Part shown: positions 1 through 64,000 of the stretch, piece by piece | Layout: each line of letters begins with the position of its first letter | How positions within the stretch are numbered: position 1 is the stretch's first letter | Source: Candidatus Levybacteria bacterium RIFCSPHIGHO2_02_FULL_40_18 | Lineage (GTDB): Bacteria > Patescibacteriota > Microgenomatia > Levybacterales > GWA1-39-11 | Assembly: GCA_001782235.1 (NCBI GenBank) | Contig: MFOC01000007.1 | Location: 251,909 to 315,908, forward strand | Direction of reading: 5' to 3' | DNA: 64,000 nt | Translations under genes and position numbers: made by a program | The notes under the pieces: generated by a model | The model's input: only the letters and a program-made list of their open reading frames with translations | Database searches by the model: none | What the model was told of the DNA's origin: nothing

Positions 1-532
1 TATCTTTCGCCTTTATGGCGGACAACTTGACTGCTCTCTCCAAAGCAGGGCCGAAGTTCTCGCCTAGCATGTCGTTCCAGCCAGGAGTGGAGTTGTTTGC
101 GTCTCCGGACACGTCCTTGCTGCTTGCGCAGCGGTATTTGAAGCAGACGTTATAGAAGTTGCGCATGGCAGTTTCGGACTGGTTGAGGGTCCAATAAGCC
201 GTCACCGCCAACTCAATCTGCACTCCCGATTTGGTGGTCGCCGTAATCAGCTGAGTGCGGTCGCCTACAACGTTTCCGTTGGCATCCGTCACTGTCCCGT
301 CGCTGACGATGTAGTTCCGCGAGTTGCACGGAATAAAGGAGACGTCCTCGTTGTCGCCCTTGTCGACCTTCTGACCCTGGTACTCAATCCGGTGCAGTTT
401 GGAGTCGCGGCCTTTCGCGCCGTCTCCGACTACGAAGGCACAACTTGCGGTTGTAGTCGACGTATCAGTGCAGGCGAGGAGAAGCAGAGCAACTGCAAGT
501 ACAGCCACTACCACTATCGCTGACCTAAGCAT
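1..532 (-). CDS. putative lipoprotein, N-terminal portion; gene runs off window start
   Basis: Minus-strand frame open from the ATG (530-532) to position 1. GGAGGA sits 5 nt upstream of the ATG. N-terminus MLRSAIVVVAVLAVALLLLAC is a signal peptide plus lipobox Cys. About 60% GC. Not in the ORF track because there is no in-window stop. Confidence 0.5.
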   Translation of the reverse strand, partial: MLRSAIVVVAVLAVALLLLACTDTSTTTASCAFVVGDGAKGRDSKLHRIEYQGQKVDKGDNEDVSFIPCNSRNYIVSDGTVTDANGNVVGDRTQLITATTKSGVQIELAVTAYWTLNQSETAMRNFYNVCFKYRCASSKDVSGDANNSTPGWNDMLGENFGPALERAVKLSAIKAKD

Positions 533-558
533 TGTATTCCTCCTTCGACTATTCGTGC

Positions 559-1860
559 TTAGTTCTGCACGGCAGGAACAGACCTGGCGATTTCCAGAGG
601 CGCCTCCTGAGCGGCTTCTCGGGCAAGTTCGAGCACGTGCTCGATCTGCGCCTGGTTTACCCTCTGGGTAGCCGCATCGATTACCTCCTTGCCCGTGATC
701 ATCGCCTGCTCGAGCTCGAGCCTCTTCTGCTGACCGAGTTCGATAGCCTGAACGATTCCGTCGGCCTGCGCCGCCAGAGACTCGCTCCATGCCACTACGG
801 TGCGGGGGTCCAGAGCCGGCGTCGCCAGCGCGTTTGCTATCATCGGCACGGTGGCCTTTGCAGCATTTGCGAACAAGGTCAGCACCTGGTTGTAGGTATC
901 CTCGACGGCCGCGTTGAACTGTAGCGCCTGTTCGGCGTCACCCAACGTGAGCCAGATAAGGATAGTTCCTTTCATGGTCGGGATCGTGATGTCGACGGTC
1001 TGGTCAATCCGGGCTGACAGACCCACTTGGACTACTCGCATGTTGCGAGTCTGCGGGGCCATAGCCCATGCAACCCAGAGCCGTCCCTTGAACGCGATGA
1101 TCCTGTTCTCAAGAAGCGTGACGAGCTCCGAAATCCGAGCCTGCTCTTCGCCGCCGCGGTCTCCCATGTTGGAATCGCCGACAACGATGCTGTCAGCCTG
1201 CTCGGCAGCCAAGTCGCGGATGATCTCCATGACGCCGATCTTGTAGATCAGCTTGTTGATCTCCTGCTCATTGAGCTTATAGAACTCGTCGTAGTAGGCT
1301 ACATTCCTGAGCAGCTGCTCCTGTTTGCCATCGAGTTTTTCGATGACCCAGTCGCACTGCTCCTCGAGTCCGCGGATATCGTCGAGGAACTCCTCGAGGA
1401 ATGTCCTGCCGAGACGGAAGATGCCCAGGAAGCGGCCCTTAGCCTTCTTGTACTTCTCGAGTGCTTTGGGGTCGCTGGGGTCGTACCTGCGGCCAATACC
1501 GCGCATACGCCGGGAAAGATCCCTCATGGCGTCACTCAGCTCCGGAATGTCGATAGGGTGGCGCTCGCTAAGCATCCGGTCGTTTAACCGGTTGATTGAC
1601 TCGAGCGCATCGTTTCCGAAGACCGCCAACACTTGAGTGTTGGACAACATCTTCGGTAGGACATCCGTAGCTTCTGCCTGTGCCCTGACGAGAGTGTCGC
1701 CTTCCAGTAATTGCCGGCAAACGAGCAGTTCTCGCTTCTGAGGGCTAACAGACAGAGCAGAAAGCTCTGTTACTTGCGAAGTCGGTCGGGGCTCCGCCGG
1801 AATGGTGGCCGCAAACTGCGGGGACACTACGATGGTGGGTTGGGTCGGCTGTTGAGTCAT
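559..1860 (-). CDS. TelA-like toxic anion resistance family protein
   Basis: 433-aa ORF in the high-GC block. Predicted to be mostly helical, and its length and pattern are typical of TelA/KlaA (YaaN-like) proteins. Assigned from recalled family resemblance, not from an alignment. Confidence 0.5.
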   Translation of the reverse strand: MTQQPTQPTIVVSPQFAATIPAEPRPTSQVTELSALSVSPQKRELLVCRQLLEGDTLVRAQAEATDVLPKMLSNTQVLAVFGNDALESINRLNDRMLSERHPIDIPELSDAMRDLSRRMRGIGRRYDPSDPKALEKYKKAKGRFLGIFRLGRTFLEEFLDDIRGLEEQCDWVIEKLDGKQEQLLRNVAYYDEFYKLNEQEINKLIYKIGVMEIIRDLAAEQADSIVVGDSNMGDRGGEEQARISELVTLLENRIIAFKGRLWVAWAMAPQTRNMRVVQVGLSARIDQTVDITIPTMKGTILIWLTLGDAEQALQFNAAVEDTYNQVLTLFANAAKATVPMIANALATPALDPRTVVAWSESLAAQADGIVQAIELGQQKRLELEQAMITGKEVIDAATQRVNQAQIEHVLELAREAAQEAPLEIARSVPAVQN

Positions 1861-1883
1861 GTCGGTACTCCTTTAGCTTGTGG

Positions 1884-2879
1884 TCAGCGATATCGCTGGG
1901 CCTGCAGAATGTTGGTGTTAACCCTGAAGTCAAAAAGATCTTCGGCACTGCCGCGCCTGATCGACTCCAGGACGTACTCGGAGAAGTCGGTGATTGACTC
2001 CTTTCCCCTCTGTAGCTCTTCGCCCCAATTGGTGTAGTAGCGCGGATTGTCCTGGACATCGGCATACTTAGCCAGGACTTGAGCGACCTCATTCAAGCGG
2101 TCTCTAAAGAAAAGGGAATCCCTCTTCTTATCCTTACTACTTGAGGAGAAGTATCTCTCGATATCCACACACAGCTGGTAGAGCGCATCTTTGAGCTCCG
2201 AGTCTTTGATCTGCCAGCGTTCTCTTACGATTTTCGCGAGCAGTTCCTTGACTTGGTCGGGTGCTCTGAAGCGCGTTTTTTCCGTGCTAGACTCTGTTTC
2301 CTGGCTGGCGACAACCGCAAGAACTGCGATGACGACGAGCACAATGACGACAGCAATGCCTAGCCATACGAACCACGACAGACCTCCTTTCTCAGGTGAA
2401 TCGAGCGGCGGAGGGTTTAATTGGGGATTCTCCCTCTGCCAGATGTGCATGTTCTGCACGAACGTGCCCAGTGTCGTCACCGGATCGTTAGAGACGCTTC
2501 TTGCGCGCCTCATTTGATCGGCAGCAACTCCTGCAGGTAGAGTTGGCGCATATCCTACCACATTGTTGCCTACCGCAAGTCCGATGATTCGCCGGTTTCC
2601 CAGCTCTTCGGACAGGCGACTTGCAATTGTGGTGATATCCGCTCCAAGACTTGATTCTGCCGCAGCCGGTAGCATAACCAAGACGATGTTGTCGTCTTTG
2701 TTGAGCCTTTCCTGCAATTTGCCGGCTGTGTCTTTGTCAGTCCCTTCGGTGCCGGGAGCCACGTAGACGGGCGCATTCTTTAAAGCCTGCGCTGCGTCTG
2801 TGATGTAGTCGGCAAAGACTACGTGGGGCGCTAAAAGAGCCAGAACTGCTAAAGCAACGGCTTTAGCTATGTGCTTCAT
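1884..2879 (-). CDS. membrane protein adjacent to TelA: signal peptide, exported domain, one TM helix, cytoplasmic C-terminal domain
   Basis: 331-aa ORF with N-terminal signal-like segment (AVALAVLALLAPHVVFA) and a central hydrophobic helix (WFVWLGIAVVIVLVVIAVLAVVA). Tightly linked to the TelA-like gene on the same strand. A possible XpaC/TPM-like relationship is not verified. Confidence 0.4.
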   Translation of the reverse strand: MKHIAKAVALAVLALLAPHVVFADYITDAAQALKNAPVYVAPGTEGTDKDTAGKLQERLNKDDNIVLVMLPAAAESSLGADITTIASRLSEELGNRRIIGLAVGNNVVGYAPTLPAGVAADQMRRARSVSNDPVTTLGTFVQNMHIWQRENPQLNPPPLDSPEKGGLSWFVWLGIAVVIVLVVIAVLAVVASQETESSTEKTRFRAPDQVKELLAKIVRERWQIKDSELKDALYQLCVDIERYFSSSSKDKKRDSLFFRDRLNEVAQVLAKYADVQDNPRYYTNWGEELQRGKESITDFSEYVLESIRRGSAEDLFDFRVNTNILQAQRYR

Positions 2880-3340
2880 CCCGTCCTCTCCTTTCTCTTC
2901 GGCTTTTGCCGAAAGCTAGGGTCTTTTGTTCGAAGAAATCTTCGATCAAGGACCTAAGTTCATACTTAATGCGATTCTGCTTCTCCTTAATTTGCTATCC
3001 ATTTTTAATCTTTCTCCTTGTTTTTTATTTGCCTAAGGCAATCCGATCCCGATTTCTGTCAGGACGAGAGTGCCGTAGGCAAGATTCGCTCTAGCTTTTG
3101 AGCGAAGTTCAAGAAGATTCCACAGTCAAATTGTCAAAGAGCAACTTTAAGCGATTTAAACTTAAGCAATTTTAGTTTTGGCGCTTAAAGACAAATATAT
3201 TGTATTTAAAATCAGCAAGCTTTTCAGTTCTTTTGAGAACTATTGAACGTGCTGACAGTAACAGTGGATTATATCCAAAACAGGATAAAGAATCAAATAT
3301 TATAGGGTAATACTTTTACTTTCCGGGGGATTTCTGTAAG

Positions 3341-3369
3341 TTGACCTATTGTTTGGGTTCTGTTAAAAT
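3341..3369 (+). promoter_or_regulatory. sigma70-like promoter upstream of nusA leader
   Basis: TTGACC (3341-3346), 17-nt spacer, then TGT-TAAAAT extended -10 (3361-3369). Confidence 0.5.
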
Positions 3370-3388
3370 TAGGGCGGTTTTGAGTTTA

Positions 3389-3417
3389 AAGAGGTGGTCT
3401 TGGAACCACCTTTTTTA
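3389..3417 (+). terminator. intrinsic terminator-like hairpin in the nusA leader (possible attenuator)
   Basis: AGGTGGT-cttgga-ACCACCT stem-loop followed by TTTTTT, about 20 nt after the predicted transcription start and 40 nt before the nusA ATG. Confidence 0.5.
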
Positions 3418-3455
3418 TACTTAATACATAATACTTAGTACTTAATACTAAAAAT

Positions 3456-4541
3456 ATGGCAGTTGTACAAAGATCGGAATTTGCGTTAGCTTTAAATCAA
3501 ATAGCCTCGGAACGAGGCGTCGATCCTTCTATTGTGCTTGAAACAATGAAGGGCGCAATTTTGGCTGCCTATAGAAAGGATAATGTTGTCCCGGACGAAG
3601 ACCTCGAAAAATATTCGGTTGAATTGAATGAAAACACGGGCGAGACAAAGATTTTAAAAGAAGGAAAGGATGTTACGCCCCCCGGATTTGGAAGAATTGC
3701 AGCCCAAACCGCAAAACAAGTATTGCTTCAGAAAATTCGCGAGCGTGAGAAGGATGCAATAATCGATGAGTATTCAAAGAGAATTGGGACGGTTGTAAAT
3801 GGAATGATCCTGCGATTTATAGGCCCTGCGATTGTTGTTGATATTGGAAAAGCAGAGGCCGTTATTTCGCCGGCTGATAAAATCCTAAACGAACAATACT
3901 TTCTTAATAAAAAGATGTCGGTATATATTAAGGAAATAGATGAGGAGAGGCGGGAGATCATGGTATCAAGATCCGATCCGAGGCTAATTGAAGGGTTACT
4001 CCGACGCGAGGTGCCGGAGGTCAATTCTGGCGCAGTTACCATCAAAAAAGTTGTTCGCGAGCCGGGAAATCGAGCAAAAATTGCAGTTTATTCGGAGCAG
4101 TCAGGTATTGATCCGGTTGGGTCATGCGTTGGGCAAAAAGGTGTTCGTATTCAGGCAGTAATCGATGCTTTGGACGGCCTAGAGAAGATTGATGTGATTC
4201 AGTGGAATCCTGATCCTCTGAAGTTTATAACCAACGCGCTTTCTCCTGCAAAAAATCTTACAGTTGAAATTGATGAAGAAACAAAAACCGCAAGAGTGCG
4301 CGCGCCTCGTGAAGAATTGCCGCTAATCATTGGCCGAGAGGGACAGAATGTTCGTTTGGCATCGAAATTGAGTGAATATAATATTGAAGTTGAAGGAGAC
4401 GAATCTATGACAATACAGGATTCGGGGCAAGCTGAGGAGCCCACTGAGGACAAAAAGACAAAAAACGAAACTCCTAAGACTAGAAAATCCAAGAAGACAA
4501 AAACAAAAGAAGATGATTCCGAACAGGGGAAAAGTGAATAA
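3456..4541 (+). CDS. nusA: transcription termination/antitermination factor NusA
   Basis: 361 aa. N-terminal NusA domain followed by S1/KH-like regions. Conserved position upstream of infB. Confidence 0.85.
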   Translation: MAVVQRSEFALALNQIASERGVDPSIVLETMKGAILAAYRKDNVVPDEDLEKYSVELNENTGETKILKEGKDVTPPGFGRIAAQTAKQVLLQKIREREKDAIIDEYSKRIGTVVNGMILRFIGPAIVVDIGKAEAVISPADKILNEQYFLNKKMSVYIKEIDEERREIMVSRSDPRLIEGLLRREVPEVNSGAVTIKKVVREPGNRAKIAVYSEQSGIDPVGSCVGQKGVRIQAVIDALDGLEKIDVIQWNPDPLKFITNALSPAKNLTVEIDEETKTARVRAPREELPLIIGREGQNVRLASKLSEYNIEVEGDESMTIQDSGQAEEPTEDKKTKNETPKTRKSKKTKTKEDDSEQGKSE

Positions 4542-4571
4542 CATGAAAGGTTCGGATTCTAAAAAAATAAT

Positions 4572-6089
4572 ATGGATAAAAAAAACAAAAATCAAACCCT
4601 TCAATCGGACTCAGGGCAAGCAAATGAATTTGCCCCGGTCGTTTCTGTATTAGGTCACGTTGATCACGGCAAAACGAGCCTATTGGATAAAATTCGTGAA
4701 ACTCAGATTGCAGCAAAAGAGCATGGCGGAATTACGCAAAAGATAGGCGCCTCACAAATCGAAATAAAACACGAGGGCAAACTTCGCAAAATCACTTTTA
4801 TCGACACTCCTGGCCATGAGGCCTTCTCAAACATGCGCTCGCAAGGTGTAAATGCCGCGGACATAGCGCTTCTTGTGATCGCGGCAGACGATGGGATAAA
4901 ACCCCAGACAAAAGAGTCAATAGAGAAAATAATTGAGGCAAAGCTCCCTTACATTGTAGTTTTCACAAAAATTGATCTTGAGACCGCAAATATTGAACGG
5001 GTTAAGCAAGGGATCGTGAAGGAAGGAATTTTGCTTGAAGGCCTGGGTGGAAATGTTCCATATATTGGGGTATCTGCAAAAACCGGCGAGAAAATTGGCG
5101 ATCTGCTGGATTTAATAGTACTGGTTTATGATCTTTCAGGAATAAAAAAAGATGAAAATGCGGATTTTGAAAGCGTTGCTGTTGACGCAAAGCTTGATAA
5201 AAAAAGAGGGGTCGTCGCTACAATTGTCGTAAAATCCGGAACTTTAAGAATCGCCGATAAAATATTTGCACATGGGCGTGAAATCGGAAAAGTCAGAGCG
5301 ATTATTGACACATTTGGTAAAAACGTCAAAGAAGCCGCTCCAGGTGACGCGGTCGAGCTTCTTGGCTTATCGGAGGTTCTGCCATCGGGTACAGTTATTT
5401 CAAACAAGCAAATTGAGCCTCAAGTTCGGGAAGAAACCCTTAAGCCGGTTGCTAAAACCCCGGTAGATATTCGCGAGTTTTTAAAATCCCGTGATCAGGA
5501 TTTTGTGCCGATCGTTTTAAAGACGGAAACAAGCGCAGAGATGGAAGCGATCAAAAATTCCCTTCCCTCAACCCCGATTGGATCGGGGTCAAAAATTAAG
5601 GTGATTTATGAAGGTCAGGGAGACGTAGCGGTTTCAGACGTGTTGCTAGCCAAAGATTTTTCCGCATTAATTATCGGATTTAACGTAGGTATAAATTCCG
5701 ACGCAAAGTTTTTGGCAGAGAGCGAACATGTTTTTAACAAGTCCTATCGAGTTATCTATGAACTGCTTGACGAGCTTTCGCAATTAATTGTTGCAGTAGG
5801 TACAAAGGAACAGGAAAAAGAATTAGGTAGAGGAACAATTCTTGCCTCGTTTTTAGGAACAACTGGTCCAATTTTAGGTACAAAAGTAACTTTTGGGAGG
5901 CTTGCTGTCGGAGATAAAATAAGGATAGCTCGTGGTGAAAAAGTGCTAGGAGAGGCTTCGATAATATCAATAAAAAAAGGGAAAGAAGACATAAAATTGG
6001 CCTCAAAGAATGACGAATGCGGCATAATGATAAGGCCTGAAGTTGACTTTGCAAAAGACGATGCTATAATAGCCTATAGCAAGACGTAG
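4572..6089 (+). CDS. infB: translation initiation factor IF-2 (short form)
   Basis: GTPase G1 motif [14 protein letters not shown] and DTPGHEAF. Follows nusA. Confidence 0.85.
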   Translation: MDKKNKNQTLQSDSGQANEFAPVVSVLGHVDHGKTSLLDKIRETQIAAKEHGGITQKIGASQIEIKHEGKLRKITFIDTPGHEAFSNMRSQGVNAADIALLVIAADDGIKPQTKESIEKIIEAKLPYIVVFTKIDLETANIERVKQGIVKEGILLEGLGGNVPYIGVSAKTGEKIGDLLDLIVLVYDLSGIKKDENADFESVAVDAKLDKKRGVVATIVVKSGTLRIADKIFAHGREIGKVRAIIDTFGKNVKEAAPGDAVELLGLSEVLPSGTVISNKQIEPQVREETLKPVAKTPVDIREFLKSRDQDFVPIVLKTETSAEMEAIKNSLPSTPIGSGSKIKVIYEGQGDVAVSDVLLAKDFSALIIGFNVGINSDAKFLAESEHVFNKSYRVIYELLDELSQLIVAVGTKEQEKELGRGTILASFLGTTGPILGTKVTFGRLAVGDKIRIARGEKVLGEASIISIKKGKEDIKLASKNDECGIMIRPEVDFAKDDAIIAYSKT

Positions 6090-6167
6090 GAAGTTAGGAC
6101 TAAAGGAATTAGTGATTAAGATTTTGACTGATTACTTTAGTCTTTTATTCTTTTAATCTTAAGAGAT

Positions 6168-7151
6168 ATGGGTAGTTCATTAATTACAAACCAAAAAGAG
6201 AAAATTCGGGAGCTTATTGATTCTTCCGAAAGTATCGGTATTATAGTTTCGGAAAATCAAAATATTGATACGGTGGCCGCAGCGCTCGGTCTGTATCTTT
6301 CTCTCTCATCAAACGGCAAGAATGTTCAAATTGTTTCAAAAAAAGAACCGACAGTCGAGGTTTCAAGCCTGGTTGGGGTTGACAAAATTTCAAAGACTTT
6401 TGCCGGTAACATAAAGATCTTAACAATCTCGGTTCCATATCGGGAGGGCGAGATAGAAAAAGTCTCATACAATATTGAAGACACAAGACTTAACGTTAAT
6501 TTGTTCGCCGAAACTTCAGGAATCACATTCAATGAAAGCGAAATTCAATATATAAGAAAAGGCTCGGCTCCTTCTCTTGTGATAACTTTAGGAGTAATAG
6601 ATGAATCTGAGCTTCTGGGACTTTTGGATCTTAAAAGTGTTAAAAGTATTCATATTGATCGAAATCCCTTGAATGCAATGCAGGGAGACGTTGTAATTAT
6701 TGATCCTTCCTTTTCTTCATTATCTGAAATTGTAACAGAGCTTATAACTGAGCTTAATCTTGGCCATGATATTGATTCGTTCCAGAATTTAATGGATGGT
6801 ATAACCTACGCGACCCGCAATTTCACTCTTCCCGCGACAAGTCCGTTTGCATTTGAAATGGCAGGATTTTTACTTCAGAACGGAGCAAGGAGAAAAGAAA
6901 AAGGCGAAAGACGTGAGGAGCGCGAAAGAAACTTCCCCCAAGAATCGCATTTCCTTCAGACAAGAGGTGCCGGCAGATCTGATTTTAGACAAAATCGTCC
7001 GCAGGCAGGAAGACCTCAAACTGCCCAAGATCCATTCGCGAGCACTAAAAATATTGAGCAAGTTGAGAGTGTTGAAGGTACTGGAACCGGCGAAATTCCG
7101 GAAGATTGGTTTCTTCCTAAAGTCTTCAAAGGCTCCCGAAAAGGCAACTAA
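6168..7151 (+). CDS. DHH-domain (NrnA-like) protein with degenerate catalytic motifs and an Arg/Glu-rich C-terminal tail
   Basis: 327 aa. Layout resembles the DHH domain of NrnA, but the DHH and PDxD positions are replaced (IDR, SENQNIDT). No DHHA1 domain. Low-complexity RRKEKGERREERER tail. Sits in the operon position where Actinobacteria carry a DHH phosphoesterase. Confidence 0.35.
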   Translation: MGSSLITNQKEKIRELIDSSESIGIIVSENQNIDTVAAALGLYLSLSSNGKNVQIVSKKEPTVEVSSLVGVDKISKTFAGNIKILTISVPYREGEIEKVSYNIEDTRLNVNLFAETSGITFNESEIQYIRKGSAPSLVITLGVIDESELLGLLDLKSVKSIHIDRNPLNAMQGDVVIIDPSFSSLSEIVTELITELNLGHDIDSFQNLMDGITYATRNFTLPATSPFAFEMAGFLLQNGARRKEKGERREERERNFPQESHFLQTRGAGRSDFRQNRPQAGRPQTAQDPFASTKNIEQVESVEGTGTGEIPEDWFLPKVFKGSRKGN

Positions 7152-7157
7152 CCCAAG

Positions 7158-7301
7158 ATAATAGTTATAAGAAAATAGAAATTAGTAATAGAAAATGCCT
7201 GCCTGCCGGCAGGCAGGGAGAATAGAAAATAGTTAAACAAAAAAAACAAATTTCCAATTTCTAATTTCCATTACTATTTTCCAATATCTAACAACCAATT
7301 T
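7158..7301. repeat. MITE-like inverted-repeat element, copy A (carries the nested 20-nt palindrome)
   Basis: Shares the arms GAAAATAG..GAAATTAGTAATGGAAA and CCAATTTCCAATATCTAATTTCCATTAC with copies at 18014, 41558 and 44491. Confidence 0.6.
7198..7217. repeat. 20-nt perfect GC-rich palindrome CCTGCCTGCCGGCAGGCAGG (copy 1)
   Basis: Identical to 10195-10214. Here it sits inside the MITE-like element. Confidence 0.8.
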
Positions 7302-7325
7302 CTGATTGAATTTTGGATTTGATTT

Positions 7326-7334
7326 TGGTAAAAT
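7326..7334 (+). promoter_or_regulatory. extended -10 (TGG-TAAAAT) upstream of rpsO
   Basis: TGnTAAAAT motif that recurs before many genes in this window. An 88-nt leader with direct repeats follows. Confidence 0.4.
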
Positions 7335-7421
7335 ACAAACTCAGCGTCTAGTAAGGAGCGTCTAGGGTCTAGTTTAAATAAAAACTGAACGCTAAACGCT
7401 AGCTACTAAACGCTTCGAAAT

Positions 7422-7691
7422 ATGGCTTTGAATGCTGATGAAAAGAAAAAAATAATTTCCGAGTTTGCAACAGTTAAGGGCGATACAGGAAGTCCCGAGG
7501 TTCAAATTGCACTTTTGACTCAGCAAGTTCAAAAACTTACAGAACATTTGAAGCTCCATCAAAAAGATACTCATTCAAGGCGCGGACTCCTTAACATGCT
7601 GTCAAAAAGAAGAAGATTATTTAACTTCTTAATCAGAATGGATAAAGATCGGGGAGAAGGAATTGCAAAGAAAGTAGGAATGGCCGCGTAG
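7422..7691 (+). CDS. rpsO: 30S ribosomal protein S15
   Basis: 89 aa, typical S15 sequence. Conserved rpsO-pnp pairing. Confidence 0.9.
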   Translation: MALNADEKKKIISEFATVKGDTGSPEVQIALLTQQVQKLTEHLKLHQKDTHSRRGLLNMLSKRRRLFNFLIRMDKDRGEGIAKKVGMAA

Positions 7692-7782
7692 ATAGATCAT
7701 AGATCATAGATTTTAGATCTTAGATCATAGTAAATACAAAAACTAAATCTAAAAAGAGCCACAAAAGTCCCGAAAAAAATTA

Positions 7783-10194
7783 ATGAAAAGATCGTCAAAA
7801 ACGCTTCAAATTAACGGAACAACCTTAACACTTGAAACCGGCGTACTTGCACAACAAGCAACGGCTTCGGTTTTGGGCAGGATGGGAGATACAATGGTGG
7901 TTGCAACCGTTGTAATGGGTCGTGAAGATTCAACTTTAGGATATTTTCCTCTCAGTGTTGAGTATGTAGAAAGGCTTTATGCTGGAGGAAGAATAAAGGG
8001 GAGCCGTTGGGTAAAGCGTGAAGGAAGGCCGTCTGATGAAGCAATTCTAACGGCACGAATGATTGACCGTTCAATTCGCCCGCTTTTCCCAAAAGAACTT
8101 AAAAAGGATGTTCAGGTAGTTATAACCGTATTGTCTGTGGATCAGGAGAATAAACCCGATATATTGGCAGTAAACACTACCGTGGCAGCGCTGGCGATAT
8201 CAAAAATTCCGTGGGGGGGACCGATCGGAGCAACAAGGATAGGATTAGTATCAAAAGGTGAACAGCAGGAATTCATTGTGAATCCGACAGCATCAGAGGA
8301 GGAGCTATTGGAGCTCGATCTTATTGTTTCGTCCCGGCGCGACCGAACAGTTATGCTTGAGGCAGGAGCAAAACAAATAAGAGAGGATTTGGTTGAGCAG
8401 GGTATTAAAATGGCAGGAGAGTGGAACAATAAAATTGTTGACTTAATTGAACAATGGGCTGAAGAGGTTGGGGAGAAAAAGATAGAACTTCCAAAAGATG
8501 AGAAAGCGGAGGAAGCAAGACTTCTAATTGAGAAGTCTTACAAAGACCGTATGCAAAAAATTATTTCGGAGGGTATAACTCGCGAAGTTGCCGGGGTTTT
8601 TGATGAAATTATTGACGAAATTGAGGAGCTTGAAAAAGAAACTATTGAGCCCCGCGAAAAAATTGCCGAAGCCGTAGATTACGTATTCAAAAAGGCTGTT
8701 CGAGACATGATTCTTTCCGAAGGAAAAAGACCGGACGGAAGGAAACTTGATGAGATTCGCCCGGTAACAGCCGCAGTTGGCGTTTTGCCAAGAACACACG
8801 GTTCGGCAATTTTTTCAAGGGGCGAAACTCAATCTTTAACAGTTGCGACACTGGGTCCCTCTTCTTTGGAGCAGCTTATTGAAGGGCCGGAAGGGGAAGA
8901 AACTAAGCGATATATGCACCATTACTCCTTTCCCCCATACTCGGTTGGCGAGGTGGGAAGGCTTGGATCGCCTAACAGACGTGAGGTTGGGCACGGAGCG
9001 CTTGCCGAACGCGCGCTTGAACCTGTTATACCGCCTGTCTCGACATTTCCATATGCAATCCGTGTGGTATCTGAAATTATGTCTTCAAATGGTTCAACAT
9101 CTCAGGCTGCAGTTTGCGGCTCCACATTATCCCTGATGGACGCAGGTGTTCCTTTAGTTGCGCCGGTTGCAGGTATCGCGGTAGGACTAATGACCTCTGG
9201 TGAGAAATATGCTTTACTCACTGACATTATTGGTCTTGAGGATTTTTCAGGAGACATGGACTTTAAAGTTGCGGGGACAGAGAAAGGAATCACGGCAATA
9301 CAGCTTGATGTAAAAATTGAAGGATTAACAGAACAAATGATCTCAGAAACTTTAGTGGTGGCGCGTAAGGCAAGACTTGAAGTTCTTGATAAGATGCTTT
9401 CCGTTATTCCTGAGTCAAGAAAAGATGTTTCAAAATTTGCTCCAAAGATTAAGACCATTCAAATTAATCCTGAAAAAATAGGGGATGTCATAGGATCAGG
9501 GGGCAAGACTATTCGAAACATCTCGACTCAAACTGGCGCAACTGTAGATGTTGAGGAGGATGGGACCGTGTCTATTTCCTCATTGGATGAGGAGGCGGTT
9601 GAGAAGGCTGCTCATTGGGTGGACCTAATCACGCGGGAACTTCAAAAAGGAGAGGTTTTTGAAGGAACGGTTAAAAGAATTGTTAATTTTGGGGCATTTG
9701 TTGAAATAGTTCCGGGCAAAGAAGGGTTGGTACATGTGTCAGAAATGGCACCTGAGTACGTTAAAGATCCGCATGATGTTGTTGAGATAGGTCAAAAAGT
9801 TAAGGTAAACGTAAAAGAAATTGATGACGTAGGGAGGATTAATCTTTCAATGTTGTTCGGCGAAAGACCGGCAAGACCTGAAGGCAGTCCTGAGGGGTCG
9901 GACCGAGCCTTTGGCGAGGGAGACCGGCTGCGAGAGGAGCGAGACAGCGGTGGGAGCCGAACATTTCGACCTCGTGAAGAAAGATTCGAACGAGGCGAAA
10001 GACCGCCAAGAAGGAGCTTCGGAGGTCCGAGATCCTTCGATAGGACTCCCTTCGAAACTCAGGGCAGGCAGGGCAAGCGAGAAGGCGCAAGACCATTCAG
10101 ACCAGGCGGAAGACCATTTAGACGCGGTTCAAGACCTAGCGGTCCCGCGCCGTTTGATTCCCTCCGTCCAGGAGGGACCCGTACCCGAAGATAA
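7783..10194 (+). CDS. pnp: polyribonucleotide nucleotidyltransferase (PNPase) with Arg/Gly-rich C-terminal extension
   Basis: 803 aa with two RNase PH-like domains, KH and S1. A C-terminal ~110-aa RG/RP-rich tail is encoded by a GC-rich segment (9860-10190). Confidence 0.9.
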   Translation: MKRSSKTLQINGTTLTLETGVLAQQATASVLGRMGDTMVVATVVMGREDSTLGYFPLSVEYVERLYAGGRIKGSRWVKREGRPSDEAILTARMIDRSIRPLFPKELKKDVQVVITVLSVDQENKPDILAVNTTVAALAISKIPWGGPIGATRIGLVSKGEQQEFIVNPTASEEELLELDLIVSSRRDRTVMLEAGAKQIREDLVEQGIKMAGEWNNKIVDLIEQWAEEVGEKKIELPKDEKAEEARLLIEKSYKDRMQKIISEGITREVAGVFDEIIDEIEELEKETIEPREKIAEAVDYVFKKAVRDMILSEGKRPDGRKLDEIRPVTAAVGVLPRTHGSAIFSRGETQSLTVATLGPSSLEQLIEGPEGEETKRYMHHYSFPPYSVGEVGRLGSPNRREVGHGALAERALEPVIPPVSTFPYAIRVVSEIMSSNGSTSQAAVCGSTLSLMDAGVPLVAPVAGIAVGLMTSGEKYALLTDIIGLEDFSGDMDFKVAGTEKGITAIQLDVKIEGLTEQMISETLVVARKARLEVLDKMLSVIPESRKDVSKFAPKIKTIQINPEKIGDVIGSGGKTIRNISTQTGATVDVEEDGTVSISSLDEEAVEKAAHWVDLITRELQKGEVFEGTVKRIVNFGAFVEIVPGKEGLVHVSEMAPEYVKDPHDVVEIGQKVKVNVKEIDDVGRINLSMLFGERPARPEGSPEGSDRAFGEGDRLREERDSGGSRTFRPREERFERGERPPRRSFGGPRSFDRTPFETQGRQGKREGARPFRPGGRPFRRGSRPSGPAPFDSLRPGGTRTRR

Positions 10195-10214
10195 CCTGCC
10201 TGCCGGCAGGCAGG
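10195..10214. repeat. 20-nt perfect palindrome CCTGCCTGCCGGCAGGCAGG (copy 2), immediately after the pnp stop
   Basis: Identical to 7198-7217. Possible terminator-like hairpin, but no U-tract follows. Confidence 0.8.
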
Positions 10215-10253
10215 GTCTTGTCCGCCCTAAAATTTTAGTGTTATACTTTTTGT

Positions 10254-11426
10254 ATGGACCCTTCATCACCCCGCCTTGACGGGGCTCCTGTCTTCGATGA
10301 TATTCAGGGCAAGCCCGTGGATAGTTCGTCTGTTGATCAAAACAGTAAATCTTCAGGCGGGGATTTTAGCGTCGATGATCAATTGAAAAAGCTTGAAGAT
10401 TCAATTAATGCCGCATCCATGCCGCAAGATCTTCATGATAAGGCAACTGCAATGCTTAACCGCTTAAAACTCATAAAAAATGATACCGGTTTCTTCATGG
10501 AATATGATTCGATCGGGCGCTATATTGAGTGGATCGTTAATCTACCATGGAACAAGAATTCGCAAGATATTTTGGATTTGGCCCATGCGCGCTCGACTTT
10601 AGATTCAACTCACTACGGACTCGGTGAAGTAAAAGAAAAAATAGAGGAATATTTATCAATCATGATTTTAAAAAACAAGCGAGGTTTAAATACCGCAGAG
10701 CAATTTGCTCGCGCGCCAATAATTTCATTAGTTGGTTTGGTGGGCGTTGGAAAAACAACCATTGCCTACTCAATTGCCGATGCTATTGGTCGCAAAATCG
10801 AGCGTATTCCTTTTGGAGGTATGGGTTCACCGGCGCAGCTTCGGGGAAAAACAAGGCTATTTCCGGATGCCGAGCCTGGACTTGTGGTAAAAGCATTAAG
10901 GCGGGCCGGAACAAATAATCCGGTACTTCTTTTTGATGAAATCGACCGAGTATCGTCTGAGGCCCGCGCAGACATAATGGGAGTACTGGTTGAGCTTTTG
11001 GATCCTGTTCAGAACAAGGCTTTTGTTGATCATTTTATTGATTATCCAGTTGATTTATCGAACGTTTTATTCATTGTTACTTCGAATAATACCAAGGACA
11101 TTTCAACTGCCGTAATTGACAGACTTGAAATTATTCAGATGCCCTCATATACGGATCAGGAAAAAATTACTATTGCCAAAAATTATATGTTCCCAAAAAT
11201 TCTAAAAGAATCGGGCATGACAGAAAAAGATCTCGTAATTGATGATAATGTTTGGGAGACAATTGTGAGGCCTTTAGGTTATGATCCGGGAATAAGAGGA
11301 CTTGAAAGAAATTTGCAGGGATTAGTCAGAAAAGTTGTATATTATATGTTGCTGGGCAAATTGCCTTTTAGTCAAACCTTTCATCTAACGGCGCAAAATG
11401 TCAAAGAGTTCGTGTCGCAATGGTAA
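10254..11426 (+). CDS. Lon-like AAA+ ATPase module lacking the N-terminal substrate-binding and C-terminal S16 peptidase domains
   Basis: LPWNK..DxxHYGL motif. Walker A GLVGVGKTT, Walker B LLFDEIDR and GIRGLER sensor region are collinear with the LonA AAA+ module. The ORF stops before any protease domain. The first 30 codons are GC-rich. Confidence 0.6.
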   Translation: MDPSSPRLDGAPVFDDIQGKPVDSSSVDQNSKSSGGDFSVDDQLKKLEDSINAASMPQDLHDKATAMLNRLKLIKNDTGFFMEYDSIGRYIEWIVNLPWNKNSQDILDLAHARSTLDSTHYGLGEVKEKIEEYLSIMILKNKRGLNTAEQFARAPIISLVGLVGVGKTTIAYSIADAIGRKIERIPFGGMGSPAQLRGKTRLFPDAEPGLVVKALRRAGTNNPVLLFDEIDRVSSEARADIMGVLVELLDPVQNKAFVDHFIDYPVDLSNVLFIVTSNNTKDISTAVIDRLEIIQMPSYTDQEKITIAKNYMFPKILKESGMTEKDLVIDDNVWETIVRPLGYDPGIRGLERNLQGLVRKVVYYMLLGKLPFSQTFHLTAQNVKEFVSQW

Positions 11427-11491
11427 AGTTTAGCTTTTGGCGCTTGGCGTTTAGCTAATAGCTAACAGCCAATGGCTAATGGCAAAATATT

Positions 11492-13162
11492 ATGGATAGT
11501 TTATCTTTTATTTCTTTGGGGGGGGTTGGGGATGTTACAAAAAATATGTCCGTCTATCAATTCGGAAATGAAATACTTCTCGTTGATTGCGGGATAGGGT
11601 TTGTTGACGAATCAATGCCCGGAGTTGATTTGGTTATCCCAAATGTTTCGTATCTGAAAGGCACGAACCCTTCGACAAGCTCAGGGCAAGCTAAAAAAAT
11701 TGTTGGAATGATTCTTACGCACGGGCATGAGGATCATATTGGAGCCTTGCCCTTTATTTTACCGCTCCTTCCTAGCTTTCCAATTTATGCCTCAACATTA
11801 ACTGCCGCACTTGCCAATGAGAAACTCGCAGAATTTGGGGAGAAGAATACTGTCCAGACCGTTCGTTTTGACGATACGGTAAAACTTGGATCATTTTCTG
11901 TTTCTTTTGCCCGTGTTACGCATTCAATAATTGACGCTGCGAATTTATTAATTAGGACTCCCGTTGGGAATTTTTATCATGGGAGCGATTACAAATTCGA
12001 CTTTACGCCGGTTGACGGCCGCGCGAGCGAAATTAGAAAAATTGCAAAATGGGGAGAGGAAGGGATTTTGTGTACTCTCTCAGACTGCTTAGGAGCAGAG
12101 CGACCCGGACATTCAAAATCGGAACTTTCTATAAGTGAGAGTTTTGATGATGAGGTTAGGAAGACTCGCGGGAAAGTGTTTATAACAACCTACTCGTCCA
12201 ATATCTCAAGAATGAATCAGGCAATTGAGATTGCAAGAAAGTACGGAAGAAAAGTTTGTTTTATGGGAAGGTCATTTTTGAAGTCTCGTGATGTTGGGAG
12301 AAAATTAAAATATTTGGATTTACCCATGAAGTCAGAAATAAGACCTCAGGATGTAAGACGAGTTCCCCCCAATCAAGTCCTACTGCTTGTAGCAGGTAGC
12401 CAAGCTCAGATTGAATCGGCACTCGTCCGAATCGCGGAAGATCAAGACAAGGATATTAGAATTCAAAAAGGGGATGCGGTTATTTTTTCTGCAGATCCTA
12501 TCCCTGGCAATGAAGCAAGCATCCACAGCCTAATTGATACAATTTCAAAAAAAGAAGCAAAGGTCGTATACTCTGAGATTACCGACGAATTTCATGTTTC
12601 AGGGCATGGTTCCCAGAATGATTTAAAACTACTACTTTCGTTAACTAATCCAAAATTCGTTCTGCCAATTGGAGGAACTTATCGCCAGATGATTGCCTAT
12701 CGGGAATTGGCTCGAGAGATGGGATACGCAGACGACAGGATACTTTTTGCGGATAACTCTCGAGAGGTTATTTTTTCCCAAAGTGGAGCAAGATTTGGAA
12801 AGCAAATAATTCTTCCCCATGTCTTTGTTGATCAAATATCTGGCGAAACTGTCGAGAAATATGTTGTTATGGATAGGCAAAAAATAGCAGAGGAGGGAGT
12901 AATAATCGTAATTGTTGAGATTGATTCCCAGACAGGGCAGCTAATGGGGAATCCGGACGCAATTATGCGAGGAATGACCTTCCCCGCTAAGGAAGTATTC
13001 TTGAAAAAACTTTCAGACAGTTTAAATAAAGCTTTTTCAGGAAGGCGCGAGCCGGTTACAAACTGGCTGTTTTACAGAAGAACTCTCCAGCAGCGTGCCG
13101 AAGAACTTTTATTCCAAGACCGCCGCGAGCCCCTGGTCGTCCCCGTAGTATTGGAAATCTAG
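11492..13162 (+). CDS. rnj: ribonuclease J (metallo-beta-lactamase / beta-CASP)
   Basis: HGHEDHIGALP motif and an N-terminus typical of RNase J. Confidence 0.8.
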   Translation: MDSLSFISLGGVGDVTKNMSVYQFGNEILLVDCGIGFVDESMPGVDLVIPNVSYLKGTNPSTSSGQAKKIVGMILTHGHEDHIGALPFILPLLPSFPIYASTLTAALANEKLAEFGEKNTVQTVRFDDTVKLGSFSVSFARVTHSIIDAANLLIRTPVGNFYHGSDYKFDFTPVDGRASEIRKIAKWGEEGILCTLSDCLGAERPGHSKSELSISESFDDEVRKTRGKVFITTYSSNISRMNQAIEIARKYGRKVCFMGRSFLKSRDVGRKLKYLDLPMKSEIRPQDVRRVPPNQVLLLVAGSQAQIESALVRIAEDQDKDIRIQKGDAVIFSADPIPGNEASIHSLIDTISKKEAKVVYSEITDEFHVSGHGSQNDLKLLLSLTNPKFVLPIGGTYRQMIAYRELAREMGYADDRILFADNSREVIFSQSGARFGKQIILPHVFVDQISGETVEKYVVMDRQKIAEEGVIIVIVEIDSQTGQLMGNPDAIMRGMTFPAKEVFLKKLSDSLNKAFSGRREPVTNWLFYRRTLQQRAEELLFQDRREPLVVPVVLEI

Positions 13163-13301
13163 CGAAATACTAGTTTGGGTCAAAGGGTATGGTTGGGGCA
13201 GCTTGTATGGTAAGAGGGTGTGGTGTTCGGTAAATTTGACCTAAGACTCAAACCATGCCCATACCGGCAGCCCAACCTTAACCCCAATGCCCCAAGTTTG
13301 T

Positions 13302-13309
13302 TGTATAAT
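13302..13309 (+). promoter_or_regulatory. extended -10 (TG-TATAAT) 6 nt upstream of the ftsK ATG (leaderless transcript likely)
   Basis: TTGTATAATCTTAGTATG. Confidence 0.45.
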
Positions 13310-13315
13310 CTTAGT

Positions 13316-15403
13316 ATGGCAAGACGGCATTATAAGAGAAGGCATATTTTCAAATTAAGGCTTAGAAAAACCACAATTTATACTCTTTTTTCGATTCTCT
13401 CGATTGCCGCGAGCGCAGTTTTATTTGCTTCCTATACGCAAAGTAACGAAATACTTTCTGACATAAACCTTTATTTAACTTCATATTTTGGATGGCTTTC
13501 ATTCCTTATTCCCGTGAACATAATTTTATTCGGTCTGCTCCTGACTCGGATAAGGTCCTCATTCACCCGGGCAAATGTTTTTTTTGGATTTGTACTTTTG
13601 TCTATTGCGCTATCAGGGTTCTTTCAATCAGGTTTTGCCGGGCAACAAATTTTTGAGGTGGCAGTTTCTATTTTCGGAACCGCGCTTTCTATCATATTCT
13701 TTATTGCGGCTATTTTAGTTGGGCTGGTTGTATTTTTGAATCTTTCTCTTTCTCAGGTTTTTGAGGTGGTCACGTCCTCAATTAAAGGTACATTTCTTGT
13801 AGGCAAGAAGCTTGCACCTTTGTTTAAGTCTAAAAAACAGCCTGGCGTATCTGATATGCAGCAGATCACAATTAAAGGGCTCAAAGAGCCTATTCGAGAA
13901 GAACTTCCCAAGCAGCTGCCAAAACCTCTCGGGAAGAAAGAAATGGCGGACGAATTGGTTTTAAACAAGCCTCTTGAAATGGGAGTGTGGGAATATCCGC
14001 CCTTGTCACTTCTTTCGGTGCATGCGGGAAGGCGCGATACGGGAGACGTGAAGCAAATTGCAGGAAAAATTGAAGAGACGCTTCAGTCCTTTGGGATAAA
14101 AGGCCGTGTTTCCGAGGTTAATATAGGGCCTTCTGTTACCCAATATGCCTTAGAGATTGCTCAAGGTACAAGGCTTTCAAAGATTACGGCACTTGCAAAT
14201 GACTTGGCACTCCGAACAGAAGCACCAACCGGTCAAATAAGAATTGAGGCCCCAATTCCCGGACGAAATCTAGTAGGAATAGAAATTCCAAATAGATCTC
14301 TTGAGATCGTCTCCCTTAAGAATATGCTAGCATCAGATCCGATGGAAAAGACAAAATCAAAGCTTTCGGTGCCGTTAGGTCTTGATGTCTCGGGCAATAC
14401 TATTGTTGCCGATATTGCGAGAATGCCGCATGTTTTAATAGCAGGAACAACAGGTTCCGGAAAGTCAGTTTTAATAAATGCAGTAATCTCGACAGTTTTG
14501 TTTCGAGCATCGCCTTCAGAAGTTAAGCTTATACTTATAGATCCAAAAAGGGTAGAATTGACGGCATATTCCGGAATTCCTCACCTTTTAACCCCCGTTG
14601 TTGTTGAAGTAGAAAAAGCAGTTTCGGCTCTGAAATGGGCGATGAAAGAGATGGATCGTCGATATGTTCAGTTTCAAGACTCGGGAGTTAAAAACATTGA
14701 TTCATATAATGAACTTGCGGGATTTCAGGCACTCCCTTATATCGTAATCTTAATTGACGAGCTTGCCGATTTGATGTCTCTTGCCCCGGTTGAAGTTGAG
14801 GATACGGTTGCCCGCTTAGCGCAAATGGCACGTGCCACCGGTATTCATCTGGTTTTGTCAACCCAGCGGCCTTCAGTCGATGTTTTAACAGGTTTAATTA
14901 AGGCTAATATTCCATGCAGAATTTCATTTAATGTGTCATCCATGGTTGACAGCAAAGTTATTATTGATCAGTCGGGTGCCGAGAAACTCTTAGGTCGCGG
15001 AGATATGCTTTACGTTCCGCCTGATCAAGCAAAACCAACTAGAATTCAAGGGACTTTTGTGTCAGAGCAGGATGTAAAGCGCGTTGTAAACTTTATTAAA
15101 TCACGCGGAATTCCGGTCCAGTACACGAGAGATGTAGTAGAACAGCAAGTTAATCTAAAGCGAGGATTTGGCAGGACTAGTGACGGAGGCCGAGATGATC
15201 TTTTTGAACAAGCGGTAAGAATTGTTTGCGCACATGACAGGGCCTCTTCATCACTTCTTCAGAGAAGATTATCTATTGGTTTTAATAGGGCGGCGCGAAT
15301 TCTTGAGCAACTTGAAGAAGCAGGAGTTGTTGGTCCGGGAGAAGGTTCAAAACCAAGAGACGTTTTGATTCGTGATCCCGAGCAATTCCTTGCCCAACAA
15401 TAA
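13316..15403 (+). CDS. ftsK: DNA translocase FtsK/SpoIIIE
   Basis: N-terminal TM helices, Walker A AGTTGSGKSV and a C-terminal gamma winged-helix. Start moved to MARRHYK (13316) because of the adjacent -10. The track start at 13220 is probably an over-extension. Confidence 0.8.
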   Translation: MARRHYKRRHIFKLRLRKTTIYTLFSILSIAASAVLFASYTQSNEILSDINLYLTSYFGWLSFLIPVNIILFGLLLTRIRSSFTRANVFFGFVLLSIALSGFFQSGFAGQQIFEVAVSIFGTALSIIFFIAAILVGLVVFLNLSLSQVFEVVTSSIKGTFLVGKKLAPLFKSKKQPGVSDMQQITIKGLKEPIREELPKQLPKPLGKKEMADELVLNKPLEMGVWEYPPLSLLSVHAGRRDTGDVKQIAGKIEETLQSFGIKGRVSEVNIGPSVTQYALEIAQGTRLSKITALANDLALRTEAPTGQIRIEAPIPGRNLVGIEIPNRSLEIVSLKNMLASDPMEKTKSKLSVPLGLDVSGNTIVADIARMPHVLIAGTTGSGKSVLINAVISTVLFRASPSEVKLILIDPKRVELTAYSGIPHLLTPVVVEVEKAVSALKWAMKEMDRRYVQFQDSGVKNIDSYNELAGFQALPYIVILIDELADLMSLAPVEVEDTVARLAQMARATGIHLVLSTQRPSVDVLTGLIKANIPCRISFNVSSMVDSKVIIDQSGAEKLLGRGDMLYVPPDQAKPTRIQGTFVSEQDVKRVVNFIKSRGIPVQYTRDVVEQQVNLKRGFGRTSDGGRDDLFEQAVRIVCAHDRASSSLLQRRLSIGFNRAARILEQLEEAGVVGPGEGSKPRDVLIRDPEQFLAQQ

Positions 15404-15473
15404 CAAATAGCTAAAATAGCTACATGGCTGCATGGTTTCAAAACCATTCTAACCATTTTAACCATGTAACCAT

Positions 15474-16112
15474 GTGTCTTTTATGAGGAAGGTTAGCGAT
15501 ATATTAAGACAAAAAAGAGAAGAAAAGGAGTTGGATCTTGATACTGTTTCTAGCGATACAAAAATAAAGAAAGAGTTTCTTGCCGCAATCGAAGAAGGTA
15601 ATTTTCAAAAGCTTCCCTCGGGAAGTTATGCGTTGGGTTTTGTTAAAAACTACGCGAAATATCTGGGTATTTATGATTCGTCAATTGCGCCTTTGTTTCG
15701 AAGAGAGTATAAATCATCGCGTAATATTCCAATAGTGCCTGAATTTAGAAAAACTCAACATAAATTTGGCAAAAATTTTTTTTTAAATTCCCGCAGTTTT
15801 CTGATCATAGCCGTAATTTTTGTAATACTGGGATACATATTTTTCCAATATAACTCCATAATTTATTCTCCGCGGCTTTCGGTCACAAAACCTCAGGCAG
15901 GACAAGAAATTACGGGAAATGTTGTTGAGGTTGAGGGTAAAACTAACCCGTACGCAACTGTCTTAATTGATGGAGACGAGGCCTATGTAACACTTTCTGG
16001 GGATTTTAAAAAATCAATTTTTGTTTTCTCAGGCAACAAGAAAATAGAAATTGTCGCAAAAAACCGATTCGGAAAAGAGTCCCGCAAGGAGATCAACATC
16101 AAGGTTAAATAA
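15474..16112 (+). CDS. RodZ-like membrane protein with N-terminal XRE-type HTH
   Basis: N-terminal HTH (FLAAIEEGNFQKLPSGSYALGFVKNYAKYLGI) followed by a TM helix and an extracytoplasmic domain. Confidence 0.55.
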   Translation: MSFMRKVSDILRQKREEKELDLDTVSSDTKIKKEFLAAIEEGNFQKLPSGSYALGFVKNYAKYLGIYDSSIAPLFRREYKSSRNIPIVPEFRKTQHKFGKNFFLNSRSFLIIAVIFVILGYIFFQYNSIIYSPRLSVTKPQAGQEITGNVVEVEGKTNPYATVLIDGDEAYVTLSGDFKKSIFVFSGNKKIEIVAKNRFGKESRKEINIKVK

Positions 16113-16223
16113 GTTATAAGTTTTAAGTTGTAAGATGTAAGTAATTTCTTAAATCATAAATCTTACATCTTAGATACTAACTTCATTCTTGCTTTTAAGC
16201 TTATTTCGTGATAATTTAGTAGC

Positions 16224-16484
16224 ATGGTTGATCCTGTCCAGGCAGTACTACTTGTTGTTATTGTCCTTTTGACCCTCCTCCTTCTTGTTTTAGGTGTTCA
16301 AATCTTTTTTATTTTAAAAGAGCTAAGAAGAACCCTTTCTCACGCGACCCGTGTTCTTGAAAATACGGAAAGCATCACAGAATCGGTCTCAGAACCCATG
16401 TCCTTCTTTTCAGGCCTTCTTTTAAGCGCGAAATCTTTGAAGACAATTTCAAAGATTTTGAGGCGGGCAAAAGATGGGGAATAA
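16224..16484 (+). CDS. small membrane protein (DUF948-like)
   Basis: 86 aa with an N-terminal TM helix and a helical tail. Overlaps the next gene by 11 nt. Confidence 0.4.
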   Translation: MVDPVQAVLLVVIVLLTLLLLVLGVQIFFILKELRRTLSHATRVLENTESITESVSEPMSFFSGLLLSAKSLKTISKILRRAKDGE

Positions 16485-16872
16485 ACATGACAAACACGGC
16501 TTTTACCCCGAGCGGGGTCGGGGGGGCAATGCTTTTTTATGGGGGCTTATAATTGGCGCTCTTCTTACTACTCTTTTAACCACAAAACGCGGAAGACTAA
16601 TCCTTAGAGAATTAACCAATTTAGGATTAGAACTATTTGAGGATTTTGCTGAGGAGAGAACGCGGGCAAGCAATACAAAAGGAAATTCCGAACCGGACAT
16701 AGAGGAGAGCCTTGAGGAGGAATCGGAGGACCTTGCTTCGGAAATTACGGAGGTTGAAACCCCGCCGGAAACACAAACAGAGACAAGATCAAATGGCCAG
16801 CCAAAGGCTGGTCCGCCTCTGGCGGACAATGGCCACAAAAAAAGATTGTTCCGCGGAATCAAGCGCAAATAG
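16474..16872 (+). CDS. YtxH-like membrane protein with acidic low-complexity tail
   Basis: GxxxG-type N-terminal helix (FLWGLIIGALL) and an E/T-rich C-terminus. Confidence 0.4.
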   Translation: MGNKHDKHGFYPERGRGGNAFLWGLIIGALLTTLLTTKRGRLILRELTNLGLELFEDFAEERTRASNTKGNSEPDIEESLEEESEDLASEITEVETPPETQTETRSNGQPKAGPPLADNGHKKRLFRGIKRK

Positions 16873-16967
16873 TTAAAATAGCTGAATAGCTACATGGCTT
16901 TTAACTATTTAACCATCCTAGCCATTTTAGCCATTTATCTTTGTCTTTGGTATAATACCCTCTATCC

Positions 16968-17954
16968 ATGAAAAAGGTCGTTGTGATTGGTGGTGGAACC
17001 GGGACATATACTGTCCTTTTATCACTTCGTCACAAGCCGTACGAGATCACCGCGCTTCTTACGATGGTAGACGACGGTGGATCGAATAAAGTCCTAAGAG
17101 ACGAGTTCGGTTTGCTTCCGACTTCTGGTGTAAGACTTGCAATGGTTGCACTTTCTTCAAGACCTTCTCTTTTGCGAGAGCTTTTTTTATATCGATATCA
17201 CAAGGGACAGGGGATAAGTGGAATGACATTCGGGAATCTTTTTTTGGCAGCAGTAGCTGATATTGCAGGATCACAAGAAAAAGCAATCGAACAGACGTCT
17301 GAAATTTTAAAAGTAAAGGGTAAAATTCTTCCAATTTCTCATGAAGATGTCCGCCTTGTCGCTCAATACGAAAATGGACTTGAGGTTGTAGGAGAACATC
17401 AAATAGATGAACCCGAGCACGACGGAAAACTTAGGATAAAAAAGCTTTTTACTCGTCCTGCTGCAACTATAACTGAGAAGGCACGGGAAGAAATACTTAA
17501 TGCCGATGCTATTATCTTGGGCCCGGGAGATTTTTACACAAATACAATTGCAAACCTAGTAGTTAGTGGTGTTGTTGATGCGTTACTTGGGTCGAAAGCT
17601 CAGATTATTTTTATCATGAATTTGATGACTAAATATGGTGAGGCTTACAATTACCGCGCATCAACGTATTTTGAGGATCTTGTGCAGTATATGCCCGTTG
17701 AGCGAATCAACACTGTTTTATTAAATAATGATATGAAATTTCCTCCTGGAGCACTTGGGAAATATGAAGATGAACATTCAATTCCCGTGATGGACGATTT
17801 GGACGGACTATATCCGAATATGAAAGTCGTGCGGGCGCCTATTCTTTCAAGAAAAGAAGCAGATCCGCAAAAAGGAGACGTACTGAAAAGAAGCATGATT
17901 CGCCATGATTACAAAAAACTCGCAAAAGTTTTAGGCGAACTCATCGGCGAATGA
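16968..17954 (+). CDS. yvcK: YvcK/CofD-like gluconeogenesis factor family protein (UPF0052)
   Basis: N-terminal VVVIGGGTG..MVDDGGSN motif typical of YvcK/CofD. Confidence 0.65.
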   Translation: MKKVVVIGGGTGTYTVLLSLRHKPYEITALLTMVDDGGSNKVLRDEFGLLPTSGVRLAMVALSSRPSLLRELFLYRYHKGQGISGMTFGNLFLAAVADIAGSQEKAIEQTSEILKVKGKILPISHEDVRLVAQYENGLEVVGEHQIDEPEHDGKLRIKKLFTRPAATITEKAREEILNADAIILGPGDFYTNTIANLVVSGVVDALLGSKAQIIFIMNLMTKYGEAYNYRASTYFEDLVQYMPVERINTVLLNNDMKFPPGALGKYEDEHSIPVMDDLDGLYPNMKVVRAPILSRKEADPQKGDVLKRSMIRHDYKKLAKVLGELIGE

Positions 17955-18013
17955 ACAAGAAAACGAAGGCAGCAGAGATTACCGGCAAATAAATTTGAAA
18001 CAGGAAATCGGCT

Positions 18014-18138
18014 TAGAAAATAGTTATTAGAAAACAGAAATTAGTAATGGAAAGTAGAAAATAGAAAACAGTTTTAAGGAGCCAATTTCCAATATCTAAT
18101 TTCCATACCATTTTCCAATTTCTCATAACCAATTTCTT
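18014..18138. repeat. MITE-like inverted-repeat element, copy B, ending 3 nt before the nth ATG
   Basis: Same arms as copies A, C and D. Confidence 0.6.
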
Positions 18139-18140
18139 CA

Positions 18141-18782
18141 ATGGATACTAAGATTAAAGCGCTAAGGATTACTCGTGAATTAAAAAAACTTTTTCCTACC
18201 ACAAAGACTGCATTAGAATATAAAACAGCTTTTCAATTATTGGTTGCGGTTGTTTTATCAGCGCAGACGACTGATAAAAAAGTAAACGAGGTAACTTCAC
18301 GCTTGTTCGCTAAGTTTAAGACAGCGCAGGACTTTTCGAAACTCTCTCAATCAGAACTCGAACCGTATATAAAAAGCATTGGCCTATATCGCGGGAAGGC
18401 AAAAAATATAATTGCGGGGGCAAAAGTTATTTCGGAGAAATACGACGGTGAAATTCCTCGTTCGATGAAAGAAATGACAGCGCTTCCTGGGGTGGGACGC
18501 AAAACCGCAAATGTTGTTTTGGGAATGGTTCATGGTGTGGTCGAAGGAATTGCGGTTGATACACATGTTCGTCGCCTTGCTCAGTTGTTCGGCCTCTCGA
18601 AAAGTTCGAATCCCGACATTATAGAACGCGATCTTATGTCGATTCTCCCAAAAAAAGAATGGCGGGAATTCACATTTCGCATGATCGACTATGGCCGCAA
18701 ATATTGCCCCGCCTCCTGCAAACATATAAACTGCCCACTTCGAAAATATATTACTCGTTACTCGACTCGAGAGCGAGAGTAG
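18141..18782 (+). CDS. nth: endonuclease III (HhH-GPD DNA glycosylase)
   Basis: HhH motif LPGVGRKTANVVL. C-terminal Cys cluster CPASCKHINC has only 3 Cys visible. Confidence 0.8.
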   Translation: MDTKIKALRITRELKKLFPTTKTALEYKTAFQLLVAVVLSAQTTDKKVNEVTSRLFAKFKTAQDFSKLSQSELEPYIKSIGLYRGKAKNIIAGAKVISEKYDGEIPRSMKEMTALPGVGRKTANVVLGMVHGVVEGIAVDTHVRRLAQLFGLSKSSNPDIIERDLMSILPKKEWREFTFRMIDYGRKYCPASCKHINCPLRKYITRYSTRERE

Positions 18783-19584
18783 GTGGGAAGCTAATCCACC
18801 CTCCAGGTGTACTAGCTTGACACCCTTTCTTTTTTCCTGCAAACTCTATATATGGCAACCAATAGGCGCTTGGTGTTTAGCAACGGATACATCTATCATA
18901 TCTTTAATCGCGGCATAGATAGACGCAGCGTCTTCACGGGATTTCGGGAATACTTAAGAGCACAAGAGTTAATAGAGTTTTATAAACATCTCGAAACCCC
19001 CGTAAGATATTCAAAATTTCTGCAACTGTCGAAAAGTCTCAGAGATGATGTGTTAAGAGAGATTAATAAGAGCGAGACACAGGTTGATATTTTAGCCTAT
19101 TGTCTTATGCCAAATCATTTTCATTTTATGCTCCAGCAAAAGGTAGACAAAGGGGTCTCTACTTTTATTGCAAACTTTACGAACGCTTATACAAGGTATT
19201 TTAATACTAAGCATGAGAGGATAGGCCCCATGTTTGAAGGAATATTTAAAGCTGTGTTAGTTGAAAGCGATGAACAATTAATTCATCTCTCTCGGTATAT
19301 ACACCTCAACCCGGTTGTATCAAGTATTATTAACGAATCAGACCTCAACAATTATAAGTGGTCTTCGTATCATGAATATATCGCCCCCTCAAAAAACAGC
19401 ACCGTTTCTAAGAGGGATCTGGTTATGTCAATGTTTGAATCTGCAAAACATTACGAGAAATTTGTTCTTGATCAAATTGAATATGGTAAGAAACTCGAGA
19501 TAATCAAGCATTTAACATTAGAATAGTCGCGTTTAAATAAATGAGGTAAAGAGTATGTGGCAAGCTAATCCACCCTCCAGGTGT
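18783..19584 (+). mobile_element. IS200/IS605-family-like insertion (tnpA only) bounded by 28-bp direct repeats
   Basis: GTGGGAAGCTAATCCACCCTCCAGGTGT at 18783-18810 and GTGGCAAGCTAATCCACCCTCCAGGTGT at 19557-19584 (27/28 identical). Each carries short hairpin potential. The repeats flank a Y1 HUH transposase gene, and the left one starts 1 nt after the nth stop. Confidence 0.6.
18852..19526 (+). CDS. tnpA: Y1 HUH transposase (IS200/IS605 TnpA / RAYT-like)
   Basis: HUH motif YCLMPNHFHFML, catalytic Tyr motif YIHLNPV and N-terminal YHIFNRG. Confidence 0.7.
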   Translation: MATNRRLVFSNGYIYHIFNRGIDRRSVFTGFREYLRAQELIEFYKHLETPVRYSKFLQLSKSLRDDVLREINKSETQVDILAYCLMPNHFHFMLQQKVDKGVSTFIANFTNAYTRYFNTKHERIGPMFEGIFKAVLVESDEQLIHLSRYIHLNPVVSSIINESDLNNYKWSSYHEYIAPSKNSTVSKRDLVMSMFESAKHYEKFVLDQIEYGKKLEIIKHLTLE

Positions 19585-19597
19585 CAGCATATCAGCA

Positions 19598-19693
19598 TTT
19601 GCCTATAGAATGATCGACTACGGCCGAGTCTACTGTCCTGCAACTTGTCGCCACAACGATTGCCCTCTCAGAAAGTTTATAAATAAAAAATAA
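19598..19693 (+). pseudogene. diverged duplicate of the nth 3' end (encodes ..FAYRMIDYGRVYCPATCRHNDCPLRKFINKK*)
   Basis: About 70% nt identity to nth codons at 18690-18782. Lies just right of the element's right repeat. The frame opens only 2 codons before the homologous segment. Confidence 0.55.
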
Positions 19694-19738
19694 TTCGAAC
19701 CTGTTCGTGCTTGCGAATACGTTTGCCGAAGGGCTATA

Positions 19739-21589
19739 ATGGTTGAGCGTATGAAAGCAGGACAAATCGTTGATGAATACATAAAATTTTTCGAAGAACG
19801 TGGGCATGTTAGAATTTCAAATTCGCCTCTGGTTCCTGAGAATGATCCAACTACGTTATTTACGTCTTCCGGCATGCAGCCGCTCGTTCCATATCTTTTG
19901 GGAGAACCGCACCCTCAAGGAAAAAGGTTAGTTAATGTTCAGAATTCATTTCGCGCGCAAGACATAGATGAAATAGGCGATAATCGGCATACAACATTTT
20001 TCAGAATGTTGGGGAATTGGTCGCTCGGCGATTATTTTAAAAAAGAAGAAATCCCATGGCTCTTTGAATTTTTAACCAAAAAGTTAAATATAAATCCTGC
20101 AAAACTATACGTGACTGTGTTCGATGGATTCGAAAAAATAAAACGCGATATTGAATCAGAAAAAATATGGCGGACATTGTTCGAATCCGTGAATTTAAAT
20201 CCTGACGAACGTACTTTCTTTTATGGAGCTGATAAGAATTGGTGGTCTCGCGCCGGCGAACCAAAAGATATGCCGGTTGGCGAGCCGGGAGGTCCGGACA
20301 CAGAAGTATTTTATCAATTTGATGTTTCGCACGATGAAAAATTCGGAAAAACTTGTCATCCAAACTGTCAATGCGGGAGATTTTTGGAGATTGCGAATTC
20401 TGTTTTTATGCAATACAAAAAAACCAAAAATGGGTTCGAAGAATTGCCGCAAAAAAATGTTGACTTTGGAGGAGGCCTTGAGAGACTTATTGCAGCAACT
20501 GAAAACCAGCAGGATATTTTCCAAACTTCTTTATTCGCGCCAATTATTACGACCATCGAAAACACAACCGCCAAGAATTATGCTTTGAATCAAAAGGAAA
20601 TGAGAGTAGTCGCCGACCACATGATCGCATCGGTATTTATAATAGCAAACAATGTTCGACCCTCTAATAAAGAACAGGGGTACATATTGCGAAGACTCCT
20701 GCGGAGAAGTTTTGATAATTTTGATTTGTTGAACGGCGAGGATATCAATTCGGTCCTTGAAAAAATTATTGATCAATACAAAGATACGGATGACTATCTG
20801 GTCGAGAAATTCGCGTTAATTAAAAACGTTATTCTTGAAGAAGGACAAACTTACAAAAGAACATTATCGGAAGCAAAAAAATTTATCCGCAAGAAATACC
20901 CTTCGACAGGCTCAGAGCGAGCTGGATCAATGGACGAGATAAAAGGAACGACCGAAATCTCAGCTGAGGATGCGTTTTCATTATATACGTCGCATGGTCT
21001 TTCGCCCACTCAAATAGAAAGCTTAGGTTTTACTTTCGATCGTCAAAAATTTGCTGGTTTGATGGGAAAACATCAAAAAATTTCTCGCGCCGGGGCAAAA
21101 ACAAAGTTTGCCGGAGGCCTTGCTGACCATTCGGAGGCAACAATTAAAGGTCATACTGCTACACACCTTATGCATCAAGCTCTTCGAGACGTATTGGGGA
21201 ATCAAGTTCATCAAACAGGTTCGAATATCACAAGCGAACGCGTTCGTTTCGATTTTAATTTTGAAAGGAAGTTGACAGAAGAGGAACGTCGTAAGGTAGA
21301 AGAAATAGTTCGGCAAAGAATAAAAGAAAATCTTCCGGTTCATTTTGAGATAATGCCCTTGTCGAAGGCAAAAGAAATTGGGGCGATCGGATTATTTGAT
21401 GAAAAGTATCAGGAGAAGGTGAAGGTATATTTTGTGGGGGGTCCCGAACCTGGTTTGGATAAGGCCTATTCGGTGGAGTTCTGTGGAGGTCCTCACGTGC
21501 GTTTTACAGGCGAGATCAAAAGTTTTAAAATAATAAAGGAGGAGAGTCTTGGTAAAAACAACAGACGAATATACGCAGAAGTCGAATAA
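19739..21589 (+). CDS. alaS: alanine--tRNA ligase, compact form without C-Ala domain
   Basis: N-terminal class II AlaRS core (GDNRHTTFFRMLGNWSLGDYFK). Editing-domain motifs TATHLMHQAL and CGGPHV. 616 aa. Confidence 0.8.
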   Translation: MVERMKAGQIVDEYIKFFEERGHVRISNSPLVPENDPTTLFTSSGMQPLVPYLLGEPHPQGKRLVNVQNSFRAQDIDEIGDNRHTTFFRMLGNWSLGDYFKKEEIPWLFEFLTKKLNINPAKLYVTVFDGFEKIKRDIESEKIWRTLFESVNLNPDERTFFYGADKNWWSRAGEPKDMPVGEPGGPDTEVFYQFDVSHDEKFGKTCHPNCQCGRFLEIANSVFMQYKKTKNGFEELPQKNVDFGGGLERLIAATENQQDIFQTSLFAPIITTIENTTAKNYALNQKEMRVVADHMIASVFIIANNVRPSNKEQGYILRRLLRRSFDNFDLLNGEDINSVLEKIIDQYKDTDDYLVEKFALIKNVILEEGQTYKRTLSEAKKFIRKKYPSTGSERAGSMDEIKGTTEISAEDAFSLYTSHGLSPTQIESLGFTFDRQKFAGLMGKHQKISRAGAKTKFAGGLADHSEATIKGHTATHLMHQALRDVLGNQVHQTGSNITSERVRFDFNFERKLTEEERRKVEEIVRQRIKENLPVHFEIMPLSKAKEIGAIGLFDEKYQEKVKVYFVGGPEPGLDKAYSVEFCGGPHVRFTGEIKSFKIIKEESLGKNNRRIYAEVE

Positions 21590-21670
21590 ATCAAAATGGT
21601 TACAATAGCTAGAATAGTCAAAATAGTTCAAAACATGTAGCCATTTAGCTATTTTAGCTATTTTAATTTT

Positions 21671-23920
21671 ATGCAGTTGCCTTTTATAAAGACTATAGAT
21701 AAGCAGAAAAATTTTTTTCTTTCACTCCTAATTAAACCGGACAAGGTAGGTGCAATTCTTTTTGAAGAAATCAATTCAAAGCTATTCATTTTATCCACAA
21801 ATGAAATCGATGCAGGAGAAGATACAAGTAAACTCTCGGAGGAAGAATTATTGTCGGCAGCAGATAAAGTTATTAGTTTTGTAGAAGGAAAATTACCCGA
21901 GGGCGCAGAAGTTGAAAAAACCATATTTTCCGTTCCGTACTATTGGGTTAGTGAAGCCTCCGGCCCAGAGGGCCTCCGGCCCGGCGGGGGAAAGATACTC
22001 CAAGAATACCTGGATAAACTTAAAAAAATATGTAAAGATTTGGGTCTTGTCCCTATCGGCTACATAGTTTCAATAGAGGCAATTGTAGCTTTCCTTCAGA
22101 AAACAGAAGGCGCTCCGGTCTCGGGAATATTTATTGAAGTAACTCAGAATAAAGTATTGCTGTATGTTGTCAGAGCCGGAAAGGTAATTGAGGAAAAGCA
22201 AAGTGACATAGAAGAAAGCATTATTAAGACCTCCGAAAAGTTATTGCAAGAGGTGCAATCAGTTGATGTTTTGCCTTCAAAAATAATTCTTCTTGACTAT
22301 AAAGACGGCTCGTCGGTCCAGCAGGAATTTTTATCACATCAATGGGCACGCGAAATTCCTTTTCTTCATCTGCCCCAAGTAATGATGCTTGAGCGCGGAT
22401 TTGAGAATGAAGCGATTATAAATGGTGTCGCCACACAAATGGAACTTGAAGTTTTGCATGATGTTACGGCGGGGAAAGCGGAAGCCTTGAAGGAAGATTT
22501 AGAATATGTAGAAGCCAAGGATTTTGGATTTATTAAAGAAGGTGAAGATAAAGAGGACAAAGGAGAGAAGAGACATGAGGGAGAATCGGAGGATTTGAAA
22601 AAAGTATCAAAAAAATCGGGGAAAAAAGAGGAGGAAGAGCCAAATATTTCCTACTTTAAAGAAGGGGAAGACCTTCCGGCAGAAATCCCGAAAGATGAAC
22701 AAGATTTACCATCGAAAATTAAAATACCCGTTTCTCTTGATTTGATATTTTCTCCGATTCGAAATTTTAGAATTCCTAAAGGATTGCCTGGACCGCTGAA
22801 ATATAAGTTAATAATTGTGCTTTTTGGAGTTTTACTTTCAGCCTTTTTTGCTTCATTTATCTATTATAACCTTGTTTTAAGAGCAGAGATTAAAATTATG
22901 TCAGACAAAAAAAGCATTGATAAGAATCAAAACGTACTTTTCTCTCGCGATTCGACAGAAGGTACAAATATAAACATCGAAGTTGCGCAAGAAACAATAA
23001 CCGGCTCGGAACAGAAGAATTCAACAGGGAAAAAAGAAACAGGGGACCGCGCTAAAGGAGAAATAACGCTTTATAATAAAACAGAGCAGAAAAAGACTTT
23101 CTCTAAAGAGACAATTATTATCGGCCCTAATGATTTAGAATTTGAGCTTACCGAAGAAGTTAACATTGCCTCAACAAGTCCTTTCTCAACCTCTCTGTCA
23201 AGCGCAAAGGGCAAAGTTATAGCAAGTACCTTTGGGAAAGAATATAACCTCCCGTCAAACACAAACTTCACAATTAAAGGGTTTTCCTCAGCTCAGTTTA
23301 TTGGTAAAAACACTGATAGTATCTCTGGCGGAACAAAAAAAGAAACAACGGTTGTTTCTTCAGAGGATCTTGAGGAATTACTTTCGGAAGTAAATGAGAA
23401 ACTTGAGCGCGAAGCAATTCAAAAAGCGCAAAGTTCGCTTTCTTCCGAGCAAGAAATTCTTTCAAAGGCATTATCGAGCGAGGTTTTAGAAAGAAAGTAC
23501 ACAAAAAAAGAGGGTGAAGAGGCAGGTTCCGTTGGGATCTCTGCAAAAATTAAATACTCTATTGGCAGGTATAAGAAGAGCGACATAGAGAACGTTGTTG
23601 AATCTTTATCACGGCCGGACATACCAGGAACGTATGCTTTAGTCGGGAGCGATTCAAAAGTAGAGATAACAAGCATAAAAATAGGTAAAGACAATAGTGC
23701 CCAGGCTCTTCTTAAGGTAAATGCAGTTTATACGCCGCAGATTGAAGGCGAAAAACTGGCAGAGTCGTTAAAAGGAAAAACTCAAGATGCGGCAGAGAAG
23801 CAAATAAAGAGCATAGCAGGCGTAACAGAAGTTGTTATAACATTTAAAAATAATCTTCCATTTATGCCGCTTGTCTTGCCTAACCAGGGGAAAAATATTT
23901 TAATAGAAGAAGAGTATTGA
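21671..23920 (+). CDS. large bitopic protein: cytoplasmic N-terminal domain (possibly actin-fold, PilM/FtsA-like), one TM helix, S/T/K-rich extracytoplasmic C-terminal domain
   Basis: 749 aa with a TM helix at ~IIVLFGVLLSAFFASFIYYNLVL. Carries the in-frame GC-rich insert encoding SGPEGLRPGGG. The fold assignment is weak. Confidence 0.5.
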   Translation: MQLPFIKTIDKQKNFFLSLLIKPDKVGAILFEEINSKLFILSTNEIDAGEDTSKLSEEELLSAADKVISFVEGKLPEGAEVEKTIFSVPYYWVSEASGPEGLRPGGGKILQEYLDKLKKICKDLGLVPIGYIVSIEAIVAFLQKTEGAPVSGIFIEVTQNKVLLYVVRAGKVIEEKQSDIEESIIKTSEKLLQEVQSVDVLPSKIILLDYKDGSSVQQEFLSHQWAREIPFLHLPQVMMLERGFENEAIINGVATQMELEVLHDVTAGKAEALKEDLEYVEAKDFGFIKEGEDKEDKGEKRHEGESEDLKKVSKKSGKKEEEEPNISYFKEGEDLPAEIPKDEQDLPSKIKIPVSLDLIFSPIRNFRIPKGLPGPLKYKLIIVLFGVLLSAFFASFIYYNLVLRAEIKIMSDKKSIDKNQNVLFSRDSTEGTNINIEVAQETITGSEQKNSTGKKETGDRAKGEITLYNKTEQKKTFSKETIIIGPNDLEFELTEEVNIASTSPFSTSLSSAKGKVIASTFGKEYNLPSNTNFTIKGFSSAQFIGKNTDSISGGTKKETTVVSSEDLEELLSEVNEKLEREAIQKAQSSLSSEQEILSKALSSEVLERKYTKKEGEEAGSVGISAKIKYSIGRYKKSDIENVVESLSRPDIPGTYALVGSDSKVEITSIKIGKDNSAQALLKVNAVYTPQIEGEKLAESLKGKTQDAAEKQIKSIAGVTEVVITFKNNLPFMPLVLPNQGKNILIEEEY
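21953..21992 (+). repeat. GC-rich in-frame mini-insert (family a)
   Basis: GCCTCCGGCCCAGAGGGCCTCCGGCCCGGCGGGGG. About 88% identical to 60438-60472 in infA. Confidence 0.6.
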
Positions 23921-23937
23921 ATAGTCTAACGGGATAA

Positions 23938-24747
23938 ATGGTTGCTTACTATATCAAAAAGAATAATTCTCAAAGGTCCTTCACGGCTTTACAGCCGGGA
24001 AGGCACTGGCAACTCCATGGTTTTCGCAAAGTTATAAAACTTGCAGGAATAGGATTTGTTCTTATTGGAGCTTCATTTTTTTTATATTTTTTCTTTCCGA
24101 TCCTCTCCTACCAATTTTTCTTGGCAAATGCTTCTCACTCCAAACAAATCGAAGTTCCAATCCCCAAATATTTAGTAGTTAATAAAAATAGCGATTTGGG
24201 AAGCCTTGTAGTATCCGGTATTACGTCTCTAACTTCCGATTTTACCGACGCAAGAAATTGGTATCCTAGTCTTCCTCCTGATAACGAAAGCCAAAAGATT
24301 AAGGTTGATTCATATCTTATTTCAATTCCCCGATTGAAAATCAAAGACGCAGAGGTTTCAACTCAAGACTATGATCTTGAAAAACACCTTGTCCAATACC
24401 TTGGCACGTCAATACCCGGAGAAAAAGGAACTGCCGTAATTTTTGGTCACTCAACGCTGCCGCAACTTTTTAATCCTAAAAACTATAAAACGATTTTCGC
24501 AACCGCCCATAAGCTAGAAATCGGAGACGAAGTGTTTATAAATGTACAGGGTGTTAATTATAAATATAAAATTTTTTCGATTGTTATAACCGATCCCGAG
24601 GATACAAACATTCTTTCCCAGTCATTTGACAATTCCTATATAACTCTTGTCACCTGCACGCCTCCCGGCACTACTTGGAAGAGATTAGTGATTAGAGCTT
24701 CGCTTGATTCGATCATCTCAAACACCGCGGCAAGCCAAATAAATTAA
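23938..24747 (+). CDS. sortase family transpeptidase
   Basis: TLVTCTPPG (TLxTC) active-site motif with upstream GH and downstream Arg. N-terminal membrane anchor. Confidence 0.65.
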   Translation: MVAYYIKKNNSQRSFTALQPGRHWQLHGFRKVIKLAGIGFVLIGASFFLYFFFPILSYQFFLANASHSKQIEVPIPKYLVVNKNSDLGSLVVSGITSLTSDFTDARNWYPSLPPDNESQKIKVDSYLISIPRLKIKDAEVSTQDYDLEKHLVQYLGTSIPGEKGTAVIFGHSTLPQLFNPKNYKTIFATAHKLEIGDEVFINVQGVNYKYKIFSIVITDPEDTNILSQSFDNSYITLVTCTPPGTTWKRLVIRASLDSIISNTAASQIN

Positions 24748-24759
24748 CGGGGAAAAGAT

Positions 24760-24963
24760 ATGGAAGAAGTCTCTTTTGGTCTTACTGACCAGGATCTGAA
24801 AAATCAAAAACTAAAATCAATATCTTCGACGATCAAAAATTTCCTGACATTGATTGGCCCAACAGTCATTCGCTGGGTCAATATTATAATTTACTACGTT
24901 ATTAAATTCATAAGAGCGGTTGTGGTAAACGTAATCCGAATGATACTAGGCAAAGAAGTCTAA
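24760..24963 (+). CDS. small hydrophobic protein
   Basis: 67-aa ORF with a TM-like C-terminal half. Confidence 0.3.
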   Translation: MEEVSFGLTDQDLKNQKLKSISSTIKNFLTLIGPTVIRWVNIIIYYVIKFIRAVVVNVIRMILGKEV

Positions 24964-25050
24964 TAAGTTTGTAAAGTTTATAAAGTTTTTAAGGTTTATA
25001 AAGTTATACTTTAAGAACTTTACGAACCTTATGAACCTTAAGAACTAATT

Positions 25051-26325
25051 ATGGATGAAAAGAATTTGGCGCTGGAGGCAATAAGAAAAAAATTGCTTGG
25101 CAAAAAGCTCTCATATAAAGAGATATATGCCGTTATGGATGAGATTGCAAAAGATAGGCTTGGGGATGTTTTGACAACTTATTTTGTTGCTTCAGGCTAT
25201 TCGGAAGGCTTTTCTGATGAGGAGTTGTACTATCTCACCCGCGCAATGGTTGAGACTGGCGAGACGCTTCACTTCCGCGGATTGGTTGCTGACAAGCATT
25301 CGATAGGCGGAGTTCCTGGGACCCGAGTCACATTGATAATCGTTCCAATTATTGCTTCCGCCGGATTTAAAATACCCAAAAGTTCATCACGGGCTATTAC
25401 CACTCCTGCGGGAACCGCAGACGCAATGGAAGTTCTTGCGCCCGTTGCTTTCACAAAAGAAAAAATTTACAAAATTGTAAAAAAAACAAACGCATGTATT
25501 GTCTGGGGAGGAAGTTTTAAAATTGCCCCCGCAGATGATGAAATTATAAAAATAGAGGAGCCGATTTTGTTTGAGAGCTATGACAAAATAGTTGTTTCCG
25601 TTATGGCAAAAAAAGTGGCATTTGGCGCAACCCATGTCGTAATAGATTTGCCATATGGTAAATCGGTAAAAATACATAGAGTTGAAGATGCGAAGATTTT
25701 AAAAAGAAAATTTCAATTCTTAGGAAAGAAATTTGACATGAAGATAGATTCATTTATTCATAGAGTTGATGGCCCGGCTGGAGATGGAATAGGGCCCTTG
25801 CTTGAGGCACGCGATTCATTAAAAGTGCTTGAGCAAACAAAGGATAGGCCAATTGAACTTGAGAAGCAGGCACTTTCTTTGGCCGCAAAACTTCTTGAAC
25901 TGGTGCTTTTAAACTCCCCTTCAAAAATTAAGTTGGGCTATAAAAAGAACTACAAAAACACAAGGGAATGGGCAAAGGATATTTTGGTAGACGGACGCGC
26001 CCACACGAAACTTTTAGAAATTATAGAAGCACAAGGGGGAAATTCTAAAATCAAGTCTTCTGATCTTGCCCCCGGAAAATATTGTTCTACACTTGAAGCG
26101 GGATTCAACGGAAAGGTCAGTGAGGTAATAAGCAAGAATATAACAACTATTGCAAGAATCCTTGGCGCACCAGAAGATAAACGCGCAGGAATAGTTCTTC
26201 ACAAAAAAGTAGGTCAAGAAGTTAAAAAGGGAGATGAGCTTGCCTGCCTTTATAGTGATAGCAAATACAAACTTCGTGAAGCTCAAGACACCCTAGACCT
26301 CTTCCCTATATTTGAAATCAAATAA
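25051..26325 (+). CDS. AMP/thymidine phosphorylase family protein (glycosyl transferase family 3)
   Basis: DKHSIGGVPGTRVTLIIVPIIAS matches the phosphate/ribose-binding region of AMP phosphorylase and DeoA. Confidence 0.6.
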   Translation: MDEKNLALEAIRKKLLGKKLSYKEIYAVMDEIAKDRLGDVLTTYFVASGYSEGFSDEELYYLTRAMVETGETLHFRGLVADKHSIGGVPGTRVTLIIVPIIASAGFKIPKSSSRAITTPAGTADAMEVLAPVAFTKEKIYKIVKKTNACIVWGGSFKIAPADDEIIKIEEPILFESYDKIVVSVMAKKVAFGATHVVIDLPYGKSVKIHRVEDAKILKRKFQFLGKKFDMKIDSFIHRVDGPAGDGIGPLLEARDSLKVLEQTKDRPIELEKQALSLAAKLLELVLLNSPSKIKLGYKKNYKNTREWAKDILVDGRAHTKLLEIIEAQGGNSKIKSSDLAPGKYCSTLEAGFNGKVSEVISKNITTIARILGAPEDKRAGIVLHKKVGQEVKKGDELACLYSDSKYKLREAQDTLDLFPIFEIK

Positions 26326-26357
26326 AGAACTCACCCCCGCTTTCTCCACCCCTGTTC

Positions 26358-26414
26358 ACTTCGCTTGCAGGCGGGCTCCCTCACTTCATTCAGTCCGCCC
26401 CTCGGGGGTGGACT
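26358..26414. repeat. GC-rich intergenic repeat copy 1, with a 10-bp-stem hairpin at 26392-26414
   Basis: CTTGCAGGCGGGCTCCCTCACTTCATTCAGTCCGCCCC. Second copy at 39851-39896. Hairpin is AGTCCGCCCC-tcg-GGGGTGGACT. Confidence 0.6.
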
Positions 26415-26419
26415 GATTG

Positions 26420-26428
26420 TGGTAAAAT
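26420..26428 (+). promoter_or_regulatory. extended -10 TGG-TAAAAT 13 nt upstream of the mltG GTG start
   Basis: Recurring TGnTAAAAT motif. Confidence 0.45.
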
Positions 26429-26441
26429 ACGTTTTAGTTAC

Positions 26442-27383
26442 GTGAGAAAACTATTTATAGCTTTTATTCTCCTCGGCCTTTTAGCAGCAGGAACGTTTGC
26501 CTATTGGACAATCGGCAACCGGCCGGCAAACCTTTCCGATAAATCAACTAAGATATTCGTAATTCAAAAAGGAGAGTCAATTCGGGAAGTAGGAAGTTCT
26601 CTTAAGAGAGAAGGCTTAATAAAAGATCCGGTGGTTTTCTTTTTATATATAAAGCTCTACGGACAAGATCGTAAAATTCAGGCAGGAGACTATAGACTTT
26701 CTTCCTCAATGACCTTAGCCGCGGTTATTGACGAATTAGGCCACGGAAAACTGGACCGTTGGATAACAATTCCCGAAGGGTATAGAGCTGAAGAAATTGC
26801 CGACGTACTTGAGAAGAACATCCCTTCTTATGACGAGAGCTGGAGAGAAGAACTTAACAAAAATGAAGGTTATCTTTTCCCGGATACTTATCTTATTCCT
26901 CGCGATGCGGATATTGATATGGTTATCTCGACCATGAAGAACAATTTCAACCACAAGATTCAGGAGGCGGGCTTGACGCTTACCGATCAGAATCTTTCAA
27001 GAACCATAATCCTTGCCTCTCTAATTGAGCGCGAGGCCAAAATAAATGAAGAAAAGCCTTTAATCGCGGGCGTAATTAGTAATCGACTAAAAAGGGGGAT
27101 GGCACTTGATATAGACGCAACAATCCAGTATGTCAAAGGTTCCCCCGATAAGTGGTGGCCGCAGATAACATCTTCTGATTACAAAAGTGCCGATTCTTTA
27201 TATAACACCTATCTATACTCTGGTCTTCCACCGGGTCCAATCGCAAACCCAGGAATTGAAGCAATAAAAGCGGCGCAAAACCCACAATCTCATTCATACT
27301 ACTTCTATATTCATTCGGGAGGTAAAATTTATCCTGCTAAAACTATCGAAGAACACCAGAAGAACATTCAAAAGTACCTCTAA
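26442..27383 (+). CDS. mltG: endolytic murein transglycosylase MltG (YceG family)
   Basis: N-terminal TM helix with GDYRL, EGYLFPDTY and GLPPGPI motifs. Confidence 0.8.
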   Translation: MRKLFIAFILLGLLAAGTFAYWTIGNRPANLSDKSTKIFVIQKGESIREVGSSLKREGLIKDPVVFFLYIKLYGQDRKIQAGDYRLSSSMTLAAVIDELGHGKLDRWITIPEGYRAEEIADVLEKNIPSYDESWREELNKNEGYLFPDTYLIPRDADIDMVISTMKNNFNHKIQEAGLTLTDQNLSRTIILASLIEREAKINEEKPLIAGVISNRLKRGMALDIDATIQYVKGSPDKWWPQITSSDYKSADSLYNTYLYSGLPPGPIANPGIEAIKAAQNPQSHSYYFYIHSGGKIYPAKTIEEHQKNIQKYL

Positions 27384-27540
27384 CTTAGCTATTAGCTTTT
27401 GGCTGTTGGCTTTTAGTTTGGGGCTTGACAAACCCTTGGGGTAGGTATATAAATGATAAAACCTTGTTAATGCGAGGAGGTATTTTTTTACCTTTCCTCT
27501 TTTTTTGCGTAAAACAAGCATCTTCTAGAATTTATTTCTG

Positions 27541-30500
27541 ATGGCGGACAAAAAATCTGGGGTTGACCGACAATATTGGGGAAAGATTGAAAAAGCGCTG
27601 CCCAAGCTCGAGCTTTTATCGATTCAAAAGAACTCTTACGATTGGTTTATTCGTGAAGGAATTCGTGAAGTAATTGACGAAATTTCGCCAATTGAAGACT
27701 TTACCGGGAAAAATTGGGAACTTTCACTTGGCGATTACAAACTCTCAGAACCTAAAATCACAGAAGCCCAAGCCATATCAAAAGGCTTAACATACTTTTC
27801 TCCTCTGACGGTTGAAGCAACGTTAATCAATAAAAAAACAGGAAAGAAAGTTTCTCAGAATGTTTTCTTGGGGGAAATCCCAAAAATGACAGATCGCGGA
27901 ACATTTATCATTAATGGAATAGATCGCGTTATAGTAAGTCAAATTGTTCGCTCTCCGGGAGTATTCTTCACAGCAACTGAAGATCCGATAACGGGGAAAA
28001 CTCTATATACGGGAGAAATGAGGCCGGTTCATGGATCTTGGCTTGAATTTTCAACAACAAGAACAGACATGATAGTTGTCCGAATTGATAGGCGAAAAAA
28101 GTTTTTAGCTTCAGTTTTCTTGAAAGCATTGGGTATCCCAAGCAATGAAGAAATTTATGAAAGATTTAAAGGGCTCCGACCCGGAGAGTCTCCCGACTCA
28201 GAAAGAGAAGGCTCCGCCCCGGAGGGAGTAGAGATGTCGGAAACTTACATAAAAAACACTATCGAAAAAGACGATACTCGAGGCGAAGCGGACGCTTTAA
28301 TTGAGATATTTAAGAAGATGAATCCGGGAGAGCCTGTTGTTATAGATACAATTAGACAAAACTTCCGCGATTCCTTTTTTGACAGAAGAAGATATGACCT
28401 ATCACGTGTCGGAAGGTACAAGGTAAACAAAAAACTTTCCCAAATTCCAAGTTTTGTCCCACAAGAAAGCTATACATTAACGGTTAATGATGTTTTGGGG
28501 ATTACATCCTATCTTATTGGTTTGTCCCAAGGCAATGGGAAAATTGACGATATAGATCATTTGGCAAACAGGCGCATCCGGTCGGTTGGAGAACTTGTCC
28601 AAACAACAGCTTTTCGCGTGGGGGCGCTTAGGCTCGAGCGAATTATTAAAGAAAAAATGAGCCTTGCCTCAACCGAAGAGCAATATTTACCCTCCCACTT
28701 TATTAATGCCCATCCGATAATTGCGGCAATTAATGAATTTTTCAGAACTTCACAGCTCTCGGCAATTCTTGACCAGACAAATCCATTATCCGAGATCGAC
28801 AACATAAGACGTTTAACAGTTATGGGTACGGGAGGAATATCAAGGGAACGCGCCTCTTTCTCAATTCGTGATATAAACTCTTCCCAGTACTCAAGAATTT
28901 GCCCGGTCAGATCCCCCGAGGGCCCCAATATTGGTTTGGTTACATATCTTGCCCTTTATGCAAGAGTAAACGATTACGGGTTTCTTGAAGCGCCGTATAA
29001 AAAGGTTATAAAAGAAAAAAAGGGCAGAAAAGAGATTTCAAAAATTACTTCCGAAATAGTTTATATGGACGCAGGAGAAGAGGCAGATCATTATGTAACG
29101 CATGCCGATATTAGAATTGACCCTCGCGGCTATATTTTAGATGATCTTGTTCCGGCAAGATATAATGGAGAGTATCTTGAGGTAGAAAAAGAGAAAATCG
29201 AATTTATTGACGTTATCCCAAGGCAGGTTGTGGGAACCTCTGCCGCACTTATTCCATTTATAGATCATGACGAAGCAAATCGCGCACTAATGGGTACTCA
29301 TATGCAGTGCCAGGCAGTGCCTCTTGTCCGAAGCGAGAGCCCGATCATTGGAACAGGCATGGAGGCAACCGTATCGCAAGCTATGTCAAGAGTGATAAGG
29401 GCTCCATTTGATGGACAAGTAGCTTATATTGATGCAAATCGCGTTATATTAAAAGGGAGAGGTCGTGGTCAGGAAGAAACTTTTACGATAAATAAATTTA
29501 AGAGAACTTCAAACAATACTTTATTCAATCAAAAACCTGTTGTAGTTTCCGGTCAGCGCGTTAAGAAAGGAGATATTTTAATAGACGGACCGGCTTCTAA
29601 AAATGGGGAATTGGCTTTGGGAAAAAACTTGGTTATTGCCTATGCGTCTTTTGACGGGCTTGGGTACGAGGATGCCATTGTAATCTCAGACAGACTTGTT
29701 CGTGATGATTCTCTTACCTCCGTTCATATAGAAAAATACGAAGCAACGGTTGTTGACACGAAACTTGGGCCTGAGGAGACTACGCGGGATATCCCAAATG
29801 TTGCGGAGGAGGACCTTGCAAACCTTGATGAGGACGGCATTGTTGTAGTTGGGTCAGAAGTCAAGCCGGGAGACATCTTGGTTGGAAAAATTGCCCCAAA
29901 GGGCGAGACGGAATTAACTGCGGAGGAAAGACTACTCCGTGCAATCTTTGGGGAAAAAGCAAGGGAAGTCCGCGACACTTCTCTTCGAATGCCGCACGGC
30001 GAGCATGGAATCGTTACAAATGTTCAAATTCTTGATCGCGCCCGCGGAGATGAACTTGAGCCCGGAACAATACGAAAAATCCAAATTGAAGTTGCACAAA
30101 TCAGACATGTTGTAGTAGGAGATAAACTTGCCGGTCGTCATGGGAATAAGGGGGTTATTTCAAAAATAGTTCCTGAGGCCGATATGCCATATCTTGAAGA
30201 TGGGGTGCCGGTTGATATTATTATTTCCCCAATATCAGTTTTGGGTCGTATGAATCTTGGTCAGCTTCTTGAGGCACATCTTGGCCTTGCGGCAAAAAAA
30301 CTAAATATGGAAATTGCGCTTCCGGTTTTTGAGAAGATGAGCGAAGAACAATACCTAGATCTTTTGAAAAAAGCAAAGCTCCCGGTTAATGGAAAGATGA
30401 AGCTTTATGATGCAAGGACGGGGGAGCCATATGAGAATGATGTAGTCGTTGGAATTGGATATATTATGAAACTTATCCACATGGTTGAGGATAAAGCTCA

Positions 30501-30951
30501 CGCACGGTCAACCGGCCCGTACTCTCTTGTCACTCAACAGCCGCTCGGAGGGAAAGCTCAGATGGGAGGACAGCGTCTTGGAGAAATGGAAGTATGGGCA
30601 CTTGAAGCACACCGGGCAGCATATTCACTTCAGGAAATGTTGACAATAAAAAGCGATGATGTTTCGGGACGAGCTCGCGCTTTTGAAGCAATTATTAAGT
30701 CTGTTGATATTCCAACTCCAAAAGTTCCGGAATCGTTTAAAGTTTTAATTAGGGAATTACAGTCACTGTCTCTTAATATAATACCTGAACAGGCAGTGAT
30801 AGTAGAAGAAAAAGAAGATGAGATGACAGAACGTCAGGAAGAAATAAGAGAGGAGGCAAAAGAGCTTCAAAAGGAGCTCTCAGGCATTGAGGTAACCTCG
30901 GAATCTGAGGCCGTTCGATCATTAGGAGAAGAAGAGATTCCGCAGGGGTAA
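27541..30951 (+). CDS. rpoB: DNA-directed RNA polymerase subunit beta
   Basis: 1136 aa with conserved beta-subunit motifs. Contains the GC-rich in-frame insert at 28171-28232. Confidence 0.95.
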   Translation: MADKKSGVDRQYWGKIEKALPKLELLSIQKNSYDWFIREGIREVIDEISPIEDFTGKNWELSLGDYKLSEPKITEAQAISKGLTYFSPLTVEATLINKKTGKKVSQNVFLGEIPKMTDRGTFIINGIDRVIVSQIVRSPGVFFTATEDPITGKTLYTGEMRPVHGSWLEFSTTRTDMIVVRIDRRKKFLASVFLKALGIPSNEEIYERFKGLRPGESPDSEREGSAPEGVEMSETYIKNTIEKDDTRGEADALIEIFKKMNPGEPVVIDTIRQNFRDSFFDRRRYDLSRVGRYKVNKKLSQIPSFVPQESYTLTVNDVLGITSYLIGLSQGNGKIDDIDHLANRRIRSVGELVQTTAFRVGALRLERIIKEKMSLASTEEQYLPSHFINAHPIIAAINEFFRTSQLSAILDQTNPLSEIDNIRRLTVMGTGGISRERASFSIRDINSSQYSRICPVRSPEGPNIGLVTYLALYARVNDYGFLEAPYKKVIKEKKGRKEISKITSEIVYMDAGEEADHYVTHADIRIDPRGYILDDLVPARYNGEYLEVEKEKIEFIDVIPRQVVGTSAALIPFIDHDEANRALMGTHMQCQAVPLVRSESPIIGTGMEATVSQAMSRVIRAPFDGQVAYIDANRVILKGRGRGQEETFTINKFKRTSNNTLFNQKPVVVSGQRVKKGDILIDGPASKNGELALGKNLVIAYASFDGLGYEDAIVISDRLVRDDSLTSVHIEKYEATVVDTKLGPEETTRDIPNVAEEDLANLDEDGIVVVGSEVKPGDILVGKIAPKGETELTAEERLLRAIFGEKAREVRDTSLRMPHGEHGIVTNVQILDRARGDELEPGTIRKIQIEVAQIRHVVVGDKLAGRHGNKGVISKIVPEADMPYLEDGVPVDIIISPISVLGRMNLGQLLEAHLGLAAKKLNMEIALPVFEKMSEEQYLDLLKKAKLPVNGKMKLYDARTGEPYENDVVVGIGYIMKLIHMVEDKAHARSTGPYSLVTQQPLGGKAQMGGQRLGEMEVWALEAHRAAYSLQEMLTIKSDDVSGRARAFEAIIKSVDIPTPKVPESFKVLIRELQSLSLNIIPEQAVIVEEKEDEMTERQEEIREEAKELQKELSGIEVTSESEAVRSLGEEEIPQG
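28171..28232 (+). repeat. GC-rich in-frame insert in rpoB with two CCGG-CCGGAG-G half-sites
   Basis: GGCTCCGACCCGGAGAG...GGCTCCGCCCCGGAGGGAG encoding LRPGESPDSEREGSAPEG. Resembles the infA and hypothetical-gene inserts. Confidence 0.45.
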
Positions 30952-30954
30952 AAA

Positions 30955-30996
30955 ATCGGGGCCCCCATTTTGCTTGCCAAAATGGGGAAAAACATT
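30955..30996 (+). promoter_or_regulatory. conserved hairpin element (copy 1) immediately upstream of the rpoC start
   Basis: AATCGGGGCCCCCATTTTG-cttgc-CAAAATGGGGAAAAACATT. 10-bp stem with a G-rich 3' arm 9 nt before the ATG. Confidence 0.55.
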
Positions 30997-33900
30997 ATGG
31001 ACGATAAAAATCTTAGGAGGGACAAAAAATTTGATGCAATAAATATTGCAGACTTTAAAGGTCTTAGAATCTTAGTTGCAGAACCTGAGAATATAAGACA
31101 GTATTCGTATGGCGAGGTCACGAAACCTGAGACGATTAACTATAGAACATATAGACCTGAGAAGGACGGACTTTTTGATGAAAGAATCTTTGGTCCCACT
31201 CGAGACTTTGAATGTTATTGTGGAAAATACAAAAGAATTAGATACAAAGGAATAATTTGTGATAGATGTGGCGTTGAGGTTACATACTCGAGGGTAAGGC
31301 GTGAGCGAATGGGGCATATATCCCTTGCCTCACCGGTTGTCCACATCTGGTTTTCAAAAGGAAGTCCGTCAAAGCTTTCTACCCTCCTTGATATCCCTCA
31401 AAAAGATTTAGAATCGGTAATATATTTTGCCTCTTATTTAGTCATTAAAATGGACGAAGACAAGAGGAAGGAAGCACAAAAAGCTATATCTAAAATTAAA
31501 GAAGAACGAATAAAAAGCTTAAAAGATCAGGCGGCTTCGGAATTAAAAACCCTAGAGAAAGAAGAGCGCGAGCGCGTGAAGGATGTAAAAAAGAGTCTTT
31601 CGAAGGAGCAGAAAGAGCTTGTTCTTGAGGAAACAGATATCGCATACAAGCAGAAAAAGAATCTTCTTGAAAAAAGAGTCGAAACCGAGGTGGCAAGAAC
31701 AGAAGAGATATTTGTGAGGGTAAGTGAAATTATCAAGGGGCTTAAGATTTGGAATGTTCTCTCAGAAGAAGAGTATGTGAGACTTATTGAATATGATATT
31801 CCCCTATTCTTTGAAGTAGAAACAGGGGCCTCGGCTGTGCTCCATGCGATTGAATCAATAGACTTTTCAAAACTTATCGGAGAGTTACGGGAAGAGGTAG
31901 CAAAATCCACAAGCCAAAAGCAATTGAAACTCATGAAGAGACAGCATCTAATTGAGTCTATGAATGCGGCAGGTTTTAAGCCAACCGCTTTAGTTCTTGA
32001 AGTTCTTCCGGTTCTACCGCCTGATCTTCGCCCCATGGTCCAGCTAAACGGCGGCAGATTTGCAACATCGGACCTTAATGATTTGTATCGCCGCGTTATC
32101 AACAGGAATAATAGGCTTAAGCATCTCATATCTTTGGGCGCGCCCGAAATAATACTTCGAAATGAAAAAAGAATGTTGCAGGAGTCTGTTGATTACCTTA
32201 TAGATACCTCCATCAGAACGTCTCAGACCCAGAAACAATTTAAGTCTCTTTCAGATATTCTTCGTGGCAAACAGGGAAGATTTAGAAAGAATCTTCTTGG
32301 AAAGAGAGTTGATTATTCGGGACGTTCTGTCATCATTGTTGGTCCCGAGCTCACACTTAATCAATGTGGTCTTCCAAAAGAAATGGCGCTTGAATTGTTT
32401 AAGCCGTTTGTAATTCGTGAAGTTATCTCGCGCGGTTTAACAACGCCCAATGTAAAAGCAGCAAAAAGATTTATAGAAAGAAGAAGTCCTGAGATTTTCG
32501 ATATTTTAGAGGAAATTACAAAGAATCATCCCGTGCTTTTAAACCGTGCCCCAACTCTTCATAAACTTGGCATGCAGGCATTTTATCCGGTTCTTGTTGA
32601 AGGATCTGCCATAAAGATTCATCCCTGTGTCTGCGCCGGGTACAATGCCGATTTTGACGGAGACCAGATGGCAATTCACGTACCGCTCTCATCTCGCGCA
32701 CAAGAGGAAGCAATTAACCTCATGATGCCGGCTCACAACCTTTTAAAACCTGCGGACGGCGCACCTATCACTCTTCCGAATAAGGAAATGGCGCTTGGAG
32801 CATTCTATCTGACAAGCGTTGACGAGAGACTTAGGCCGCAAGATGGCAATCTTCATATTTTTTCTGATGAAAAGGAAGCTTATCTTGCTTTTTCGCTTAA
32901 GAAAATTTCACTTCGCGGGCCCATAAGAGTAAAGATAAATGGCGAGGTTATTGAAACTACAATAGGAAGAATAATTTTTAATGAGAAATTGCCGCAAGAA
33001 ATGAAATTCATAAATTATGAAGTAAAAGCCTCAACGATTAAAAATCTCGTAACGCAAGCAATGGTGAATCTTACATCTTCTGAAGTCGCAAATCTTATTG
33101 ATAATCTTAAAGAGATCGGTTTTTATGCTGCAACAATTTCTGGAATATCTATTTCTACTTTTGATTTAAAGAGGCTTCTTAACAAAGAAGAATTAATTGC
33201 CGAGGCGGAAGAAAAAATTAAAGAGATAGATGAGGAGTACCAAAACGGTCTTATTACAAATCTTGAGCAGCGAAGGCTTTCTAATAACGTTTGGCTTGAC
33301 ATTACAGATAAAATGGCAAATCTTACCTGGGAGTTGTTTGATAAGAACGATATTGTTAGAATCATTGCGGAATCGGGTGGTGCGAGAGCAGGTAAAGATC
33401 AGATCAAGCAGCTTGCAGCAATGCGTGGATTGATTTATGATCCCTTGGGACGAATCGTTGAGCTTCCGATAAAATCTAATTTCCGAGAAGGACTTTCGAT
33501 CTTTGAATATGTTAATTCTGCCCGCGGTTCAAGAAAGGGACTGACAGATTCGGCACTGAAAACCGCAGACGCCGGATATTTAACCCGCCGCTTGGTAGAC
33601 GTTGCGCATGATGTAATAATTCGGAAAGATAATTGTCAGGTTGATGAAGGGATTGTTGTTCAGAGACGAGATGACGAGTCATACATGACAAGTATGCTGC
33701 TCGGCCGCGTGGCTTTGCGTGATGTGACAAGCAAAAAAGACAAGAAGACAATAGCCAAAAAAGGTTCTGAGATTGACTATGAGGTACTCCATAAAATAAT
33801 TAAAGACGATAGTATAGGCGAAATATCCGTTCGTTCTCCTCTTTATTGTAAACTGCGTTATGGCGTTTGCGCCACATGCTACGGTTGGGATCTGTCATCT

Positions 33901-34767
33901 TATAAACGAGCAGATAAAGGAACTCCGGTTGGTGTTATTGCCGCACAAAGCATTGGAGAACCTGGGACTCAGCTTACAATGAGAGTAAAACATTTTGGAG
34001 GAGTTGTTATGTCCGACGTAACACAAGGGTTGCCTCGCGTTGAGGAATTATTTGAAGTAAGGCGGCCAAAGATCTTGGCGCCAATTGCTGAGATCTCAGG
34101 GAAAGTTCAGGTAAACAAGGTGGAAGATGGATATGTAATTAGAATTCGAAATTCCCGTGCAAAAATCGTTGACGAGAGAGAATATTTTGCACCTTTGACC
34201 GCAACACTTCTTGTGTCAGATGGAGAAACTATTGCACAAGGAACACAGTTATGCGAAGGATATCTTGATCCAAGAGATGTTCTTAAGATTTCGGGACTCA
34301 GATCGGCTCAGCAGTACCTAATTTCGCAGATCCAAGGCGTCTATGAGTCTCAAGGAATTTCCATTCACTACAAACATTTTGAGACCATAGTACGTAAAAT
34401 GTCAGATAAAGTTATGATCGAGACTCCGGGAGACACATCCTTAATGCCTGGAGATCTGGCTTCAAAACTTCGCTTTGAAGAGGAGAATGCGAATGTCATT
34501 TCTGAGGGAGGGGAACCCGCATCTGCTCGAGAAATAGTCCTTGGAATTACAAAGGCTTCCCTCGTTACAGATTCCTGGCTGTCTGCTGCTTCATTCCAGG
34601 AAACAACCCAGGTATTAACCGAAGCCGCTCTTGAAGGCCGCGTGGATAATTTAGTTGGGCTTAAGGAGAATGTTATAGTTGGACGTCTTATTCCTGTCCG
34701 CGAAGAGTTTATTGAAGGAGACGTCGTTGAGCAAAAGCAGGAATCGAAGCCAATTTCTAATTCCTAA
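30997..34767 (+). CDS. rpoC: DNA-directed RNA polymerase subunit beta'
   Basis: Zn-finger CYCGKYKRIRYKGIICDRCGV and NADFDGD catalytic motif. Start set at MDDKN by alignment to known RpoC N-termini. The track start at 30970 (TTG) lies inside the hairpin. Confidence 0.95.
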   Translation: MDDKNLRRDKKFDAINIADFKGLRILVAEPENIRQYSYGEVTKPETINYRTYRPEKDGLFDERIFGPTRDFECYCGKYKRIRYKGIICDRCGVEVTYSRVRRERMGHISLASPVVHIWFSKGSPSKLSTLLDIPQKDLESVIYFASYLVIKMDEDKRKEAQKAISKIKEERIKSLKDQAASELKTLEKEERERVKDVKKSLSKEQKELVLEETDIAYKQKKNLLEKRVETEVARTEEIFVRVSEIIKGLKIWNVLSEEEYVRLIEYDIPLFFEVETGASAVLHAIESIDFSKLIGELREEVAKSTSQKQLKLMKRQHLIESMNAAGFKPTALVLEVLPVLPPDLRPMVQLNGGRFATSDLNDLYRRVINRNNRLKHLISLGAPEIILRNEKRMLQESVDYLIDTSIRTSQTQKQFKSLSDILRGKQGRFRKNLLGKRVDYSGRSVIIVGPELTLNQCGLPKEMALELFKPFVIREVISRGLTTPNVKAAKRFIERRSPEIFDILEEITKNHPVLLNRAPTLHKLGMQAFYPVLVEGSAIKIHPCVCAGYNADFDGDQMAIHVPLSSRAQEEAINLMMPAHNLLKPADGAPITLPNKEMALGAFYLTSVDERLRPQDGNLHIFSDEKEAYLAFSLKKISLRGPIRVKINGEVIETTIGRIIFNEKLPQEMKFINYEVKASTIKNLVTQAMVNLTSSEVANLIDNLKEIGFYAATISGISISTFDLKRLLNKEELIAEAEEKIKEIDEEYQNGLITNLEQRRLSNNVWLDITDKMANLTWELFDKNDIVRIIAESGGARAGKDQIKQLAAMRGLIYDPLGRIVELPIKSNFREGLSIFEYVNSARGSRKGLTDSALKTADAGYLTRRLVDVAHDVIIRKDNCQVDEGIVVQRRDDESYMTSMLLGRVALRDVTSKKDKKTIAKKGSEIDYEVLHKIIKDDSIGEISVRSPLYCKLRYGVCATCYGWDLSSYKRADKGTPVGVIAAQSIGEPGTQLTMRVKHFGGVVMSDVTQGLPRVEELFEVRRPKILAPIAEISGKVQVNKVEDGYVIRIRNSRAKIVDEREYFAPLTATLLVSDGETIAQGTQLCEGYLDPRDVLKISGLRSAQQYLISQIQGVYESQGISIHYKHFETIVRKMSDKVMIETPGDTSLMPGDLASKLRFEEENANVISEGGEPASAREIVLGITKASLVTDSWLSAASFQETTQVLTEAALEGRVDNLVGLKENVIVGRLIPVREEFIEGDVVEQKQESKPISNS

Positions 34768-34927
34768 TTACTAATTAACCTAATCAATCCCCAATTTAAA
34801 AAATTCCCAATTGTTTAGAAATTAGGAATTAGGTCAATTAGACAATTTGCAAACTATACTGCACAACGGAGGAATTAAGGATAGATAGCTAGTAATTTAG
34901 GGAAAAATGAGGTAAAATACGTCAATT

Positions 34928-35350
34928 ATGCCAACACTTAATCAGTTAGTAAGAAAAGGTAGATCACGAAAGTCAAAAAAAGTTAAAGCAACGGGGTTGC
35001 GTACTATCTTTAATGCCAAAATAAGGCGCTATACTCAAGTTCCTTCTCCTCAAAAAAGAGGAGTAGTAACTTTGGTTCGTACAATGACGCCTAAAAAGCC
35101 GAATTCGGCTCTCCGAAAAGTTGCAAGAATCAAACTATCAAATAGAGAGGAAGTTACTGCCTATATTCAAGGCATTGGACACAATTTAGCAGAACACGGG
35201 ATAGTTCTGGTTCGCGGCGGCCGTGTTAAGGACTTGCCGGGAGTAAAATACCATTTGGTTCGCGGCAAGTTTGATCTTGCAGGAGTTGAAGGCCGTAGAA
35301 GTTCAAGAAGCCGTTACGGCACAAAGCGCCCTGGCGCAGCCGCAGCATAG
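34928..35350 (+). CDS. rpsL: 30S ribosomal protein S12
   Basis: Typical S12 sequence ([11 protein letters not shown]). Confidence 0.95.
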
Positions 35351-35355
35351 AAAAT

Positions 35356-35832
35356 ATGGCAAGGGGAGGAGCAAATTTTAAAAGGAGAGTACCACAAACT
35401 GACCCAATTTATGGGAACGTTTTAGTGGCAAAATTCATAAATCGCTTAATGCGCAGTGGTAAGAAGTCAGTTGCTCAAAGAGTTGTTTATGATGCATTCG
35501 AGCTACTTAAAAAAGAGGGTGACCCCGTAAATATTTTTGAACAGGCAATTGATACTGTAGGTCCAAAGCAAGAAGTTAAAGCAAGAAGGATTGGGGGGGC
35601 AGCATATCAGGTTCCGCAAGAAGTTCGCGGTCCAAGAAGGGTAGCTTTAGCAATCCGCTGGATTCTTGAAGCAGCAGCAAAAAGACCAACAGCAGAACAC
35701 AAATCATTCGCATCAAAGCTTGCAGCAGAACTTAAGGATGCCTCTCAAAATCTCGGAGAAGCAGTAAGGAAAAGGGACATCGCCCACCGCATGGCCGACG
35801 CAAATAAGGCTTTTGCTCACTTCCGCTGGTAA
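35356..35832 (+). CDS. rpsG: 30S ribosomal protein S7
   Basis: Typical S7 sequence. Follows rpsL. Confidence 0.95.
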   Translation: MARGGANFKRRVPQTDPIYGNVLVAKFINRLMRSGKKSVAQRVVYDAFELLKKEGDPVNIFEQAIDTVGPKQEVKARRIGGAAYQVPQEVRGPRRVALAIRWILEAAAKRPTAEHKSFASKLAAELKDASQNLGEAVRKRDIAHRMADANKAFAHFRW

Positions 35833-35841
35833 ACTCCGGGA

Positions 35842-36942
35842 TTAAATTTCGATTATTTGTTTGGGGGATTTCGTGAGCCTTTCGAGTTTGTTCGATAATA
35901 AATAATCGTCTTCTATTCGGACGCCGCCAAAACCGGGGGTATAAATTCCGGGTTCGATTGTAAAGATCATATCTCGAACAAGTTTGCCTTTCGATTTTGG
36001 TGAAATTCTAGGCTCCTCGTGAACTTCAAGTCCGACTCCATGCCCAAGTCCGTGAGGAATCTGTTCGAAACCGTTCGAGACAATGTAAGCGTTCGCAATT
36101 TTGGCCACCTCGAGAGCTTTTATAGGGGACCTTTGGTGGTATGATCGATCATACCATTTTTTATTGATGCATTCGATTACTTTACGTTGGGCTGTTTGAA
36201 CACTTTCGTACATTTTGCGAGCCTTAGTCGATGCCCTTTTCGTGAGTAGAGTTCTTGTCATGTCAGAACAATAGCCATTTACTTTTGCTCCAAAATCTAA
36301 AAGGACGAACTGATCTTTATTCGTTAGTTTTTTATTCGAAGTCTTGTGATGGGGAATCGCAGAGTTTGGGCCAAATGCGACGATTGGATCAAACGCTAAT
36401 TCGCCTCCATCCTCTTTTATAAACTTCTCGATTTTCCATGCAATTTCTTTTTCGGTTACCCCTGTTTTTATAAGTTTTCGAACTACTTTGAACGTTTTAT
36501 CCGTTAATCGACAAGCTGCTTTAATATTTTTTATTTCTTCAGGATCTTTCACGGCTCTTAAGTTTTCTACAATTTGCTCGACCAAAACGAATTTCTTCCC
36601 GGTTTTATTTCTAAACTTTTTAAGCTCTGCTACGGTGAAGTTGTGTTCGATACCGACTTTTTTTGCCCTCGAAGCCTTAACCTTTTTGAATAGTTCGGTA
36701 TGCAAAAATACACGAACACCTTTCGGCAATTTAGTTCGAACTCCCTCAATATATCTTCCGTCAGTAAATAGCATTATGTTCGTTTCGGCTACAAACAAAT
36801 ATGCCTCCCGTTCTCGCCTTGAAAAAATCGAATAGCCGGTTAAATAGGCAATATTTACAGCACCCGAAATAAGCAGTCCATAAATCTTATTCGGATTTAA
36901 ACTTTTCTGAAGAACTTTCAAACGCTTTTCAAACATAGGCAC
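35842..36942 (-). CDS. Xaa-Pro aminopeptidase / M24B family metallopeptidase
   Basis: Metal ligand motifs DFGAKVNGYCSDMTRT, HGLGHGVGLEVHE and GVRIEDD. Creatinase-N-like N-terminal domain. Confidence 0.75.
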   Translation of the reverse strand: MPMFEKRLKVLQKSLNPNKIYGLLISGAVNIAYLTGYSIFSRREREAYLFVAETNIMLFTDGRYIEGVRTKLPKGVRVFLHTELFKKVKASRAKKVGIEHNFTVAELKKFRNKTGKKFVLVEQIVENLRAVKDPEEIKNIKAACRLTDKTFKVVRKLIKTGVTEKEIAWKIEKFIKEDGGELAFDPIVAFGPNSAIPHHKTSNKKLTNKDQFVLLDFGAKVNGYCSDMTRTLLTKRASTKARKMYESVQTAQRKVIECINKKWYDRSYHQRSPIKALEVAKIANAYIVSNGFEQIPHGLGHGVGLEVHEEPRISPKSKGKLVRDMIFTIEPGIYTPGFGGVRIEDDYLLSNKLERLTKSPKQIIEI

Positions 36943-36944
36943 GA

Positions 36945-37514
36945 TTATAGCATTTTACCCTGAACGAGAGTAGGTTTTGAAAATGTAGCCCAAACTGGTC
37001 CCATTGGATCTTGGGGAAGTATAACATCTGCTTCTTCGATGTTAACGAACCCAAATCGTGCATAGGTTCTTCCAGGCCATGTTGATCTTGCCGCGCCTAC
37101 AATATCATGGCTTATATTATAAGTTTGGAAAAATTGTTTGTAATTGTCAGAAGGTTGTTCCCATATATCTACTATGGAGGTAACGTGTTTTCTCATTTCT
37201 TCTAAATACATTAACGCAAATCCTACAAATTCTGCTGCAAACATATCCGGGTGACGTTGTCGGTCATTAAGTCTTCGAGTAATTAATACAAACTCTGCAA
37301 CCCCTTCATCTACGGCTGCTCCCATTACAAAAGTTTCATCACCATGATCGGTAATTGAAATGGAACTGTCATCAAAGAGATACTCCATTCTTCTCCCAGA
37401 TTCTGCAGTGAACTCGCCTGATTTCTTTCCTCCCAATGATAGCTCGAGCAATTGAGCAAATGGAATTCCTTTTTCACCAGCAACAAAGGGGTAAGTAACC
37501 ATTTCAACAGCCAT
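36945..37514 (-). CDS. hypothetical protein (possible GNAT-like fold, unverified)
   Basis: 189-aa ORF co-directional and contiguous with the M24 peptidase gene. No confident motif. Confidence 0.4.
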   Translation of the reverse strand: MAVEMVTYPFVAGEKGIPFAQLLELSLGGKKSGEFTAESGRRMEYLFDDSSISITDHGDETFVMGAAVDEGVAEFVLITRRLNDRQRHPDMFAAEFVGFALMYLEEMRKHVTSIVDIWEQPSDNYKQFFQTYNISHDIVGAARSTWPGRTYARFGFVNIEEADVILPQDPMGPVWATFSKPTLVQGKML

Positions 37515-37578
37515 AGGCGGATTATAGCTGTTCGATAGGACTTAGGGCAAGCATAGGATTGCAGGAGGAGTGTTTTTT

Positions 37579-37587
37579 TGGTAAAAT
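37579..37587 (+). promoter_or_regulatory. extended -10 TGG-TAAAAT upstream of fusA
   Basis: Recurring motif, with a ~45-nt leader to the likely start. Confidence 0.4.
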
Positions 37588-37632
37588 AGCTTGATCTGTT
37601 GGAAAGGCAGCAGATTTTTTTTGACCAAAATT

Positions 37633-39744
37633 ATGGCCTTACAAGATAGAAATGTACCGTTAGATAAGATTCGCAATATTGGAATTATTGCGCATATTGA
37701 TGCCGGGAAGACAACCACAACAGAGAGAATTCTTTATTACACCGGTAAAACCTATAAAATCGGCGAGGTTCATGAGGGCGCTGCGGTTATGGACTGGATG
37801 GACCAGGAGCGCGAGCGTGGAATCACTATTGTATCCGCTGCCACAACCACATTTTGGAAAGATGTCAGGATAAACATCATTGACACGCCCGGCCACGTTG
37901 ATTTTACCGCCGAGGTTGAAAGGTCACTTCGAGTTCTTGACGGAGCGGTTACTGTCCTTGACGCTGAGGAAGGAGTTCAATCTCAATCTGAGACTGTTTG
38001 GAGACAGGCGGATAAGTATAAGGTTCCAAGAATTTGCTTCATCAATAAAATGGATAAGCTTGGTGCGGACTTTGAGAAAACAGTCCAATCAATTATTGAT
38101 AAATTGGGTGCGAATCCTGTTGTTATAGGATTTCCAATTGGACGCGAACAAGACTTCAAAGGAATTTATCATTTACTTGAACAAAAGTCATATATTTGGT
38201 CAGGCGAGGAGCTTGGCGCAAAGTTTGAAGTAAAAGATGAGATCCCGGCCGGGATGGAAGAAACAATTAAGAAATATCGAGAGCAATTGGTTGAAAAAAT
38301 TGCTGAGACAGATGATAAATTACTCGAAAAATATCTTAACGGACAAGAAATCTCAAATGACGAATTGAAAGCAGCTCTTCGAGCCGCTGTTATTACGTAT
38401 AAAGTTGTTCCTATTTTTGCCGGGTCTTCACTCAGAAATAAAGGAGTTCAGCCACTCCTTGATGCTGCTGTTGATTATCTTCCATCACCTCTTGATTTAA
38501 AAGAAGTGAAAGGCGTAAATCCAAAAACAAATGCTGAGGAAATTCGTCAGTTAACACCAGAGGAATCATTTACAGGGTTTGCCTTTAAAGTTCAAATTGA
38601 TCCTCACGTTGGGAAACTGACATATGTTCGAATTTATTCAGGGAAAATGGCCTCCGGTTCTTACGCATACAATTCTAGCAAGGAGATAAAAGAGCGTGTC
38701 GGCCGACTTTTACTCATGCACGCAAACAATCGCGAGGAAGTTAAAGAGGCGTTTGCCGGAGAGATAGTTGCCATTGTTGGACTAAAAGACACTTCAACCG
38801 GAGACACGATTTGTGACGAATCAAAACCAATTCTGCTTGAAAAGATAATCTTTCCAGAACCGGTTATATCGCTTGCTATTGAACCAAAAACAAAGAGCGA
38901 TCAAGAAAAACTTGGACTTGCCTTGAAAAAACTTATGGATGAGGATCCAACATTTTCTGTAAAAACGGATCATGAGACCGGACAAACCATTATTTCCGGT
39001 GTAGGAGAGCTCCAGCTTGAAGTGAAAGTTGAGACAATGAAGCGGGAATTCGGAGTTCAGGCAAATGTAGGAGCACCGCAGGTTGCCTACAAAGAAACTA
39101 TCGAACAAGAAGGACAAGGTGAAGGAAAATACATTCGTCAAACTGGAGGCCGCGGTCAATACGGTCACTGTTTCTTAAGAGCCGAACCTCTAGGTCGAGG
39201 TGAGGGAATTGAGTTTGTCAACGCAATCAAAGGAGGAGCAATCCCCCAAGAATTTATTCCATCGGTTGAAAAGGGAACGCGGGAGGCTATGGACAATGGA
39301 GTTTTACTCGGATACCCGGTCACAGATATCAAGGTAACTCTTTATGACGGAACGTTTCATGAAGTCGACTCTTCAGACATAGCATTTAAGATCGCAGGTT
39401 CCATGGCATTTCAGGCTGCCGCCAAAAAAGCAAAATTAAAATTACTTGAGCCTATTATGAAAGTTGAGGTTACAACCCCGGAAGAATTTATGGGAACTGT
39501 AATTGGAGATCTCTCGTCAAAAAGAGCACAAATCGTTGGATCAAGCGAGCGTGGAAATGTTCGAATAATCTTAGCAAATGTTCCACTAGCCGAGCTTTCT
39601 GGATACGCAACAACCCTTCGCTCATTAACCCAGGGTCGGGCAATCCCCTATGTTGAACCAAGCCACTACGAAGAAGTTCCTCAAAATATAGTCCAGGCAA
39701 TGCTCGCCAAAAGTACATTTACCGGCCGCATCACCGCCCAATAA
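37633..39744 (+). CDS. fusA: elongation factor G
   Basis: [17 protein letters not shown] and other EF-G domains. Start set at MALQDRN. The track start at 37591 is an over-extension. Confidence 0.95.
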
Positions 39745-39850
39745 TTTTCTTTGTACTTTTGCGCCGCCAAAAGTACCAAAATCTCTCGCCATGTCTCGTC
39801 TCATGCTTTAAATGTTTGAGTTTGTGTCGGCACCCACCGCTGTCTTCGGG

Positions 39851-39896
39851 CTTCGCCCTTGCAGCCGGGCTCCCTCACTTTGTTCAGTCCGCCCCC
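39851..39896. repeat. GC-rich intergenic repeat copy 2
   Basis: CTTCGCCCTTGCAGCCGGGCTCCCTCACTTTGTTCAGTCCGCCCCC. About 85% identical to 26358-26401. Confidence 0.6.
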
Positions 39897-40004
39897 TGAC
39901 GCACTCACTCAACTTCTCATCCACTCAGCGTTCGAAATGGCGAAATTTAAGAAGCGCCGAATCACCGCCCAGTAAAATTTCCCAAAGTGTGGTAAAATAA
40001 GGGC

Positions 40005-40211
40005 ATGACAAAGATAGTTACTGATCCAAAAATCATGCTTGGGAAACCAACTATCGAAGGTACGCGAATTACTGTTGAACAAGTATTGAGACTTCTATCT
40101 CAAAAATTAACTGTGGATGAAATTATAGATGATTTTCCTCAACTTAAAGAAGCTGATATTCGAACAGCTGTAGATTATGCTGCCAAAATGGTCGCTAAGC
40201 CACAGATATAA
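40005..40211 (+). CDS. DUF433-family putative antitoxin
   Basis: 68 aa with the PTIEGTRITVEQVL..DEIIDDFPQL pattern of DUF433. Preceded by TGG-TAAAAT (39990-39998). Confidence 0.55.
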   Translation: MTKIVTDPKIMLGKPTIEGTRITVEQVLRLLSQKLTVDEIIDDFPQLKEADIRTAVDYAAKMVAKPQI

Positions 40212-40219
40212 ATCCTCGA

Positions 40220-40570
40220 ATGAAGTTTATAGCGGATGAAAACCTCGGAATACGAGTCCCAAAGTATTTAAAAAGTTTAGGTTTCGATATTGTTGCCGTT
40301 AAAGAAATTGCACAGGGTAGACTTGATGCTGATATTCTAGATATAGCGAATAAAGAGCAGAGGATTCTTATTACGCTTGACAAAGATTTCGGCGAGCTAG
40401 TTTTTAAACAAAAATTAATTCATTCAGGTGTAATCCTGCTTCGATTAAAAGATGAATCAGTTGAAAACAAAGAGAAAGTATTACTCAGGGAATTAAAATC
40501 GAAAAAGAAATTCGAAAATAAATTTACAGTAATTTCAGACCCTAAGAAGGGCCGCATAACCTCCCAATAA
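40220..40570 (+). CDS. DUF5615-family (PIN-like) putative toxin
   Basis: 116 aa starting MKFIADENL, the typical DUF5615 N-terminus. Lies 8 nt after the DUF433 gene. Confidence 0.5.
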   Translation: MKFIADENLGIRVPKYLKSLGFDIVAVKEIAQGRLDADILDIANKEQRILITLDKDFGELVFKQKLIHSGVILLRLKDESVENKEKVLLRELKSKKKFENKFTVISDPKKGRITSQ

Positions 40571-40575
40571 AACAG

Positions 40576-41076
40576 CTACGTTCCAAAAGGGACGGTTGCG
40601 ACATATTTCCATTCGCTAGGGGCACCAGTAGTTTGAGTTATTAGAAACTTGTCTATGACAAATGAGGTAGAAGGAATCATTAAGGTGGAAGCTGCTTTTC
40701 CGCGAGTAAGCATATCATGATCTCCATATAACAAACTCATATGGGGCATGAATACGTTGTTCTCCATATCAAATAATTTTTTAGCGTCAATATTTAACTG
40801 CATCAGTTTGGCAGTTGAATTTATTCTTACAAAAACTGATTGAAAGTATGTTGTACTGAAAGAAACCGGTCCGAGACTTAGTTCCAGTTTGCTTAAACCT
40901 GTAGCTAGTTTTTTAACCTTTTGTTCCAGTTCCGATAGATCTGCTTCTATTTCTCCCAATAAAGTCATATGAGGGTCAAACTGGGGTCCTTGATACCTTT
41001 TAGATAATTGATCAATCGTGGCTTTTATTTGATAATAAATCGGATCAGGCGGAATAGTCCAAATACTATATTTCAT
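40576..41076 (-). CDS. 2H phosphoesterase superfamily protein (LigT/cyclic phosphodiesterase-like)
   Basis: Two H-x-[TS]-x motifs (PHMTLL, PHMSLL) about 85 aa apart. Start chosen at MKYSIW, with TATAAT 7 nt upstream on the minus strand. Confidence 0.5.
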   Translation of the reverse strand: MKYSIWTIPPDPIYYQIKATIDQLSKRYQGPQFDPHMTLLGEIEADLSELEQKVKKLATGLSKLELSLGPVSFSTTYFQSVFVRINSTAKLMQLNIDAKKLFDMENNVFMPHMSLLYGDHDMLTRGKAASTLMIPSTSFVIDKFLITQTTGAPSEWKYVATVPFGT

Positions 41077-41162
41077 ATGATAATTATAATAAACAACAAT
41101 AAAATTTCGCAACTAAACAGACGGCATTGACATTCAGAAAACTTTTGTTCTAAACTGGTTGT

Positions 41163-41498
41163 ATGATAAGCATGAGGAGGAATCAGGAGCTTTTTTGGCT
41201 GCTTGAGATTCTTCTATTAACACCGGTAGCTTTGTTTTGGATGGGAGTGGTTTCCCTGATGCTTGGCTCAGGCGATCTTTTCAACGCGGTAGTTGGACAA
41301 CCGTACTCAATGCTTAAGGCCGCTCTCGTAACGCTTATATGTCCGGCGGCCGCAGCTTGGTTTGCAATTGAATATTTGCGAGAAAATAAGCGAGAAAAAG
41401 GCTCGGCGCACGATATTGCAACAGCAATTATTGGTGTAAGTCTTGCAACAATTGGTTTTGTTCTTGTCTACCTTTTTGTCGAAAATAGACCCCGCTAG
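41163..41498 (+). CDS. small polytopic membrane protein
   Basis: 111 aa with 3 predicted TM helices. Confidence 0.4.
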   Translation: MISMRRNQELFWLLEILLLTPVALFWMGVVSLMLGSGDLFNAVVGQPYSMLKAALVTLICPAAAAWFAIEYLRENKREKGSAHDIATAIIGVSLATIGFVLVYLFVENRPR

Positions 41499-41557
41499 CC
41501 CTTCGCACAAATCCTAAGCACTAAATCCTAAATTCTAAATAATATATCAATATATAT

Positions 41558-41640
41558 TTAGAAAATAGTTATTGGAAAATGGAAATTAGTAATGGAAATA
41601 TGGAAAATAGAAAATAGTTAAAATAAAAATACCAATTTCT
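41558..41640. repeat. MITE-like element copy C (left arm plus truncated right arm)
   Basis: TTAGAAAATAGTTATTGGAAAATGGAAATTAGTAATGGAAA...CCAATTTCT. Confidence 0.55.
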
Positions 41641-41676
41641 TATTGACAGAATTTTGGTATTCGAATAAAGGATTTG

Positions 41677-41685
41677 TGTTAAAAT
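41677..41685 (+). promoter_or_regulatory. extended -10 TGT-TAAAAT 9 nt upstream of the murB ATG
   Basis: Recurring motif. Implies a near-leaderless mRNA. Confidence 0.45.
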
Positions 41686-41694
41686 CAGAGCGTT

Positions 41695-42654
41695 ATGAAG
41701 GTTTATGCTGATTTTGAGATTCGAAACGAACTTTGGTACAAGATTGGAGGAAAAGTACGATATCTTATCGATGTTGAAAGTAAAGAAGACATTAAGAAGG
41801 CATTCGAGTTATTAAAAAAGGAGAAAATCAAAAAATTCTTTTTTTTGGGCTTAGGTTCAAATTTGATATTTAAAGATGAGTATTTTGCCGGGGCAGTAAT
41901 TCGTTTTTTGCCAAGCTCAAATCCGATTCGCCTGATTCGTCCACATATTATAGAAGCTGATGCAGGGGTAGTATTGGATGATGTCATAAATTTTGCATTT
42001 GACCATAACCTTGTTGGCCTTGAGTGGGCAGGAGGATTGCCCGGGCAGGTAGGCGCTGCCATTCGCGGAAATGTTGGGGCTTTTGGTAGTGAAATAAAAG
42101 ATAGCGTAAAGGAAGCGGAGGTTTTTGAGATCATAAATAATAAACCAAGATTTAAGGTCTTGCGACGATTTGAATTGCAATTCTCATACAGAAATTCGAT
42201 TGTCAAAAAAAAGAAGCTTGGGGTGATAAACGCACAATTTAGGTTGACTTCGGCAGATCAGGGGGTCGTAAACCGTGCGCGGCAAACCTACCTTAACAAT
42301 ATTGAATATCGAAAAATTCGCCATCCCCTCGAGTACCCAAACTGCGGCAGTATATTTAAAAATATAAGCGATCCTGCCCATATTCAAAAAATTCTTGAGG
42401 TCTATCCTGATCTTGAAGAGAAAATCATAAGAGAATGGCATGGCAAAGTAGCCATGGGTTACTTAATAAAGAGACTTGATCTCTCAGGATATCGTGTCGG
42501 AGATGCGCTTGTGTCTCCAAAGCACTGCAATTTTATCGTGAATCTTGGCAGCGCAAAAGCATCAGATGTTCTATCAATTATTAAATTAATCCAAAATAAG
42601 TTTGCGGAGACATTCGATTTTGTTCCAGAGGTAGAGGTTGAAATCATCCAATAG
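41695..42654 (+). CDS. murB: UDP-N-acetylenolpyruvoylglucosamine reductase
   Basis: FAD-binding LGLGSNL motif and a MurB C-terminal domain. Confidence 0.75.
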   Translation: MKVYADFEIRNELWYKIGGKVRYLIDVESKEDIKKAFELLKKEKIKKFFFLGLGSNLIFKDEYFAGAVIRFLPSSNPIRLIRPHIIEADAGVVLDDVINFAFDHNLVGLEWAGGLPGQVGAAIRGNVGAFGSEIKDSVKEAEVFEIINNKPRFKVLRRFELQFSYRNSIVKKKKLGVINAQFRLTSADQGVVNRARQTYLNNIEYRKIRHPLEYPNCGSIFKNISDPAHIQKILEVYPDLEEKIIREWHGKVAMGYLIKRLDLSGYRVGDALVSPKHCNFIVNLGSAKASDVLSIIKLIQNKFAETFDFVPEVEVEIIQ

Positions 42655-42655
42655 A

Positions 42656-43270
42656 CTACTCTTTTCCGATTGTGACCACTGTATCGGCGCTGTTTGACTC
42701 CGAAAGATCAGCGGATGTTGTGCCAATAGTATAATTTGAGGAGAGGTCCTTTTTTATCAGATCTAAAAATTTCGAGCTCGCGCTTTTTATCTGAATTGTA
42801 GTTTTTGCGTAATCAAAATTATCTGCGTTTCCAACTTGAACAACGTTATATCCAAGTCCTTCAAGTAGATCCGATGCCTTTTTACCTACGCCCGCTGCCC
42901 CGCTTCCATTTAATACTTGTATCGAGAGCTTGCTTCTGTCAAGACCGGTACTTTTATCAATTGGATTGACTGTGGGTTTTGGAGTAGGCGTGTTTGTGGG
43001 TTTTTTGGTTGGAGATGTTTGCGGTTCCTCTGTTGGAGCCGGTTCTTCGGTTGGAATTGCTTCAATTGTTGGTGCCGGGGTAGGGGTGGGTTCGGTCTTA
43101 CTTGCTCCCCCAAAAAACCTAGTTACTCCAAAAATTACAAGCCCTAAAACAACAATTAAAATAATGATAGTAGCGTACCTTTTAAGATTGGTGTTCGATC
43201 TTGGGCGATTAATGCGACTCTCAAATTCACGTGGCGCTTGGAAAACTTCTTCCTTTTGCTCCTCTTCCAT
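42656..43270 (-). CDS. LytR_C domain membrane protein with Pro/Thr-rich linker
   Basis: TM helix, PTPTPAP linker and a C-terminal LytR_C-like domain (LSIQVLNGSGAAGVGKKASDLLEGLGYNV). Start chosen at MEEEQ. Confidence 0.5.
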   Translation of the reverse strand: MEEEQKEEVFQAPREFESRINRPRSNTNLKRYATIIILIVVLGLVIFGVTRFFGGASKTEPTPTPAPTIEAIPTEEPAPTEEPQTSPTKKPTNTPTPKPTVNPIDKSTGLDRSKLSIQVLNGSGAAGVGKKASDLLEGLGYNVVQVGNADNFDYAKTTIQIKSASSKFLDLIKKDLSSNYTIGTTSADLSESNSADTVVTIGKE

Positions 43271-43417
43271 TGCCAATATAATAGCACTAAATTTCGATTT
43301 TGCAAGTGTTAACTTGCTAAATTCGCTCGGGGTCCTACCACTTCGCAGTTTCCGCACGTTGAAAGTGACGCTCAGCTTCCTCAAGTGGTTATACAATCTT
43401 TATCCCCAGTCTTCGCT

Positions 43418-43484
43418 AAGTGAACGCAAGCATATAAAGTCCTCTAATTCAAAAGTTTATTCTAAGCTTGCGTTCAATTCACTT
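43418..43484. repeat. long imperfect hairpin between the convergently arranged minus-strand genes
   Basis: TAAGTGAACGCAAGC followed by a 34-nt loop and GCTTGCGTTCAATTCACTT. Confidence 0.4.
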
Positions 43485-43517
43485 TCAAGTGGAAAACCGC
43501 TCCGTGGTGCCCCCCCA

Positions 43518-43904
43518 TTAATTACTGGCTCGGACCTGGACTAATTGGAAGAAGTTGCCGTCCGGATCAACAAATGTCGCAATAAGACCATATCCCTCAA
43601 TATGGTAAATGTCTTGTTGAACCTTGACCTTTGCTCTTTTTAACCTTTTTGCCTCTTTTTCAATGTCGTCAACTTCAAAATTTATAATCATTCGTTCAGG
43701 ATTTTTATTTTTACCCTTAACTTTCGAATGATCGTTTATATAAAAGCCTGACCCTCCTTTTAATGCAAATTCGTAGCCTTTTTCTCCTTCTTCCCCATAT
43801 TCAAATTCCATGGTTTGTTCGAGTCCTACAACCTCTCTATAGAACTTTGCCAGTTTAGTAGCGTTAGCGCTTCCTAATAATACACTCTCTATTCCTTTTA
43901 TCAT
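43518..43904 (-). CDS. glyoxalase/bleomycin-resistance (VOC) family protein
   Basis: 128 aa with a beta-alpha-beta-beta-beta pattern and conserved VDPDGN near the C-terminus. Confidence 0.5.
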   Translation of the reverse strand: MIKGIESVLLGSANATKLAKFYREVVGLEQTMEFEYGEEGEKGYEFALKGGSGFYINDHSKVKGKNKNPERMIINFEVDDIEKEAKRLKRAKVKVQQDIYHIEGYGLIATFVDPDGNFFQLVQVRASN

Positions 43905-43965
43905 TATTTATCACCACCTTGCTTGTAAGTGATAGTTTAAGTATGTAGAATAATACTACTCACTT

Positions 43966-44478
43966 ATGAATAAAACAATACTCATTTTAATAACTGTTTT
44001 TGTAGTTGGGGGGATAGGTGCTTTCTTACTTTTGAATTCGAATCGAACATCAAATGAGTTGAAAAGCCAAAACAAATCTTTAGAGACCTCAAGAAAAATT
44101 GAGGGATACCAGGGGAATGTTTTGGCAGGCAATGTTTCGCCCTTTTTAGAATTTAATAAAGCTGACTACGAAAGGGCAAAATCACAAGGCAAGATTATTC
44201 TGCTAGATTTTTATGCTAATTGGTGCCCTGTCTGCCGGGCTGAGGAACCCGCGATACATTCAGGTTTCGATGAATTAAATGATCCAAACATTGTTGGTTT
44301 TCGAGTTAGCTTTAATGATTCGGATACCGATTCAGATGAAAAAGCTTTGGCACAAGAATTCAATATTCCTTATCAACATACAAAAGTAATACTTAAAAAT
44401 GGCGTCGAAGTATCCCGTTCAAATGAACAGTGGACAAAAGAAGACCTAATTGGAGCTGTCAATAAAGAACTCGAGTAG
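43966..44478 (+). CDS. membrane-anchored thioredoxin-like protein
   Basis: N-terminal TM helix and WCPVC active site. Confidence 0.6.
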   Translation: MNKTILILITVFVVGGIGAFLLLNSNRTSNELKSQNKSLETSRKIEGYQGNVLAGNVSPFLEFNKADYERAKSQGKIILLDFYANWCPVCRAEEPAIHSGFDELNDPNIVGFRVSFNDSDTDSDEKALAQEFNIPYQHTKVILKNGVEVSRSNEQWTKEDLIGAVNKELE

Positions 44479-44490
44479 TATGAAAATTTT

Positions 44491-44620
44491 TTAGAAAATA
44501 GTTATTAGAGAATGGAAATTAGTAATGGAAATTTGAAAATAGAAAATAGATAAAAACACCAATTTCTAATATCTAATTTCTATTACCATTTTCTTACTTC
44601 TTACAACCATTTTCTATTTT
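44491..44620. repeat. MITE-like element copy D, ending 6 nt before the next ATG
   Basis: Both arms present. Confidence 0.6.
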
Positions 44621-44626
44621 TAACTT

Positions 44627-46393
44627 ATGATTGTTCTGCTTCTTTTTGCGTTTCTCTCGGGTTTAGTAACAATTGCGGCTCCTTGCATTTGGCCGCTTTT
44701 ACCAATTATCCTTTCATCCTCGATTCTTGGCAGCGATCATAGAAGACCCCTTGGAATAACAATTGGGATTTTAATTAGTTTCGGAATTCTGACACTCACA
44801 ATCTCTTACCTTGTAAGCGTATTTCGCTTTGATCCAAGTATATTAAGATACATTGCCGTCGCAGTTCTTCTGTTTTTGGGCGTTGCAATGGTTGTCCCCC
44901 TATTGACTCGAATTGTTGAAGGATGGGTCTCGCGATTCGCTGGAAGATTCGGCCAAGCTTCCGGCCAACAAAACCCTGATTTTCTACACGGCCTTATTAC
45001 CGGTCTCTCATTAGGCGTTGTTTGGACACCATGTGCTGGGCCAATTTTGGCGGCAATCGCAACGCTTGCGGCAACGAGAGCTGTTAATTCTGAAATAGTT
45101 TTAGTGACAATTGTTTATCTTGTAGGTGTAGGAATTCCTCTGTTTATTTTCGCCTGGGGAGGACAAAGAATAGTGAGCAAAACTCGAGTATTTAATAAAT
45201 ATACCGGCATTGTTCAGAAATTCTTTGGAATTATTATAATCCTAACAGCACTTTTAATCGCAACGAATTACGATAAGGTTCTTCAAGCAAAATTACTTGA
45301 TGTGTTTCCAGCTTATGCAAAGTTTGTGGTGGATCTTGAAAGCAATGATGTAGTGAAAAAACAATTAGATCTAATTCGAAAGGATAAAAAAGACGACGAT
45401 ATGGTCGGTAAACCTTTTAGTCCAATGCCGGTCAAAAAACAAAATGATTTATTTAACGCAAATTTTCAGGCTCCGGAGCTTGCGGGTATTTCGAATTGGT
45501 TAAATTCGAACAAGCCCTTAACCCTTTCAGAACTTCGCGGAAAAGTAGTTTTGATAGATTTCTGGACGTACACATGCATTAATTGCATCCGAACTTTGCC
45601 GCATGTTACCTCTTGGTATGAGAAATATAAAGACAAGGGGTTTGTGGTTATAGGAGTGCATACTCCAGAGTTTGAATTTGAGAAGAAGACAGAAAACGTT
45701 GAGGCCGCAATCAAACAATACGGTATAAATTACCCTGTTCCTCAAGACAATGATTATAAAACGTGGGATGCTTTTAATAATCGATATTGGCCGGCAAAGT
45801 ACTTAATAGATAAGGACGGGATTGTTCGATATGTCCATTTTGGGGAAGGGAAATATGAAGAGACGGAAAAAGCAATTAGACTGCTCCTTGAAGAAGCGGG
45901 TTCGCAGATTAAGGAAGATATGTCAGGCCTTCCGGATGAAACGCCACGTGCTCGCAATTCGCCTGAAACTTATCTTGGTTCGCAGCGAATGAAATTTTAC
46001 TTTCCAAATGGCAGACTCGATAACGGAACATATAAAGATCTTGTAACCCATTCGAATATTCCGACAAATTCATTCACTTTAGGCGGAGATTGGGAGATTA
46101 TGGATGAATATTCGACTAGTGGTCAGAATGCGGTATTAGAATATCGATTTTCCGCAAGCAAAGTATTTTTGGTAATGAGACCAGTAGGTGGAGACGTTGA
46201 GGCTGTAAAGGTTTTTCTCGACGGAAAACTCGTCGATGGTTTAGGTTCAGGGTCGGACCCTGAGCGTGGGGTTGTAAAGATTGATTCGGATAGACTTTAC
46301 AATCTAATTGATCTTGCCGGAAATCGTGGCGAGTATTTACTTAGGCTCGAATTTTCCCCCAATATCGAAATCTTCGCTTTCACTTTCGGCTGA
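44627..46393 (+). CDS. CcdA/DsbD-type thiol-disulfide transporter fused to a C-terminal thioredoxin-like (TlpA/redoxin) domain and a further beta-rich domain
   Basis: CcdA motifs AAPCIWPLLP and WTPCAGPIL in the TM core. C-terminal WTYTCINCIRTLP CxxC motif. Confidence 0.6.
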   Translation: MIVLLLFAFLSGLVTIAAPCIWPLLPIILSSSILGSDHRRPLGITIGILISFGILTLTISYLVSVFRFDPSILRYIAVAVLLFLGVAMVVPLLTRIVEGWVSRFAGRFGQASGQQNPDFLHGLITGLSLGVVWTPCAGPILAAIATLAATRAVNSEIVLVTIVYLVGVGIPLFIFAWGGQRIVSKTRVFNKYTGIVQKFFGIIIILTALLIATNYDKVLQAKLLDVFPAYAKFVVDLESNDVVKKQLDLIRKDKKDDDMVGKPFSPMPVKKQNDLFNANFQAPELAGISNWLNSNKPLTLSELRGKVVLIDFWTYTCINCIRTLPHVTSWYEKYKDKGFVVIGVHTPEFEFEKKTENVEAAIKQYGINYPVPQDNDYKTWDAFNNRYWPAKYLIDKDGIVRYVHFGEGKYEETEKAIRLLLEEAGSQIKEDMSGLPDETPRARNSPETYLGSQRMKFYFPNGRLDNGTYKDLVTHSNIPTNSFTLGGDWEIMDEYSTSGQNAVLEYRFSASKVFLVMRPVGGDVEAVKVFLDGKLVDGLGSGSDPERGVVKIDSDRLYNLIDLAGNRGEYLLRLEFSPNIEIFAFTFG

Positions 46394-46550
46394 TTTGATA
46401 CTTGACCCATTCGACTCCCGTTTTAACCTCTCGACTTCTCTCGGTGCAGTCAAGTTAGTATTTTACTACTTGACGATTAGGTAAAAATTTTGTATGATCT
46501 ATTCCGCACCTGAAATTCAGAGGGTGTTTTTATTTGCAAAATTCGATAAT

Positions 46551-47732
46551 ATGGCTGGAAAATTTGAAAGAACAAAACCACACATTAATATTGGAACTAT
46601 TGGTCACGTAGACCATGGTAAAACCACACTGACCTCTGCTATTACTATGGCTTTAGCCAAAAAAGGCATGGCCGAAGCCAAGAAATATGAAGATATTGAT
46701 AATGCCCCTGAGGAAAAAGCCCGCGGAGTCACCATTAACATTTCCCACCAAGAATACGAAACAGAAAAAAGACACTACGCTCATATTGATGCTCCTGGGC
46801 ACGCAGATTACATCAAAAACATGATTACGGGAGCAGCTCAGATGGACGGAGCAATTCTTGTAGTCTCAGCTGCAGACGGTCCAATGCCTCAAACAAGAGA
46901 ACACATTCTTCTTGCTCGCCAGGTTGGAGTTCCGGCAATTGTGGTTTTTCTTAATAAGGTTGATATGGTTTCAGATCCTGAGCTTATTGATCTTGTTGAA
47001 ATGGAAGTTCGCGAACTCTTGACTAAGTACCAATACCCGGGAGCTGATGTGCCTATTATTAAAGGTTCGGCTCTTAAGGCTACTCAAGGTGACGCTGAGG
47101 CTGAGGCACAAATCATGGAGCTTATGAACAAGGTTGACGAATATATCCCAACCCCAACTCGCGATATCGACAAACCGTTCTTAATGCCGGTTGAGGATGT
47201 TTTTTCAATTAAAGGCCGTGGAATAGTTGTAACAGGCCGTGTTGAACGAGGACAGACAAAAGTCAATGACACAATAGAGATTGTTGGAATTAAAACAACA
47301 AAATCAACGGTTATCACAGGGATTGAGATGTTTAGAAAAAGCCTTGATGAGGCTCAAGCCGGGGATAACGCCGGACTTCTCCTTCGCGGAATTGAAAAGA
47401 AAGACGTTGAAAGAGGACAAGTTATTGCAAAACCAGGTTCAATTACCCCACACACAGAATTTGAAGCAGAGGTTTATGTTTTGACAAAAGAAGAAGGTGG
47501 ACGCCACACACCGTTCTTCACAGGATACCGCCCGCAATTTTATATTCGAACCACAGACGTAACCGGCGAAATTAAACTTCAGGAGGGCGTTGAAATGGTC
47601 ATGCCAGGAGACAATACCAAGATGAACGCAACATTGATTGTTCCAATCGCACTTGAAGAAGGAATGAGATTTGCAATTCGCGAGGGTGGTAAGACAGTAG
47701 GCGCAGGCGTAATTACTAAGGTTACTAAATAA
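46551..47732 (+). CDS. tuf: elongation factor Tu
   Basis: [10 protein letters not shown] and DAPGHADY motifs. Start set at [11 protein letters not shown]. Confidence 0.95.
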
Positions 47733-47778
47733 CCTTGATTGCACTTTTTACAATTCGGTTCGAACATTAATTGCAAAG

Positions 47779-47802
47779 CCTACTGTTGAAGTAGGTTTTT
47801 TG
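47779..47802 (+). terminator. intrinsic terminator after tuf
   Basis: CCTACT-gttga-AGTAGG followed by TTTTTTGTTT. Confidence 0.6.
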
Positions 47803-47808
47803 TTTATT

Positions 47809-48120
47809 ATGGCAACGAAAGGAAGGATCAGAGTACGTTTAAAGTCATATGATTCAAGAATAATTGACTCAACATGTCAGCAAATCCTTGATACAGCTAT
47901 TCGCACAGGCGCAAAAGTTGCCGGTCCCATCCCTTTGCCAACCAAGCGAATGGTACTTGCGGTAAATAAATCCCCCTTTATAGATAAAGATGCTCGTGAG
48001 CACTTTGAGCTCAAAACCCACAAGAGGTTAATTGATATCCTAAATCCCACCGATAATACCATCGAATCATTGATCCATTTAGATCTCCCTGCAGGCGTCG
48101 ATGTCGAAATCAAGATGTAG
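47809..48120 (+). CDS. rpsJ: 30S ribosomal protein S10
   Basis: Begins MATKGRIRVRLKSYD. Confidence 0.9.
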   Translation: MATKGRIRVRLKSYDSRIIDSTCQQILDTAIRTGAKVAGPIPLPTKRMVLAVNKSPFIDKDAREHFELKTHKRLIDILNPTDNTIESLIHLDLPAGVDVEIKM

Positions 48121-48286
48121 CCTCGGGAAGTGTTGCATTTGGGTTCAAAACATTATATAATCTTTACTTGCATGTCCAAACTATTGATAAACTCACTAGT
48201 TACATGATTTCCGAGTCAATCCCTGGGACGTGAAGGAACGGCTCGAATGAGCCGTTTTTTAGTGCTCGAAGGGTCTTTAATAAATT

Positions 48287-49240
48287 ATGCAATCTTTAAT
48301 TGGCAAGAAAATTGATCAAACACAAGGGTTTTTAGAGGATGGGACGCGCGTTCCGCTCTCAATTATTTCCGTGGCAGGAAATGTCGTGATACAGGTCAAG
48401 ACAGGCGACCACGAGGGATATAATTCAATTCAACTTGGATTTGGAACTTGGAAGCGCCCAACCAAACCAATGGCAGGACACATTAAAAAAGCGGGGTTAA
48501 AAAAAATGCCTCGCTTTTTTCGTGAAATAAGGGCAGACGAAGCGCCAGCCTCGCCGAGTCTAGGCGGGCCGAATCTTGCACCAGGTTCGGCGATTTTAGT
48601 TTCAGAAGTTTTCGAGCCCGGCGACATAGTTGATGTTACTGGAATTTCAAAGGGCAAAGGTTTTGCAGGAGTTGTTAAGCTTCATGGATTTCATGGAGGT
48701 CCCAAAACTCACGGGCAATCTGACAGGCATAGGGCCCCGGGAGCAATCGGTTCAGGAACAACTCCGGGTAGAGTTTACAAAGGCAAAAGAATGGCAGGGA
48801 GAATGGGAAATGAGCGCGTGACTATCAAGAACCTTGAGGTTTTAGATGTGAAGGATGATACGATTTTCGTTCGAGGCCTAATTCCTGGAGTAAAAGGTTC
48901 GATCGTTACCATTACAAAAGTAGGGAAGAATAAGAAATTTAAGCCACTATGGGGCGGACTGAGCCCTGGCTCCGGCGAGGGCGAAGTAGCCGTGCGAGGA
49001 GAGCGAGACAGCGGTGGAACTGAAGAGTCGGATGTTCAGACGGCAGTAGATAATGTTTCCGAAGCTGAAAAAGCTGTCAAGACACCAGAGGAAGTAGAAA
49101 CAGCGCAAGACACAGTTGCTTCGGTTGCAAATTCGAGTGAAGGAAAACCTGCAGCCACTGACGGCACTGAGGAATCCGCTGAAAACACTGAAAAAAGTTC
49201 GCCAGGAAAGCAAGAGGAAGGAGAAGGTAATGCCAGTTAA
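48287..49240 (+). CDS. rplC: 50S ribosomal protein L3 with ~100-aa acidic C-terminal extension
   Basis: L3 core followed by an E/T/S-rich tail. The tail contains the 43-nt GC-rich module shared with the pnp tail. Confidence 0.85.
   Translation: MQSLIGKKIDQTQGFLEDGTRVPLSIISVAGNVVIQVKTGDHEGYNSIQLGFGTWKRPTKPMAGHIKKAGLKKMPRFFREIRADEAPASPSLGGPNLAPGSAILVSEVFEPGDIVDVTGISKGKGFAGVVKLHGFHGGPKTHGQSDRHRAPGAIGSGTTPGRVYKGKRMAGRMGNERVTIKNLEVLDVKDDTIFVRGLIPGVKGSIVTITKVGKNKKFKPLWGGLSPGSGEGEVAVRGERDSGGTEESDVQTAVDNVSEAEKAVKTPEEVETAQDTVASVANSSEGKPAATDGTEESAENTEKSSPGKQEEGEGNAS
48974..49017 (+). repeat. GC-rich in-frame module (family b) in the rplC tail
   Basis: GGCGAGGG...GCGAGGAGAGCGAGACAGCGGTGG. About 88% identical to pnp 9914-9953. 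Confidence 0.6.
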
Positions 49241-49997
49241 AAAAATCCCCGCTTCGCCAAGGCTTCGCGGGGCAAGCAAAACTACAGCTCAAAGGCCGAC
49301 TTCGATTAGATCGAGGTTAAAAACTGCGAAGGGGGCTTCGAAAGATTCAAAGTTTAGTGTTCCTGTGGTCGATCTGACCGGGAAGAGAAAAGGGAGCGTT
49401 GAGCTTCCGAAGGAGATTTTTGGGGCAAATGTAAATGAAAAATTAATGGCGCAGGCTGTTCGTGTCTATCTTGTTAATCAAAGACAGGGGACTGCTTCGA
49501 CAAAAACACGAGGAGAAGTCACCGGTTCGACCAGAAAAATTTATAGACAAAAGGGGACGGGACGAGCTCGCCATGGGTCTATCACTGCGCCAATATTTCG
49601 TGGCGGAGGAATTGTCTTTGGTCCAAGAGTCCGAGGTTTCTCTTTGAAATTATCAAAGCAGATGAAGAAAAAAGCTTTATCAAGCGCTTTAGCTCAAAAA
49701 CTTCTTGATCAAAAAGTTTCTGTAGTTGATTTAGAAGGCGTTAGTGGTAAAACCCGCGAGCTTGCCCAACTTTTCAAAAACCTTAAACTTTTAGATAAAG
49801 AAAAGAAGGACAACCAAGTTCTGTTTGTTTCAGCTTCGAAAGGAGAAGCAAAAAGGGCAGCCAGAAATATCCGTGGCATAACCGTTAGCAACGTAGAGTC
49901 AATAAATACATATGAAGTTTTGGCTAATAAATACCTTATTTTAGCTCGCGATGCAGTTCCAAATCTTGTAAATCATTTTATAAAAAATAATTTATGA
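49230..49997 (+). CDS. rplD: 50S ribosomal protein L4 (with basic N-terminal extension)
   Basis: L4 core from ~KFSVPVVDL. Start at MPVKK overlaps the rplC stop by 11 nt. The track start at 49116 overlaps rplC. Confidence 0.85.
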
Positions 49998-50317
49998 ATG
50001 TAACCGATTATATTATCAAACCAATAGTAAGCGAAAAATCTTTTAATGAGGCTAAAAACAGCAATAAATATACGTTTTTAGTGAGGCGGGACGCAACAAA
50101 AACAGATATTAAAAATGCTATCGAAAAGTTATTTAATGTTAAAGTTTTGCGCATTTATACGGCGATTACTAAAGGGAAGAAAACCAGCTTTACGAGAAAA
50201 GGAAAACATACAATCGACCAATCTTATAAAAAAGCAAGAGTTAAACTTATGAAGGATCAAAAAATAGATATATTCGAAGAGCAGACAGACGACAAAAAAA
50301 AGAAAGGGAAGAAATAA
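49994..50317 (+). CDS. rplW: 50S ribosomal protein L23
   Basis: Follows rplD. Typical L23 core with a K-rich tail. Confidence 0.85.
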   Translation: MNVTDYIIKPIVSEKSFNEAKNSNKYTFLVRRDATKTDIKNAIEKLFNVKVLRIYTAITKGKKTSFTRKGKHTIDQSYKKARVKLMKDQKIDIFEEQTDDKKKKGKK

Positions 50318-50320
50318 GTT

Positions 50321-51061
50321 ATGGTAAGAAAGTTAAAAAAAATACTTAAAAAACAGTCAGGGAGGGATTCTCAGGGCCATGTGGCTGTTCGTCATCAAGG
50401 CGGCCGCCATAAGAGGTTTATGCGCGTAGTGGATTTTAAGCGAGACAAGTTTAACGTGCCCGGGACCGTGACTTCGATTGAATATGATCCCAACAGATCA
50501 GCTGATCTTGCCTTTGTTCAATACCAAGATGGAGAAAAAAGATATATTTTGGCACCGCTTGGGCTTTCTATGGGAGACAAAATTGTTTCGGGAGAAAGCG
50601 TTGATATAAGGGTAGGAAATGCTATGCCTTTAGGAAAAATTCCAATCGGGCAGCCAATTCATAATATTGAATTGACGCATGGCAGAGGAGGTCAAATTGC
50701 AAGATCTGCGGGGGATCAGGCATTTGTGATGGCACACGAAGACAGCTATGCTCATGTGAAGATGCCGTCAGGCGAAATAAGAAAAATTTTGATGAGTAAT
50801 TTTGCAACCATAGGACAACTTGGGAAAATTGAGTGGAAAGATAGGGTTCTTGGAAAAGCAGGAGTCTCTCGCCACATGGGTATTCGTCCAACGGTTCGCG
50901 GAGTTGCCATGAATCCAAGATCCCACCCTCACGGAGGAGGAGAAGGACGCTCCGGGATCGGTTTGAAATACCCAAAAACATATGCAGGCAGAAAAGCGGT
51001 TGGAAAGACTCGATTGAAGAAGAAGTACTCAAATAAGTTTATTTTAAAAAGGAGAAAGTAA
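50321..51061 (+). CDS. rplB: 50S ribosomal protein L2
   Basis: L2 C-terminal motifs (GRSGIGLKYPKT, HPHGGGEG). Confidence 0.9.
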   Translation: MVRKLKKILKKQSGRDSQGHVAVRHQGGRHKRFMRVVDFKRDKFNVPGTVTSIEYDPNRSADLAFVQYQDGEKRYILAPLGLSMGDKIVSGESVDIRVGNAMPLGKIPIGQPIHNIELTHGRGGQIARSAGDQAFVMAHEDSYAHVKMPSGEIRKILMSNFATIGQLGKIEWKDRVLGKAGVSRHMGIRPTVRGVAMNPRSHPHGGGEGRSGIGLKYPKTYAGRKAVGKTRLKKKYSNKFILKRRK

Positions 51062-51143
51062 AATTATTGATTATTTATTATAGATTATAGATTATTGTTC
51101 GAACAAATAATAAATAATAAACAATAAATAATATATAAAAAAT

Positions 51144-51431
51144 ATGAGTAGATCACTTAAGAAGGGTCCGTTTATCGATCCAAAATTGATGAAGAAAGTT
51201 CAGGTTCAAAAAGCTGCAGGAGGTACAATTGAGCCAATAAAAACGTGGGCACGGGCCTGCCAGATTCCTCCGGAATTTGTTGGACATACTTTCTTGGTTC
51301 ACAATGGGAAGAATTTTATAACCGTTAAGGTTGTCGAGAATATGGTTGGACATCGTTTAGGTGAATTTTCGCCGACTCGCATTTTCCGTGGACACGGAAG
51401 AGTCGTAGCACGAGAAATAAGCAAAACATAG
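51144..51431 (+). CDS. rpsS: 30S ribosomal protein S19
   Basis: [15 protein letters not shown] start and conserved order. Confidence 0.95.
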
Positions 51432-51512
51432 GGCAAATGGTTAAAATGGCTGCATGGCTACATAGCTTTAAAACCATGCAACCATGTAACTATTTAACTA
51501 TTTAAATTTAAT

Positions 51513-51953
51513 ATGGAATATATAGCAATAGCAAAAAATATAAAAATGTCGCCTCGTAAAGTGAGGCTGATCGTAGATTCGGTCAAGAAGCAAAACCTAA
51601 ACAAGAGTCTATCAACGCTATCTCTTATGTCAAAAAGAGCCGCAATGCCAGTAAAAAAAGCGATCGATTCGGCAATTGCAAACGCGGTTAATAATTTCAA
51701 AGTAAATCGCGAAGCACTTTCTATCCGAGACATAATTGTAACAGAAGGAATGAGATTAAAAAGATATCATTTTGCCGCTCGCGGTCGCACTCGACCGTAT
51801 AAAAGACGAACAAGCCACATCCGAGTGATTCTAACGGATAACAGTTCGGTAATAACTAAAAAACCTGCAACCACTGAAAACACTGAAAAATTAACTGAAG
51901 GCACTGTAAAAAACAGTGATAAAACAGCGGTTGCAAGGGAGGGAAGCAAATAG
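51513..51953 (+). CDS. rplV: 50S ribosomal protein L22
   Basis: Conserved order and core. Confidence 0.9.
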   Translation: MEYIAIAKNIKMSPRKVRLIVDSVKKQNLNKSLSTLSLMSKRAAMPVKKAIDSAIANAVNNFKVNREALSIRDIIVTEGMRLKRYHFAARGRTRPYKRRTSHIRVILTDNSSVITKKPATTENTEKLTEGTVKNSDKTAVAREGSK

Positions 51954-51954
51954 T

Positions 51955-52593
51955 ATGGGGCATAAAGTTAATCCGATTGCATTAAGATTAGGAATTCATC
52001 AAGGCTTTAAAAGCGTCGGATTTTATAGCAAGAAAAGCTATTCATCAACAGTGCTTCAGGATATAAAAATCCGAAAAGCGCTATTTGAAAAGCTCCGGCC
52101 GGCCGGTGTCGGCGATGTTGTTATTGAGAGGTCGCTCTCAAGTATTAAAATTACGATTTACGTAACAAGGCCGGGTATTGTAATTGGAAGAGGCGGAACT
52201 GGCCTTGAAGAATTGAAGAAACACATTGTTCAAATGCTTGGAATAACAAAAATTGATAAAAATGCCAAAAAATTAGAGCTTAAAGTAGAACCAATAAAAG
52301 ACGCCAATCTCAATGCATACTTGGTTGCTTCAAATATTTGTGAGCAGTTGGTCAAAAGAATGCCTCATAAGAGGGTAATGAAACAGGCGGTTGAGAAGGT
52401 TATGCAACAGGGCGCCAAAGGAGTACGAATTGTTTTGTCGGGAAGAATTGGAGGAGCAGAAATCGGAAGACGCGAGCGGCTTCAGGCAGGAAAAGTTTCT
52501 CTCTCAACAATAAGAGAGGATATAGATTATGCACAGGTTCCGGCTCTAACCAAGTCCGGTTATGTAGGAGTAAAAGTATGGATCAACCGGTAA
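51955..52593 (+). CDS. rpsC: 30S ribosomal protein S3
   Basis: Start at MGHKVNPIALRLG with GGGAGGG 12 nt upstream. KH and S3-C domains. Confidence 0.9.
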   Translation: MGHKVNPIALRLGIHQGFKSVGFYSKKSYSSTVLQDIKIRKALFEKLRPAGVGDVVIERSLSSIKITIYVTRPGIVIGRGGTGLEELKKHIVQMLGITKIDKNAKKLELKVEPIKDANLNAYLVASNICEQLVKRMPHKRVMKQAVEKVMQQGAKGVRIVLSGRIGGAEIGRRERLQAGKVSLSTIREDIDYAQVPALTKSGYVGVKVWINR

Positions 52594-52616
52594 CAGCTAG
52601 CTGTTGGCTGTTGGTA

Positions 52617-52657
52617 GTTAGCTAATAGCCAAACGCTAAAAGCTAACAGCTGAAATT
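52617..52657 (+). promoter_or_regulatory. conserved leader module upstream of rplP
   Basis: GTTAGCTAATAGCCAAACGCTAAAAGCTAA(C)AGCT, near-identical to 53586-53627. Confidence 0.5.
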
Positions 52658-53071
52658 ATGTTAACGCCTAAAAGAACAAAATACAGAAAACAATTTAAGC
52701 CAAAAATACAGGGGCAAATAGCTTTTTCCGGCAACCGCCTCTCCTTTGGAGAGTTTGGTCTAAGAGCTAGCTCTTCAGGTAATGTGACAAGCCGCCAGAT
52801 AGAAGCGGCTCGAAAGGCTATTACTCACTTTACGAAAAGAGGAGGAAGAATCTGGATTAGAATTTTCCCTGATAGGCCAGTTACAAAAAAGCCGCCCGAA
52901 ACCCGTATGGGCGGAGGGAAAGGGGATATTTATGAATATGTTGCGCCTGTGAAGATAGGGAGAGTGCTTTTTGAAATGGGAGGAATACCTGAGGTTGTTG
53001 CTCGCGAAGCACTAAGACTTGCTTCACATAAATTGCCGGTTGCGAGCGTATTTATAAAAAGAAGCAATTAA
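52658..53071 (+). CDS. rplP: 50S ribosomal protein L16
   Basis: Typical L16. Confidence 0.95.
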
Positions 53072-53074
53072 AAT

Positions 53075-53311
53075 ATGAAAAAGAACGAACTTGTTGATTT
53101 AAAAGGGAAAACAACTGATGAGCTTAGGAGACTTCTTTTAGAGAAAAGAGAGGAACTCGGAAAGCTTAAAATTGATCTTTCGCGCGCAAAGAGTAAAGAT
53201 GTAAACCAAGTAAGAAACGAAAGAAAAGACATAGCAAGAATACTAACAATATTATCTATTAAGGAAGGAGAGCAGTCGCGGTCCCGCCAAATGCGGGATG
53301 AGGCTATGTAA
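53075..53311 (+). CDS. rpmC: 50S ribosomal protein L29
   Basis: Conserved order. Helical and K/E-rich. Confidence 0.85.
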   Translation: MKKNELVDLKGKTTDELRRLLLEKREELGKLKIDLSRAKSKDVNQVRNERKDIARILTILSIKEGEQSRSRQMRDEAM

Positions 53312-53313
53312 TT

Positions 53314-53562
53314 ATGGCTAAAAAGACTTTTATCGGAAAAGTAGTATCTAACAAGATGCAGAAGACTGTGATTGTTCAAATTGAGCGATTGGTTCGACAC
53401 CCAGTTTACAAGAAAATCCTTAAAAGAACAACAAAAATTAAGGCTGACACTAATAATTTTGAAGTCGGCACTGGTCAGTCTGTGAAGATAGAGCAAGCAA
53501 GGCCAATGTCTCGTGATAAACATTTTAAGGTGGTAGAGGTGCTAAATGAGGAGAAAAAATAG
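53314..53562 (+). CDS. rpsQ: 30S ribosomal protein S17
   Basis: Typical S17. Confidence 0.9.
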   Translation: MAKKTFIGKVVSNKMQKTVIVQIERLVRHPVYKKILKRTTKIKADTNNFEVGTGQSVKIEQARPMSRDKHFKVVEVLNEEKK

Positions 53563-53585
53563 CCCTTGGCTATTGGCTGTTGGCA

Positions 53586-53627
53586 GTTAGCTAATAGCCA
53601 AACGCTAAAAGCTAATAGCTAAATAAT
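53586..53627 (+). promoter_or_regulatory. conserved leader module upstream of rplN (near-identical to 52617-52657)
   Basis: GTTAGCTAATAGCCAAACGCTAAAAGCTAATAGCTAAATAAT. Confidence 0.5.
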
Positions 53628-54002
53628 ATGGTTCAGCATAGATCAATGTTAAATGTAGCAGATAACACCGGGGTCAAACAATTGATGGTGATCCAAATAT
53701 ATGGTGGTTCAAAAAGAAAGCATGCAAAGTTAGGCGGACTATTGGGCTGTGTTGTAAAAAAAGTATTGCCAAATACCACGTATAAAAAGGGGGATAAAGT
53801 GAAAGTAGTGCTTGTTAGAACTAAAAAAGAGTTTAAGCGCAGAGATGGGACATATATTAGATTCTCTGAGAATGCGGCTGTAATTGTTGAAAATGAACAA
53901 AGCAAAGCCCCAATCGGTACTAGAATTTTTGGACCGATTGCTTATGAAATAAGGGATCTGGGATATGCCAAGATTGCCTCCTTAGCCAACCATGTTGTCT
54001 AA
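53628..54002 (+). CDS. rplN: 50S ribosomal protein L14
   Basis: Typical L14. Confidence 0.95.
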   Translation: MVQHRSMLNVADNTGVKQLMVIQIYGGSKRKHAKLGGLLGCVVKKVLPNTTYKKGDKVKVVLVRTKKEFKRRDGTYIRFSENAAVIVENEQSKAPIGTRIFGPIAYEIRDLGYAKIASLANHVV

Positions 54003-54048
54003 GGCGGATTTCAGTGGATTTTCGCGGATCTATAACTGATTAACACTG

Positions 54049-54384
54049 ATGATTATGAAAATAAGAAAAGGAGATACAATCAAGGTTCTAATCGGAAAAG
54101 ATAAGGGAAAGACAGGTCAAGTTGAGCGCATCTTTCCTAAAACTCGAGGCGTGCTTATCCTTTCGGTTAATGAGTATAAAAGGCATGTTAAAAGTAGAGC
54201 GAGGAATCCTGCCTCGCGGCAAGGCGGGCAAAAATCGGAAATTATTACAATCACTAAACCTTTGCCTATATCAAATGTTGCTCTAATCTGTCCCAAGTGT
54301 AAAAAGCCGACTCGTATAGGTTTTCAAATAGAAAAAGGGAAAAAAATTCGAATATGCAAAAAATGCAGTAAAGCAATCGACTAA
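54049..54384 (+). CDS. rplX: 50S ribosomal protein L24 with four C-terminal Cys (CPKC..CKKC)
   Basis: KOW motif GKDKGKTG. The C-terminal hairpin carries a CxxC-x17-CxxC pattern. Confidence 0.85.
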
Positions 54385-54403
54385 AAAATACGGGGTGAAA
54401 AAG

Positions 54404-54517
54404 ATGAAAGTACAAGCTTCAGTTAAAAAAAGATGTATAAAATGCAAAATTATTAGAAGGCACGGCAAGCTTTATGTGATCTGTGATAATCCAAAACATA
54501 AGCAGCGCCAAGGCTAA
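54404..54517 (+). CDS. rpmJ: 50S ribosomal protein L36
   Basis: 37 aa, [37 protein letters not shown], with the C-x2-C-x12-C-x4-H zinc ribbon. Not in the ORF track. Unusual position between rplX and rplE. Confidence 0.85.
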
Positions 54518-54556
54518 GCTAGGAACTAGCAACTAGCAACTAGTGACTAGGAGTAT

Positions 54557-55096
54557 ATGAGTAAATTTAAAGAACAATTTAAAAAAGAGATTACTAAAAA
54601 GTTAACGGAGCGGTTAAATGTTAAGAATCCCATGGGCGTTCCGCGACTTGTAAAAATTGTCGTGAATGAAAGCACGAAGGACTTTTTGGCAGATAAGAAA
54701 AATCTTGAGAAGGCGGCCGAAGACTTGGTATTGATTACGGGTCAGAAGCCAAAAGTGGCGCGCGCACGCGTATCTGTAGCAACGTTTAAACTTAGAAAGG
54801 GCGACGAAATAGGCCTGGTCGTGACCTTGCGAGGAGCGCGAATGTATGATTTTTTTGAGAAAATTGTTAAAATAGTCCTTCCGCGCGTAAGGGACTTTTC
54901 AGGAATAGCGCCAAATGCTTTTGATGGACGCGGAAATTTAAGCATTGGCTTTACGGAAAATACGGTTTTTCCCGAGATAGATTCTGGGAAAGTAGATCGT
55001 GTACGAAGTCTTCAAGTTACAATTATAACTAATGCGGGCGATAATGAGCGCGCAAGGGTATTGCTTGAAGAAATGGGAATGCGATTCAAAAAATAA
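54557..55096 (+). CDS. rplE: 50S ribosomal protein L5
   Basis: Typical L5. Confidence 0.95.
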
Positions 55097-55097
55097 T

Positions 55098-55286
55098 ATG
55101 GCAAAGAAGTCAAATATACAAAAAAATTTATACAAGAAGCCAAAATACAGCACTCGAAAGAAAAATATCTGCAGGATCTGTGGAAGATCACGCGGGTATT
55201 TGAGATTTTTTGGCATGTGCAGAATTTGTTTTAGGGAACATGCCCTGAAAGGAGAACTTCCAGGAGTCAAAAAGGCGTCTTGGTAA
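55098..55286 (+). CDS. rpsN: 30S ribosomal protein S14 (Zn-ribbon type)
   Basis: 62 aa with CRICGRS..CRIC Cys4. Start at MAKKSNIQK. Confidence 0.9.
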
Positions 55287-55345
55287 ATAGCTATTGGCCG
55301 TTAGCTATTAGCTAATAGCCAAAAGCCAAAAGCAAATAGGCAAAT

Positions 55346-55729
55346 ATGTATACAATTGGAGATTTTTTAATAAAACTTAAAAACGCAAGCAGAGCCTATA
55401 AGAAGACGGTAGAATATCCATATTCAAACGCTGTTTTTTCAATTGCTAAAATTCTTGAGAAAGAAGGATTTGTCAACAAAGTTTCCGCAAAGGATGAGGA
55501 CAGCAGGAGACTTCTCAAAATTGACCTTAAATATAAAAAAAATGTACCTGCAATCTCAGAGATAAAATTAATTTCAAAACCTTCAGTTCATCACTATGTG
55601 GGCAAGAATAAAATGGCAAGGGTAGAAAGAAATGCGGTAGGTATAGTTACAACAAATAAAGGAGTCATGACAATCCGCGATGCGCAAAAACAGGGCGTTG
55701 GGGGAGAACTAATATGTCAAATTTTTTAA
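55346..55729 (+). CDS. rpsH: 30S ribosomal protein S8
   Basis: Conserved order and core. Confidence 0.9.
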   Translation: MYTIGDFLIKLKNASRAYKKTVEYPYSNAVFSIAKILEKEGFVNKVSAKDEDSRRLLKIDLKYKKNVPAISEIKLISKPSVHHYVGKNKMARVERNAVGIVTTNKGVMTIRDAQKQGVGGELICQIF

Positions 55730-55732
55730 GGT

Positions 55733-56284
55733 ATGTCTAATATAGGGAAAAAACCAGTAAAAATAACAGAAGGAGTTACCGTCTCAACGGAGGACGATAA
55801 AATTGTCGTTTCAGGTCCAAAAGGCACGCTTGAAACAAAAATTCCTCACGGAATTCAAGCGACAATAAAAGATCACGAGGTTGTTTTCAAAAAAGAAGAG
55901 GAGAGTCATGAACTTGAAAAATTTTGGGGGCTCTCCCGCGCTTTGCTTGCAAACATGGTGCATGGTGTAGTCTCAGGGTTTGAGAAGAAGCTTGAGCTCT
56001 CGGGAGTTGGATATAGAGCGTCCACAGAAGGAGAAGAATTGACACTTAATGTTGGATATGTAAATCCCGTAAGGATTAAGGCGCCGCAAGGAATTAAGTT
56101 TTCGGTTGATGAGAATATTATTACAGTCTCAGGAATAGATAAACAATTAGTAGGAGACATTGCGAATAAAATAAGATCAGTTCGTCCGCCCGAGCCATAT
56201 AAAGGAAAAGGTATTAAATATGTAGGAGAGTATATAAGAAGAAAAGCGGGGAAAGCGGCAAAGACAGTTGGAGCAGCAAAATGA
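55733..56284 (+). CDS. rplF: 50S ribosomal protein L6
   Basis: Conserved order and core. Confidence 0.9.
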   Translation: MSNIGKKPVKITEGVTVSTEDDKIVVSGPKGTLETKIPHGIQATIKDHEVVFKKEEESHELEKFWGLSRALLANMVHGVVSGFEKKLELSGVGYRASTEGEELTLNVGYVNPVRIKAPQGIKFSVDENIITVSGIDKQLVGDIANKIRSVRPPEPYKGKGIKYVGEYIRRKAGKAAKTVGAAK

Positions 56285-56640
56285 GAAAAGAAGAAAAAAT
56301 CAAAAAAATGAGAAAATTGAGAAGGATAAAAAGAGTTCGAAGGAAAATATTGGCAAACAAAAGACTGCCAAGACTTACAGTTTTTCGTTCGAATAAATAC
56401 ATTTATGCCCAGATTATAGATGACAAGTCTGGTAAGTCAATCGTCTTTGCAAGTGAAAAAGAAATAGATACTGATAAAGCAAAAAAAACTGAAAAAGCTG
56501 CGATTCTCGGCCGGATTCTTGCTCAAAAAGCAAAAAAGAAAAAAATAGATAAAGTCATATTTGATAAAGGAAGTTACAAGTATCATGGAAGGATAAAAGC
56601 GCTCGCTGAGGGTGCTAGAGAAGGAGGTCTCGTATTTTAG
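56281..56640 (+). CDS. rplR: 50S ribosomal protein L18
   Basis: Conserved order and core. Confidence 0.9.
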   Translation: MRKEEKIKKMRKLRRIKRVRRKILANKRLPRLTVFRSNKYIYAQIIDDKSGKSIVFASEKEIDTDKAKKTEKAAILGRILAQKAKKKKIDKVIFDKGSYKYHGRIKALAEGAREGGLVF

Positions 56641-56670
56641 ATGTAAGATCTAAGATTTAAGATGTAAGTT

Positions 56671-57129
56671 ATGGAAGATCAAATATTGAATCAAAATCAG
56701 GAAAAGCTTGAGGAAAAAGTTGTTCAGGTAAACCGGGTCTCAAAGAAGACTAAGGGCGGAAATAAAATGAGATTTACCGCTTTGGTAGTTGTTGGCAATA
56801 GAAATGGAAGAGTAGGGGTAGGTCTTGGAAAGTCTGCTGATGTTTCATCGGCGATTATAAAAGCAGTAACATACGCGAAAAAAAGAATGATTGATGTTCC
56901 CATCACAGACGGTACTATACCTTACTCAATAAGGATTAAAAAAGGTGCAGCCGAGGTGCTTCTTAAACCTGCACCGGCAGGTACAGGAATTATTGCAGGA
57001 GGCGCTGTCAGATCTGTTGTTGAGGCGGCTGGAATTAAAAATGTTTCGTCAAAAATATTGGGGTCTGACAATAAAGCAAGCAATGTTTATGCAACTTTTG
57101 AAGCCCTCCAAAAGTTAGCAGCAAAATAA
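56671..57129 (+). CDS. rpsE: 30S ribosomal protein S5
   Basis: Typical S5. Only 45 nt separate it from rplO, so no L30 gene is present. Confidence 0.95.
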   Translation: MEDQILNQNQEKLEEKVVQVNRVSKKTKGGNKMRFTALVVVGNRNGRVGVGLGKSADVSSAIIKAVTYAKKRMIDVPITDGTIPYSIRIKKGAAEVLLKPAPAGTGIIAGGAVRSVVEAAGIKNVSSKILGSDNKASNVYATFEALQKLAAK

Positions 57130-57131
57130 TC

Positions 57132-57174
57132 GGGGCCCCCATTTTGCATCGCCAAAATAGGGAAAACAAAAAAT
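57132..57174 (+). promoter_or_regulatory. conserved hairpin element (copy 2) upstream of rplO
   Basis: AATCGGGGCCCCCATTTTGC-atc-GCCAAAATAGGGAAAACAAAAAAT. Confidence 0.5.
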
Positions 57175-57609
57175 ATGGAATTATCAAATTTACCAAAAAC
57201 AACTAAAAAGAGCTTGCGGCGTGTTGGCCGAGGGGGAGGTTCTGGCCGGGGCAAGACGGCAGGACGTGGAACAAAAGGTCAAAAAGCGAGAGGAAATATA
57301 CCTCTTGCTTTTGAAGGTGGGGCCCTACCCTTAGTTAAAAGATTACCGTTCTTGCGAGGGAAGGGAAGGAATAAAGTATTTAGACCGTGCCCAGTGGCAA
57401 TAAACATTTCAAATCTAAATAAATTGCCGAAAAAGACATCTGTTGATGTAGATACTCTAATTAAATATGGCATAGTGGAGGATGTAGCTCGCAAGTATGG
57501 TGTTAAAATCATTTCAAACGGAGATCTTGCCATCCCTCTTTTAGTAAAGCTTCCGGTATCAAAAGGAGCCAGAAAAAAAATTGAAAAAGCAGGAGGGACA
57601 GTTGAATGA
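57175..57609 (+). CDS. rplO: 50S ribosomal protein L15
   Basis: GRG-rich N-terminus typical of L15. Confidence 0.9.
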
Positions 57610-58892
57610 ACACGATTGTTAAAATTTTTCGAAACAGCATAAGAGATCGCGAAACAAGACGAAAAATTCTGATTGTACTTTTTATTTTTCTAATTTTTAG
57701 ATTTTTTGCTCACGTACCGGTTGCCGGTGTAAACATTGCACAGCTCAAAGCTCTTTTTGCTCAGAATCAATTGTTAGGCTTGCTTGATATTTTTTCGGGC
57801 GGGACCTTATCAAATTTCTCAATCTTAGCACTTGGTCTTGGACCTTATATTTACGCCTCAATAGTTCTTCAGCTTCTGACAATTGTCTATCCTAAACTTG
57901 AGGAGCTTCAGAAAGAAGGAGAATATGGCAGGCAAAAAATAAACCAGTATACAAGATATTTAACAATTCCCCTCGCCGTTATTCAATCATTTGGCATGTA
58001 CGCGTTGCTTAGAAATCAGCAAATAATCACAAATCTTTCCCCTCTTGATATTTTATCTTTTATTTTGACAATGACCGCGGGTACGATATTTGCGATGTGG
58101 CTAGGGGAATTAATATCCGAGCAAGGGATTGGAAACGGTATCTCGCTTTTGATTCTTGCCGGCATTGTTGGGAGGATACCGGTCTTAACTGCCCAAATGA
58201 TCTCAACTCTTAATCAGCAAGACATATTAAATCTTGGAATATTTGCGATCCTTGGCGTATCGGTAGTTGCCGCGGTTGTTTTTGTTAATGAATCAGTAAG
58301 GCGTATACCTATTTATTACGCTAAACGTGTTCGTGGGTCAAGGATGTATGGAGGGCAGTCAACTCACTTGCCCTTGAGAATTAATCAGGCAGGTGTTATA
58401 CCAATAATCTTTGCGGTTTCAATAGTTCTTCTCCCATCCCTTGCCGCAAATTACTTAGTTGGAAGCGCAAGTAAAAACATTGCTTCGATTGGAACATTTC
58501 TCGCCACCTCATTCAATCCTAACGGAATACCCTATAATGCCGTTTATTTTGCCCTTGTTGTGGGTTTTACATACTTCTATACGGCAGTAATCTTCAATCC
58601 GCAAAAAATTTCTGAGGAAATTCAGAAGAACGGAGGCTTTGTTCCGGGTATAAGACCCGGTAAGCCCACGTCATCTTTCCTTAATTACGTAACAACAAGA
58701 ATTACTCTTCCCGGCGCAATTTTCTTGGGCATTATTGCGATTCTTCCAAGCATAGTTCTTGCAATGACCGGCATAACTGCGGTTCTTGTTGGTGGAACAA
58801 GTATTCTAATAGTTGTGTCTGTGGTTATTGAGACGGTTAAAATTCTTGAGGCGCAGCAGGTCCAGAGAAGTTATGAAAGGTTTACTCAATAG
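57606..58892 (+). CDS. secY: preprotein translocase subunit SecY
   Basis: 10-TM protein with SecY signature regions. Confidence 0.9.
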
Positions 58893-58959
58893 TATAGAGT
58901 ATTGCGTATTGAGTATCGAGTATCGAACAAACTGAATACTGTATGTAGAATACTGATTT

Positions 58960-59496
58960 ATGAAGATAGTTCTTATAGGAATACAAGGTTCGGGAAAATC
59001 TACTCAAGGAAATTTGTTGTCCAAAAAAATTGGAGTTCCTTATCTTTCCACTGGACATATATTTCGAGAATTAGCAAAGGAACATACCCCATTGGGCCGC
59101 TACGTAAAGGAAACAGTGAATTCGGGATATCTTATTCCGGATGATAAGACTCTTGAGATAGTAGGCCAATATTTGGCGCGACCAGAATACCAAAAAGGAT
59201 ACATTCTAGACGGATTTCCAAGAACAAAAGTCCAGGCCGAATTTTTCAAGAACGGAATCGATTATGTTATCCATATAAATGTTTCCGATGAAGAAGCGTT
59301 GAAACGACTCGCTCTTCGTAATGACGAACGAGAAGACGAAACAGAACAGGCTCTAAAAAGGAGAATTGAGCTTTTCCATAAGTTTACAGAACCGGTACTC
59401 GAATTTTATCGCGAAAAAGGCATATTGCATGAAGTTGACGGTGAACGGCCCATAGAAGAAATCCACCTAAACATTTGTAAAATCCTCAAGATATAA
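58960..59496 (+). CDS. adk: adenylate kinase (short type)
   Basis: P-loop GIQGSGKST. 178 aa. Confidence 0.85.
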   Translation: MKIVLIGIQGSGKSTQGNLLSKKIGVPYLSTGHIFRELAKEHTPLGRYVKETVNSGYLIPDDKTLEIVGQYLARPEYQKGYILDGFPRTKVQAEFFKNGIDYVIHINVSDEEALKRLALRNDEREDETEQALKRRIELFHKFTEPVLEFYREKGILHEVDGERPIEEIHLNICKILKI

Positions 59497-59533
59497 CGGG
59501 GTCCCCAAAAGCAGCGCCTTTTGGGGTGTAGAT
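59497..59533 (+). promoter_or_regulatory. hairpin element variant upstream of map
   Basis: CGGGGTCCCCAAAAG-cagcgc-CTTTTGGGGTGTAGAT. Same GGGG/CCCC-capped stem architecture, ending 7 nt before the ATG. Confidence 0.45.
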
Positions 59534-60322
59534 ATGGACACAAAAAAAATTAAGACAATGCGACGTGCTGGTGGTATATTGGGAGAAGTGCTTGAAACTC
59601 TTATTCAATACGTAAAACCGGGCATTTCAGAACTAGAAATAGATACGCTAGCGGAAAAACTAATTCGCGATAACGGCGCCGAACCCGGATTTAAAAAAGT
59701 CCCTTCTTACAAGCACACAATTTGTATATCAACAAATGATGTTGTTGTTCACGGAATTCCTACGAAAAAAGTGCTAAAAGAAGGAGATGTTGTCGGTATT
59801 GATTGCGGGGTTTTTCTTAATGGGTATCATACGGATATGGCAGAAACGCTTCGCGTTTCAACTCAAAACTCAAAACTCAAAACTCAAAACTATGAAAAAA
59901 TTGATAAGTTTCTGGCTGTGGGGAAGAGGGCGTTGTTTGCAGGAATTAATCAGGCAAAACTTGGGAATCGCGTAGGTCATATTTCCAAAGCTATTCAAGA
60001 TGTTGTGGAAGGGAACGGATATTCAGTGGTCCGCACTTTAGTAGGCCACGGCGTGGGCAAGAGTCTTCATGAGAAGCCTGAGATACCGGGCTATTTATCC
60101 GGGGCAATTGATCAAACTCAAGCGCTTTCATCCGGCCAGACGCTTGCAATCGAGGCAATATACAATATGGGAGGCCACGAAGTAGTCTATGATAGAAACG
60201 ATGGCTGGACAATTTCAACTGCTGACAATAGCATCTCAGGCTTGTTCGAGAGGACAATTTTAATAACAGAAAATGGCCCAGAACTATTAACTCGTCTCAA
60301 GGGAGACATGCTTGCTTTGTGA
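59534..60322 (+). CDS. map: methionine aminopeptidase type I
   Basis: M24A metal-binding residues. Contains (ACTCAAA)x4 tandem repeat at 59863-59891. Confidence 0.9.
   Translation: MDTKKIKTMRRAGGILGEVLETLIQYVKPGISELEIDTLAEKLIRDNGAEPGFKKVPSYKHTICISTNDVVVHGIPTKKVLKEGDVVGIDCGVFLNGYHTDMAETLRVSTQNSKLKTQNYEKIDKFLAVGKRALFAGINQAKLGNRVGHISKAIQDVVEGNGYSVVRTLVGHGVGKSLHEKPEIPGYLSGAIDQTQALSSGQTLAIEAIYNMGGHEVVYDRNDGWTISTADNSISGLFERTILITENGPELLTRLKGDMLAL
59863..59891 (+). repeat. heptanucleotide tandem repeat (ACTCAAA x ~4.1) inside the map coding sequence
   Basis: ACTCAAAACTCAAAACTCAAAACTCAAAAC, encoding STQNSKLKTQN. Confidence 0.8.
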
Positions 60323-60331
60323 GGCCAATTT

Positions 60332-60340
60332 TGTTAAAAT
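60332..60340 (+). promoter_or_regulatory. extended -10 TGT-TAAAAT upstream of infA
   Basis: Recurring motif, 14 nt before the ATG. Confidence 0.4.
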
Positions 60341-60354
60341 AACTGGAGCATTTT

Positions 60355-60606
60355 ATGGTGCATGCGGGTGCAATTGAGTTCTCGGGAGTTGTAAAAGAGG
60401 TATTGCCGAACACATTATTTAGGGTCGAGATCGAGGGAGCCACCGGCCCGGAGGGCCTCGGGTCCGGAGGGGAAAAAGTAGTTTTGTGTCATCTGTCGGG
60501 AAAAATGAGAATACATTTTATAAAAATCCTGCCGGGCGACAAAGTAAGAGTTGAAATGACCCCTTACGATCCGGACCGAGGAAGGATTACCTACCGAGAG
60601 AAATAA
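60355..60606 (+). CDS. infA: translation initiation factor IF-1 with ~10-aa loop insertion
   Basis: OB-fold IF-1 ([11 protein letters not shown]...SGKMR...ILPGDKV). A GC-rich in-frame insert encodes [11 protein letters not shown] in the loop between the flanking beta-strands. Confidence 0.85.
60438..60472 (+). repeat. GC-rich in-frame mini-insert (family a) in infA
   Basis: GCCACCGGCCCGGAGGGCCTCGGGTCCGGAGGGG. Confidence 0.65.
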
Positions 60607-60635
60607 TCCCAGCAAAAAGCCATATTGCGACAGAA

Positions 60636-60678
60636 ATCGGGGCCCCCATTTTGCTTCGCCAAAATGGGGAAAAACATT
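60636..60678 (+). promoter_or_regulatory. conserved hairpin element (copy 3) upstream of rpsM
   Basis: AATCGGGGCCCCCATTTTG-cttcgc-CAAAATGGGGAAAAACATT. Confidence 0.55.
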
Positions 60679-61101
60679 ATGAGGGTTGTTGGAGTAAATA
60701 TACCGGAAGAAAAGAGAATTGATATAGCTTTAACCTATGTATATGGCATAGGAAGGTCAAACGTGAAAAAAATACTTGAGAAAGCAACTATTGAACCATC
60801 AAAAAGACTTAAAGATCTTTCCGAGGAAGAACTTTCAAGAATCCAAAAAGTTGTCGAGACTTATAAGATTGAAGGAGATCTTCGAGCAGAATTGGCATCT
60901 AACATAAAAAGACTCAAGGAGATAGGTACATATAGAGGGTTAAGACACTCAAGAAACCTTCCCGTTAGGGGTCAGCGGACCCGCTCAAATGCCAGAACAA
61001 AACGCGGAAAGCGCGTAACAATAGGTGCGATTAAGAAAGAAGCGGCAGCCCGTATGGGGCTAATCGTACCTGAAACATCAGGTAAGGAGGAAAAGAAATA
61101 A
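60679..61101 (+). CDS. rpsM: 30S ribosomal protein S13
   Basis: Start set at MRVVGVNIP. The track start at 60625 lies inside the hairpin element. Confidence 0.9.
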
Positions 61102-61121
61102 AAAAAGGGGTAAAGAAAATT

Positions 61122-61520
61122 ATGGCTAAAAAAGCGACAGCTGCGTTAAAAAAAGCAAAACAGAAAACAATTTCAATTGAGACAGGAAGGATTTATGTTT
61201 CAACAACTTTTAACAATACCATTGTTACCGTCACAAACGAGAAGGGCGATACTGTGGCTTGGTCTTCCTCTGGCAACATGGGATTTAAAGGAACGCGCAA
61301 AAGCACGCCATTTGCGGCAACCTCAGCAGTAGAAGAGGCAATTAAGAAAGTGAGAGATACGGGGATTCGTGCAGTTGAGGTTTTCATAAAAGGGCCGGGA
61401 GTTGGGCGAGACGCAGCGCTCCGCGCAATCAGAAACTCCGGGCTTTCAATTGCAATGATAGCGGATATAACACCAATTCCGCACAATGGTCCAAGAATGA
61501 AAAAGAAAAGGAGAGTCTAA
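61122..61520 (+). CDS. rpsK: 30S ribosomal protein S11
   Basis: Typical S11. Confidence 0.95.
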
Positions 61521-62113
61521 TGAGATATACGGGTCCAAAACACAAATTGGCAAGACGAGAAGGAGTAAATATTTTAGAAAAAACTTCTCGGTCTCTTGAT
61601 AGAAGAATTAATATTCCGCCGGGTATTCATGGGAAAAGAAGGGCAAGAAAGCTCTCGGAATATGGAACGCAACTTCGCGAAAAACAGAAGCTTAAAAGGA
61701 TTTACGGATTATCAGAGAAGCAATTTAGAAGATATGTGATCTTAGCTCAAAAGAAAAAAGCAAACACAGAAGATGCCCTGGTAGAACACCTTGAAACGAG
61801 ACTTGACAATATTATCTATAGGCTTGGTTTTGGGAAAACTCGTGCCCAGGCAAGGCAAATGGTAGCGCACAGACATGTTTTCGTGAACGGAAAAAAAATC
61901 AATATTCCATCCTATGCAGCCCGTCCCGGAGATTTGATTACGCTTACAGGGAAATTTATTAAGGATGAAATAAAAGTGAGGATAGAGAACTTAACTCTCC
62001 CTTCCTATCTTGAAAGAGAGAACTTTAAGGGTAAGGTCTTGAGAGAACCAATTAGCGCCGATGTTGCAAACCCTATAAATTACCAGCTCGTTATTGAATT
62101 CTACTCAAGGTAG
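61520..62113 (+). CDS. rpsD: 30S ribosomal protein S4
   Basis: Typical S4. Confidence 0.9.
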   Translation: MRYTGPKHKLARREGVNILEKTSRSLDRRINIPPGIHGKRRARKLSEYGTQLREKQKLKRIYGLSEKQFRRYVILAQKKKANTEDALVEHLETRLDNIIYRLGFGKTRAQARQMVAHRHVFVNGKKINIPSYAARPGDLITLTGKFIKDEIKVRIENLTLPSYLERENFKGKVLREPISADVANPINYQLVIEFYSR

Positions 62114-62122
62114 TGGTAAAAT
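62114..62122 (+). promoter_or_regulatory. extended -10 TGG-TAAAAT 9 nt upstream of the rpoA ATG
   Basis: Recurring motif. Confidence 0.4.
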
Positions 62123-62131
62123 ATTTTTTTT

Positions 62132-63055
62132 ATGAATTTATCTTTCAAAACAATTGAGGAGACAGCGGAAAAGGGATATTCAAAATTTGTGATCGAGCCT
62201 CTTGAGCCGGGTTTTGGTCAAACCCTGGGCGTGGCACTACGTCGCGTTCTTTTGACATCTATTGAAGGCGCGGCTGTTACATCTGTTAAAATTGACGGAG
62301 TCAGACATTTATTCACCTCTCTGCCCGGTCTAAAAGAGGACATAATTGAACTTGTTCTTAATATCAAAACTCTTCGCGTAAAACTTGCCGAGGGAAAAGA
62401 CGAGGGCAAGATGACCTTGTCTGCGCAAGGTCCCGGAGAAATTAAAGCTTCTCAAATTGAAACTAGCGATGGGGTTGAAATTGTTGACCCCAATCATTAC
62501 CTTGGAGCACTCGCGGACAAGAAATCAAAAATTAATATGGAAATGACCGTTGAGCGGGGAGCAGGATATTCACTTGCTGAGGATAGAAGAATTTCAACAA
62601 TAGGGACGATTCCCATAGATGCAATATTCTCCCCAGTTTTAAGAGTAAATTATAAAGTCGAACAGACTCGTGTTGGCCGCCAAACAAATTTTGATAAGCT
62701 AATTCTTGAAATCTGGACAGATGGAACAATTGGACCAAAAGATGTACTCAACCAGGCAAGCTCAATTCTAGTTTCCTACTTTCACCAAATTTATGAACCA
62801 AACGAGCAGGTATCTTCGGACAAAGCTACCGGCTTAACACCTCAAGTCCCGGAAGAACTTCTCACCATGACAATTGATGAGCTTGATCTTCCTACCAGAA
62901 TTTATAATTCGCTCAGAAATGCAGGAATTGAAACAATCGGCGACATGCTTAGCACACCTAAAAAGGATCTTATGGGATATCGCAATCTTGGCGCAAAATC
63001 TATTTCTATTATTGAGGAAAGTTTGCGAGCGCGAGGAATTTCGCTCAGTTTATAA
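62132..63055 (+). CDS. rpoA: DNA-directed RNA polymerase subunit alpha
   Basis: N-terminal dimerisation domain and C-terminal domain. Conserved position. Confidence 0.9.
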   Translation: MNLSFKTIEETAEKGYSKFVIEPLEPGFGQTLGVALRRVLLTSIEGAAVTSVKIDGVRHLFTSLPGLKEDIIELVLNIKTLRVKLAEGKDEGKMTLSAQGPGEIKASQIETSDGVEIVDPNHYLGALADKKSKINMEMTVERGAGYSLAEDRRISTIGTIPIDAIFSPVLRVNYKVEQTRVGRQTNFDKLILEIWTDGTIGPKDVLNQASSILVSYFHQIYEPNEQVSSDKATGLTPQVPEELLTMTIDELDLPTRIYNSLRNAGIETIGDMLSTPKKDLMGYRNLGAKSISIIEESLRARGISLSL

Positions 63056-63160
63056 AATCGCGCAACTTTACCCCGTTAGAAGTTTGAGAAAAAGAATTTT
63101 TTCTTAAAATTCTTTTTCTGAAGCGGGATATTTTTTACACTTCTAACGGGGTTTAATATT

Positions 63161-63640
63161 ATGAGGAAAAGGATTTTTGGTAAGAAACTAAAGAGGAACA
63201 TTAATCAAAGAAAGGCTTTATTCAGAAGTCTTATGGGGTCTTTAGTGTTATACGGGAAGATTCGAACAACAGAGGCAAAAGCAAAGTCCATAAAAGGAGA
63301 GCTTGAAAAGCTGGTGACGGCAGCAAAAAACAAAGAAGAGAACGCCAGAAGCCTTTTACTTTCAAGACTTGCCAATGAGCGAGTTGTCGAAAAAATAATC
63401 TCAGAGATAGCTCCAAAGTTTGCTTCGCGTCCTGGGGGATATACAAGGATAGTAAAAATGGGCCCAAGAGTAAAAGACGGCGCAAGAATGGTTTTAATGA
63501 GTTGGGTTGAAGAAGTTGCGCCGACTTCATTCAAAGAGCCGAAACGAAAGGTATTAAAAGTATCAGGGGTATCAAAGGGGAATGTAAAAATAGCAGGAAA
63601 AAGTTCGGAGGAAACTAAAAGGAGCGGGGGTAAGAAATAA
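63161..63640 (+). CDS. rplQ: 50S ribosomal protein L17 (with basic C-terminal extension)
   Basis: L17 core. Follows rpoA. Confidence 0.85.
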   Translation: MRKRIFGKKLKRNINQRKALFRSLMGSLVLYGKIRTTEAKAKSIKGELEKLVTAAKNKEENARSLLLSRLANERVVEKIISEIAPKFASRPGGYTRIVKMGPRVKDGARMVLMSWVEEVAPTSFKEPKRKVLKVSGVSKGNVKIAGKSSEETKRSGGKK

Positions 63641-64000
63641 TGTTAATGACTAGACCAACCCCTCGACAAAGCTCGGGGCAAGCAAAAGCTAATATGAAAA
63701 TGACATTACCAACAAGATTAAGCGAGATAAAAAGAGATTGGCATATCGTGGATATCAGAGGGAAAATTCTGGGAAGAATGGCAACAGAAATTGCTAGACT
63801 TCTTATGGGCAAAGGAAAACCTTATTTTGCAAAGAATTTAGATTGTGGAGATTTCGTTGTGGTAATTAATGCAAGCAAAGTTAGTGTTACAGGCAAAAAA
63901 GAAACAGATAAGGTTTATACCAGATATTCTGGATATCCAAGCGGTCTTAAACGAATAAGGCTCGAGGAGATGAGAGAAAAAAAACCAGAGGAGATAATCC
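63640..64000 (+). CDS. rplM: 50S ribosomal protein L13, 5' portion (runs off window end)
   Basis: KRDWHIVDIRGKILGRMATEIARLLMGKGKP..GDFVVVINA. Frame is open to position 64000. Not in the ORF track. Confidence 0.8.
   Translation, partial: MLMTRPTPRQSSGQAKANMKMTLPTRLSEIKRDWHIVDIRGKILGRMATEIARLLMGKGKPYFAKNLDCGDFVVVINASKVSVTGKKETDKVYTRYSGYPSGLKRIRLEEMREKKPEEII

What the first reader, a model, noticed from the sequence alone, without database searches (positions are those of the whole stretch)
1..2900. Abrupt compositional discontinuity: ~60% GC three-gene block (lipoprotein, TelA-like, membrane protein) joined to an AT-rich genome
GC content, codon usage (GC3-rich) and protein composition of 1-2900 differ sharply from the remaining 61 kb. 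The switch occurs within an intergenic region (about 2880-3000). The block encodes a TelA-family protein with two co-oriented envelope proteins, a module associated in the literature with toxic-anion and membrane stress responses. It is either a very recent horizontal acquisition from a high-GC donor or a chimeric assembly join. No clearly TelA-associated partner is recognisable, so the operon content itself is atypical.
Basis: partly seen in the sequence, partly recalled or inferred. Interest (0 to 1): 0.6.

Follow-up and report, generated by a model that had tools for sequence, protein, structure and literature searches.

The report
GC-rich TelA envelope cassette in Levybacteria
The GC-rich block is a real, self-contained three-gene membrane-stress operon shared by many ultra-small (Patescibacteria) bacteria. 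It is richer in G+C than every genome in which it was examined, so its composition is a lasting property of the cassette and not the mark of a recent import or an assembly error.

Summary
Window 1-2900 has 55.8% GC against 40.7% elsewhere. GC3 is 0.60-0.73 against 0.348±0.035 for the host, and the tetranucleotide distance is 2.5 times that of any other chunk.

It is not a chimera: five fetched contigs from independent assemblies carry the identical junction.

The island is one operon of about 3.9 kb, cut by the window edge. It has its own conserved AT-rich promoter and 5'UTR (window about 2880-3310). The three genes are:
- a membrane protein with an ectodomain, one TM helix and a weakly XpaC-like cytoplasmic domain;
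- TelA;
- a lipoprotein with an SPFH fold.

So the classical TelA partner is probably present, and the layout parallels firmicute xpaC-telA.

The same cassette occurs in Levybacteria, Collierbacteria, Saccharibacteria and others, each time in a different genomic context. Gene-by-gene similarities are mosaic, and synonymous divergence is lower than in a neighbouring host gene, which points to horizontal exchange.

The main surprise is that cassette GC3 exceeds host GC3 in 19 of 19 loci: logit(cassette) = 0.95 + 0.98·logit(host), r = 0.89. A non-stationary substitution fit gives an equilibrium GC3 near 0.65 and rejects decay toward 0.35. The host's highly expressed genes show no such bias.

"Very recent import from a high-GC donor" is therefore not supported. 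A persistent GC-ward fixation bias fits better, but its cause is unresolved.

The parts
2..532 (-). 5' part (177 of 321 codons) of the third cassette gene: a lipoprotein with an SPFH (stomatin/prohibitin/flotillin/HflK-C) fold. The window edge cuts the gene.
   Evidence: Translation; full gene at L001 11329-12294. It has a signal peptide, a Cys21 that is invariant in 37 homologues, and eight further conserved Cys. The AF2 model has pLDDT 86 and pTM 0.75. Foldseek against PDB gives 40 hits at E<=1e-3, all SPFH proteins or the related major vault protein. Band_7 is sub-threshold in 8/37 members, best E 3e-4. No Pfam or NCBIfam family reaches threshold.
533..558 (-). 26-nt spacer with a GGAGG ribosome-binding site ahead of the lipoprotein start codon
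   Evidence: Read directly from the sequence.
559..1860 (-). TelA-family protein, 433 aa, with no hydrophobic segment evident
   Evidence: PF05816, 87.1 bits (cut-off 30), E 1.5e-24, residues 73-389. GC3 0.73. 44 homologues all carry PF05816.
1884..2879 (-). First cassette gene, 331 aa: signal peptide, extracytoplasmic alpha/beta domain (residues about 25-150), one TM helix (169-192), cytoplasmic helical domain (205-320) that is weakly XpaC-like
   Evidence: AF2 model with pLDDT 84. PF10112 gives E 0.018 here, matches 10/34 family members (best 0.001), and gives 22 bits, E 1.5e-4, in the L020 orthologue. hhalign against three firmicute XpaC gives E 0.0055 but probability only 6.7%. The ectodomain resembles PDB 2kpt (probability 1.0, E 0.12, TM-score 0.59 normalised to the target).
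2880..3267 (-). AT-rich 5' untranslated leader of the cassette (about 390 nt, GC 0.38).
   Evidence: GC profile. GC from promoter to start codon is 0.376. The RBS AAGGAGAGGA lies just upstream of the ATG at 2879.
3226..3241 (-). Palindrome/hairpin AGTTCTCAAAAGAACT in the leader, conserved between two genomes
   Evidence: Alignment of L001 and L006 upstream regions. Function not tested.
3249..3263 (-). Conserved box TGTTACTGTCAGCAC just downstream of the -10 element (TGTT-N6/7-GCAC in all cassettes compared). Possible operator.
   Evidence: The resemblance to a Crp/FNR half-site pattern is my own reading and was not tested.
3268..3307 (-). Cassette promoter: CCCTATAATA box, -35 TTGATT (3296-3291), 17-nt spacer, -10 TATAAT (3273-3268)
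   Evidence: Promoter scan, 10/12 match. The same arrangement (CCTATAG(G) ... TTGAC(A/T)-17-TATA(A/C)T) is conserved upstream of the cassette in L006, L009, L047, L048, L049 and L050, which lie in unrelated genomic contexts.

Best explanation
Window 1-2900 is the larger part of a genuine, chromosomally integrated operon of about 3.9 kb in a Candidatus Levybacteria genome. The order is: own sigma70-type promoter and long AT-rich leader, membrane protein (ectodomain, TM helix, XpaC-like cytoplasmic domain), TelA, SPFH-fold lipoprotein, terminator.

Shown:
- The cassette is a conserved unit in many Patescibacteria, always in this gene order and each time in a different neighbourhood.
- It is exchanged and recombined between lineages.

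Inferred function: a trans-membrane envelope-integrity module. The lipid-anchored SPFH protein and the ectodomain act outside the membrane. The XpaC-like domain recruits cytoplasmic TelA inside. By analogy with the firmicute xpaC-telA pair and SPFH cages, it would organise or protect membrane microdomains under envelope stress.

Its GC-richness is not a donor fingerprint. The cassette sits about one logit unit of GC3 above whatever genome carries it, and its synonymous substitutions are at compositional equilibrium near GC3 0.65. A weak, persistent GC-ward fixation bias specific to these coding sequences therefore best explains the discontinuity. The bias could be GC-biased gene conversion at a frequently recombining cassette, or selection on synonymous sites. 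Which of the two operates is not resolved.
For: Real and not chimeric: the identical TelA protein is on at least 23 contigs. All five places shown, from independent ENA, NCBI and JGI assemblies, have the same nusA junction and 100% identity over the region. Both flanks are host-like.

Conserved unit:
- The three-gene order is present in 11 of the first 14 loci and in later ones.
- The promoter is conserved across contexts.
- Source names are Levybacteria, Collierbacteria, WWE3, Saccharibacteria and Patescibacteria group.

Function:
- TelA is above the Pfam threshold.
- The lipoprotein has an SPFH fold.
- The first gene gives recurrent weak XpaC matches and occupies the xpaC position.
- xpaC-yaaN belongs to the sigmaW envelope-stress regulon together with the flotillin operons (PMC3498285).
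- XpaC/TelA affect daptomycin binding and phospholipid microdomains (PMC6811118).
- A Listeria telA mutant is nisin-sensitive (cited in PMC12791056).

Exchange:
- Between L001 and L006 the cassette has dS 0.5-0.7, while the adjacent Crp gene is saturated.
- Codon bias matches what GC3 alone predicts (Nc 47-55).
- Gene-wise identities are discordant. For example, L047 against L048 gives 87% for the membrane protein but 69% for TelA.

Persistent GC surplus:
- Cassette GC3 exceeds host GC3 in 19/19 loci over host GC3 0.25-0.86. The slope is 0.98, the intercept 0.95, r 0.89, p 3e-7. Three more distant two-gene loci also show it.
- A non-stationary fit gives an equilibrium GC3 of 0.65 and disfavours 0.35 by 5.5 lnL units.
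- L009 and L048 share Epimerase-GT2-SecA synteny and have saturated synonymous sites, yet both keep the surplus.
- Host ribosomal, EF and RNAP genes have GC3s 0.331, the same as other genes at 0.341.
- Firmicute xpaC-telA shows no surplus.
Against: - The loci are not phylogenetically independent, and host GC3 was estimated from ORFs in at most 10-kb flanks.
- The stationarity fit is a two-state, three-taxon model on a recombining cassette.
- Offsets range from 0.45 to 1.98 logits. L018 has GC3 0.85 in a host of 0.44, as expected if some copies are fresh imports from GC-richer relatives.
- High-GC hosts of the family exist (L020, L036, L037), so a higher-GC reservoir is not excluded.
- The XpaC and TPM-like assignments are below curated thresholds.
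- No expression, interaction or phenotype data exist for any Patescibacteria copy.
- Biased gene conversion should also raise GC in the conserved leader, which is AT-rich.
Confidence: 0.62

Rival explanations
1. Serial or recent horizontal acquisition from a GC-richer reservoir with incomplete amelioration. This is the first reader's main reading, generalised: each low-GC genome received the cassette from GC-richer organisms, and it has not yet decayed to host composition.
For: - Codon and amino-acid composition look like a high-GC organism.
- Family members exist in 57-70% GC contexts, and the deep branches have GC3 0.87-0.96.
- L018 and L041 carry GC3 0.81-0.85 in hosts of 0.44-0.50.
- The cassette is younger than the neighbouring Crp gene in L001/L006.
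- The contexts differ in every genome.
Against: - None of the 14 clade-A loci with usable flanks lies in a host as GC-rich as the cassette.
- The surplus persists in hosts of GC3 0.67-0.86, and the relation to host GC3 has slope 1.
- There is no GC-to-AT excess on the L001 and L006 branches (parsimony counts). Decay toward the host's 0.35 is disfavoured by 5.5 lnL units.
- Amino-acid divergence within the clade is down to 48% and synonymous sites are saturated, yet amelioration is never complete.
- The promoter and leader that travel with the cassette are AT-rich.
- The closest relative in a genuinely high-GC context is only 42-45% identical.
Confidence: 0.25
2. Assembly or binning chimera: a high-GC contig end was wrongly joined to a low-GC Levybacteria contig at about 2880-3000.
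For: Only the abruptness of the switch and its position near the window edge.
Against: - The same junction is present in all five places shown, from independent assemblies made with different assemblers and samples, on contigs up to 290 kb.
- The five fetched copies are 100% identical over the junction region.
- Host-like sequence resumes on the far side of the island.
- The same sharp island recurs in more than 15 other genomes.
Confidence: 0.01
3. Ordinary translational selection: the cassette is very highly expressed, and GC-ending codons are the translationally optimal ones in these organisms.
For: NNC codons are strongly preferred in the cassette (TTC 0.83, AAC 0.78, CAC 1.0). The offset is consistent across hosts.
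Against: - Ribosomal-protein, EF-Tu/G and RNA-polymerase genes of the same genome have GC3s 0.331, indistinguishable from other genes at 0.341, and they prefer NNT and NNA.
- Cassette Nc (47-55) is about what GC3 alone predicts.
- A stress-specific codon programme, in which these codons are read better under stress, is not excluded. It would fall under the best explanation's selection branch.
Confidence: 0.07

Closest known systems
xpaC-telA (xpaC-yaaN) operon of Bacillota (B. subtilis, S. aureus, Listeria lmo1966-67, E. faecium)
   Same: A membrane-anchored protein with a helical cytoplasmic domain lies immediately upstream of, and co-oriented with, a TelA-family gene. It has an envelope-stress role: sigmaW regulon, and nisin and daptomycin phenotypes (PMC3498285, PMC6811118, PMC12791056).
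   Different: - The first gene here carries a signal peptide and an extracytoplasmic alpha/beta domain of about 125 residues, with one TM helix, instead of XpaC's N-terminal TM helices.
- It matches PF10112 only below threshold.
- A third gene, the SPFH lipoprotein, is part of the unit.
- TelA is only 21-26% identical to firmicute TelA.
- Firmicute copies show no GC3 surplus.
SPFH/Band 7 membrane scaffolds (HflK/C, QmcA-YbbJ, flotillins, stomatin, prohibitin)
   Same: The lipoprotein model superposes on SPFH domains plus the following long helices of these proteins. B. subtilis flotillin operons are co-regulated with xpaC-yaaN (PMC3498285).
   Different: - It is anchored by a lipid-modified Cys instead of a TM segment or hairpin.
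- It has eight conserved cysteines.
- No NfeD partner was seen beside the cassette in the gene lists.
- Sequence is below the Band_7 threshold.
- It forms a compact separate family of only about 209 clusters at 50% identity among 1.84 billion proteins.
Classical genomic islands and amelioration (Lawrence and Ochman model; from my own knowledge)
   Same: A sharp compositional discontinuity, variable genomic location and evidence of transfer.
   Different: - No integrase, tRNA or meaningful flanking repeats.
- The island is GC-richer than the host, where most islands are AT-richer.
- The deviation tracks host composition with slope 1 and shows no decay.
GC-biased gene conversion in bacteria (Lassalle et al. 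2015; from my own knowledge)
   Same: Recombining genes have raised GC3 independently of expression. The cassette shows mosaic recombination and an offset of B about 1.
   Different: The effect here (about 30 points of GC3) is far larger than the few points reported genome-wide. It is confined to three coding sequences, while the co-transferred leader stays AT-rich.

Membership tests
TelA / toxic anion resistance protein (PF05816) | Match to the Pfam model above the gathering score | tested here: met
   87.1 bits against a cut-off of 30, E 1.5e-24, profile positions 11-321 of 332. All 44 homologues carry PF05816.
[quoted passage not shown] | Match to the Pfam model above the gathering score (29.8 bits) | tested here: not met
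   15.5 bits, E 0.018 for the window protein. 10/34 family members match weakly (best E 0.001). The best orthologue gives 22.2 bits. hhalign against three firmicute XpaC gives E 0.0055 with probability 6.7%. This is consistent with remote homology but is not membership.
[quoted passage not shown] | Membrane-anchored protein encoded immediately upstream of telA on the same strand | tested here: met
   23-nt spacer to telA in the window. Same arrangement in B. subtilis, S. aureus and Cytobacillus. TM helix followed by a cytoplasmic helical bundle in the model.
SPFH / Band 7 (PF01145) | SPFH fold | tested here: met
   Foldseek against PDB: 40 matches at E<=1e-3, all stomatin, prohibitin, HflK/C, flotillin, erlin, QmcA or major vault protein, probability 0.99-1.00. 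Model pLDDT 86.
SPFH / Band 7 (PF01145) | Sequence match above the Pfam gathering score (23.6 bits) | tested here: not met
   13.2 bits, E 0.096. 8/37 members match weakly, best E 3e-4.
Bacterial lipoprotein | Signal peptide ending in a lipobox with an invariant Cys | tested here: inconclusive
   N-terminal hydrophobic helix followed by LLAC. Cys21 is invariant in 37 sequences. No dedicated predictor was available, and the -2 residue (Leu) is non-canonical.
TPM domain (PF04536) | Fold or sequence match of the ectodomain | tested here: inconclusive
   No Pfam hit even at E 10. Foldseek hit to PDB 2kpt (cg2496 N-terminal domain): probability 1.0, E 0.12, rmsd 2.9 over 125 columns. That 2kpt is a TPM domain is from my memory only.
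Classical horizontally acquired genomic island | Composition deviating from the host | tested here: met
Classical horizontally acquired genomic island | Mobility hallmarks: integrase or transposase, tRNA target, flanking direct repeats | tested here: not met
   No tRNA in window 1-8000. No such genes in the gene lists of any locus next to the cassette. Only a 14-nt inverted repeat, confined to this species. Only 31%-identity hits on viral contigs.
Classical horizontally acquired genomic island | Compositional decay toward the host (amelioration) | tested here: not met
   AT-to-GC and GC-to-AT changes are about equal on the terminal branches, and the fitted equilibrium GC3 is 0.65. The surplus is retained in the syntenic, synonymously saturated pair L009/L048.
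Classical horizontally acquired genomic island | Empty site in close relatives | not testable with these tools
Exact-protein look-ups return only the same species.
Assembly chimera | Junction unique to one assembly | tested here: not met
   The junction is present in all five places shown from independent assemblies (of at least 23 contigs with the identical TelA), with 100% identity across the five fetched.
Known anti-phage defence systems (PADLOC) | Match of any cassette protein to a defence model | tested here: not met
   No hits for the three proteins.

The most novel reading that the evidence does not exclude
The cassette's three coding sequences are held about one logit unit of GC3 above whatever Patescibacteria genome carries them (host GC3 0.25-0.86). 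The cause would be a gene-specific GC-ward fixation bias acting in situ, either unusually strong biased gene conversion at a recombination-prone cassette or selection for GC-ending codons in a stress operon. The island would then be a standing compositional feature and not a transfer scar. That would make it a natural, replicated reporter of non-mutational forces on base composition in ultra-small bacteria.
Probability: 0.5. Interest if true: 0.75.

Novelty: new variant of a known kind. Interest (0 to 1): 0.62.

Why it matters
There are three reasons.

1. Method. A sharp GC step is routinely read as recent transfer or mis-assembly. Here a replicated comparison across more than 19 genomes shows that a cassette can carry a stable compositional offset. 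Such islands can therefore mislead island finders and composition-based binners. One 4.3-kb copy (L012) is in a bin labelled Chloroflexota, although the contig's own AT-rich stretch hints that the bin assignment may be wrong.

2. Evolution. The slope-1, offset-1 relation gives a clean, quantifiable case for testing biased gene conversion against synonymous selection in bacteria with tiny genomes.

3. Biology. It defines an uncharacterised envelope module that is widespread in Patescibacteria: an XpaC-like protein with an ectodomain, TelA, and a new compact family of lipid-anchored SPFH proteins. These organisms live attached to host cells and depend on scavenged lipids (from my own knowledge), so membrane organisation and protection are central to their lifestyle.

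Tried and rejected
- Profile searches of PDB sequences with the TelA and membrane-protein alignments found nothing meaningful.
- NCBIfam gave no hit for any of the three proteins.
- A 14-nt inverted repeat flanks the island (L001 8729-8742 and 12361-12374; the first arm is window 3119-3132). It occurs only in this species and is one of nine comparable chance pairs, so I rejected it as terminal repeats.
- There is no tRNA nearby. No Rfam family reaches threshold in the leader.
- PADLOC gave nothing for the cassette. The Crp neighbour matched only through its shared cNMP-binding domain.
- Phage carriage as vector or reservoir: only two hits at 31% identity on viral contigs.
- Within-species polymorphism for a frequency-spectrum test: the cassette is invariant in the five fetched contigs. 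All differences lie more than 2 kb beyond the cassette, at L001 positions above 14 kb.
- Strong codon selection as the reason for the low dS is rejected, because Nc is about what GC3 predicts.
- The P0007 contig had no DNA on file, but the same contig was obtained as L013.


Full report

Yes. GC is 0.558 in window 1-2900 and 0.407 in 3001-64000. The first three 1-kb windows give 0.574, 0.568 and 0.518, and no later window exceeds 0.476. In 200-nt windows the fall from about 0.54 to about 0.37 occurs between 2800 and 3200.

The region holds three co-oriented minus-strand genes with 23-26 nt spacers and good ribosome-binding sites:
- the start of a lipoprotein, 2-532;
- a TelA protein, 559-1860;
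- a 331-aa membrane protein, 1884-2879.

Their GC3 values are 0.69, 0.73 and 0.60. The 57 host ORFs average 0.348 ± 0.035 with a maximum of 0.439. The tetranucleotide distance from the rest of the window is 0.571, against 0.15-0.23 for all other chunks. The proteins are Ala-rich (11.2% against 6.6%) and poor in Lys and Ile.

**2. Not an assembly artefact, and the contig continues.**

The exact TelA protein is on at least 23 contigs. All five places shown carry the same neighbours, with nusA-infB-rpsO-pnp on one side:
- ENA ERZ28563803 scaffold_62, 290 kb;
- two MEGAHIT-style ENA contigs;
- NCBI GCA_001782635.1 MFPG01000010.1;
- JGI 3300025164.

The junction region is 100% identical in the five fetched copies, and the window matches the NCBI record exactly. 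NCBI names the organism Candidatus Levybacteria bacterium RIFCSPHIGHO2_02_FULL_4….

Beyond the window's left end the lipoprotein gene finishes (321 aa) and a terminator-like hairpin follows. GC then drops back to 0.35-0.39 at a Crp-like cNMP-binding regulator gene. The island is therefore about 3.4 kb of coding sequence with host-like DNA on both sides.

**3. What the genes are.**

TelA is a clear family member: PF05816, 87 bits.

The lipoprotein has no Pfam or NCBIfam family, but an alignment-based AlphaFold model is confident (pLDDT 86, pTM 0.75).
- Foldseek against PDB returns 40 matches at E ≤ 1e-3. All are SPFH proteins (stomatin, prohibitin, HflK/C, flotillin, erlin, QmcA) or the related major vault protein.
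- Eight of 37 homologues also touch Band_7 weakly.
- Cys21 after the signal helix is invariant and eight more cysteines are conserved. This fits a lipid-anchored, disulfide-bonded extracytoplasmic protein.
- A full HMM search of 1.84 billion representatives finds only 209 clusters. It is a compact, undescribed family.

The 331-aa protein models well (pLDDT 84) as signal peptide, alpha/beta ectodomain (25-150), one TM helix (169-192) and a cytoplasmic helical bundle.
- The bundle gives sub-threshold matches to a single family, PF10112 (XpaC), always in the same register: E 0.018 here, 10 of 34 homologues, and 22 bits in L020.
- hhalign gives a weak match to three firmicute XpaC proteins over the FFY…LD…L.KY…P motif.
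- In B. subtilis, S. aureus and Cytobacillus, xpaC lies directly upstream of telA, as this gene does.
- The ectodomain resembles PDB 2kpt. I recall that structure as a TPM domain, but this is memory only.

The partner is probably a remodelled XpaC, and the third gene is an SPFH scaffold.

**4. The cassette elsewhere.**

Searches with the three proteins, a species-representative genome scan, a metagenome scan and contig look-ups gave about 35 loci.
- The order membrane protein, TelA, lipoprotein is conserved in nearly all of them.
- Named sources are Levybacteria (several), Collierbacteria, WWE3, Patescibacteria group and Saccharibacteria/Saccharimonadales.
- A few labels (Gammaproteobacteria, Nanoarchaeia, Chloroflexota) are doubtful.
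- Variants exist. A Levybacteria genome has the membrane protein and the lipoprotein without TelA (L045). Three Saccharibacteria have a 147-aa protein that aligns only to the C-terminal cytoplasmic domain of the membrane protein, plus TelA, with no lipoprotein.
- The flanking genes differ in almost every genome.
- The cassette brings its own promoter region, CCTATAG(G) … TTGAC(A/T)-17-TATA(A/C)T … TGTT-N6/7-GCAC. This is conserved in L001, L006, L009 and L047-L050. In the window it lies at 3249-3307 on the minus strand, about 390 nt upstream of the start codon.
- The conserved unit therefore extends to about 3310, and its leader is AT-rich (GC 0.38).

**5. Horizontal exchange.**

Between this genome (L001) and its closest cassette relative (L006, 87% TelA identity, co-resident aquifer samples), the three genes have dS 0.5-0.7. 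Their synonymous third-position identity is 0.67-0.74. The adjacent Crp orthologue (65% identical) is saturated at 0.37.

Codon bias is only what GC3 predicts (Nc 47-55), so synonymous constraint does not explain the low dS. The cassette copies share a more recent ancestor than their neighbour genes do.

Gene-by-gene similarities are also discordant:
- L047 against L048: 87% for the membrane protein but 69% for TelA.
- L050 against L001: 74% for the lipoprotein but 64% for TelA.
- L046: 48% for TelA but 62% for the lipoprotein.

This indicates recombination among cassette variants. No integrase, tRNA or meaningful terminal repeats are present. Viral contigs hold only 31%-identity relatives.

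**6. Why is it GC-rich? The unexpected part.**

The cassette forms a GC-rich island in every low-GC genome examined.
- With host GC3 measured from flanking ORFs, cassette GC3 exceeds host GC3 in 19 of 19 loci, over host GC3 0.25-0.86.
- The fit is logit(cassette) = 0.95 + 0.98·logit(host), r = 0.89, p = 3e-7.
- Three distant two-gene loci also show a positive offset. Relatives at 32% identity or less, and firmicute xpaC-telA, do not.

A donor fingerprint predicts no dependence on host composition, and offsets that vanish or reverse in GC-rich hosts. A constant GC-ward bias added to each host's mutation bias predicts exactly slope 1.

Three further points support in-situ maintenance.

(i) A two-state non-stationary likelihood fit was made to synonymous third positions for (L001, L006 | outgroup).
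- It gives an equilibrium GC3 of 0.65 for the terminal branches.
- It disfavours the host-like value of 0.35 by 5.5 lnL units (about p 0.001).
- Parsimony counts of AT-to-GC against GC-to-AT changes are about 1:1, where pure amelioration from 0.9 predicts about 1:7.

(ii) L009 and L048 share Epimerase-GT2-SecA synteny beside the cassette. Synonymous sites are saturated in both host and cassette genes. Both copies still keep GC3 0.54-0.65 against about 0.40 in the host.

(iii) The host's ribosomal-protein, EF-Tu/G and RNA-polymerase genes have GC3s 0.331, against 0.341 for other genes. They prefer NNT and NNA, while the cassette prefers NNC and NNG. Ordinary translational selection is therefore unlikely.

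**7. Caveats.**
- The loci are related to one another.
- Host GC3 rests on ORF calls in short flanks.
- The membrane-protein gene with outgroup L050 gives the opposite signal (equilibrium 0.40), probably because of mosaicism.
- Offsets vary from 0.45 to 1.98, and L018 and L041 look like fresh imports of very GC-rich alleles.
- GC-rich hosts of the family exist (L020, L036, L037). The neighbour-joining tree places GC3 of about 0.9 on the deep branches.
- A higher-GC reservoir with repeated transfer therefore remains a live rival. I put it at about 0.25.
- Biased gene conversion and synonymous selection cannot be separated here. The AT-rich leader argues mildly against a purely DNA-level force.

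**8. How it most likely works (function; inferred).**

The topology places the SPFH lipoprotein and the ectodomain outside the membrane, and the XpaC-like bundle and TelA inside. Evidence from Bacillota:
- xpaC-yaaN belongs to the core sigmaW envelope-stress regulon, together with the two flotillin (SPFH) operons and pspA (PMC3498285).
- XpaC controls daptomycin binding and phospholipid microdomain distribution in a TelA-dependent way (PMC6811118).
- A Listeria telA mutant is sensitised to nisin and tellurite (Collins et al. 2010, as cited in PMC12791056).

I therefore propose a trans-membrane module that organises or protects membrane microdomains under envelope stress. Here the SPFH component is hard-wired into the operon. 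The neighbouring Crp-like regulator (L001 and L006, with an unrelated one near L048) and the conserved TGTT…GCAC box suggest regulated expression. None of this was tested.

**9. Verdict.**
- The chimera reading is rejected.
- Horizontal mobility is supported.
- "Very recent import from a high-GC donor" is not supported.
- "No TelA partner" is incorrect.

The module is a new variant of the xpaC-telA kind, joined to a new SPFH-lipoprotein family. Its persistent, host-tracking GC3 surplus is the finding most worth following up.

Noticed in passing
L045 8889-11023 (Levybacteria JACROF010000002.1): A two-gene variant of the cassette. The membrane protein (48% identical) is directly followed by the SPFH lipoprotein (50%), with no TelA between them. 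It is still GC-elevated (46-56% against about 38%).
   Followed up: partly
L019 9473-11272, L021 9502-11275, L022 9421-11200 (Saccharibacteria): In these distant relatives TelA is preceded by a 147-aa protein that aligns only to the C-terminal cytoplasmic domain of the membrane protein. No lipoprotein homologue was detected in these loci.
   Followed up: partly
L001 12486-13151 (just beyond the window's left end); L006 12491-13153; L048 7526-8221: A Crp-like cNMP-binding/HTH regulator lies next to the cassette in two genomes. The two copies are 65% identical with saturated synonymous sites and host-like GC3. An unrelated Crp-family gene lies two genes upstream of the cassette in a third genome. 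The conserved TGTT-N6/7-GCAC box at the cassette promoter could be its operator.
   Followed up: partly
window 3341-3418 (+ strand): A promoter-like site (TTGACC-17-TG-TAAAAT) is followed by a perfect hairpin and T-run (GGTGGTcttggaACCACCTTTTTT) just upstream of nusA (start 3456). It looks like a leader or attenuator, or the end of a small RNA. Only weak sub-threshold Rfam hits were found.
   Followed up: partly
window 9900-10194 (PNPase C-terminus): The 803-aa PNPase ends in an Arg/Gly/Pro/Glu-rich low-complexity tail (…RPARPEGSPEGSDRAFGEGDRLREERDSGGSRTFRPREERFERGERPPRR…). This produces the only other local GC bump in the window (0.45-0.48; 0.57 in a 500-nt window of L001).
   Followed up: no
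window 4572-6089: IF2 is only 505 aa, so it lacks a long N-terminal region.
   Followed up: no
L009/L017 (OZ246414.1, 915-kb chromosome labelled 'uncultured Gammaproteobacteria'); L006/L011 (DATBWR010000011.1 labelled 'Candidatus Nanoarchaeia archaeon'); L012 (4.3-kb contig in a 'Chloroflexota' bin): The taxonomic labels look unreliable.
- The 915-kb genome carries the cassette beside a HemQ-type (coproporphyrin-dependent) haem pathway and cytochrome oxidase genes.
- The contig labelled as an archaeon encodes bacterial L19 and RNase HII.
- The short contig in the Chloroflexota bin is essentially the GC-rich cassette plus an AT-rich stretch. This suggests composition-based mis-binning.
   Followed up: no
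L001 15000-21302 compared with L002 and L003: All differences between the compared contigs of this species cluster in the S8 peptidase/VWA/LTD gene region. L002 has 119 differences in one kb bin. The 14 kb that includes the cassette is invariant.
   Followed up: partly
L001 13211-13881; L009 12585-12830: Toxin-antitoxin genes lie close to the cassette in two unrelated contexts: a PIN gene plus a 78-aa gene in L001, and a PhdYeFM antitoxin in L009. This hints that the cassette sits in variable genome regions.
   Followed up: no
window 3119-3132 and L001 12361-12374: A 14-nt inverted repeat (AATTTGACTGTGGA / TCCACAGTCAAGTT) brackets the island. It is found only in this species and is probably chance.
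   Followed up: yes

Follow-up and report, generated by a model that had tools for sequence, protein, structure and literature searches.

Gene-less miniature members of a probable palindromic PF05635 cassette family at gene junctions of a Levybacteria genome

What are the four similar inverted repeats that lie between genes in a 64,000-nt stretch of the genome of Candidatus Levybacteria bacterium RIFCSPHIGHO2_02_FULL_40_18, a genome from Rifle groundwater, and do they serve the genes that follow them? A sequence-only reading of this stretch (the window) had described them as four copies of a MITE-like inverted-repeat element without coding capacity, all in 5′ regions of genes, and had suggested that they supply promoter or leader sequences. 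In our analysis, the four copies are best explained, with a probability of about 0.72, as ORF-less miniature members of a family of palindromic PF05635 cassettes of the intervening-sequence (IVS) type that extends across the Candidate Phyla Radiation (CPR).

All four copies were found within a few bases of the positions first proposed, and they aligned as one family, an imperfect palindrome of about 125 nt that is represented in the window by three full copies and one half copy, all on the + strand. Copy A (7156-7303; alignment, nhmmer and fold) is full length and lies between a 327-aa ORF and the rpsO promoter; its left arm occupies approximately 7156-7233, with an interruption, and its right arm approximately 7247-7303, as judged by alignment. 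Copy B (18014-18137), also full length, lies between the cofD-like and nth genes. The third full copy, copy D (44492-44616), lies between a thioredoxin gene and a DsbD/CcdA-thioredoxin gene, with arms at 44492-44545 and 44563-44616 defined by alignment and inverted repeat. Copy C had been described as truncated at 41558-41640. We read it as 41559-41640 and found that most of its right arm is deleted: what remains is the left arm and, of the right arm, only the first CCAATTTCT unit. The window copies are 82-148 nt in length, occur at a density of four per 64 kb and, as originally noted, carry no ORF. The nhmmer scores were 99.1 bits for copy B and 100.0 bits for copy D, and copy A scored 82.3 on the + strand against 67.9 on the − strand. 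Copy B ends 3 nt before the ATG of nth, as had been stated, and orthologues that begin MDTKIKA or MDKKQKA confirm this start codon. The distance between copy D and the following ATG is 6 nt by the earlier boundary and becomes 10 nt by the re-drawn one.

The proposed inverted arms proved to extend over the whole length of the element as an imperfect palindrome. Folding gave a long imperfect hairpin for each of copies A, B and D, at energies between -24.5 and -31.5 kcal/mol and, relative to dinucleotide shuffles, z-scores between -3.9 and -5.1 (copy A: -31.5 kcal/mol, z -5.1). No hairpin fold was obtained for copy C in the same shuffle test (z +1.5), because only the left arm and the first right-arm unit are present. 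As the arms are A/T rich and internally repetitive, the resemblance among the copies could in principle be a chance similarity of AT-rich, low-complexity spacers. However, shuffle controls failed to give such matches. For a 17-nt core, the window gave eight matches where dinucleotide shuffles led us to expect 0.65, and for a 25-nt motif of the right arm it gave three where none was expected. Furthermore, the same order of regular and irregular heptads recurs in more than 100 copies from dozens of genomes, and the arms are co-linear with those of the longer forms described below. We consider an origin by chance next to inconceivable.

The consensus of the element reads (T)AGAAAWTRGTTRT-TWRGAAAATRGAAATTAGTAATRGAAAWTNGAAAATRGAAAATAG, followed by a loop and CYAATTTCYAATWTCTAATTTCCATTACCATTTTCYAATTTCTAAYAACYAATTTCT(A), with the terminal inverted ends (T)AGAAAWTRGTTRT and AYAACYAATTTCT(A). 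Each arm is about 55-60 nt long and is composed of about eight 7-nt units, the GAAAWTR heptads (RGAAAWT), after which the element is here named GAAA; irregular units, GTTRT and GTAAT, occur at fixed places in the arms. The left arm lacks C and the right arm lacks G. In a pair table compiled manually, column by column, from 30 full copies, each heptad comprised an invariant G-C pair and, after it, three A-T pairs, a conserved mismatch (A.A or T.T) plus one T-A pair, and an R.Y position at which A/G and C/T varied without compensation (columns 41/95, for example: AC 15, GT 9, GC 3, AT 0). Watson-Crick pairs made up 72% of the cells over 57 positions. No compensatory changes were seen in this table, and RNAalifold returned no consensus structure on the HMM alignment. 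The invariant G-C pair, the conserved mismatch and the non-covarying R.Y position together show that the heptad sequence has been kept rather than the base pairing. On the + strand, A.C mismatches outnumber G.U pairs (117 versus 66), and thus no support was obtained for a strand-specific RNA on the ORF-sense strand. A search of the window against Rfam 15 at the gathering score gave no match, and copy D at E ≤ 10 gave only chance matches of the microRNA type (E ≥ 1). No tRNA or tmRNA was found by scanning the window, nor does it hold any rRNA. TIGR-Tas arrays were considered because they are present in CPR. In TIGR arrays, each tandem unit measures 36 nt and contains two spacers together with box C/D-like motifs, and a Nop-domain Tas gene lies next to the array. 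The arrays here have a period of 7 nt and no box C/D motifs, and the copies, unlike TIGR arrays, are single dispersed hairpins conserved between genomes with no Tas gene adjacent to them. TIGR-Tas was rejected accordingly.

The sequence-only reading left room for copies confined to this window, and the same element was found in many other genomes. The exact left-arm core, with 20 specified bases, was scanned against 185,579 reference genomes and yielded 45 stretches, which contained about 38 complete homologous elements whose unspecified flanks matched as well; since all loci were found through this exact 20-nt core, the apparent conservation of the left arm is inflated. The hosts are Woese-, Levy-, Curtiss-, Lipton-, Falkow-, Buchanan- and Saccharibacteria and unclassified Patescibacteria. 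A few host MAGs carry the labels ‘Gammaproteobacteria’, Methylomirabilis and TA06, and we suspect that these may be mislabelled. In metagenome contigs, the same core occurred in at least 99 stretches, within which nhmmer detected at least 126 elements, at least 71 of them full length. Loci other than the window hold up to three copies per 4-14 kb. The GAAA element is thus widespread in the CPR. A single match to a viral contig was a chance match inside a coding sequence, and carriage by phages was rejected. No sampled copy was inserted in an rRNA gene (L008, the sole locus with a 23S gene, has the element outside the gene); therefore, ‘IVS’ is used here for an architecture and not for a location. 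In the searchable literature, we found no description of the GAAA family, of CPR MITEs or of CPR heptad hairpins or heptamer repeats.

Throughout the family, the elements fill the whole junction between genes, with median gaps to the flanking ORFs of 3 and 5 nt. Relative to co-directional flanking genes, 17 elements of the genome set were in the same orientation and 19 in the opposite one; the metagenome set gave 16 and 12, respectively (33 versus 31 for both sets together). Orientation is thus random across the family. The genes that neighbour the four window copies are all co-directional on the + strand. A location in the ‘5′ regions of genes’ is therefore true of all four copies but uninformative, since co-directional neighbours and a completely filled spacer place each element equally 3′ of the upstream gene.

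The origin of the short copies is indicated by a longer form. In several metagenome loci, the arms lie 370-450 nt apart around one ORF of about 134 aa that begins MENSKNKTIKSFRDLHVYQNLYK... This long form measures about 520-550 nt and consists of a left arm of about 60 nt, a PF05635 gene of about 134 codons and an inverted right arm of about 60 nt. An ORF between arms was found in 12 loci, of which nine were derived by pattern and three by protein; the long forms include L076, L080/L155, L099, L107, L156, L157, L090 and L011. With an HMM built from the arm-enclosed ORFs, ORFs adjoining arms were also detected in L090 and L011, and L080/L155 was found to have a frameshifted copy. The ORF matched Pfam PF05635 (23S rRNA intervening-sequence protein) with 55-59 bits (cut-off 33.8), as well as NCBIfam TIGR02436 (‘four helix bundle protein’) and PDB 2GSC, which is XCC0516, a solved pentameric four-helix-bundle protein. 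The ATG of the ORF falls within the last left-arm heptads (GAAAATGGAAAATAG = M E N S), and the right arm begins directly after the stop codon. The protein subfamily comprised 625 clusters at E ≤ 1e-10, and the best 120 of the 625 were all 68-100% identical. When homologues were picked by protein alone, GAAA-family arms were present in three of three cases (L163, L165 and L167), all between ordinary protein genes. In L163, a Saccharimonadales MAG, a short copy lies 1 kb from the long form.

Alignment of the window copies with the long form covers both arms from end to end, and a loop of 5-15 nt takes the place of the ORF. Since both arms align and only the ORF is missing, the window copies are gene-less miniature derivatives, and the alignments show the short form to be the long form with its gene deleted. 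The ORF is under purifying selection (dN 0.1-0.3 with dS saturated; dN/dS about 0.07-0.3 where computable). Arm identity, measured crudely over an interval with some flank included, was 0.65 and exceeded the 0.51 of codon third positions; the arm sequence is therefore constrained as well. No intact cognate PF05635 gene was found within the 64-kb window. L019 was considered as a hidden autonomous element and rejected, because it is just a truncated arm whose TAG is the stop codon of the upstream ORF; neither L019 nor other truncated copies that were inspected yielded an element of this kind.

Syntenic loci from sister Levybacteria, whose Nth and MurB proteins are 76-82% and 78-85% identical to those of the window, respectively, provided orthologous sites for comparison. 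As the sequence-only reading had suggested looking for, empty sites exist: copies B and D are absent from sister Levybacteria. At the site of copy B (cofD-nth), the spacer is 186 nt in the window including the element, but 0, 5 and -1 nt in L052, L053 and L054, which are empty, and L051 has a spacer of 73 nt with a different heptad hairpin. At the site of copy D (thioredoxin-DsbD-like), two sister loci are empty, the genes overlapping by 4 nt (ATGA) in L055 and being separated by 2 nt in L058, and L056 holds another heptad hairpin family in 125 nt. The site of copy C, upstream of murB, is filled in L055 and L057 and empty in L056 and L058. These comparisons show a gain of copies at very short gene junctions inside operons.

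The locus of copy C also documents inheritance, decay and nesting. L055, from the sister genome JACQKO01, is the closest relative (MurB 85% identical) and carries a complete element with the same right flank, TATTRACAGRATTTTGGTATTCGAA. From the shared position and flank, copy C was inherited from a common ancestor with L055. In the window, its right arm has been lost by a deletion between two CCAATTTCT repeats; copies are thus inherited vertically and then decay. An inverted repeat surrounds copy C in the window, namely the left arm (41506-41536, + strand) and the right arm (41648-41678, + strand) of an outer hairpin of the AAATCCT family. In L056, this hairpin is intact and there is no GAAA element. 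Since L056 has the outer hairpin alone and its arms enclose copy C in the window, copy C is nested in an older heptad hairpin. GAAA copies thus nest in other hairpins, and other elements in GAAA copies. In L057, the GAAA element at this site is in the opposite orientation (nhmmer 81.7 versus 55.8 bits), which suggests an independent insertion. MurB in L057 is called as 374 aa instead of about 319 aa. Elements of this kind cause over-extended ORF calls and break metagenome assemblies.

Filled and empty orthologous sites, together with small size, absence of coding sequence, inverted ends, multiple copies, both orientations and nesting, are also expected of a classical MITE, that is, a deleted insertion sequence moved in cut-and-paste fashion by a conventional transposase with target-site duplications. 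To this extent, the original label ‘MITE-like’ was apt. TA is the commonest dinucleotide at both ends (about 35% of the copies at each), a finding that would agree with a TA duplication of the IS630/Tc1 type; since TA lengthens the palindrome as well, however, it is uninformative on duplication. Copy D is flanked on both sides by TTTTT or TATGA, and copy B by no duplication. Beyond the possible TA, no consistent target-site duplication emerged among 36 full copies and the pairs of filled and empty sites, and no recognised transposase accompanies the elements: among about 175 of them, the sole longer form that has these arms encodes PF05635, not a transposase. Copies sharing a genome resemble one another little more than copies from different phyla do (arm identity 0.81 within a genome versus 0.76 between genomes), unlike the products of a recent burst, and the arms are more conserved than synonymous sites of the associated ORF. 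A classical MITE is therefore unlikely, and we prefer derivation from the PF05635 cassette.

The proposal that the copies supply promoters found no support. No promoter-like site was found inside any arm, including sigma-70-like sites in the right arms. The promoter-like site of rpsO (7306-7334; TTGAAT-17-TAAAAT plus an upstream TG) begins 3 nt beyond the end of copy A and is followed by a separate leader hairpin at 7340-7415, and the likely -10 of murB (TGTTAAAAT, read by eye) is downstream of copy C. As for leaders, the copies are included in the intercistronic leader, but simply because of the place in which they were inserted. No T-tract follows the stems, which are in this respect unlike terminators. 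One may still ask whether the repeats are host regulatory elements that equip the genes downstream with a promoter, leader or terminator. In favour, the distance from the end of a copy to the start codon is 3-10 nt, the hairpin is stable, and the symmetric ends place ...AACYAATTTCTA before the start codon in either orientation, in a genome largely without Shine-Dalgarno sites in which the upstream sequence might matter. In addition to the external promoter-like sites and the missing T-tracts, however, the junctions of copies B and D are 0-5 nt long or overlapping in sister species without the element, copy C has lost a whole arm, the genes served are unrelated, orientation is random across the family, and in other species the same junctions are taken up by different hairpin families. 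A host regulatory role is thus highly improbable. The genes at the junctions of copies B and D overlap or abut in sister species, indicating that both copies sit in operons and must, judging from this gene arrangement, be transcribed within polycistronic RNA. The window copies are, most probably, selfish passengers that affect the neighbouring genes modestly at most, since they are dispensable in sister species and copy C has decayed.

Is the association of inverted heptads with a PF05635 gene peculiar to the GAAA family? A tblastn search of plasmids with the CPR protein gave no match at E ≤ 1e-5, and relaxing the threshold to E ≤ 5 gave eight weak matches, seven annotated as ‘four helix bundle protein’ or ‘S23 ribosomal protein’ and the eighth an unannotated one in Azospirillum. 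Heptamer arrays flank seven of these eight plasmid-borne PF05635-like genes. On three Nostoc plasmids, arrays of (GGGAAAA)n, (GGGTGTR)n and (GCAGGGA)n flank a four-helix-bundle gene, and heptamer arrays do so on a Geminocystis plasmid. On a Picosynechococcus plasmid, the gene with its heptamer arrays is wedged between cas10 and cmr3. A Pseudanabaena plasmid has the gene between cas6 and cas4, with arrays that are direct and not inverted. The unannotated match in Azospirillum lipoferum (L173) has arms of GAGGACG/GATGACA heptads, with flanks that we take to be 23S rRNA around helix 45. Similar heptads, GAAGACR/AACAGAT, form the arms that flank an opposite-strand PF05635 gene in L052. Inverted heptad arrays around a PF05635 gene thus constitute a type of cassette present in CPR, Cyanobacteria and Proteobacteria, of which the GAAA family is one version.

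A heptad-periodic imperfect hairpin of some family is present in most of the window's spacers that measure 35 nt or more, and in four sister genomes these junctions either are empty or contain heptad families specific to the genome. Spacers without GAAA copies showed autocorrelation peaks at lags of 7, 14 and 21 (0.32, 0.31 and 0.31 versus about 0.27), and coding sequence showed a period of 3 only. These other hairpins are probably gene-less remnants of other cassette families. The spacer periodicity is also in keeping with DNA-level protein-binding heptad arrays (cf. ribbon-helix-helix iterons) that have a role in the nucleoid or in segregation, their inversion being incidental. Such arrays would account for the strict 7-nt periodicity, the invariant G and AAA of each unit, and conserved mismatches in arms whose sequence rather than pairing is conserved. 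On the other hand, many heptad sequences exist per genome and each would need its own binding protein, the copies are dispensable between sister species, and the consistent partner, a PF05635 gene inside the arms, fits an element-encoded binder better than a host function. We consider this alternative improbable. It overlaps with the inferred part of our best explanation, namely recognition of the arms.

The cassette reading can be compared with known systems. Classical IVSs of 23S rRNA are stem-loops with complementary ends that are cut out by RNase III and are thought to have spread horizontally. Some carry an S23p/PF05635 ORF, and their hosts include Leptospira, Coxiella, Brucella and Xanthomonas. 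Both the IVSs and this ORF have been known since about 1990. In the Coxiella IVS, tandem GACAGAT heptamers lie just before the S23p start; RNase III cuts this IVS out and the encoded protein is probably not made (PMC4990558). In CPR, insertions within 16S and 23S rRNA genes have been reported to carry 23S_rRNA_IVP ORFs (bioRxiv 10.1101/2024.02.27.582315). The GAAA family resembles these IVSs in its complementary termini, long stem and optional four-helix-bundle ORF of about 130 aa, in the heptameric repeats that adjoin the ORF start (Coxiella and Azospirillum on the IVS side, the long form on the GAAA side), in the existence of ORF-less short versions and in a sporadic distribution that suggests horizontal spread. 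It differs in that GAAA copies are situated between protein genes rather than in helix 25 or 45, are multi-copy (four per 64 kb) and have a distinct family of GAAAWTR arms.

ERIC/IRU elements of enterobacteria are reportedly 127-bp imperfect palindromes of transcribed intergenic regions (Hulton 1991, Wilson and Sharp 2006 and De Gregorio 2005 are said to describe them). GAAA copies are like them in size, in an imperfect palindrome over the whole length, in insertion in either orientation and within operons, in presence or absence between related species, and in a puzzlingly high sequence conservation across hosts. We know of no transposase, heptad periodicity or ORF-bearing parent for ERIC/IRU. 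By description, therefore, the two differ in the heptad periodicity and the ORF-bearing parent found here, and in that ERIC hosts are enterobacteria and vibrios; a relation in sequence is not expected. Correia/NEMIS of Neisseria and Nezha of cyanobacteria are MITEs that are co-transcribed with genes, and Correia stems are cut by RNase III. These MITEs share with the GAAA copies a miniature, non-coding form with inverted ends, many copies and insertion near genes; the GAAA copies are unlike them in having no clear target-site duplication and a parent that encodes no recognised transposase.

REPINs are hairpin-forming doublets associated with a single protein gene, that of the RAYT transposase (PMC3116915). 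Dispersed intergenic hairpins, long-term persistence and one repeat-flanked protein gene are common to both systems, but the GAAA arms are 55-60-nt heptad arrays as against two REP units of 20-30 nt, and the flanked gene is PF05635 as against a Y1 (IS200-like) transposase. Cyanobacterial STRR heptanucleotide repeats (Mazel 1990) are said to be tandem intergenic 7-nt units. Intergenic TAACTGA heptamer repeats occur in Beggiatoaceae, Cyanobacteria and Bacteroidetes (PMC4679880). With STRR and TAACTGA repeats, the GAAA family shares 7-nt units in spacers, often directly upstream of start codons where Shine-Dalgarno sites are few, and a cross-phylum distribution hinting at horizontal spread. Those repeats are described as direct arrays with no associated gene, whereas the GAAA heptads are arranged as inverted arms that enclose a PF05635 gene or derive from arms that did; inverted heptads around four-helix-bundle genes also occur on the Nostoc, Geminocystis and Picosynechococcus plasmids.

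The IVS-like architecture allows some proposals about how the cassettes behave. Co-transcribed with the flanking genes, the imperfect stem of about 55 bp would be a substrate of RNase III in the same way as rRNA IVS stems, and the enzyme would then cut the polycistronic RNA between cistrons. By likeness to rRNA IVSs and Correia elements this is plausible, and the stem mismatch about every 7 nt might reduce the cutting. The heptad arms may be recognised as sequence by the cognate four-helix-bundle protein, and protein from an intact copy, acting in trans, would be needed to spread or maintain the short copies. We know of no demonstrated activity, catalytic or other, for PF05635 proteins. For this reason, and as the Coxiella protein is probably not made, a role of the protein in mobility is a conjecture.

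A broader reading, which we entertain tentatively and tend to doubt, is that heptad hairpins are the footprint of one broad class of mobile cassettes whose sole gene is PF05635/Avd-like. The protein would bind its own arms, with the arm family co-varying with the protein subfamily, and would help both the cassette and its gene-less derivatives to be copied or inserted at gene junctions and rRNA helices. Avd, which serves as accessory protein in diversity-generating retroelements, is regarded as a homologue of PF05635 (PMC10053308). By analogy with the part played by Avd in these retroelements, copying could proceed through the excised hairpin RNA and a reverse transcriptase. If the broader reading is true, 23S IVSs and the heptad hairpins of CPR spacers are the same phenomenon, which would also include much of the STRR load of cyanobacteria and the four-helix-bundle genes in CRISPR-cas operons. 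If recognition of the arms is specific, the MENSKNKTIKSF... subfamily should be found together with GAAAWTR arms, and the Azospirillum/L052 type together with GAGGACR arms. The relationship between protein and arms is directly testable, because the family offers many copies, long and short forms, filled and empty sites, and a conserved protein with specific arms. Much of the non-coding DNA of a streamlined CPR genome probably consists of decayed hairpin cassettes, and the arrays provide a lead on the origin of the heptamer repeats in cyanobacteria.

Finally, what interrupts the left arm of copy A is a perfect GC palindrome of 20 nt nested in it, CCTGCCTGCCGGCAGGCAGG, at 7198-7217 (no strand assigned), and it is because of this insertion that copy A is longer than the other copies. 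The palindrome is absent from L042, the nearest relative copy, which reads ...GGAAAATG|GAGAATAG... A second copy of CCTGCCTGCCGGCAGGCAGG occurs in the window at 10195-10214. The palindrome recurs in unrelated CPR loci, among them L086, where it lies inside another GAAA element, and it is a second, independent mini-repeat.

Units of 7 nt build imperfect hairpins or tandem arrays in most intergenic spacers of the window, both in its first half (6090-6167, 11427-11491, 15404-15473, 16113-16190, 16873-16940, 21590-21670, 24960-25050 and 27384-27416) and in its second (34768-34850, 51062-51143, 51432-51512, 52594-52657, 53560-53627, 54515-54556, 55281-55345 and 58893-58959). The autocorrelation of the spacers peaked at lags of 7, 14 and 21. 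The heptad cores differ among spacers, and include TTAGCTn/TTGGCTn, AAATAGC/ACATGGC, AGTTATA/AGTTTTA, GAGTATT and others. In sister genomes, the same junctions are either empty or occupied by other, genome-specific heptad families. Upstream of rpsO, a separate heptad-like hairpin (AGCGTCTAG...CTAAACGCT, 7340-7415) lies between a promoter-like site and the ATG; it may be an S15 autoregulatory leader or simply one more hairpin element.

Heptad repeats also bracket genes for PF05635-type four-helix-bundle proteins outside the Candidate Phyla Radiation (CPR). The cyanobacterial genes are wedged between co-directional genes, some of them inside CRISPR-cas operons: between cas10 and cmr3 on a Picosynechococcus plasmid (L174), and between cas6 and cas4 on a Pseudanabaena plasmid (L175). 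Others, on Nostoc plasmids (L159, L161 and L162) and in Geminocystis (L176), are likewise bracketed by heptamer arrays. The arrays are inverted in five loci (L174, L159, L161, L162 and L176) and direct in L175, where they comprise 14 and 10 units. A connection is thus made between the STRR-type heptamer repeats of cyanobacteria and cassettes carrying PF05635. An unannotated PF05635-like ORF with GAGGACG/GATGACA heptad arms was found on plasmid AZO_p2 of Azospirillum lipoferum 4B (L173, 14086-15045). Its flanks look like the helix-45 region of 23S rRNA; if so, this cassette would be a classical intervening sequence. Similar arms (GAAGACR/AACAGAT) flank a minus-strand PF05635 gene located between pnp and lon in a sister Levybacteria sequence (L052, 1881-2252).

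A cassette of the GAAA type with its ORF (protein P0312) is present in scaffold_34058 of ERZ28563803 (L169), the same Rifle metagenome assembly that contains the window's own scaffold (scaffold_62, L003), a match at the level of the assembly. On another sister Levybacteria contig (L054, 18484-19519), a bAvd gene adjoins a reverse transcriptase and forms with it a diversity-generating retroelement, about 1.2 kb downstream of yceG, where synteny with the window ends. This retroelement bears on a speculative reverse-transcriptase route for Avd-like cassettes.

Smaller repeats were also noted. A 20-nt GC palindrome, CCTGCCTGCCGGCAGGCAGG, occurs at 7198-7217 and 10195-10214 of the window and is scattered through unrelated CPR genomes, with copies outside the window at L017 4093, L029 2039, L051 20159, L086 2794, L116 4424, L119 10597 and L148 270. 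On at least two independent occasions it has become nested in a GAAA element, once in copy A of the window (left arm) and once in L086 (right arm), and in L029 it lies within an ORF, coding for LPAGRAGLPAGRQG. The palindrome is similar to the tiny mobile repeats known from cyanobacteria. Short GC-rich hairpins, CCGCCAAAGGCGG... and CGCCAAAGGCGCAAGCTCGGC, are inserted beside or within GAAA arms in L057 (~10090-10120) and L165 (~3432-3452). The murB ORF called in L057 extends into the GAAA element and so measures 374 aa; translation truly starts some 55 codons further downstream. Two GC-rich repeats, each in two copies that are 92-94% identical, occupy window spacers (26364-26401/39858-39895 and 18776-18810/19550-19584). 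A further small repeat, AATCGGGGCCCCCATTTTGC..GCCAAAATGGGGAAAA, has three copies (30954-30992, 57128-57166 and 60635-60673), located after rpoB and inside the ribosomal-protein cluster; on the + strand it reads as a hairpin with A's after it.

GAAA copy B is separated from the stop codon of cofD by 59 nt (17955-18013) including GATTACCGGCAAATAA, which resembles the cofD 3′ end of relatives (AATAATCGGCAAATAA in L051). The end of cofD may have been duplicated upon insertion, with this stretch as the relic.

Extended -10 motifs (TGnTAnAAT; e.g. TGGTAAAAT and TGTTATACT) lie only ~7-15 nt upstream of start codons in the window (10228-10253, 16940-16967, 26420-26441, 34905-34927, 37575-37590 and 41676-41694), and Shine-Dalgarno sequences are mostly missing, suggesting that many mRNAs of this Levybacteria genome are leaderless or very short-leadered.

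Follow-up and report, generated by a model that had tools for sequence, protein, structure and literature searches.

Most of the documented cases of in-frame ‘selfish DNA’ in essential genes so far come from Rickettsia, in the form of the Rickettsia palindromic elements (RPEs; Ogata et al., 2000, Science; 2002, Genome Res). As summarized in PMC10969869, RPEs are in-frame selfish repeats of approximately 100–150 bp, each forming one long palindrome and encoding a conserved peptide. The repeat described here comes from a different host, a Candidatus Levybacteria member of the CPR with a genome of about 1 Mb. Going by that account, RPEs resemble it in being short, dispersed through a small AT-rich genome and found in frame in many unrelated housekeeping genes. 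Likewise, the host ORF is kept, the added peptide is compatible with function, the element is present in some orthologues and absent from others, and no transposase is known for either. In contrast, the Levybacteria repeat is 63–105 nt long with two local, variable hairpins, and since it is read in several frames and both orientations, it has no single conserved peptide. The likeness to RPEs is one of behaviour.

MITEs and REP/BIME sequences are also small, non-coding, multi-copy and hairpin-forming, and are often found at gene ends and occasionally within genes as in-frame fusions (PMC10969869; PMC3733652). Unlike MITEs, the Levybacteria repeat lacks terminal inverted repeats, and three filled-versus-empty comparisons showed no target-site duplication. 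REP is a 20–40-nt extragenic palindrome with a GTAG/CGTC head and is RAYT-associated, whereas this repeat lacks such a head. More than one-third of its copies are intragenic, and its conservation resides in unpaired junctions rather than in a palindrome, which sets it apart from both groups.

The mobile GC clusters of yeast mitochondria are hairpin elements, rich in GC, that spread through an AT-rich genome and also enter protein-coding genes. The translational-bypass elements known as ‘byp’ derive from these clusters; they are not in frame, and the ribosome skips them. The Levybacteria repeat likewise places GC-rich hairpins within genes of an AT-rich genome, but its intragenic copies are in frame and free of stop codons. 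Multi-copy structured RNAs held in Rfam, such as self-cleaving ribozymes and tRNA-linked motifs, share with it conserved junctions, variable GNRA-capped helices and copies in tRNA operons. They differ from it in that the repeat matches nothing in Rfam 15, has intact sense copies in essential mRNAs and is often antisense. A literature search found no account of such an element in CPR.

Repeat copies in the window

The 64-kb stretch of DNA analysed here (the window) contains pnp (PNPase, 803 aa; 7783–10194, forward strand), with an R/G/P/E-rich low-complexity tail from about 9859, and rplC (ribosomal protein L3, 317 aa; 48287–49240, forward strand), with an acidic tail from 48953. The original prediction held that the two C-terminal tails share a GC-rich in-frame segment, and this segment is real: a 24-nt core at 9930–9953 is identical to 48994–49017 at 22 of 24 positions, and both copies are in frame within the tails. 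The 17-mer GAGCGAGACAGCGGTGG, part of the conserved 3′ block of the repeat, occurs in the window only at 9937–9953 (forward strand) and at its twin, 49001–49017; shuffles lead one to expect 0.06 occurrences at up to three mismatches. By itself the 17-mer is weak evidence, as about 15 other exact repeats of at least 17 nt are present in the window, and blastn-short returned E = 0.001 for a tail-sized query only. The sequences quoted in the prediction were correct, although GGCGAGGG in pnp begins at 9913 and not at 9914 (the rplC position, 48974, was right). However, the two GGCGAGGG blocks that had been aligned are not homologous positions: the block in pnp is the conserved GAGGGAG core, whereas the rplC block makes up the first hairpin’s 3′ arm. 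Homology runs further 5′, to 9894 (GGGGTCGGACCGA) and 48950 (GGGGCGGACTGA), and the segment noticed initially is only the 3′ half of a larger GC-rich repeat of about 63–105 nt.

A covariance model (R1), built solely from 15 copies outside the window (from other metagenomes and genomes), detected exactly four significant sites in the window, the next best having E = 2.8. Copy P (9894–9966, forward strand) lies in frame in the pnp tail and encodes GSDRAFGEGDRLREERDSGGSRTF; the model matched it at full length over 9894–9956 (74.1 bits, E = 3.5e-12), and its GC content is 0.67 versus 0.414 for the window. Copy L (48950–49020, forward strand) lies in frame where the rplC tail begins and encodes (W)GGLSPGSGEGEVAVRGERDSGG. 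It scored 39.8 bits (E = 8.9e-6) and shows partial decay of the 3′ arm of helix 1 and the 5′ arm of helix 2; its first hairpin, GCCCTGGCTCCGGCGAGGGC, matches those of the copies at loci L137, L134 and L133. The other two copies are intergenic and antisense to both neighbouring genes. Copy A (39831–39896, reverse strand; 69.1 bits, E = 3.1e-11) lies between fusA, ending at 39744, and a DUF433 gene starting at 40005, and 45 nt of it are identical to a copy at an unrelated locus of another Levybacteria genome (L005). Copy B (26331–26402, reverse strand; 54.5 bits, E = 1.6e-8), the 3′ half of which is degenerate, lies between a thymidine-phosphorylase-like gene (25051–26325) and the next gene (26442–27383). 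The similarity of pnp to rplC does not reflect duplication from one to the other; these are separate copies of a dispersed repeat, which is also present between genes at two places in the window and at many sites elsewhere.

Across loci, model R1 identified 24 copies, and in 731 kb of unrelated control DNA nothing was significant (top E = 0.32). The repeat is a dispersed family of some Candidatus Levybacteria (CPR/Microgenomates) genomes. Four copies occur in these 64 kb and at least two in 15.5 kb of genome JACQKO01; 92 kb from five other Levybacteria, including the syntenic pnp and rplC regions, contained no copy, nor did the viral contigs that were scanned. A pattern scan of genome contigs (GGGGCGGACTGAN{5,30}GAGGG) proved too loose, giving chance matches in GC-rich genomes, and among the matches listed only L005 was real. 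A profile search with in-frame translations of the repeat returned only two spurious small ORFs overlying elements, and an exhaustive search of representative proteins with the insert peptides returned one irrelevant protein; in both searches, queries of this length could not give meaningful E-values at database scale.

Structure of the repeat

The consensus of the repeat is GGG(U/G)CGGACUGA-(variable hairpin)-GAGGGAG(A/C)CCGGCUGCGAG-(variable hairpin)-GAGACAGCGGUGG. Three near-invariant purine-rich blocks are separated by two hairpins whose stems are kept while their sequence and length vary; the invariance of the blocks is partly one of ascertainment, because the search pattern had fixed parts of them. 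The GC content of the repeat is 62–78%, compared with about 41% in the host. Many of the hairpins are GNRA-capped (GUGA, GUAA, GAAA), all on one strand. Hairpin pairs are found as GC, AU, CG and GU, and the U·G, C-G and U-A variation is compatible with one strand of the repeat only. One helix-1 pair is U-A in 14 copies, G-C in 10 and broken in none, which may represent a single event splitting two subfamilies. In an alignment fitted to the model, and with helix 2 invariant, 99.4% of paired cells could pair, versus 91% in shuffles (none of 500 reached the observed value) and 36–61% with the partners slid.

Folded singly as RNA, the four window copies did no better than shuffles (z = −0.3 to −1.3). 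The hairpin in the flank adjoining copy B was an exception to these weak scores. The 5′ end, GGGTCGGACTGA, is not the reverse complement of the 3′ end, GACAGCGGTGG, so there are no terminal inverted repeats. At the gathering thresholds of Rfam 15, the window and 18 loci gave no non-tRNA match, and at E ≤ 10 the best scores were 10–13 bits against family thresholds of 35–50. Hammerhead, HDV-like, twister, ZTP, SRP, RNase P and 5S RNAs were considered by eye and rejected, as helix order or conserved nucleotides did not fit; cmscan was also silent.

Inserts in the PNPase and L3 tails

Codon alignment with the PNPases of L141 and L142 places the pnp insert at 9895–9966 (72 nt, 24 codons). In the closest PNPases whose tails are full length, the sequence is ..GERPARPEGGPE|RPREERFER.., without the 24 codons of the window. 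In the same way, alignment with L143 and L144 places the rplC insert at 48953–49018 (66 nt, 22 codons), with a boundary made ambiguous by a 3-nt TGG overlap. All 119 L3 relatives listed lack GGLSPGSGEGEVAVRGERDSGG and pass from ..KPLW/Y directly into the acidic tail. Across Levybacteria, L3 carries acidic tails ending ..EENAS, and PNPase carries R/G/P-rich tails ending ..APFDSxRP..RR. Beyond the inserts, the tail motifs (..APFDSLRP..RR in PNPase; ..TPEEVETAQDTV..GNAS in L3) keep both their frame and their homology to those of the relatives. The inserts account for 22 of about 95 tail residues in L3 and for 24 of about 110 in PNPase. To judge from these comparisons, both tails are clade-wide and predate the repeat. 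The suggestion that the tails were built, at least partly, by a common nucleotide module is borne out as to nucleotide-level insertion into both, but not as to the building of the tails themselves; comparison with related genomes, which the prediction had called for, found the tails throughout Levybacteria and the inserts absent from orthologues. For the L3 tail, AlphaFold2 predicts disorder: between residue 219 and the C-terminus, almost every residue has pLDDT < 50 and no secondary structure. Other short GC-rich modules, such as ACTCAGGGCARGC (TQGK/SGQA peptides), recur in these tails. Together with an independent antisense copy in the PNPase tail of L141, a related species, they indicate that repeat insertion recurrently adds sequence to such tails.

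All nine intragenic copies examined are free of stop codons and keep the host frame, and relative to insert-free orthologues pnp has gained 72 nt, rplC 66 nt and IF-2 a whole number of codons. The copies in pnp and IF-3 are read in the frame that would give GAC-UGA, and both have CGA in place of UGA; in rplC, this block falls in a different frame from that of pnp. This pattern points to ordinary translation, and the inserts are apparently translated. An alternative is that they are cut out of the mRNA, each being a mini-intron or intervening sequence, or that the ribosome bypasses them as it does byp elements. It draws on the compact, structured and GC-rich nature of the elements in an AT-rich genome and on the intervening sequences known in CPR rRNA genes (bioRxiv 10.1101/2022.01.07.475337). 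An excised or skipped element would need neither frame-keeping, with whole codons added in each of the three copies that could be sized, nor replacement of UGA by CGA, which makes this alternative highly improbable.

It could also be argued that selection acted on a shared peptide, an ERDSGG-type module in disordered tails, or that chance produced the likeness, as both tails are of low complexity and the peptide they have in common is short. Even with the ERDSG peptide taken as shared, however, codon identity exceeds expectation (P~0.003), and the two genes read the 5′ part in different frames (GGG-TCG-GAC-CGA in pnp versus TGG-GGC-GGA-CTG in rplC), so the similarity is one of DNA and not of protein. 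In addition, the motif is missing from the tails of all relatives, and the covariance-model E-values run from 1e-6 to 1e-12. Antisense coding copies elsewhere yield peptides unrelated to the sense ones, peptides changing with frame and orientation. These copies and the two non-coding copies in the window already refute this explanation, which we regard as scarcely tenable.

Copies in other genes and genomes

Nine of the 24 copies are intragenic. In-frame copies, in either orientation, were found in IF-2, the tail of IF-3, a FemAB protein, an M23 peptidase, a membrane protein, PNPase and L3. PNPase was hit twice independently, by copy P and by the antisense copy at another tail position in L141. 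That locus also carries a DGR beside pnp, and a link to it was rejected; the DGR has its own variable and template repeats (3078–3214 and 3560–3696), unrelated to the element at 2322–2396.

Five pairs of filled and empty orthologous sites show the insert to be absent from orthologues. The first pnp tail site is filled in the window and empty in L141 and L142, and the second contains the antisense copy in L141 and is empty in the window and L142. The rplC tail site is filled in the window and empty in the 119 relatives listed; the infB linker is filled in L134 and empty in the window. Lastly, the rpsJ–rplC spacer has a sense copy in L143 and is empty in the window, the flanks being otherwise alignable. 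The comparisons without target-site duplication were those at pnp, rplC and rpsJ–rplC, and a search for a conserved target motif at insertion sites found only T or AG before GGG. The genes neighbouring the copies showed no consistent transposase.

About half of the sampled copies lie in translation-related operons (tRNA clusters, the S10/str operon, pnp, infB and infC). A rival possibility is that the repeat is primarily a functional structured RNA, either a small RNA gene or a cis-acting motif for processing, stability or protein binding, transcribed together with tRNAs and translation genes, its coding and antisense copies being by-products or decayed. The invariant purine-rich junctions and the variable hairpins, many GNRA-capped and on one strand, are as such an RNA would have them, and the U·G, C-G and U-A variation suits that strand alone. 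The best-scoring copies (L135, L126 and L136) are flanked by tRNA genes and share their strand, and sense copies occur before rplC and at the 3′ ends of orthologous DUF5652 genes in two species. However, roughly one-third of the copies are antisense to local transcription, including A, B and those in infB, the M23 peptidase gene and L141 pnp, and the 92 kb of five related genomes without a copy include the same operons. The Rfam and single-sequence folding results also speak against it, and an intact copy in essential mRNAs would ill suit, for example, self-cleaving or terminator activity. On this evidence we consider a primarily functional RNA unlikely, though it deserves to be weighed.

Probable mobility and its consequences

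The repeat is, in our judgement, probably a mobile and selfish structured element, RPE-like in behaviour and apparently of a different family, that is tolerated and translated in disordered protein segments. As no mobilising enzyme, terminal inverted repeats, target duplication or target sequence was found, we infer mobility from presence and absence only. The element would multiply and move non-autonomously, probably being recognized as a folded single strand of RNA or ssDNA. It inserts in both orientations, into spacers and genes alike, as the copies themselves show. In gene-dense genomes, to judge from the survivors, only stop-free copies whose length is a multiple of 3 nt would persist within genes, in disordered tails and linkers. 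Surviving copies would give 20–35 extra residues, mostly rich in G/E/R/D/S/A, as the frame and the conservation of the downstream tails suggest.

Disordered extensions are typical of CPR proteins, and insertion of this kind gives a concrete mechanism by which some of the lineage-specific sequence in them arises. PNPase, L3, IF-2 and IF-3 are among the proteins affected, and the element has an RNA-like, apparently conserved fold absent from Rfam. For annotators and phylogeneticists it is a caution that such segments are repeat-derived and not homologous protein sequence. The motif is compact and well defined, which leaves its mobility mechanism or RNA function open to testing.

Three observations sit less easily with a selfish element. 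Invariant junctions combined with variable GNRA-capped hairpins are more like a functional RNA core than typical selfish DNA. At the 3′ end of the DUF5652 gene in two species, two orthologous loci (L130 and L139) both keep the element in the sense orientation with the same core and differing hairpins, suggesting constraint at a fixed locus. Pure neutrality also does not predict a bias to translation-related operons.

A more far-reaching reading would have the repeat as a new class of structured RNA, with small RNA genes in tRNA operons as master copies and a SINE-like spread through RNA or a single strand; we hold this to be speculative and improbable. Its features would be the invariant purine-rich core, tandem G·A-type junctions and two variable GNRA-capped helices. 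If it were true, new peptide segments would have been seeded in essential proteins by a bacterial counterpart of tRNA/7SL-derived retroposons, or by a new ribozyme-like or protein-binding RNA.

Candidate tryptic peptides of the inserts are AFGEGDR and DSGGSR for PNPase and GERDSGGTEESDVQTAVDNVSEAEK for L3.

The shared segment of pnp and rplC

The pnp (7783-10194, +; 803 aa) and rplC (48287-49240, +; 317 aa) genes both encode long low-complexity C-terminal tails, and the original prediction was that the two tails share a module of ~43 nt. The segment was confirmed. GGCGAGGG is present twice, starting at 48974 in rplC, as predicted, and at 9913 in pnp (first given as 9914); the 24-nt cores are identical at 22 positions, and the exact 17-mer GAGCGAGACAGCGGTGG has only two occurrences in the window, 9937-9953 and 49001-49017. 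Since the window contains ~15 other exact repeats of at least 17 nt, mostly in intergenic repeat families, this match taken alone is suggestive rather than compelling.

With the pnp tail as query, blastn-short also matched an intergenic region at 39827-39876 (-), which has a block in common with 26364-26401, likewise intergenic. Alignment of the four sites extended the similarity to a 5' block, GGGG(T)CGGAC(T/C)GA, missed in the original alignment, which had captured the 3' part. A covariance model (R1) was trained on 15 copies, none from the window, and the window was searched with filters off. Exactly four matches were significant: the copies in pnp (9894-9956, +; 74.1 bits, E = 3.5e-12) and rplC (48950-49020, +; 39.8 bits, E = 8.9e-6) and the two intergenic copies (39896-39831, -, 69.1 bits; 26402-26331, -, 54.5 bits). 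The next best match had E = 2.8, and in 731 kb of unrelated control loci, mostly GC-rich, the best E was only 0.32. The four sites thus belong to one repeat family.

The pnp and rplC copies are similar at the DNA level and not at the protein level. The 5' block is read as GGG-TCG-GAC-CGA in pnp and as TGG-GGC-GGA-CTG in rplC, and the 3' block is the one part where the frames agree, owing to the different lengths of the first hairpin. With the ERDSG peptide in common, the chance that all five codons also agree is P~0.003 at the codon usage of the window. Two window copies are non-coding, and antisense copies elsewhere encode unrelated peptides (..PTAVS..SQPGSL.., ..PPLSR..RSRAPS..).

Consensus and fold of the element

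A metagenome scan with a pattern of the central and 3' blocks matched 17 contigs from groundwater and aquifer sources (Hainich, Rifle and others), and a genome scan with the repeat pattern gave one Levybacteria contig, L005, among the matches listed. In the family consensus, GGG(U/G)CGGAC(U/C)GA, GAGGGAG(A/C)CCGGCUGCGAG and GAGACAGCGGUGG follow one another, separated first by hairpin Pa (7 to ~50 nt, often capped by a GNRA loop) and then by hairpin Pb (6-20 nt); many copies also have a 3' extension, (G/A)(A/U)GCCGA. The conserved blocks are partly fixed by the search pattern; the 5' block was left out of it, so its conservation is independent evidence. GC content is 62-70%, against 41% for the window.

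RNAalifold and pair counting supported the helix GG(U/G)C : G(A/C)CC. The variable pair of helix 1 is U-A in 14 copies, G-C in 10 and broken in none, a change that may be a single event dividing two subfamilies. A C-G/U.G step is also supported, as is the base of hairpin Pa, with pairs seen as GC, AU, CG and GU; helix 2 does not vary and so is uninformative. In the alignment, itself fitted to the model, 99.4% of cells are paired; shuffles reach 91% (0/500) and slid partners 36-61%. The U.G pairs and GNRA loops are consistent only with the sense strand as defined here. No Rfam 15 family matched the element. Neither terminal inverted repeats nor a target duplication was seen at its ends, and no conserved target beyond T or AG preceding GGG.

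Insertion into pre-existing tails

Matches to the window come from Candidatus Levybacteria assemblies (contig MFPK01000018.1 of GCA_001782715.1, and ENA contigs of up to 290 kb). An L3 protein identical to that of the window is read on 24 contigs (39 blocks indexed); the rplC insert is therefore not an assembly artefact. The acidic tail of the 119 L3 relatives listed is 40-130 residues long in every case and commonly ends ..EENAS/ENAGK; all 119 are without GGLSPGSGEGEVAVRGERDSGG, ..KPLW/Y running straight into S-E-rich sequence. Downstream of the insert, the L3 tail of the window keeps the motifs of its relatives (..TPEEVETAQDTV..). Similarly, all Levybacteria PNPases have R/G/P/E-rich tails ending ..APFDS(L/M)RP..RR, and the nearest with full-length tails read GERPARPEGGPE|RPREERFER.., at which point the window has 24 additional codons. 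Codon alignments place the inserts at 9895-9966 in pnp (72 nt) and 48953-49018 in rplC (66 nt), with boundaries at the element limits. The rplC insert forms L3 residues 223-244, within a region (residue 219 to the C-terminus) where nearly all residues have pLDDT<50 and no secondary structure (AlphaFold2, 50-sequence alignment).

The comparison of C-termini in related genomes, proposed at the outset, thus found the tails present and the window inserts absent. A nucleotide element was inserted, as predicted, into tails that it did not build, and separate insertions of a dispersed repeat replace the suggested duplication between pnp and rplC.

Copies in other genomes

In-frame sense copies occur in the C-terminal tail of an IF-3 (L132; Pfam IF3_N and IF3_C, then ..SEGARLRVERDSGGA..), a FemAB-family protein (L125) and a membrane protein (L133), the last beginning WGGLSPGSG exactly like the L3 insert. 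In-frame antisense copies lie in an M23 peptidase, directly after the N-terminal hydrophobic segment (L129), in an ORF without assigned identity (L137) and in an inter-domain linker of IF-2 (L134); the window IF-2, 79% identical to the last, is without the element. The PNPase of JACQKO01, the Levybacteria genome that also holds L005, is 75% identical to that of the window and is without its insert; its tail has an antisense copy of its own at a different position (L141 2322-2396, 69.1 bits), a second, independent PNPase insertion. Another Levybacteria has a non-coding copy in the rpsJ-rplC spacer (L143 7300-7363), where the flanking leader aligns to the window, which is without it.

The main rival reading is that the element is a functional RNA. 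Its conservation pattern is ribozyme-like; non-coding copies lie in the gaps between tRNA genes and on the strand of the tRNAs (L135, L126, L136); two species (L130, L139) have the element across the final codons of an orthologous DUF5652 gene; and copies seem to be in excess in translation-related operons in a small, unsystematic sample. However, many copies are antisense, essential mRNAs contain intact sense copies, and close relatives are without the element: none was found in 92 kb of five other Levybacteria, including the syntenic nusA-infB-rpsO-pnp and S10-operon regions. The viral contigs scanned also had no copy.

Rickettsia palindromic elements (RPEs) are recognised by presence and absence, both orientations, a patchy phylogenetic distribution and survival only where copies keep the frame, contain no stop and lie in disordered segments (PMC10969869). 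The element follows this pattern, and we therefore take pnp and rplC each to have received, independently, an RPE-like and probably selfish structured repeat in a tail that already existed. The analysis shows family membership, the polarity of the insertions, their in-frame status and the disorder of the L3 site; how the repeat would move, its translation in the tails and its neutrality to the host are inferred. The family is new; its behaviour matches that of in-frame selfish repeats, a known kind, but its RNA-like architecture is distinct and its Levybacteria host clade is new.

Other repeats and nearby features

Another GC-rich module, also short, is ACTCAGGGCA(A/G)GC. It encodes TQGK or SGQA peptides at 4420-4436 (nusA tail), 4606-4622 (infB 5' end) and 10058-10080 (pnp tail), and is also found in relatives' PNPase (P0139) and L3 (P0010/L144). 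In the window IF-2 it accounts for 8 residues, LQSDSGQA, inserted relative to L134, and PFDRTQGK occurs in one PNPase tail and one L3 tail of other Levybacteria. This recurrence suggests that more repeat families seed the protein tails. A GC-rich hairpin, CCCCGCTTCGCCAAGGCTTCGCGGGG (49247-49272), encodes 10 residues in frame in the rplD N-terminal extension and may be another repeat-derived insert. The pnp tail has two tandem repeats of a 21-nt unit at 10083-10123 (RPFRPGG/RPFRRGS); PNPase P0121 (796 aa), otherwise 99% identical, is shorter by 7 residues in or adjoining them, so the tail may also vary through slippage. CC(G/A)CTGAAAACACTGAAAAA in the L3 tail (49176-49195) has a 19/20 match at 51871-51890, 2.7 kb further down the ribosomal protein operon.

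An identical 21-nt GC palindrome, CCTGCCTGCCGGCAGGCAGGG, probably a terminator-like repeat, lies just 3' of the stop codons of a DHH-family gene ending at 7151 (7198-7218) and, immediately, of pnp (10195-10215), with a weaker copy at 54208-54228. A separate GC-rich palindromic family, AATCGGGGCCCCCATTTTGC..GCCAAAATGGGGAAAAA, has three copies (30954-30992, 57128-57166, 60635-60673). Many intergenic spacers contain period-7 arrays of 4-10 copies, the heptamer differing per array (including ATACTTA, ATAGATC, TAGAAAA, TAGCTAA and AACTCAA): 3417-3449, 7692-7730, 16109-16142, 18014-18068, 41559-41631, 44492-44550, 51063-51144, 53588-53622, 54519-54543, 56639-56668, 58891-58923 and 59860-59891. Often they directly precede a gene, nusA and pnp among others, and some form larger dispersed or inverted families.

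In the rpsJ-rplC spacer (48121-48286; L143 7160-7300), a promoter-like TTGCAT..TATAAT and a leader are conserved, and a hairpin with a T-run after it lies just 5' of rplC; all can be aligned between two species. The spacer is a candidate ribosomal-protein leader or attenuator. Within positions 1-2900, two genes on the minus strand (559-1860 and 1884-2879) have ~57% GC against ~41% elsewhere in the window, suggesting a foreign origin. In JACQKO01, a diversity-generating retroelement lies immediately 3' of pnp (L141 2546-5080), comprising a target gene with VR (3078-3214), TR (3560-3696, 85% identical), bAvd and a reverse transcriptase.
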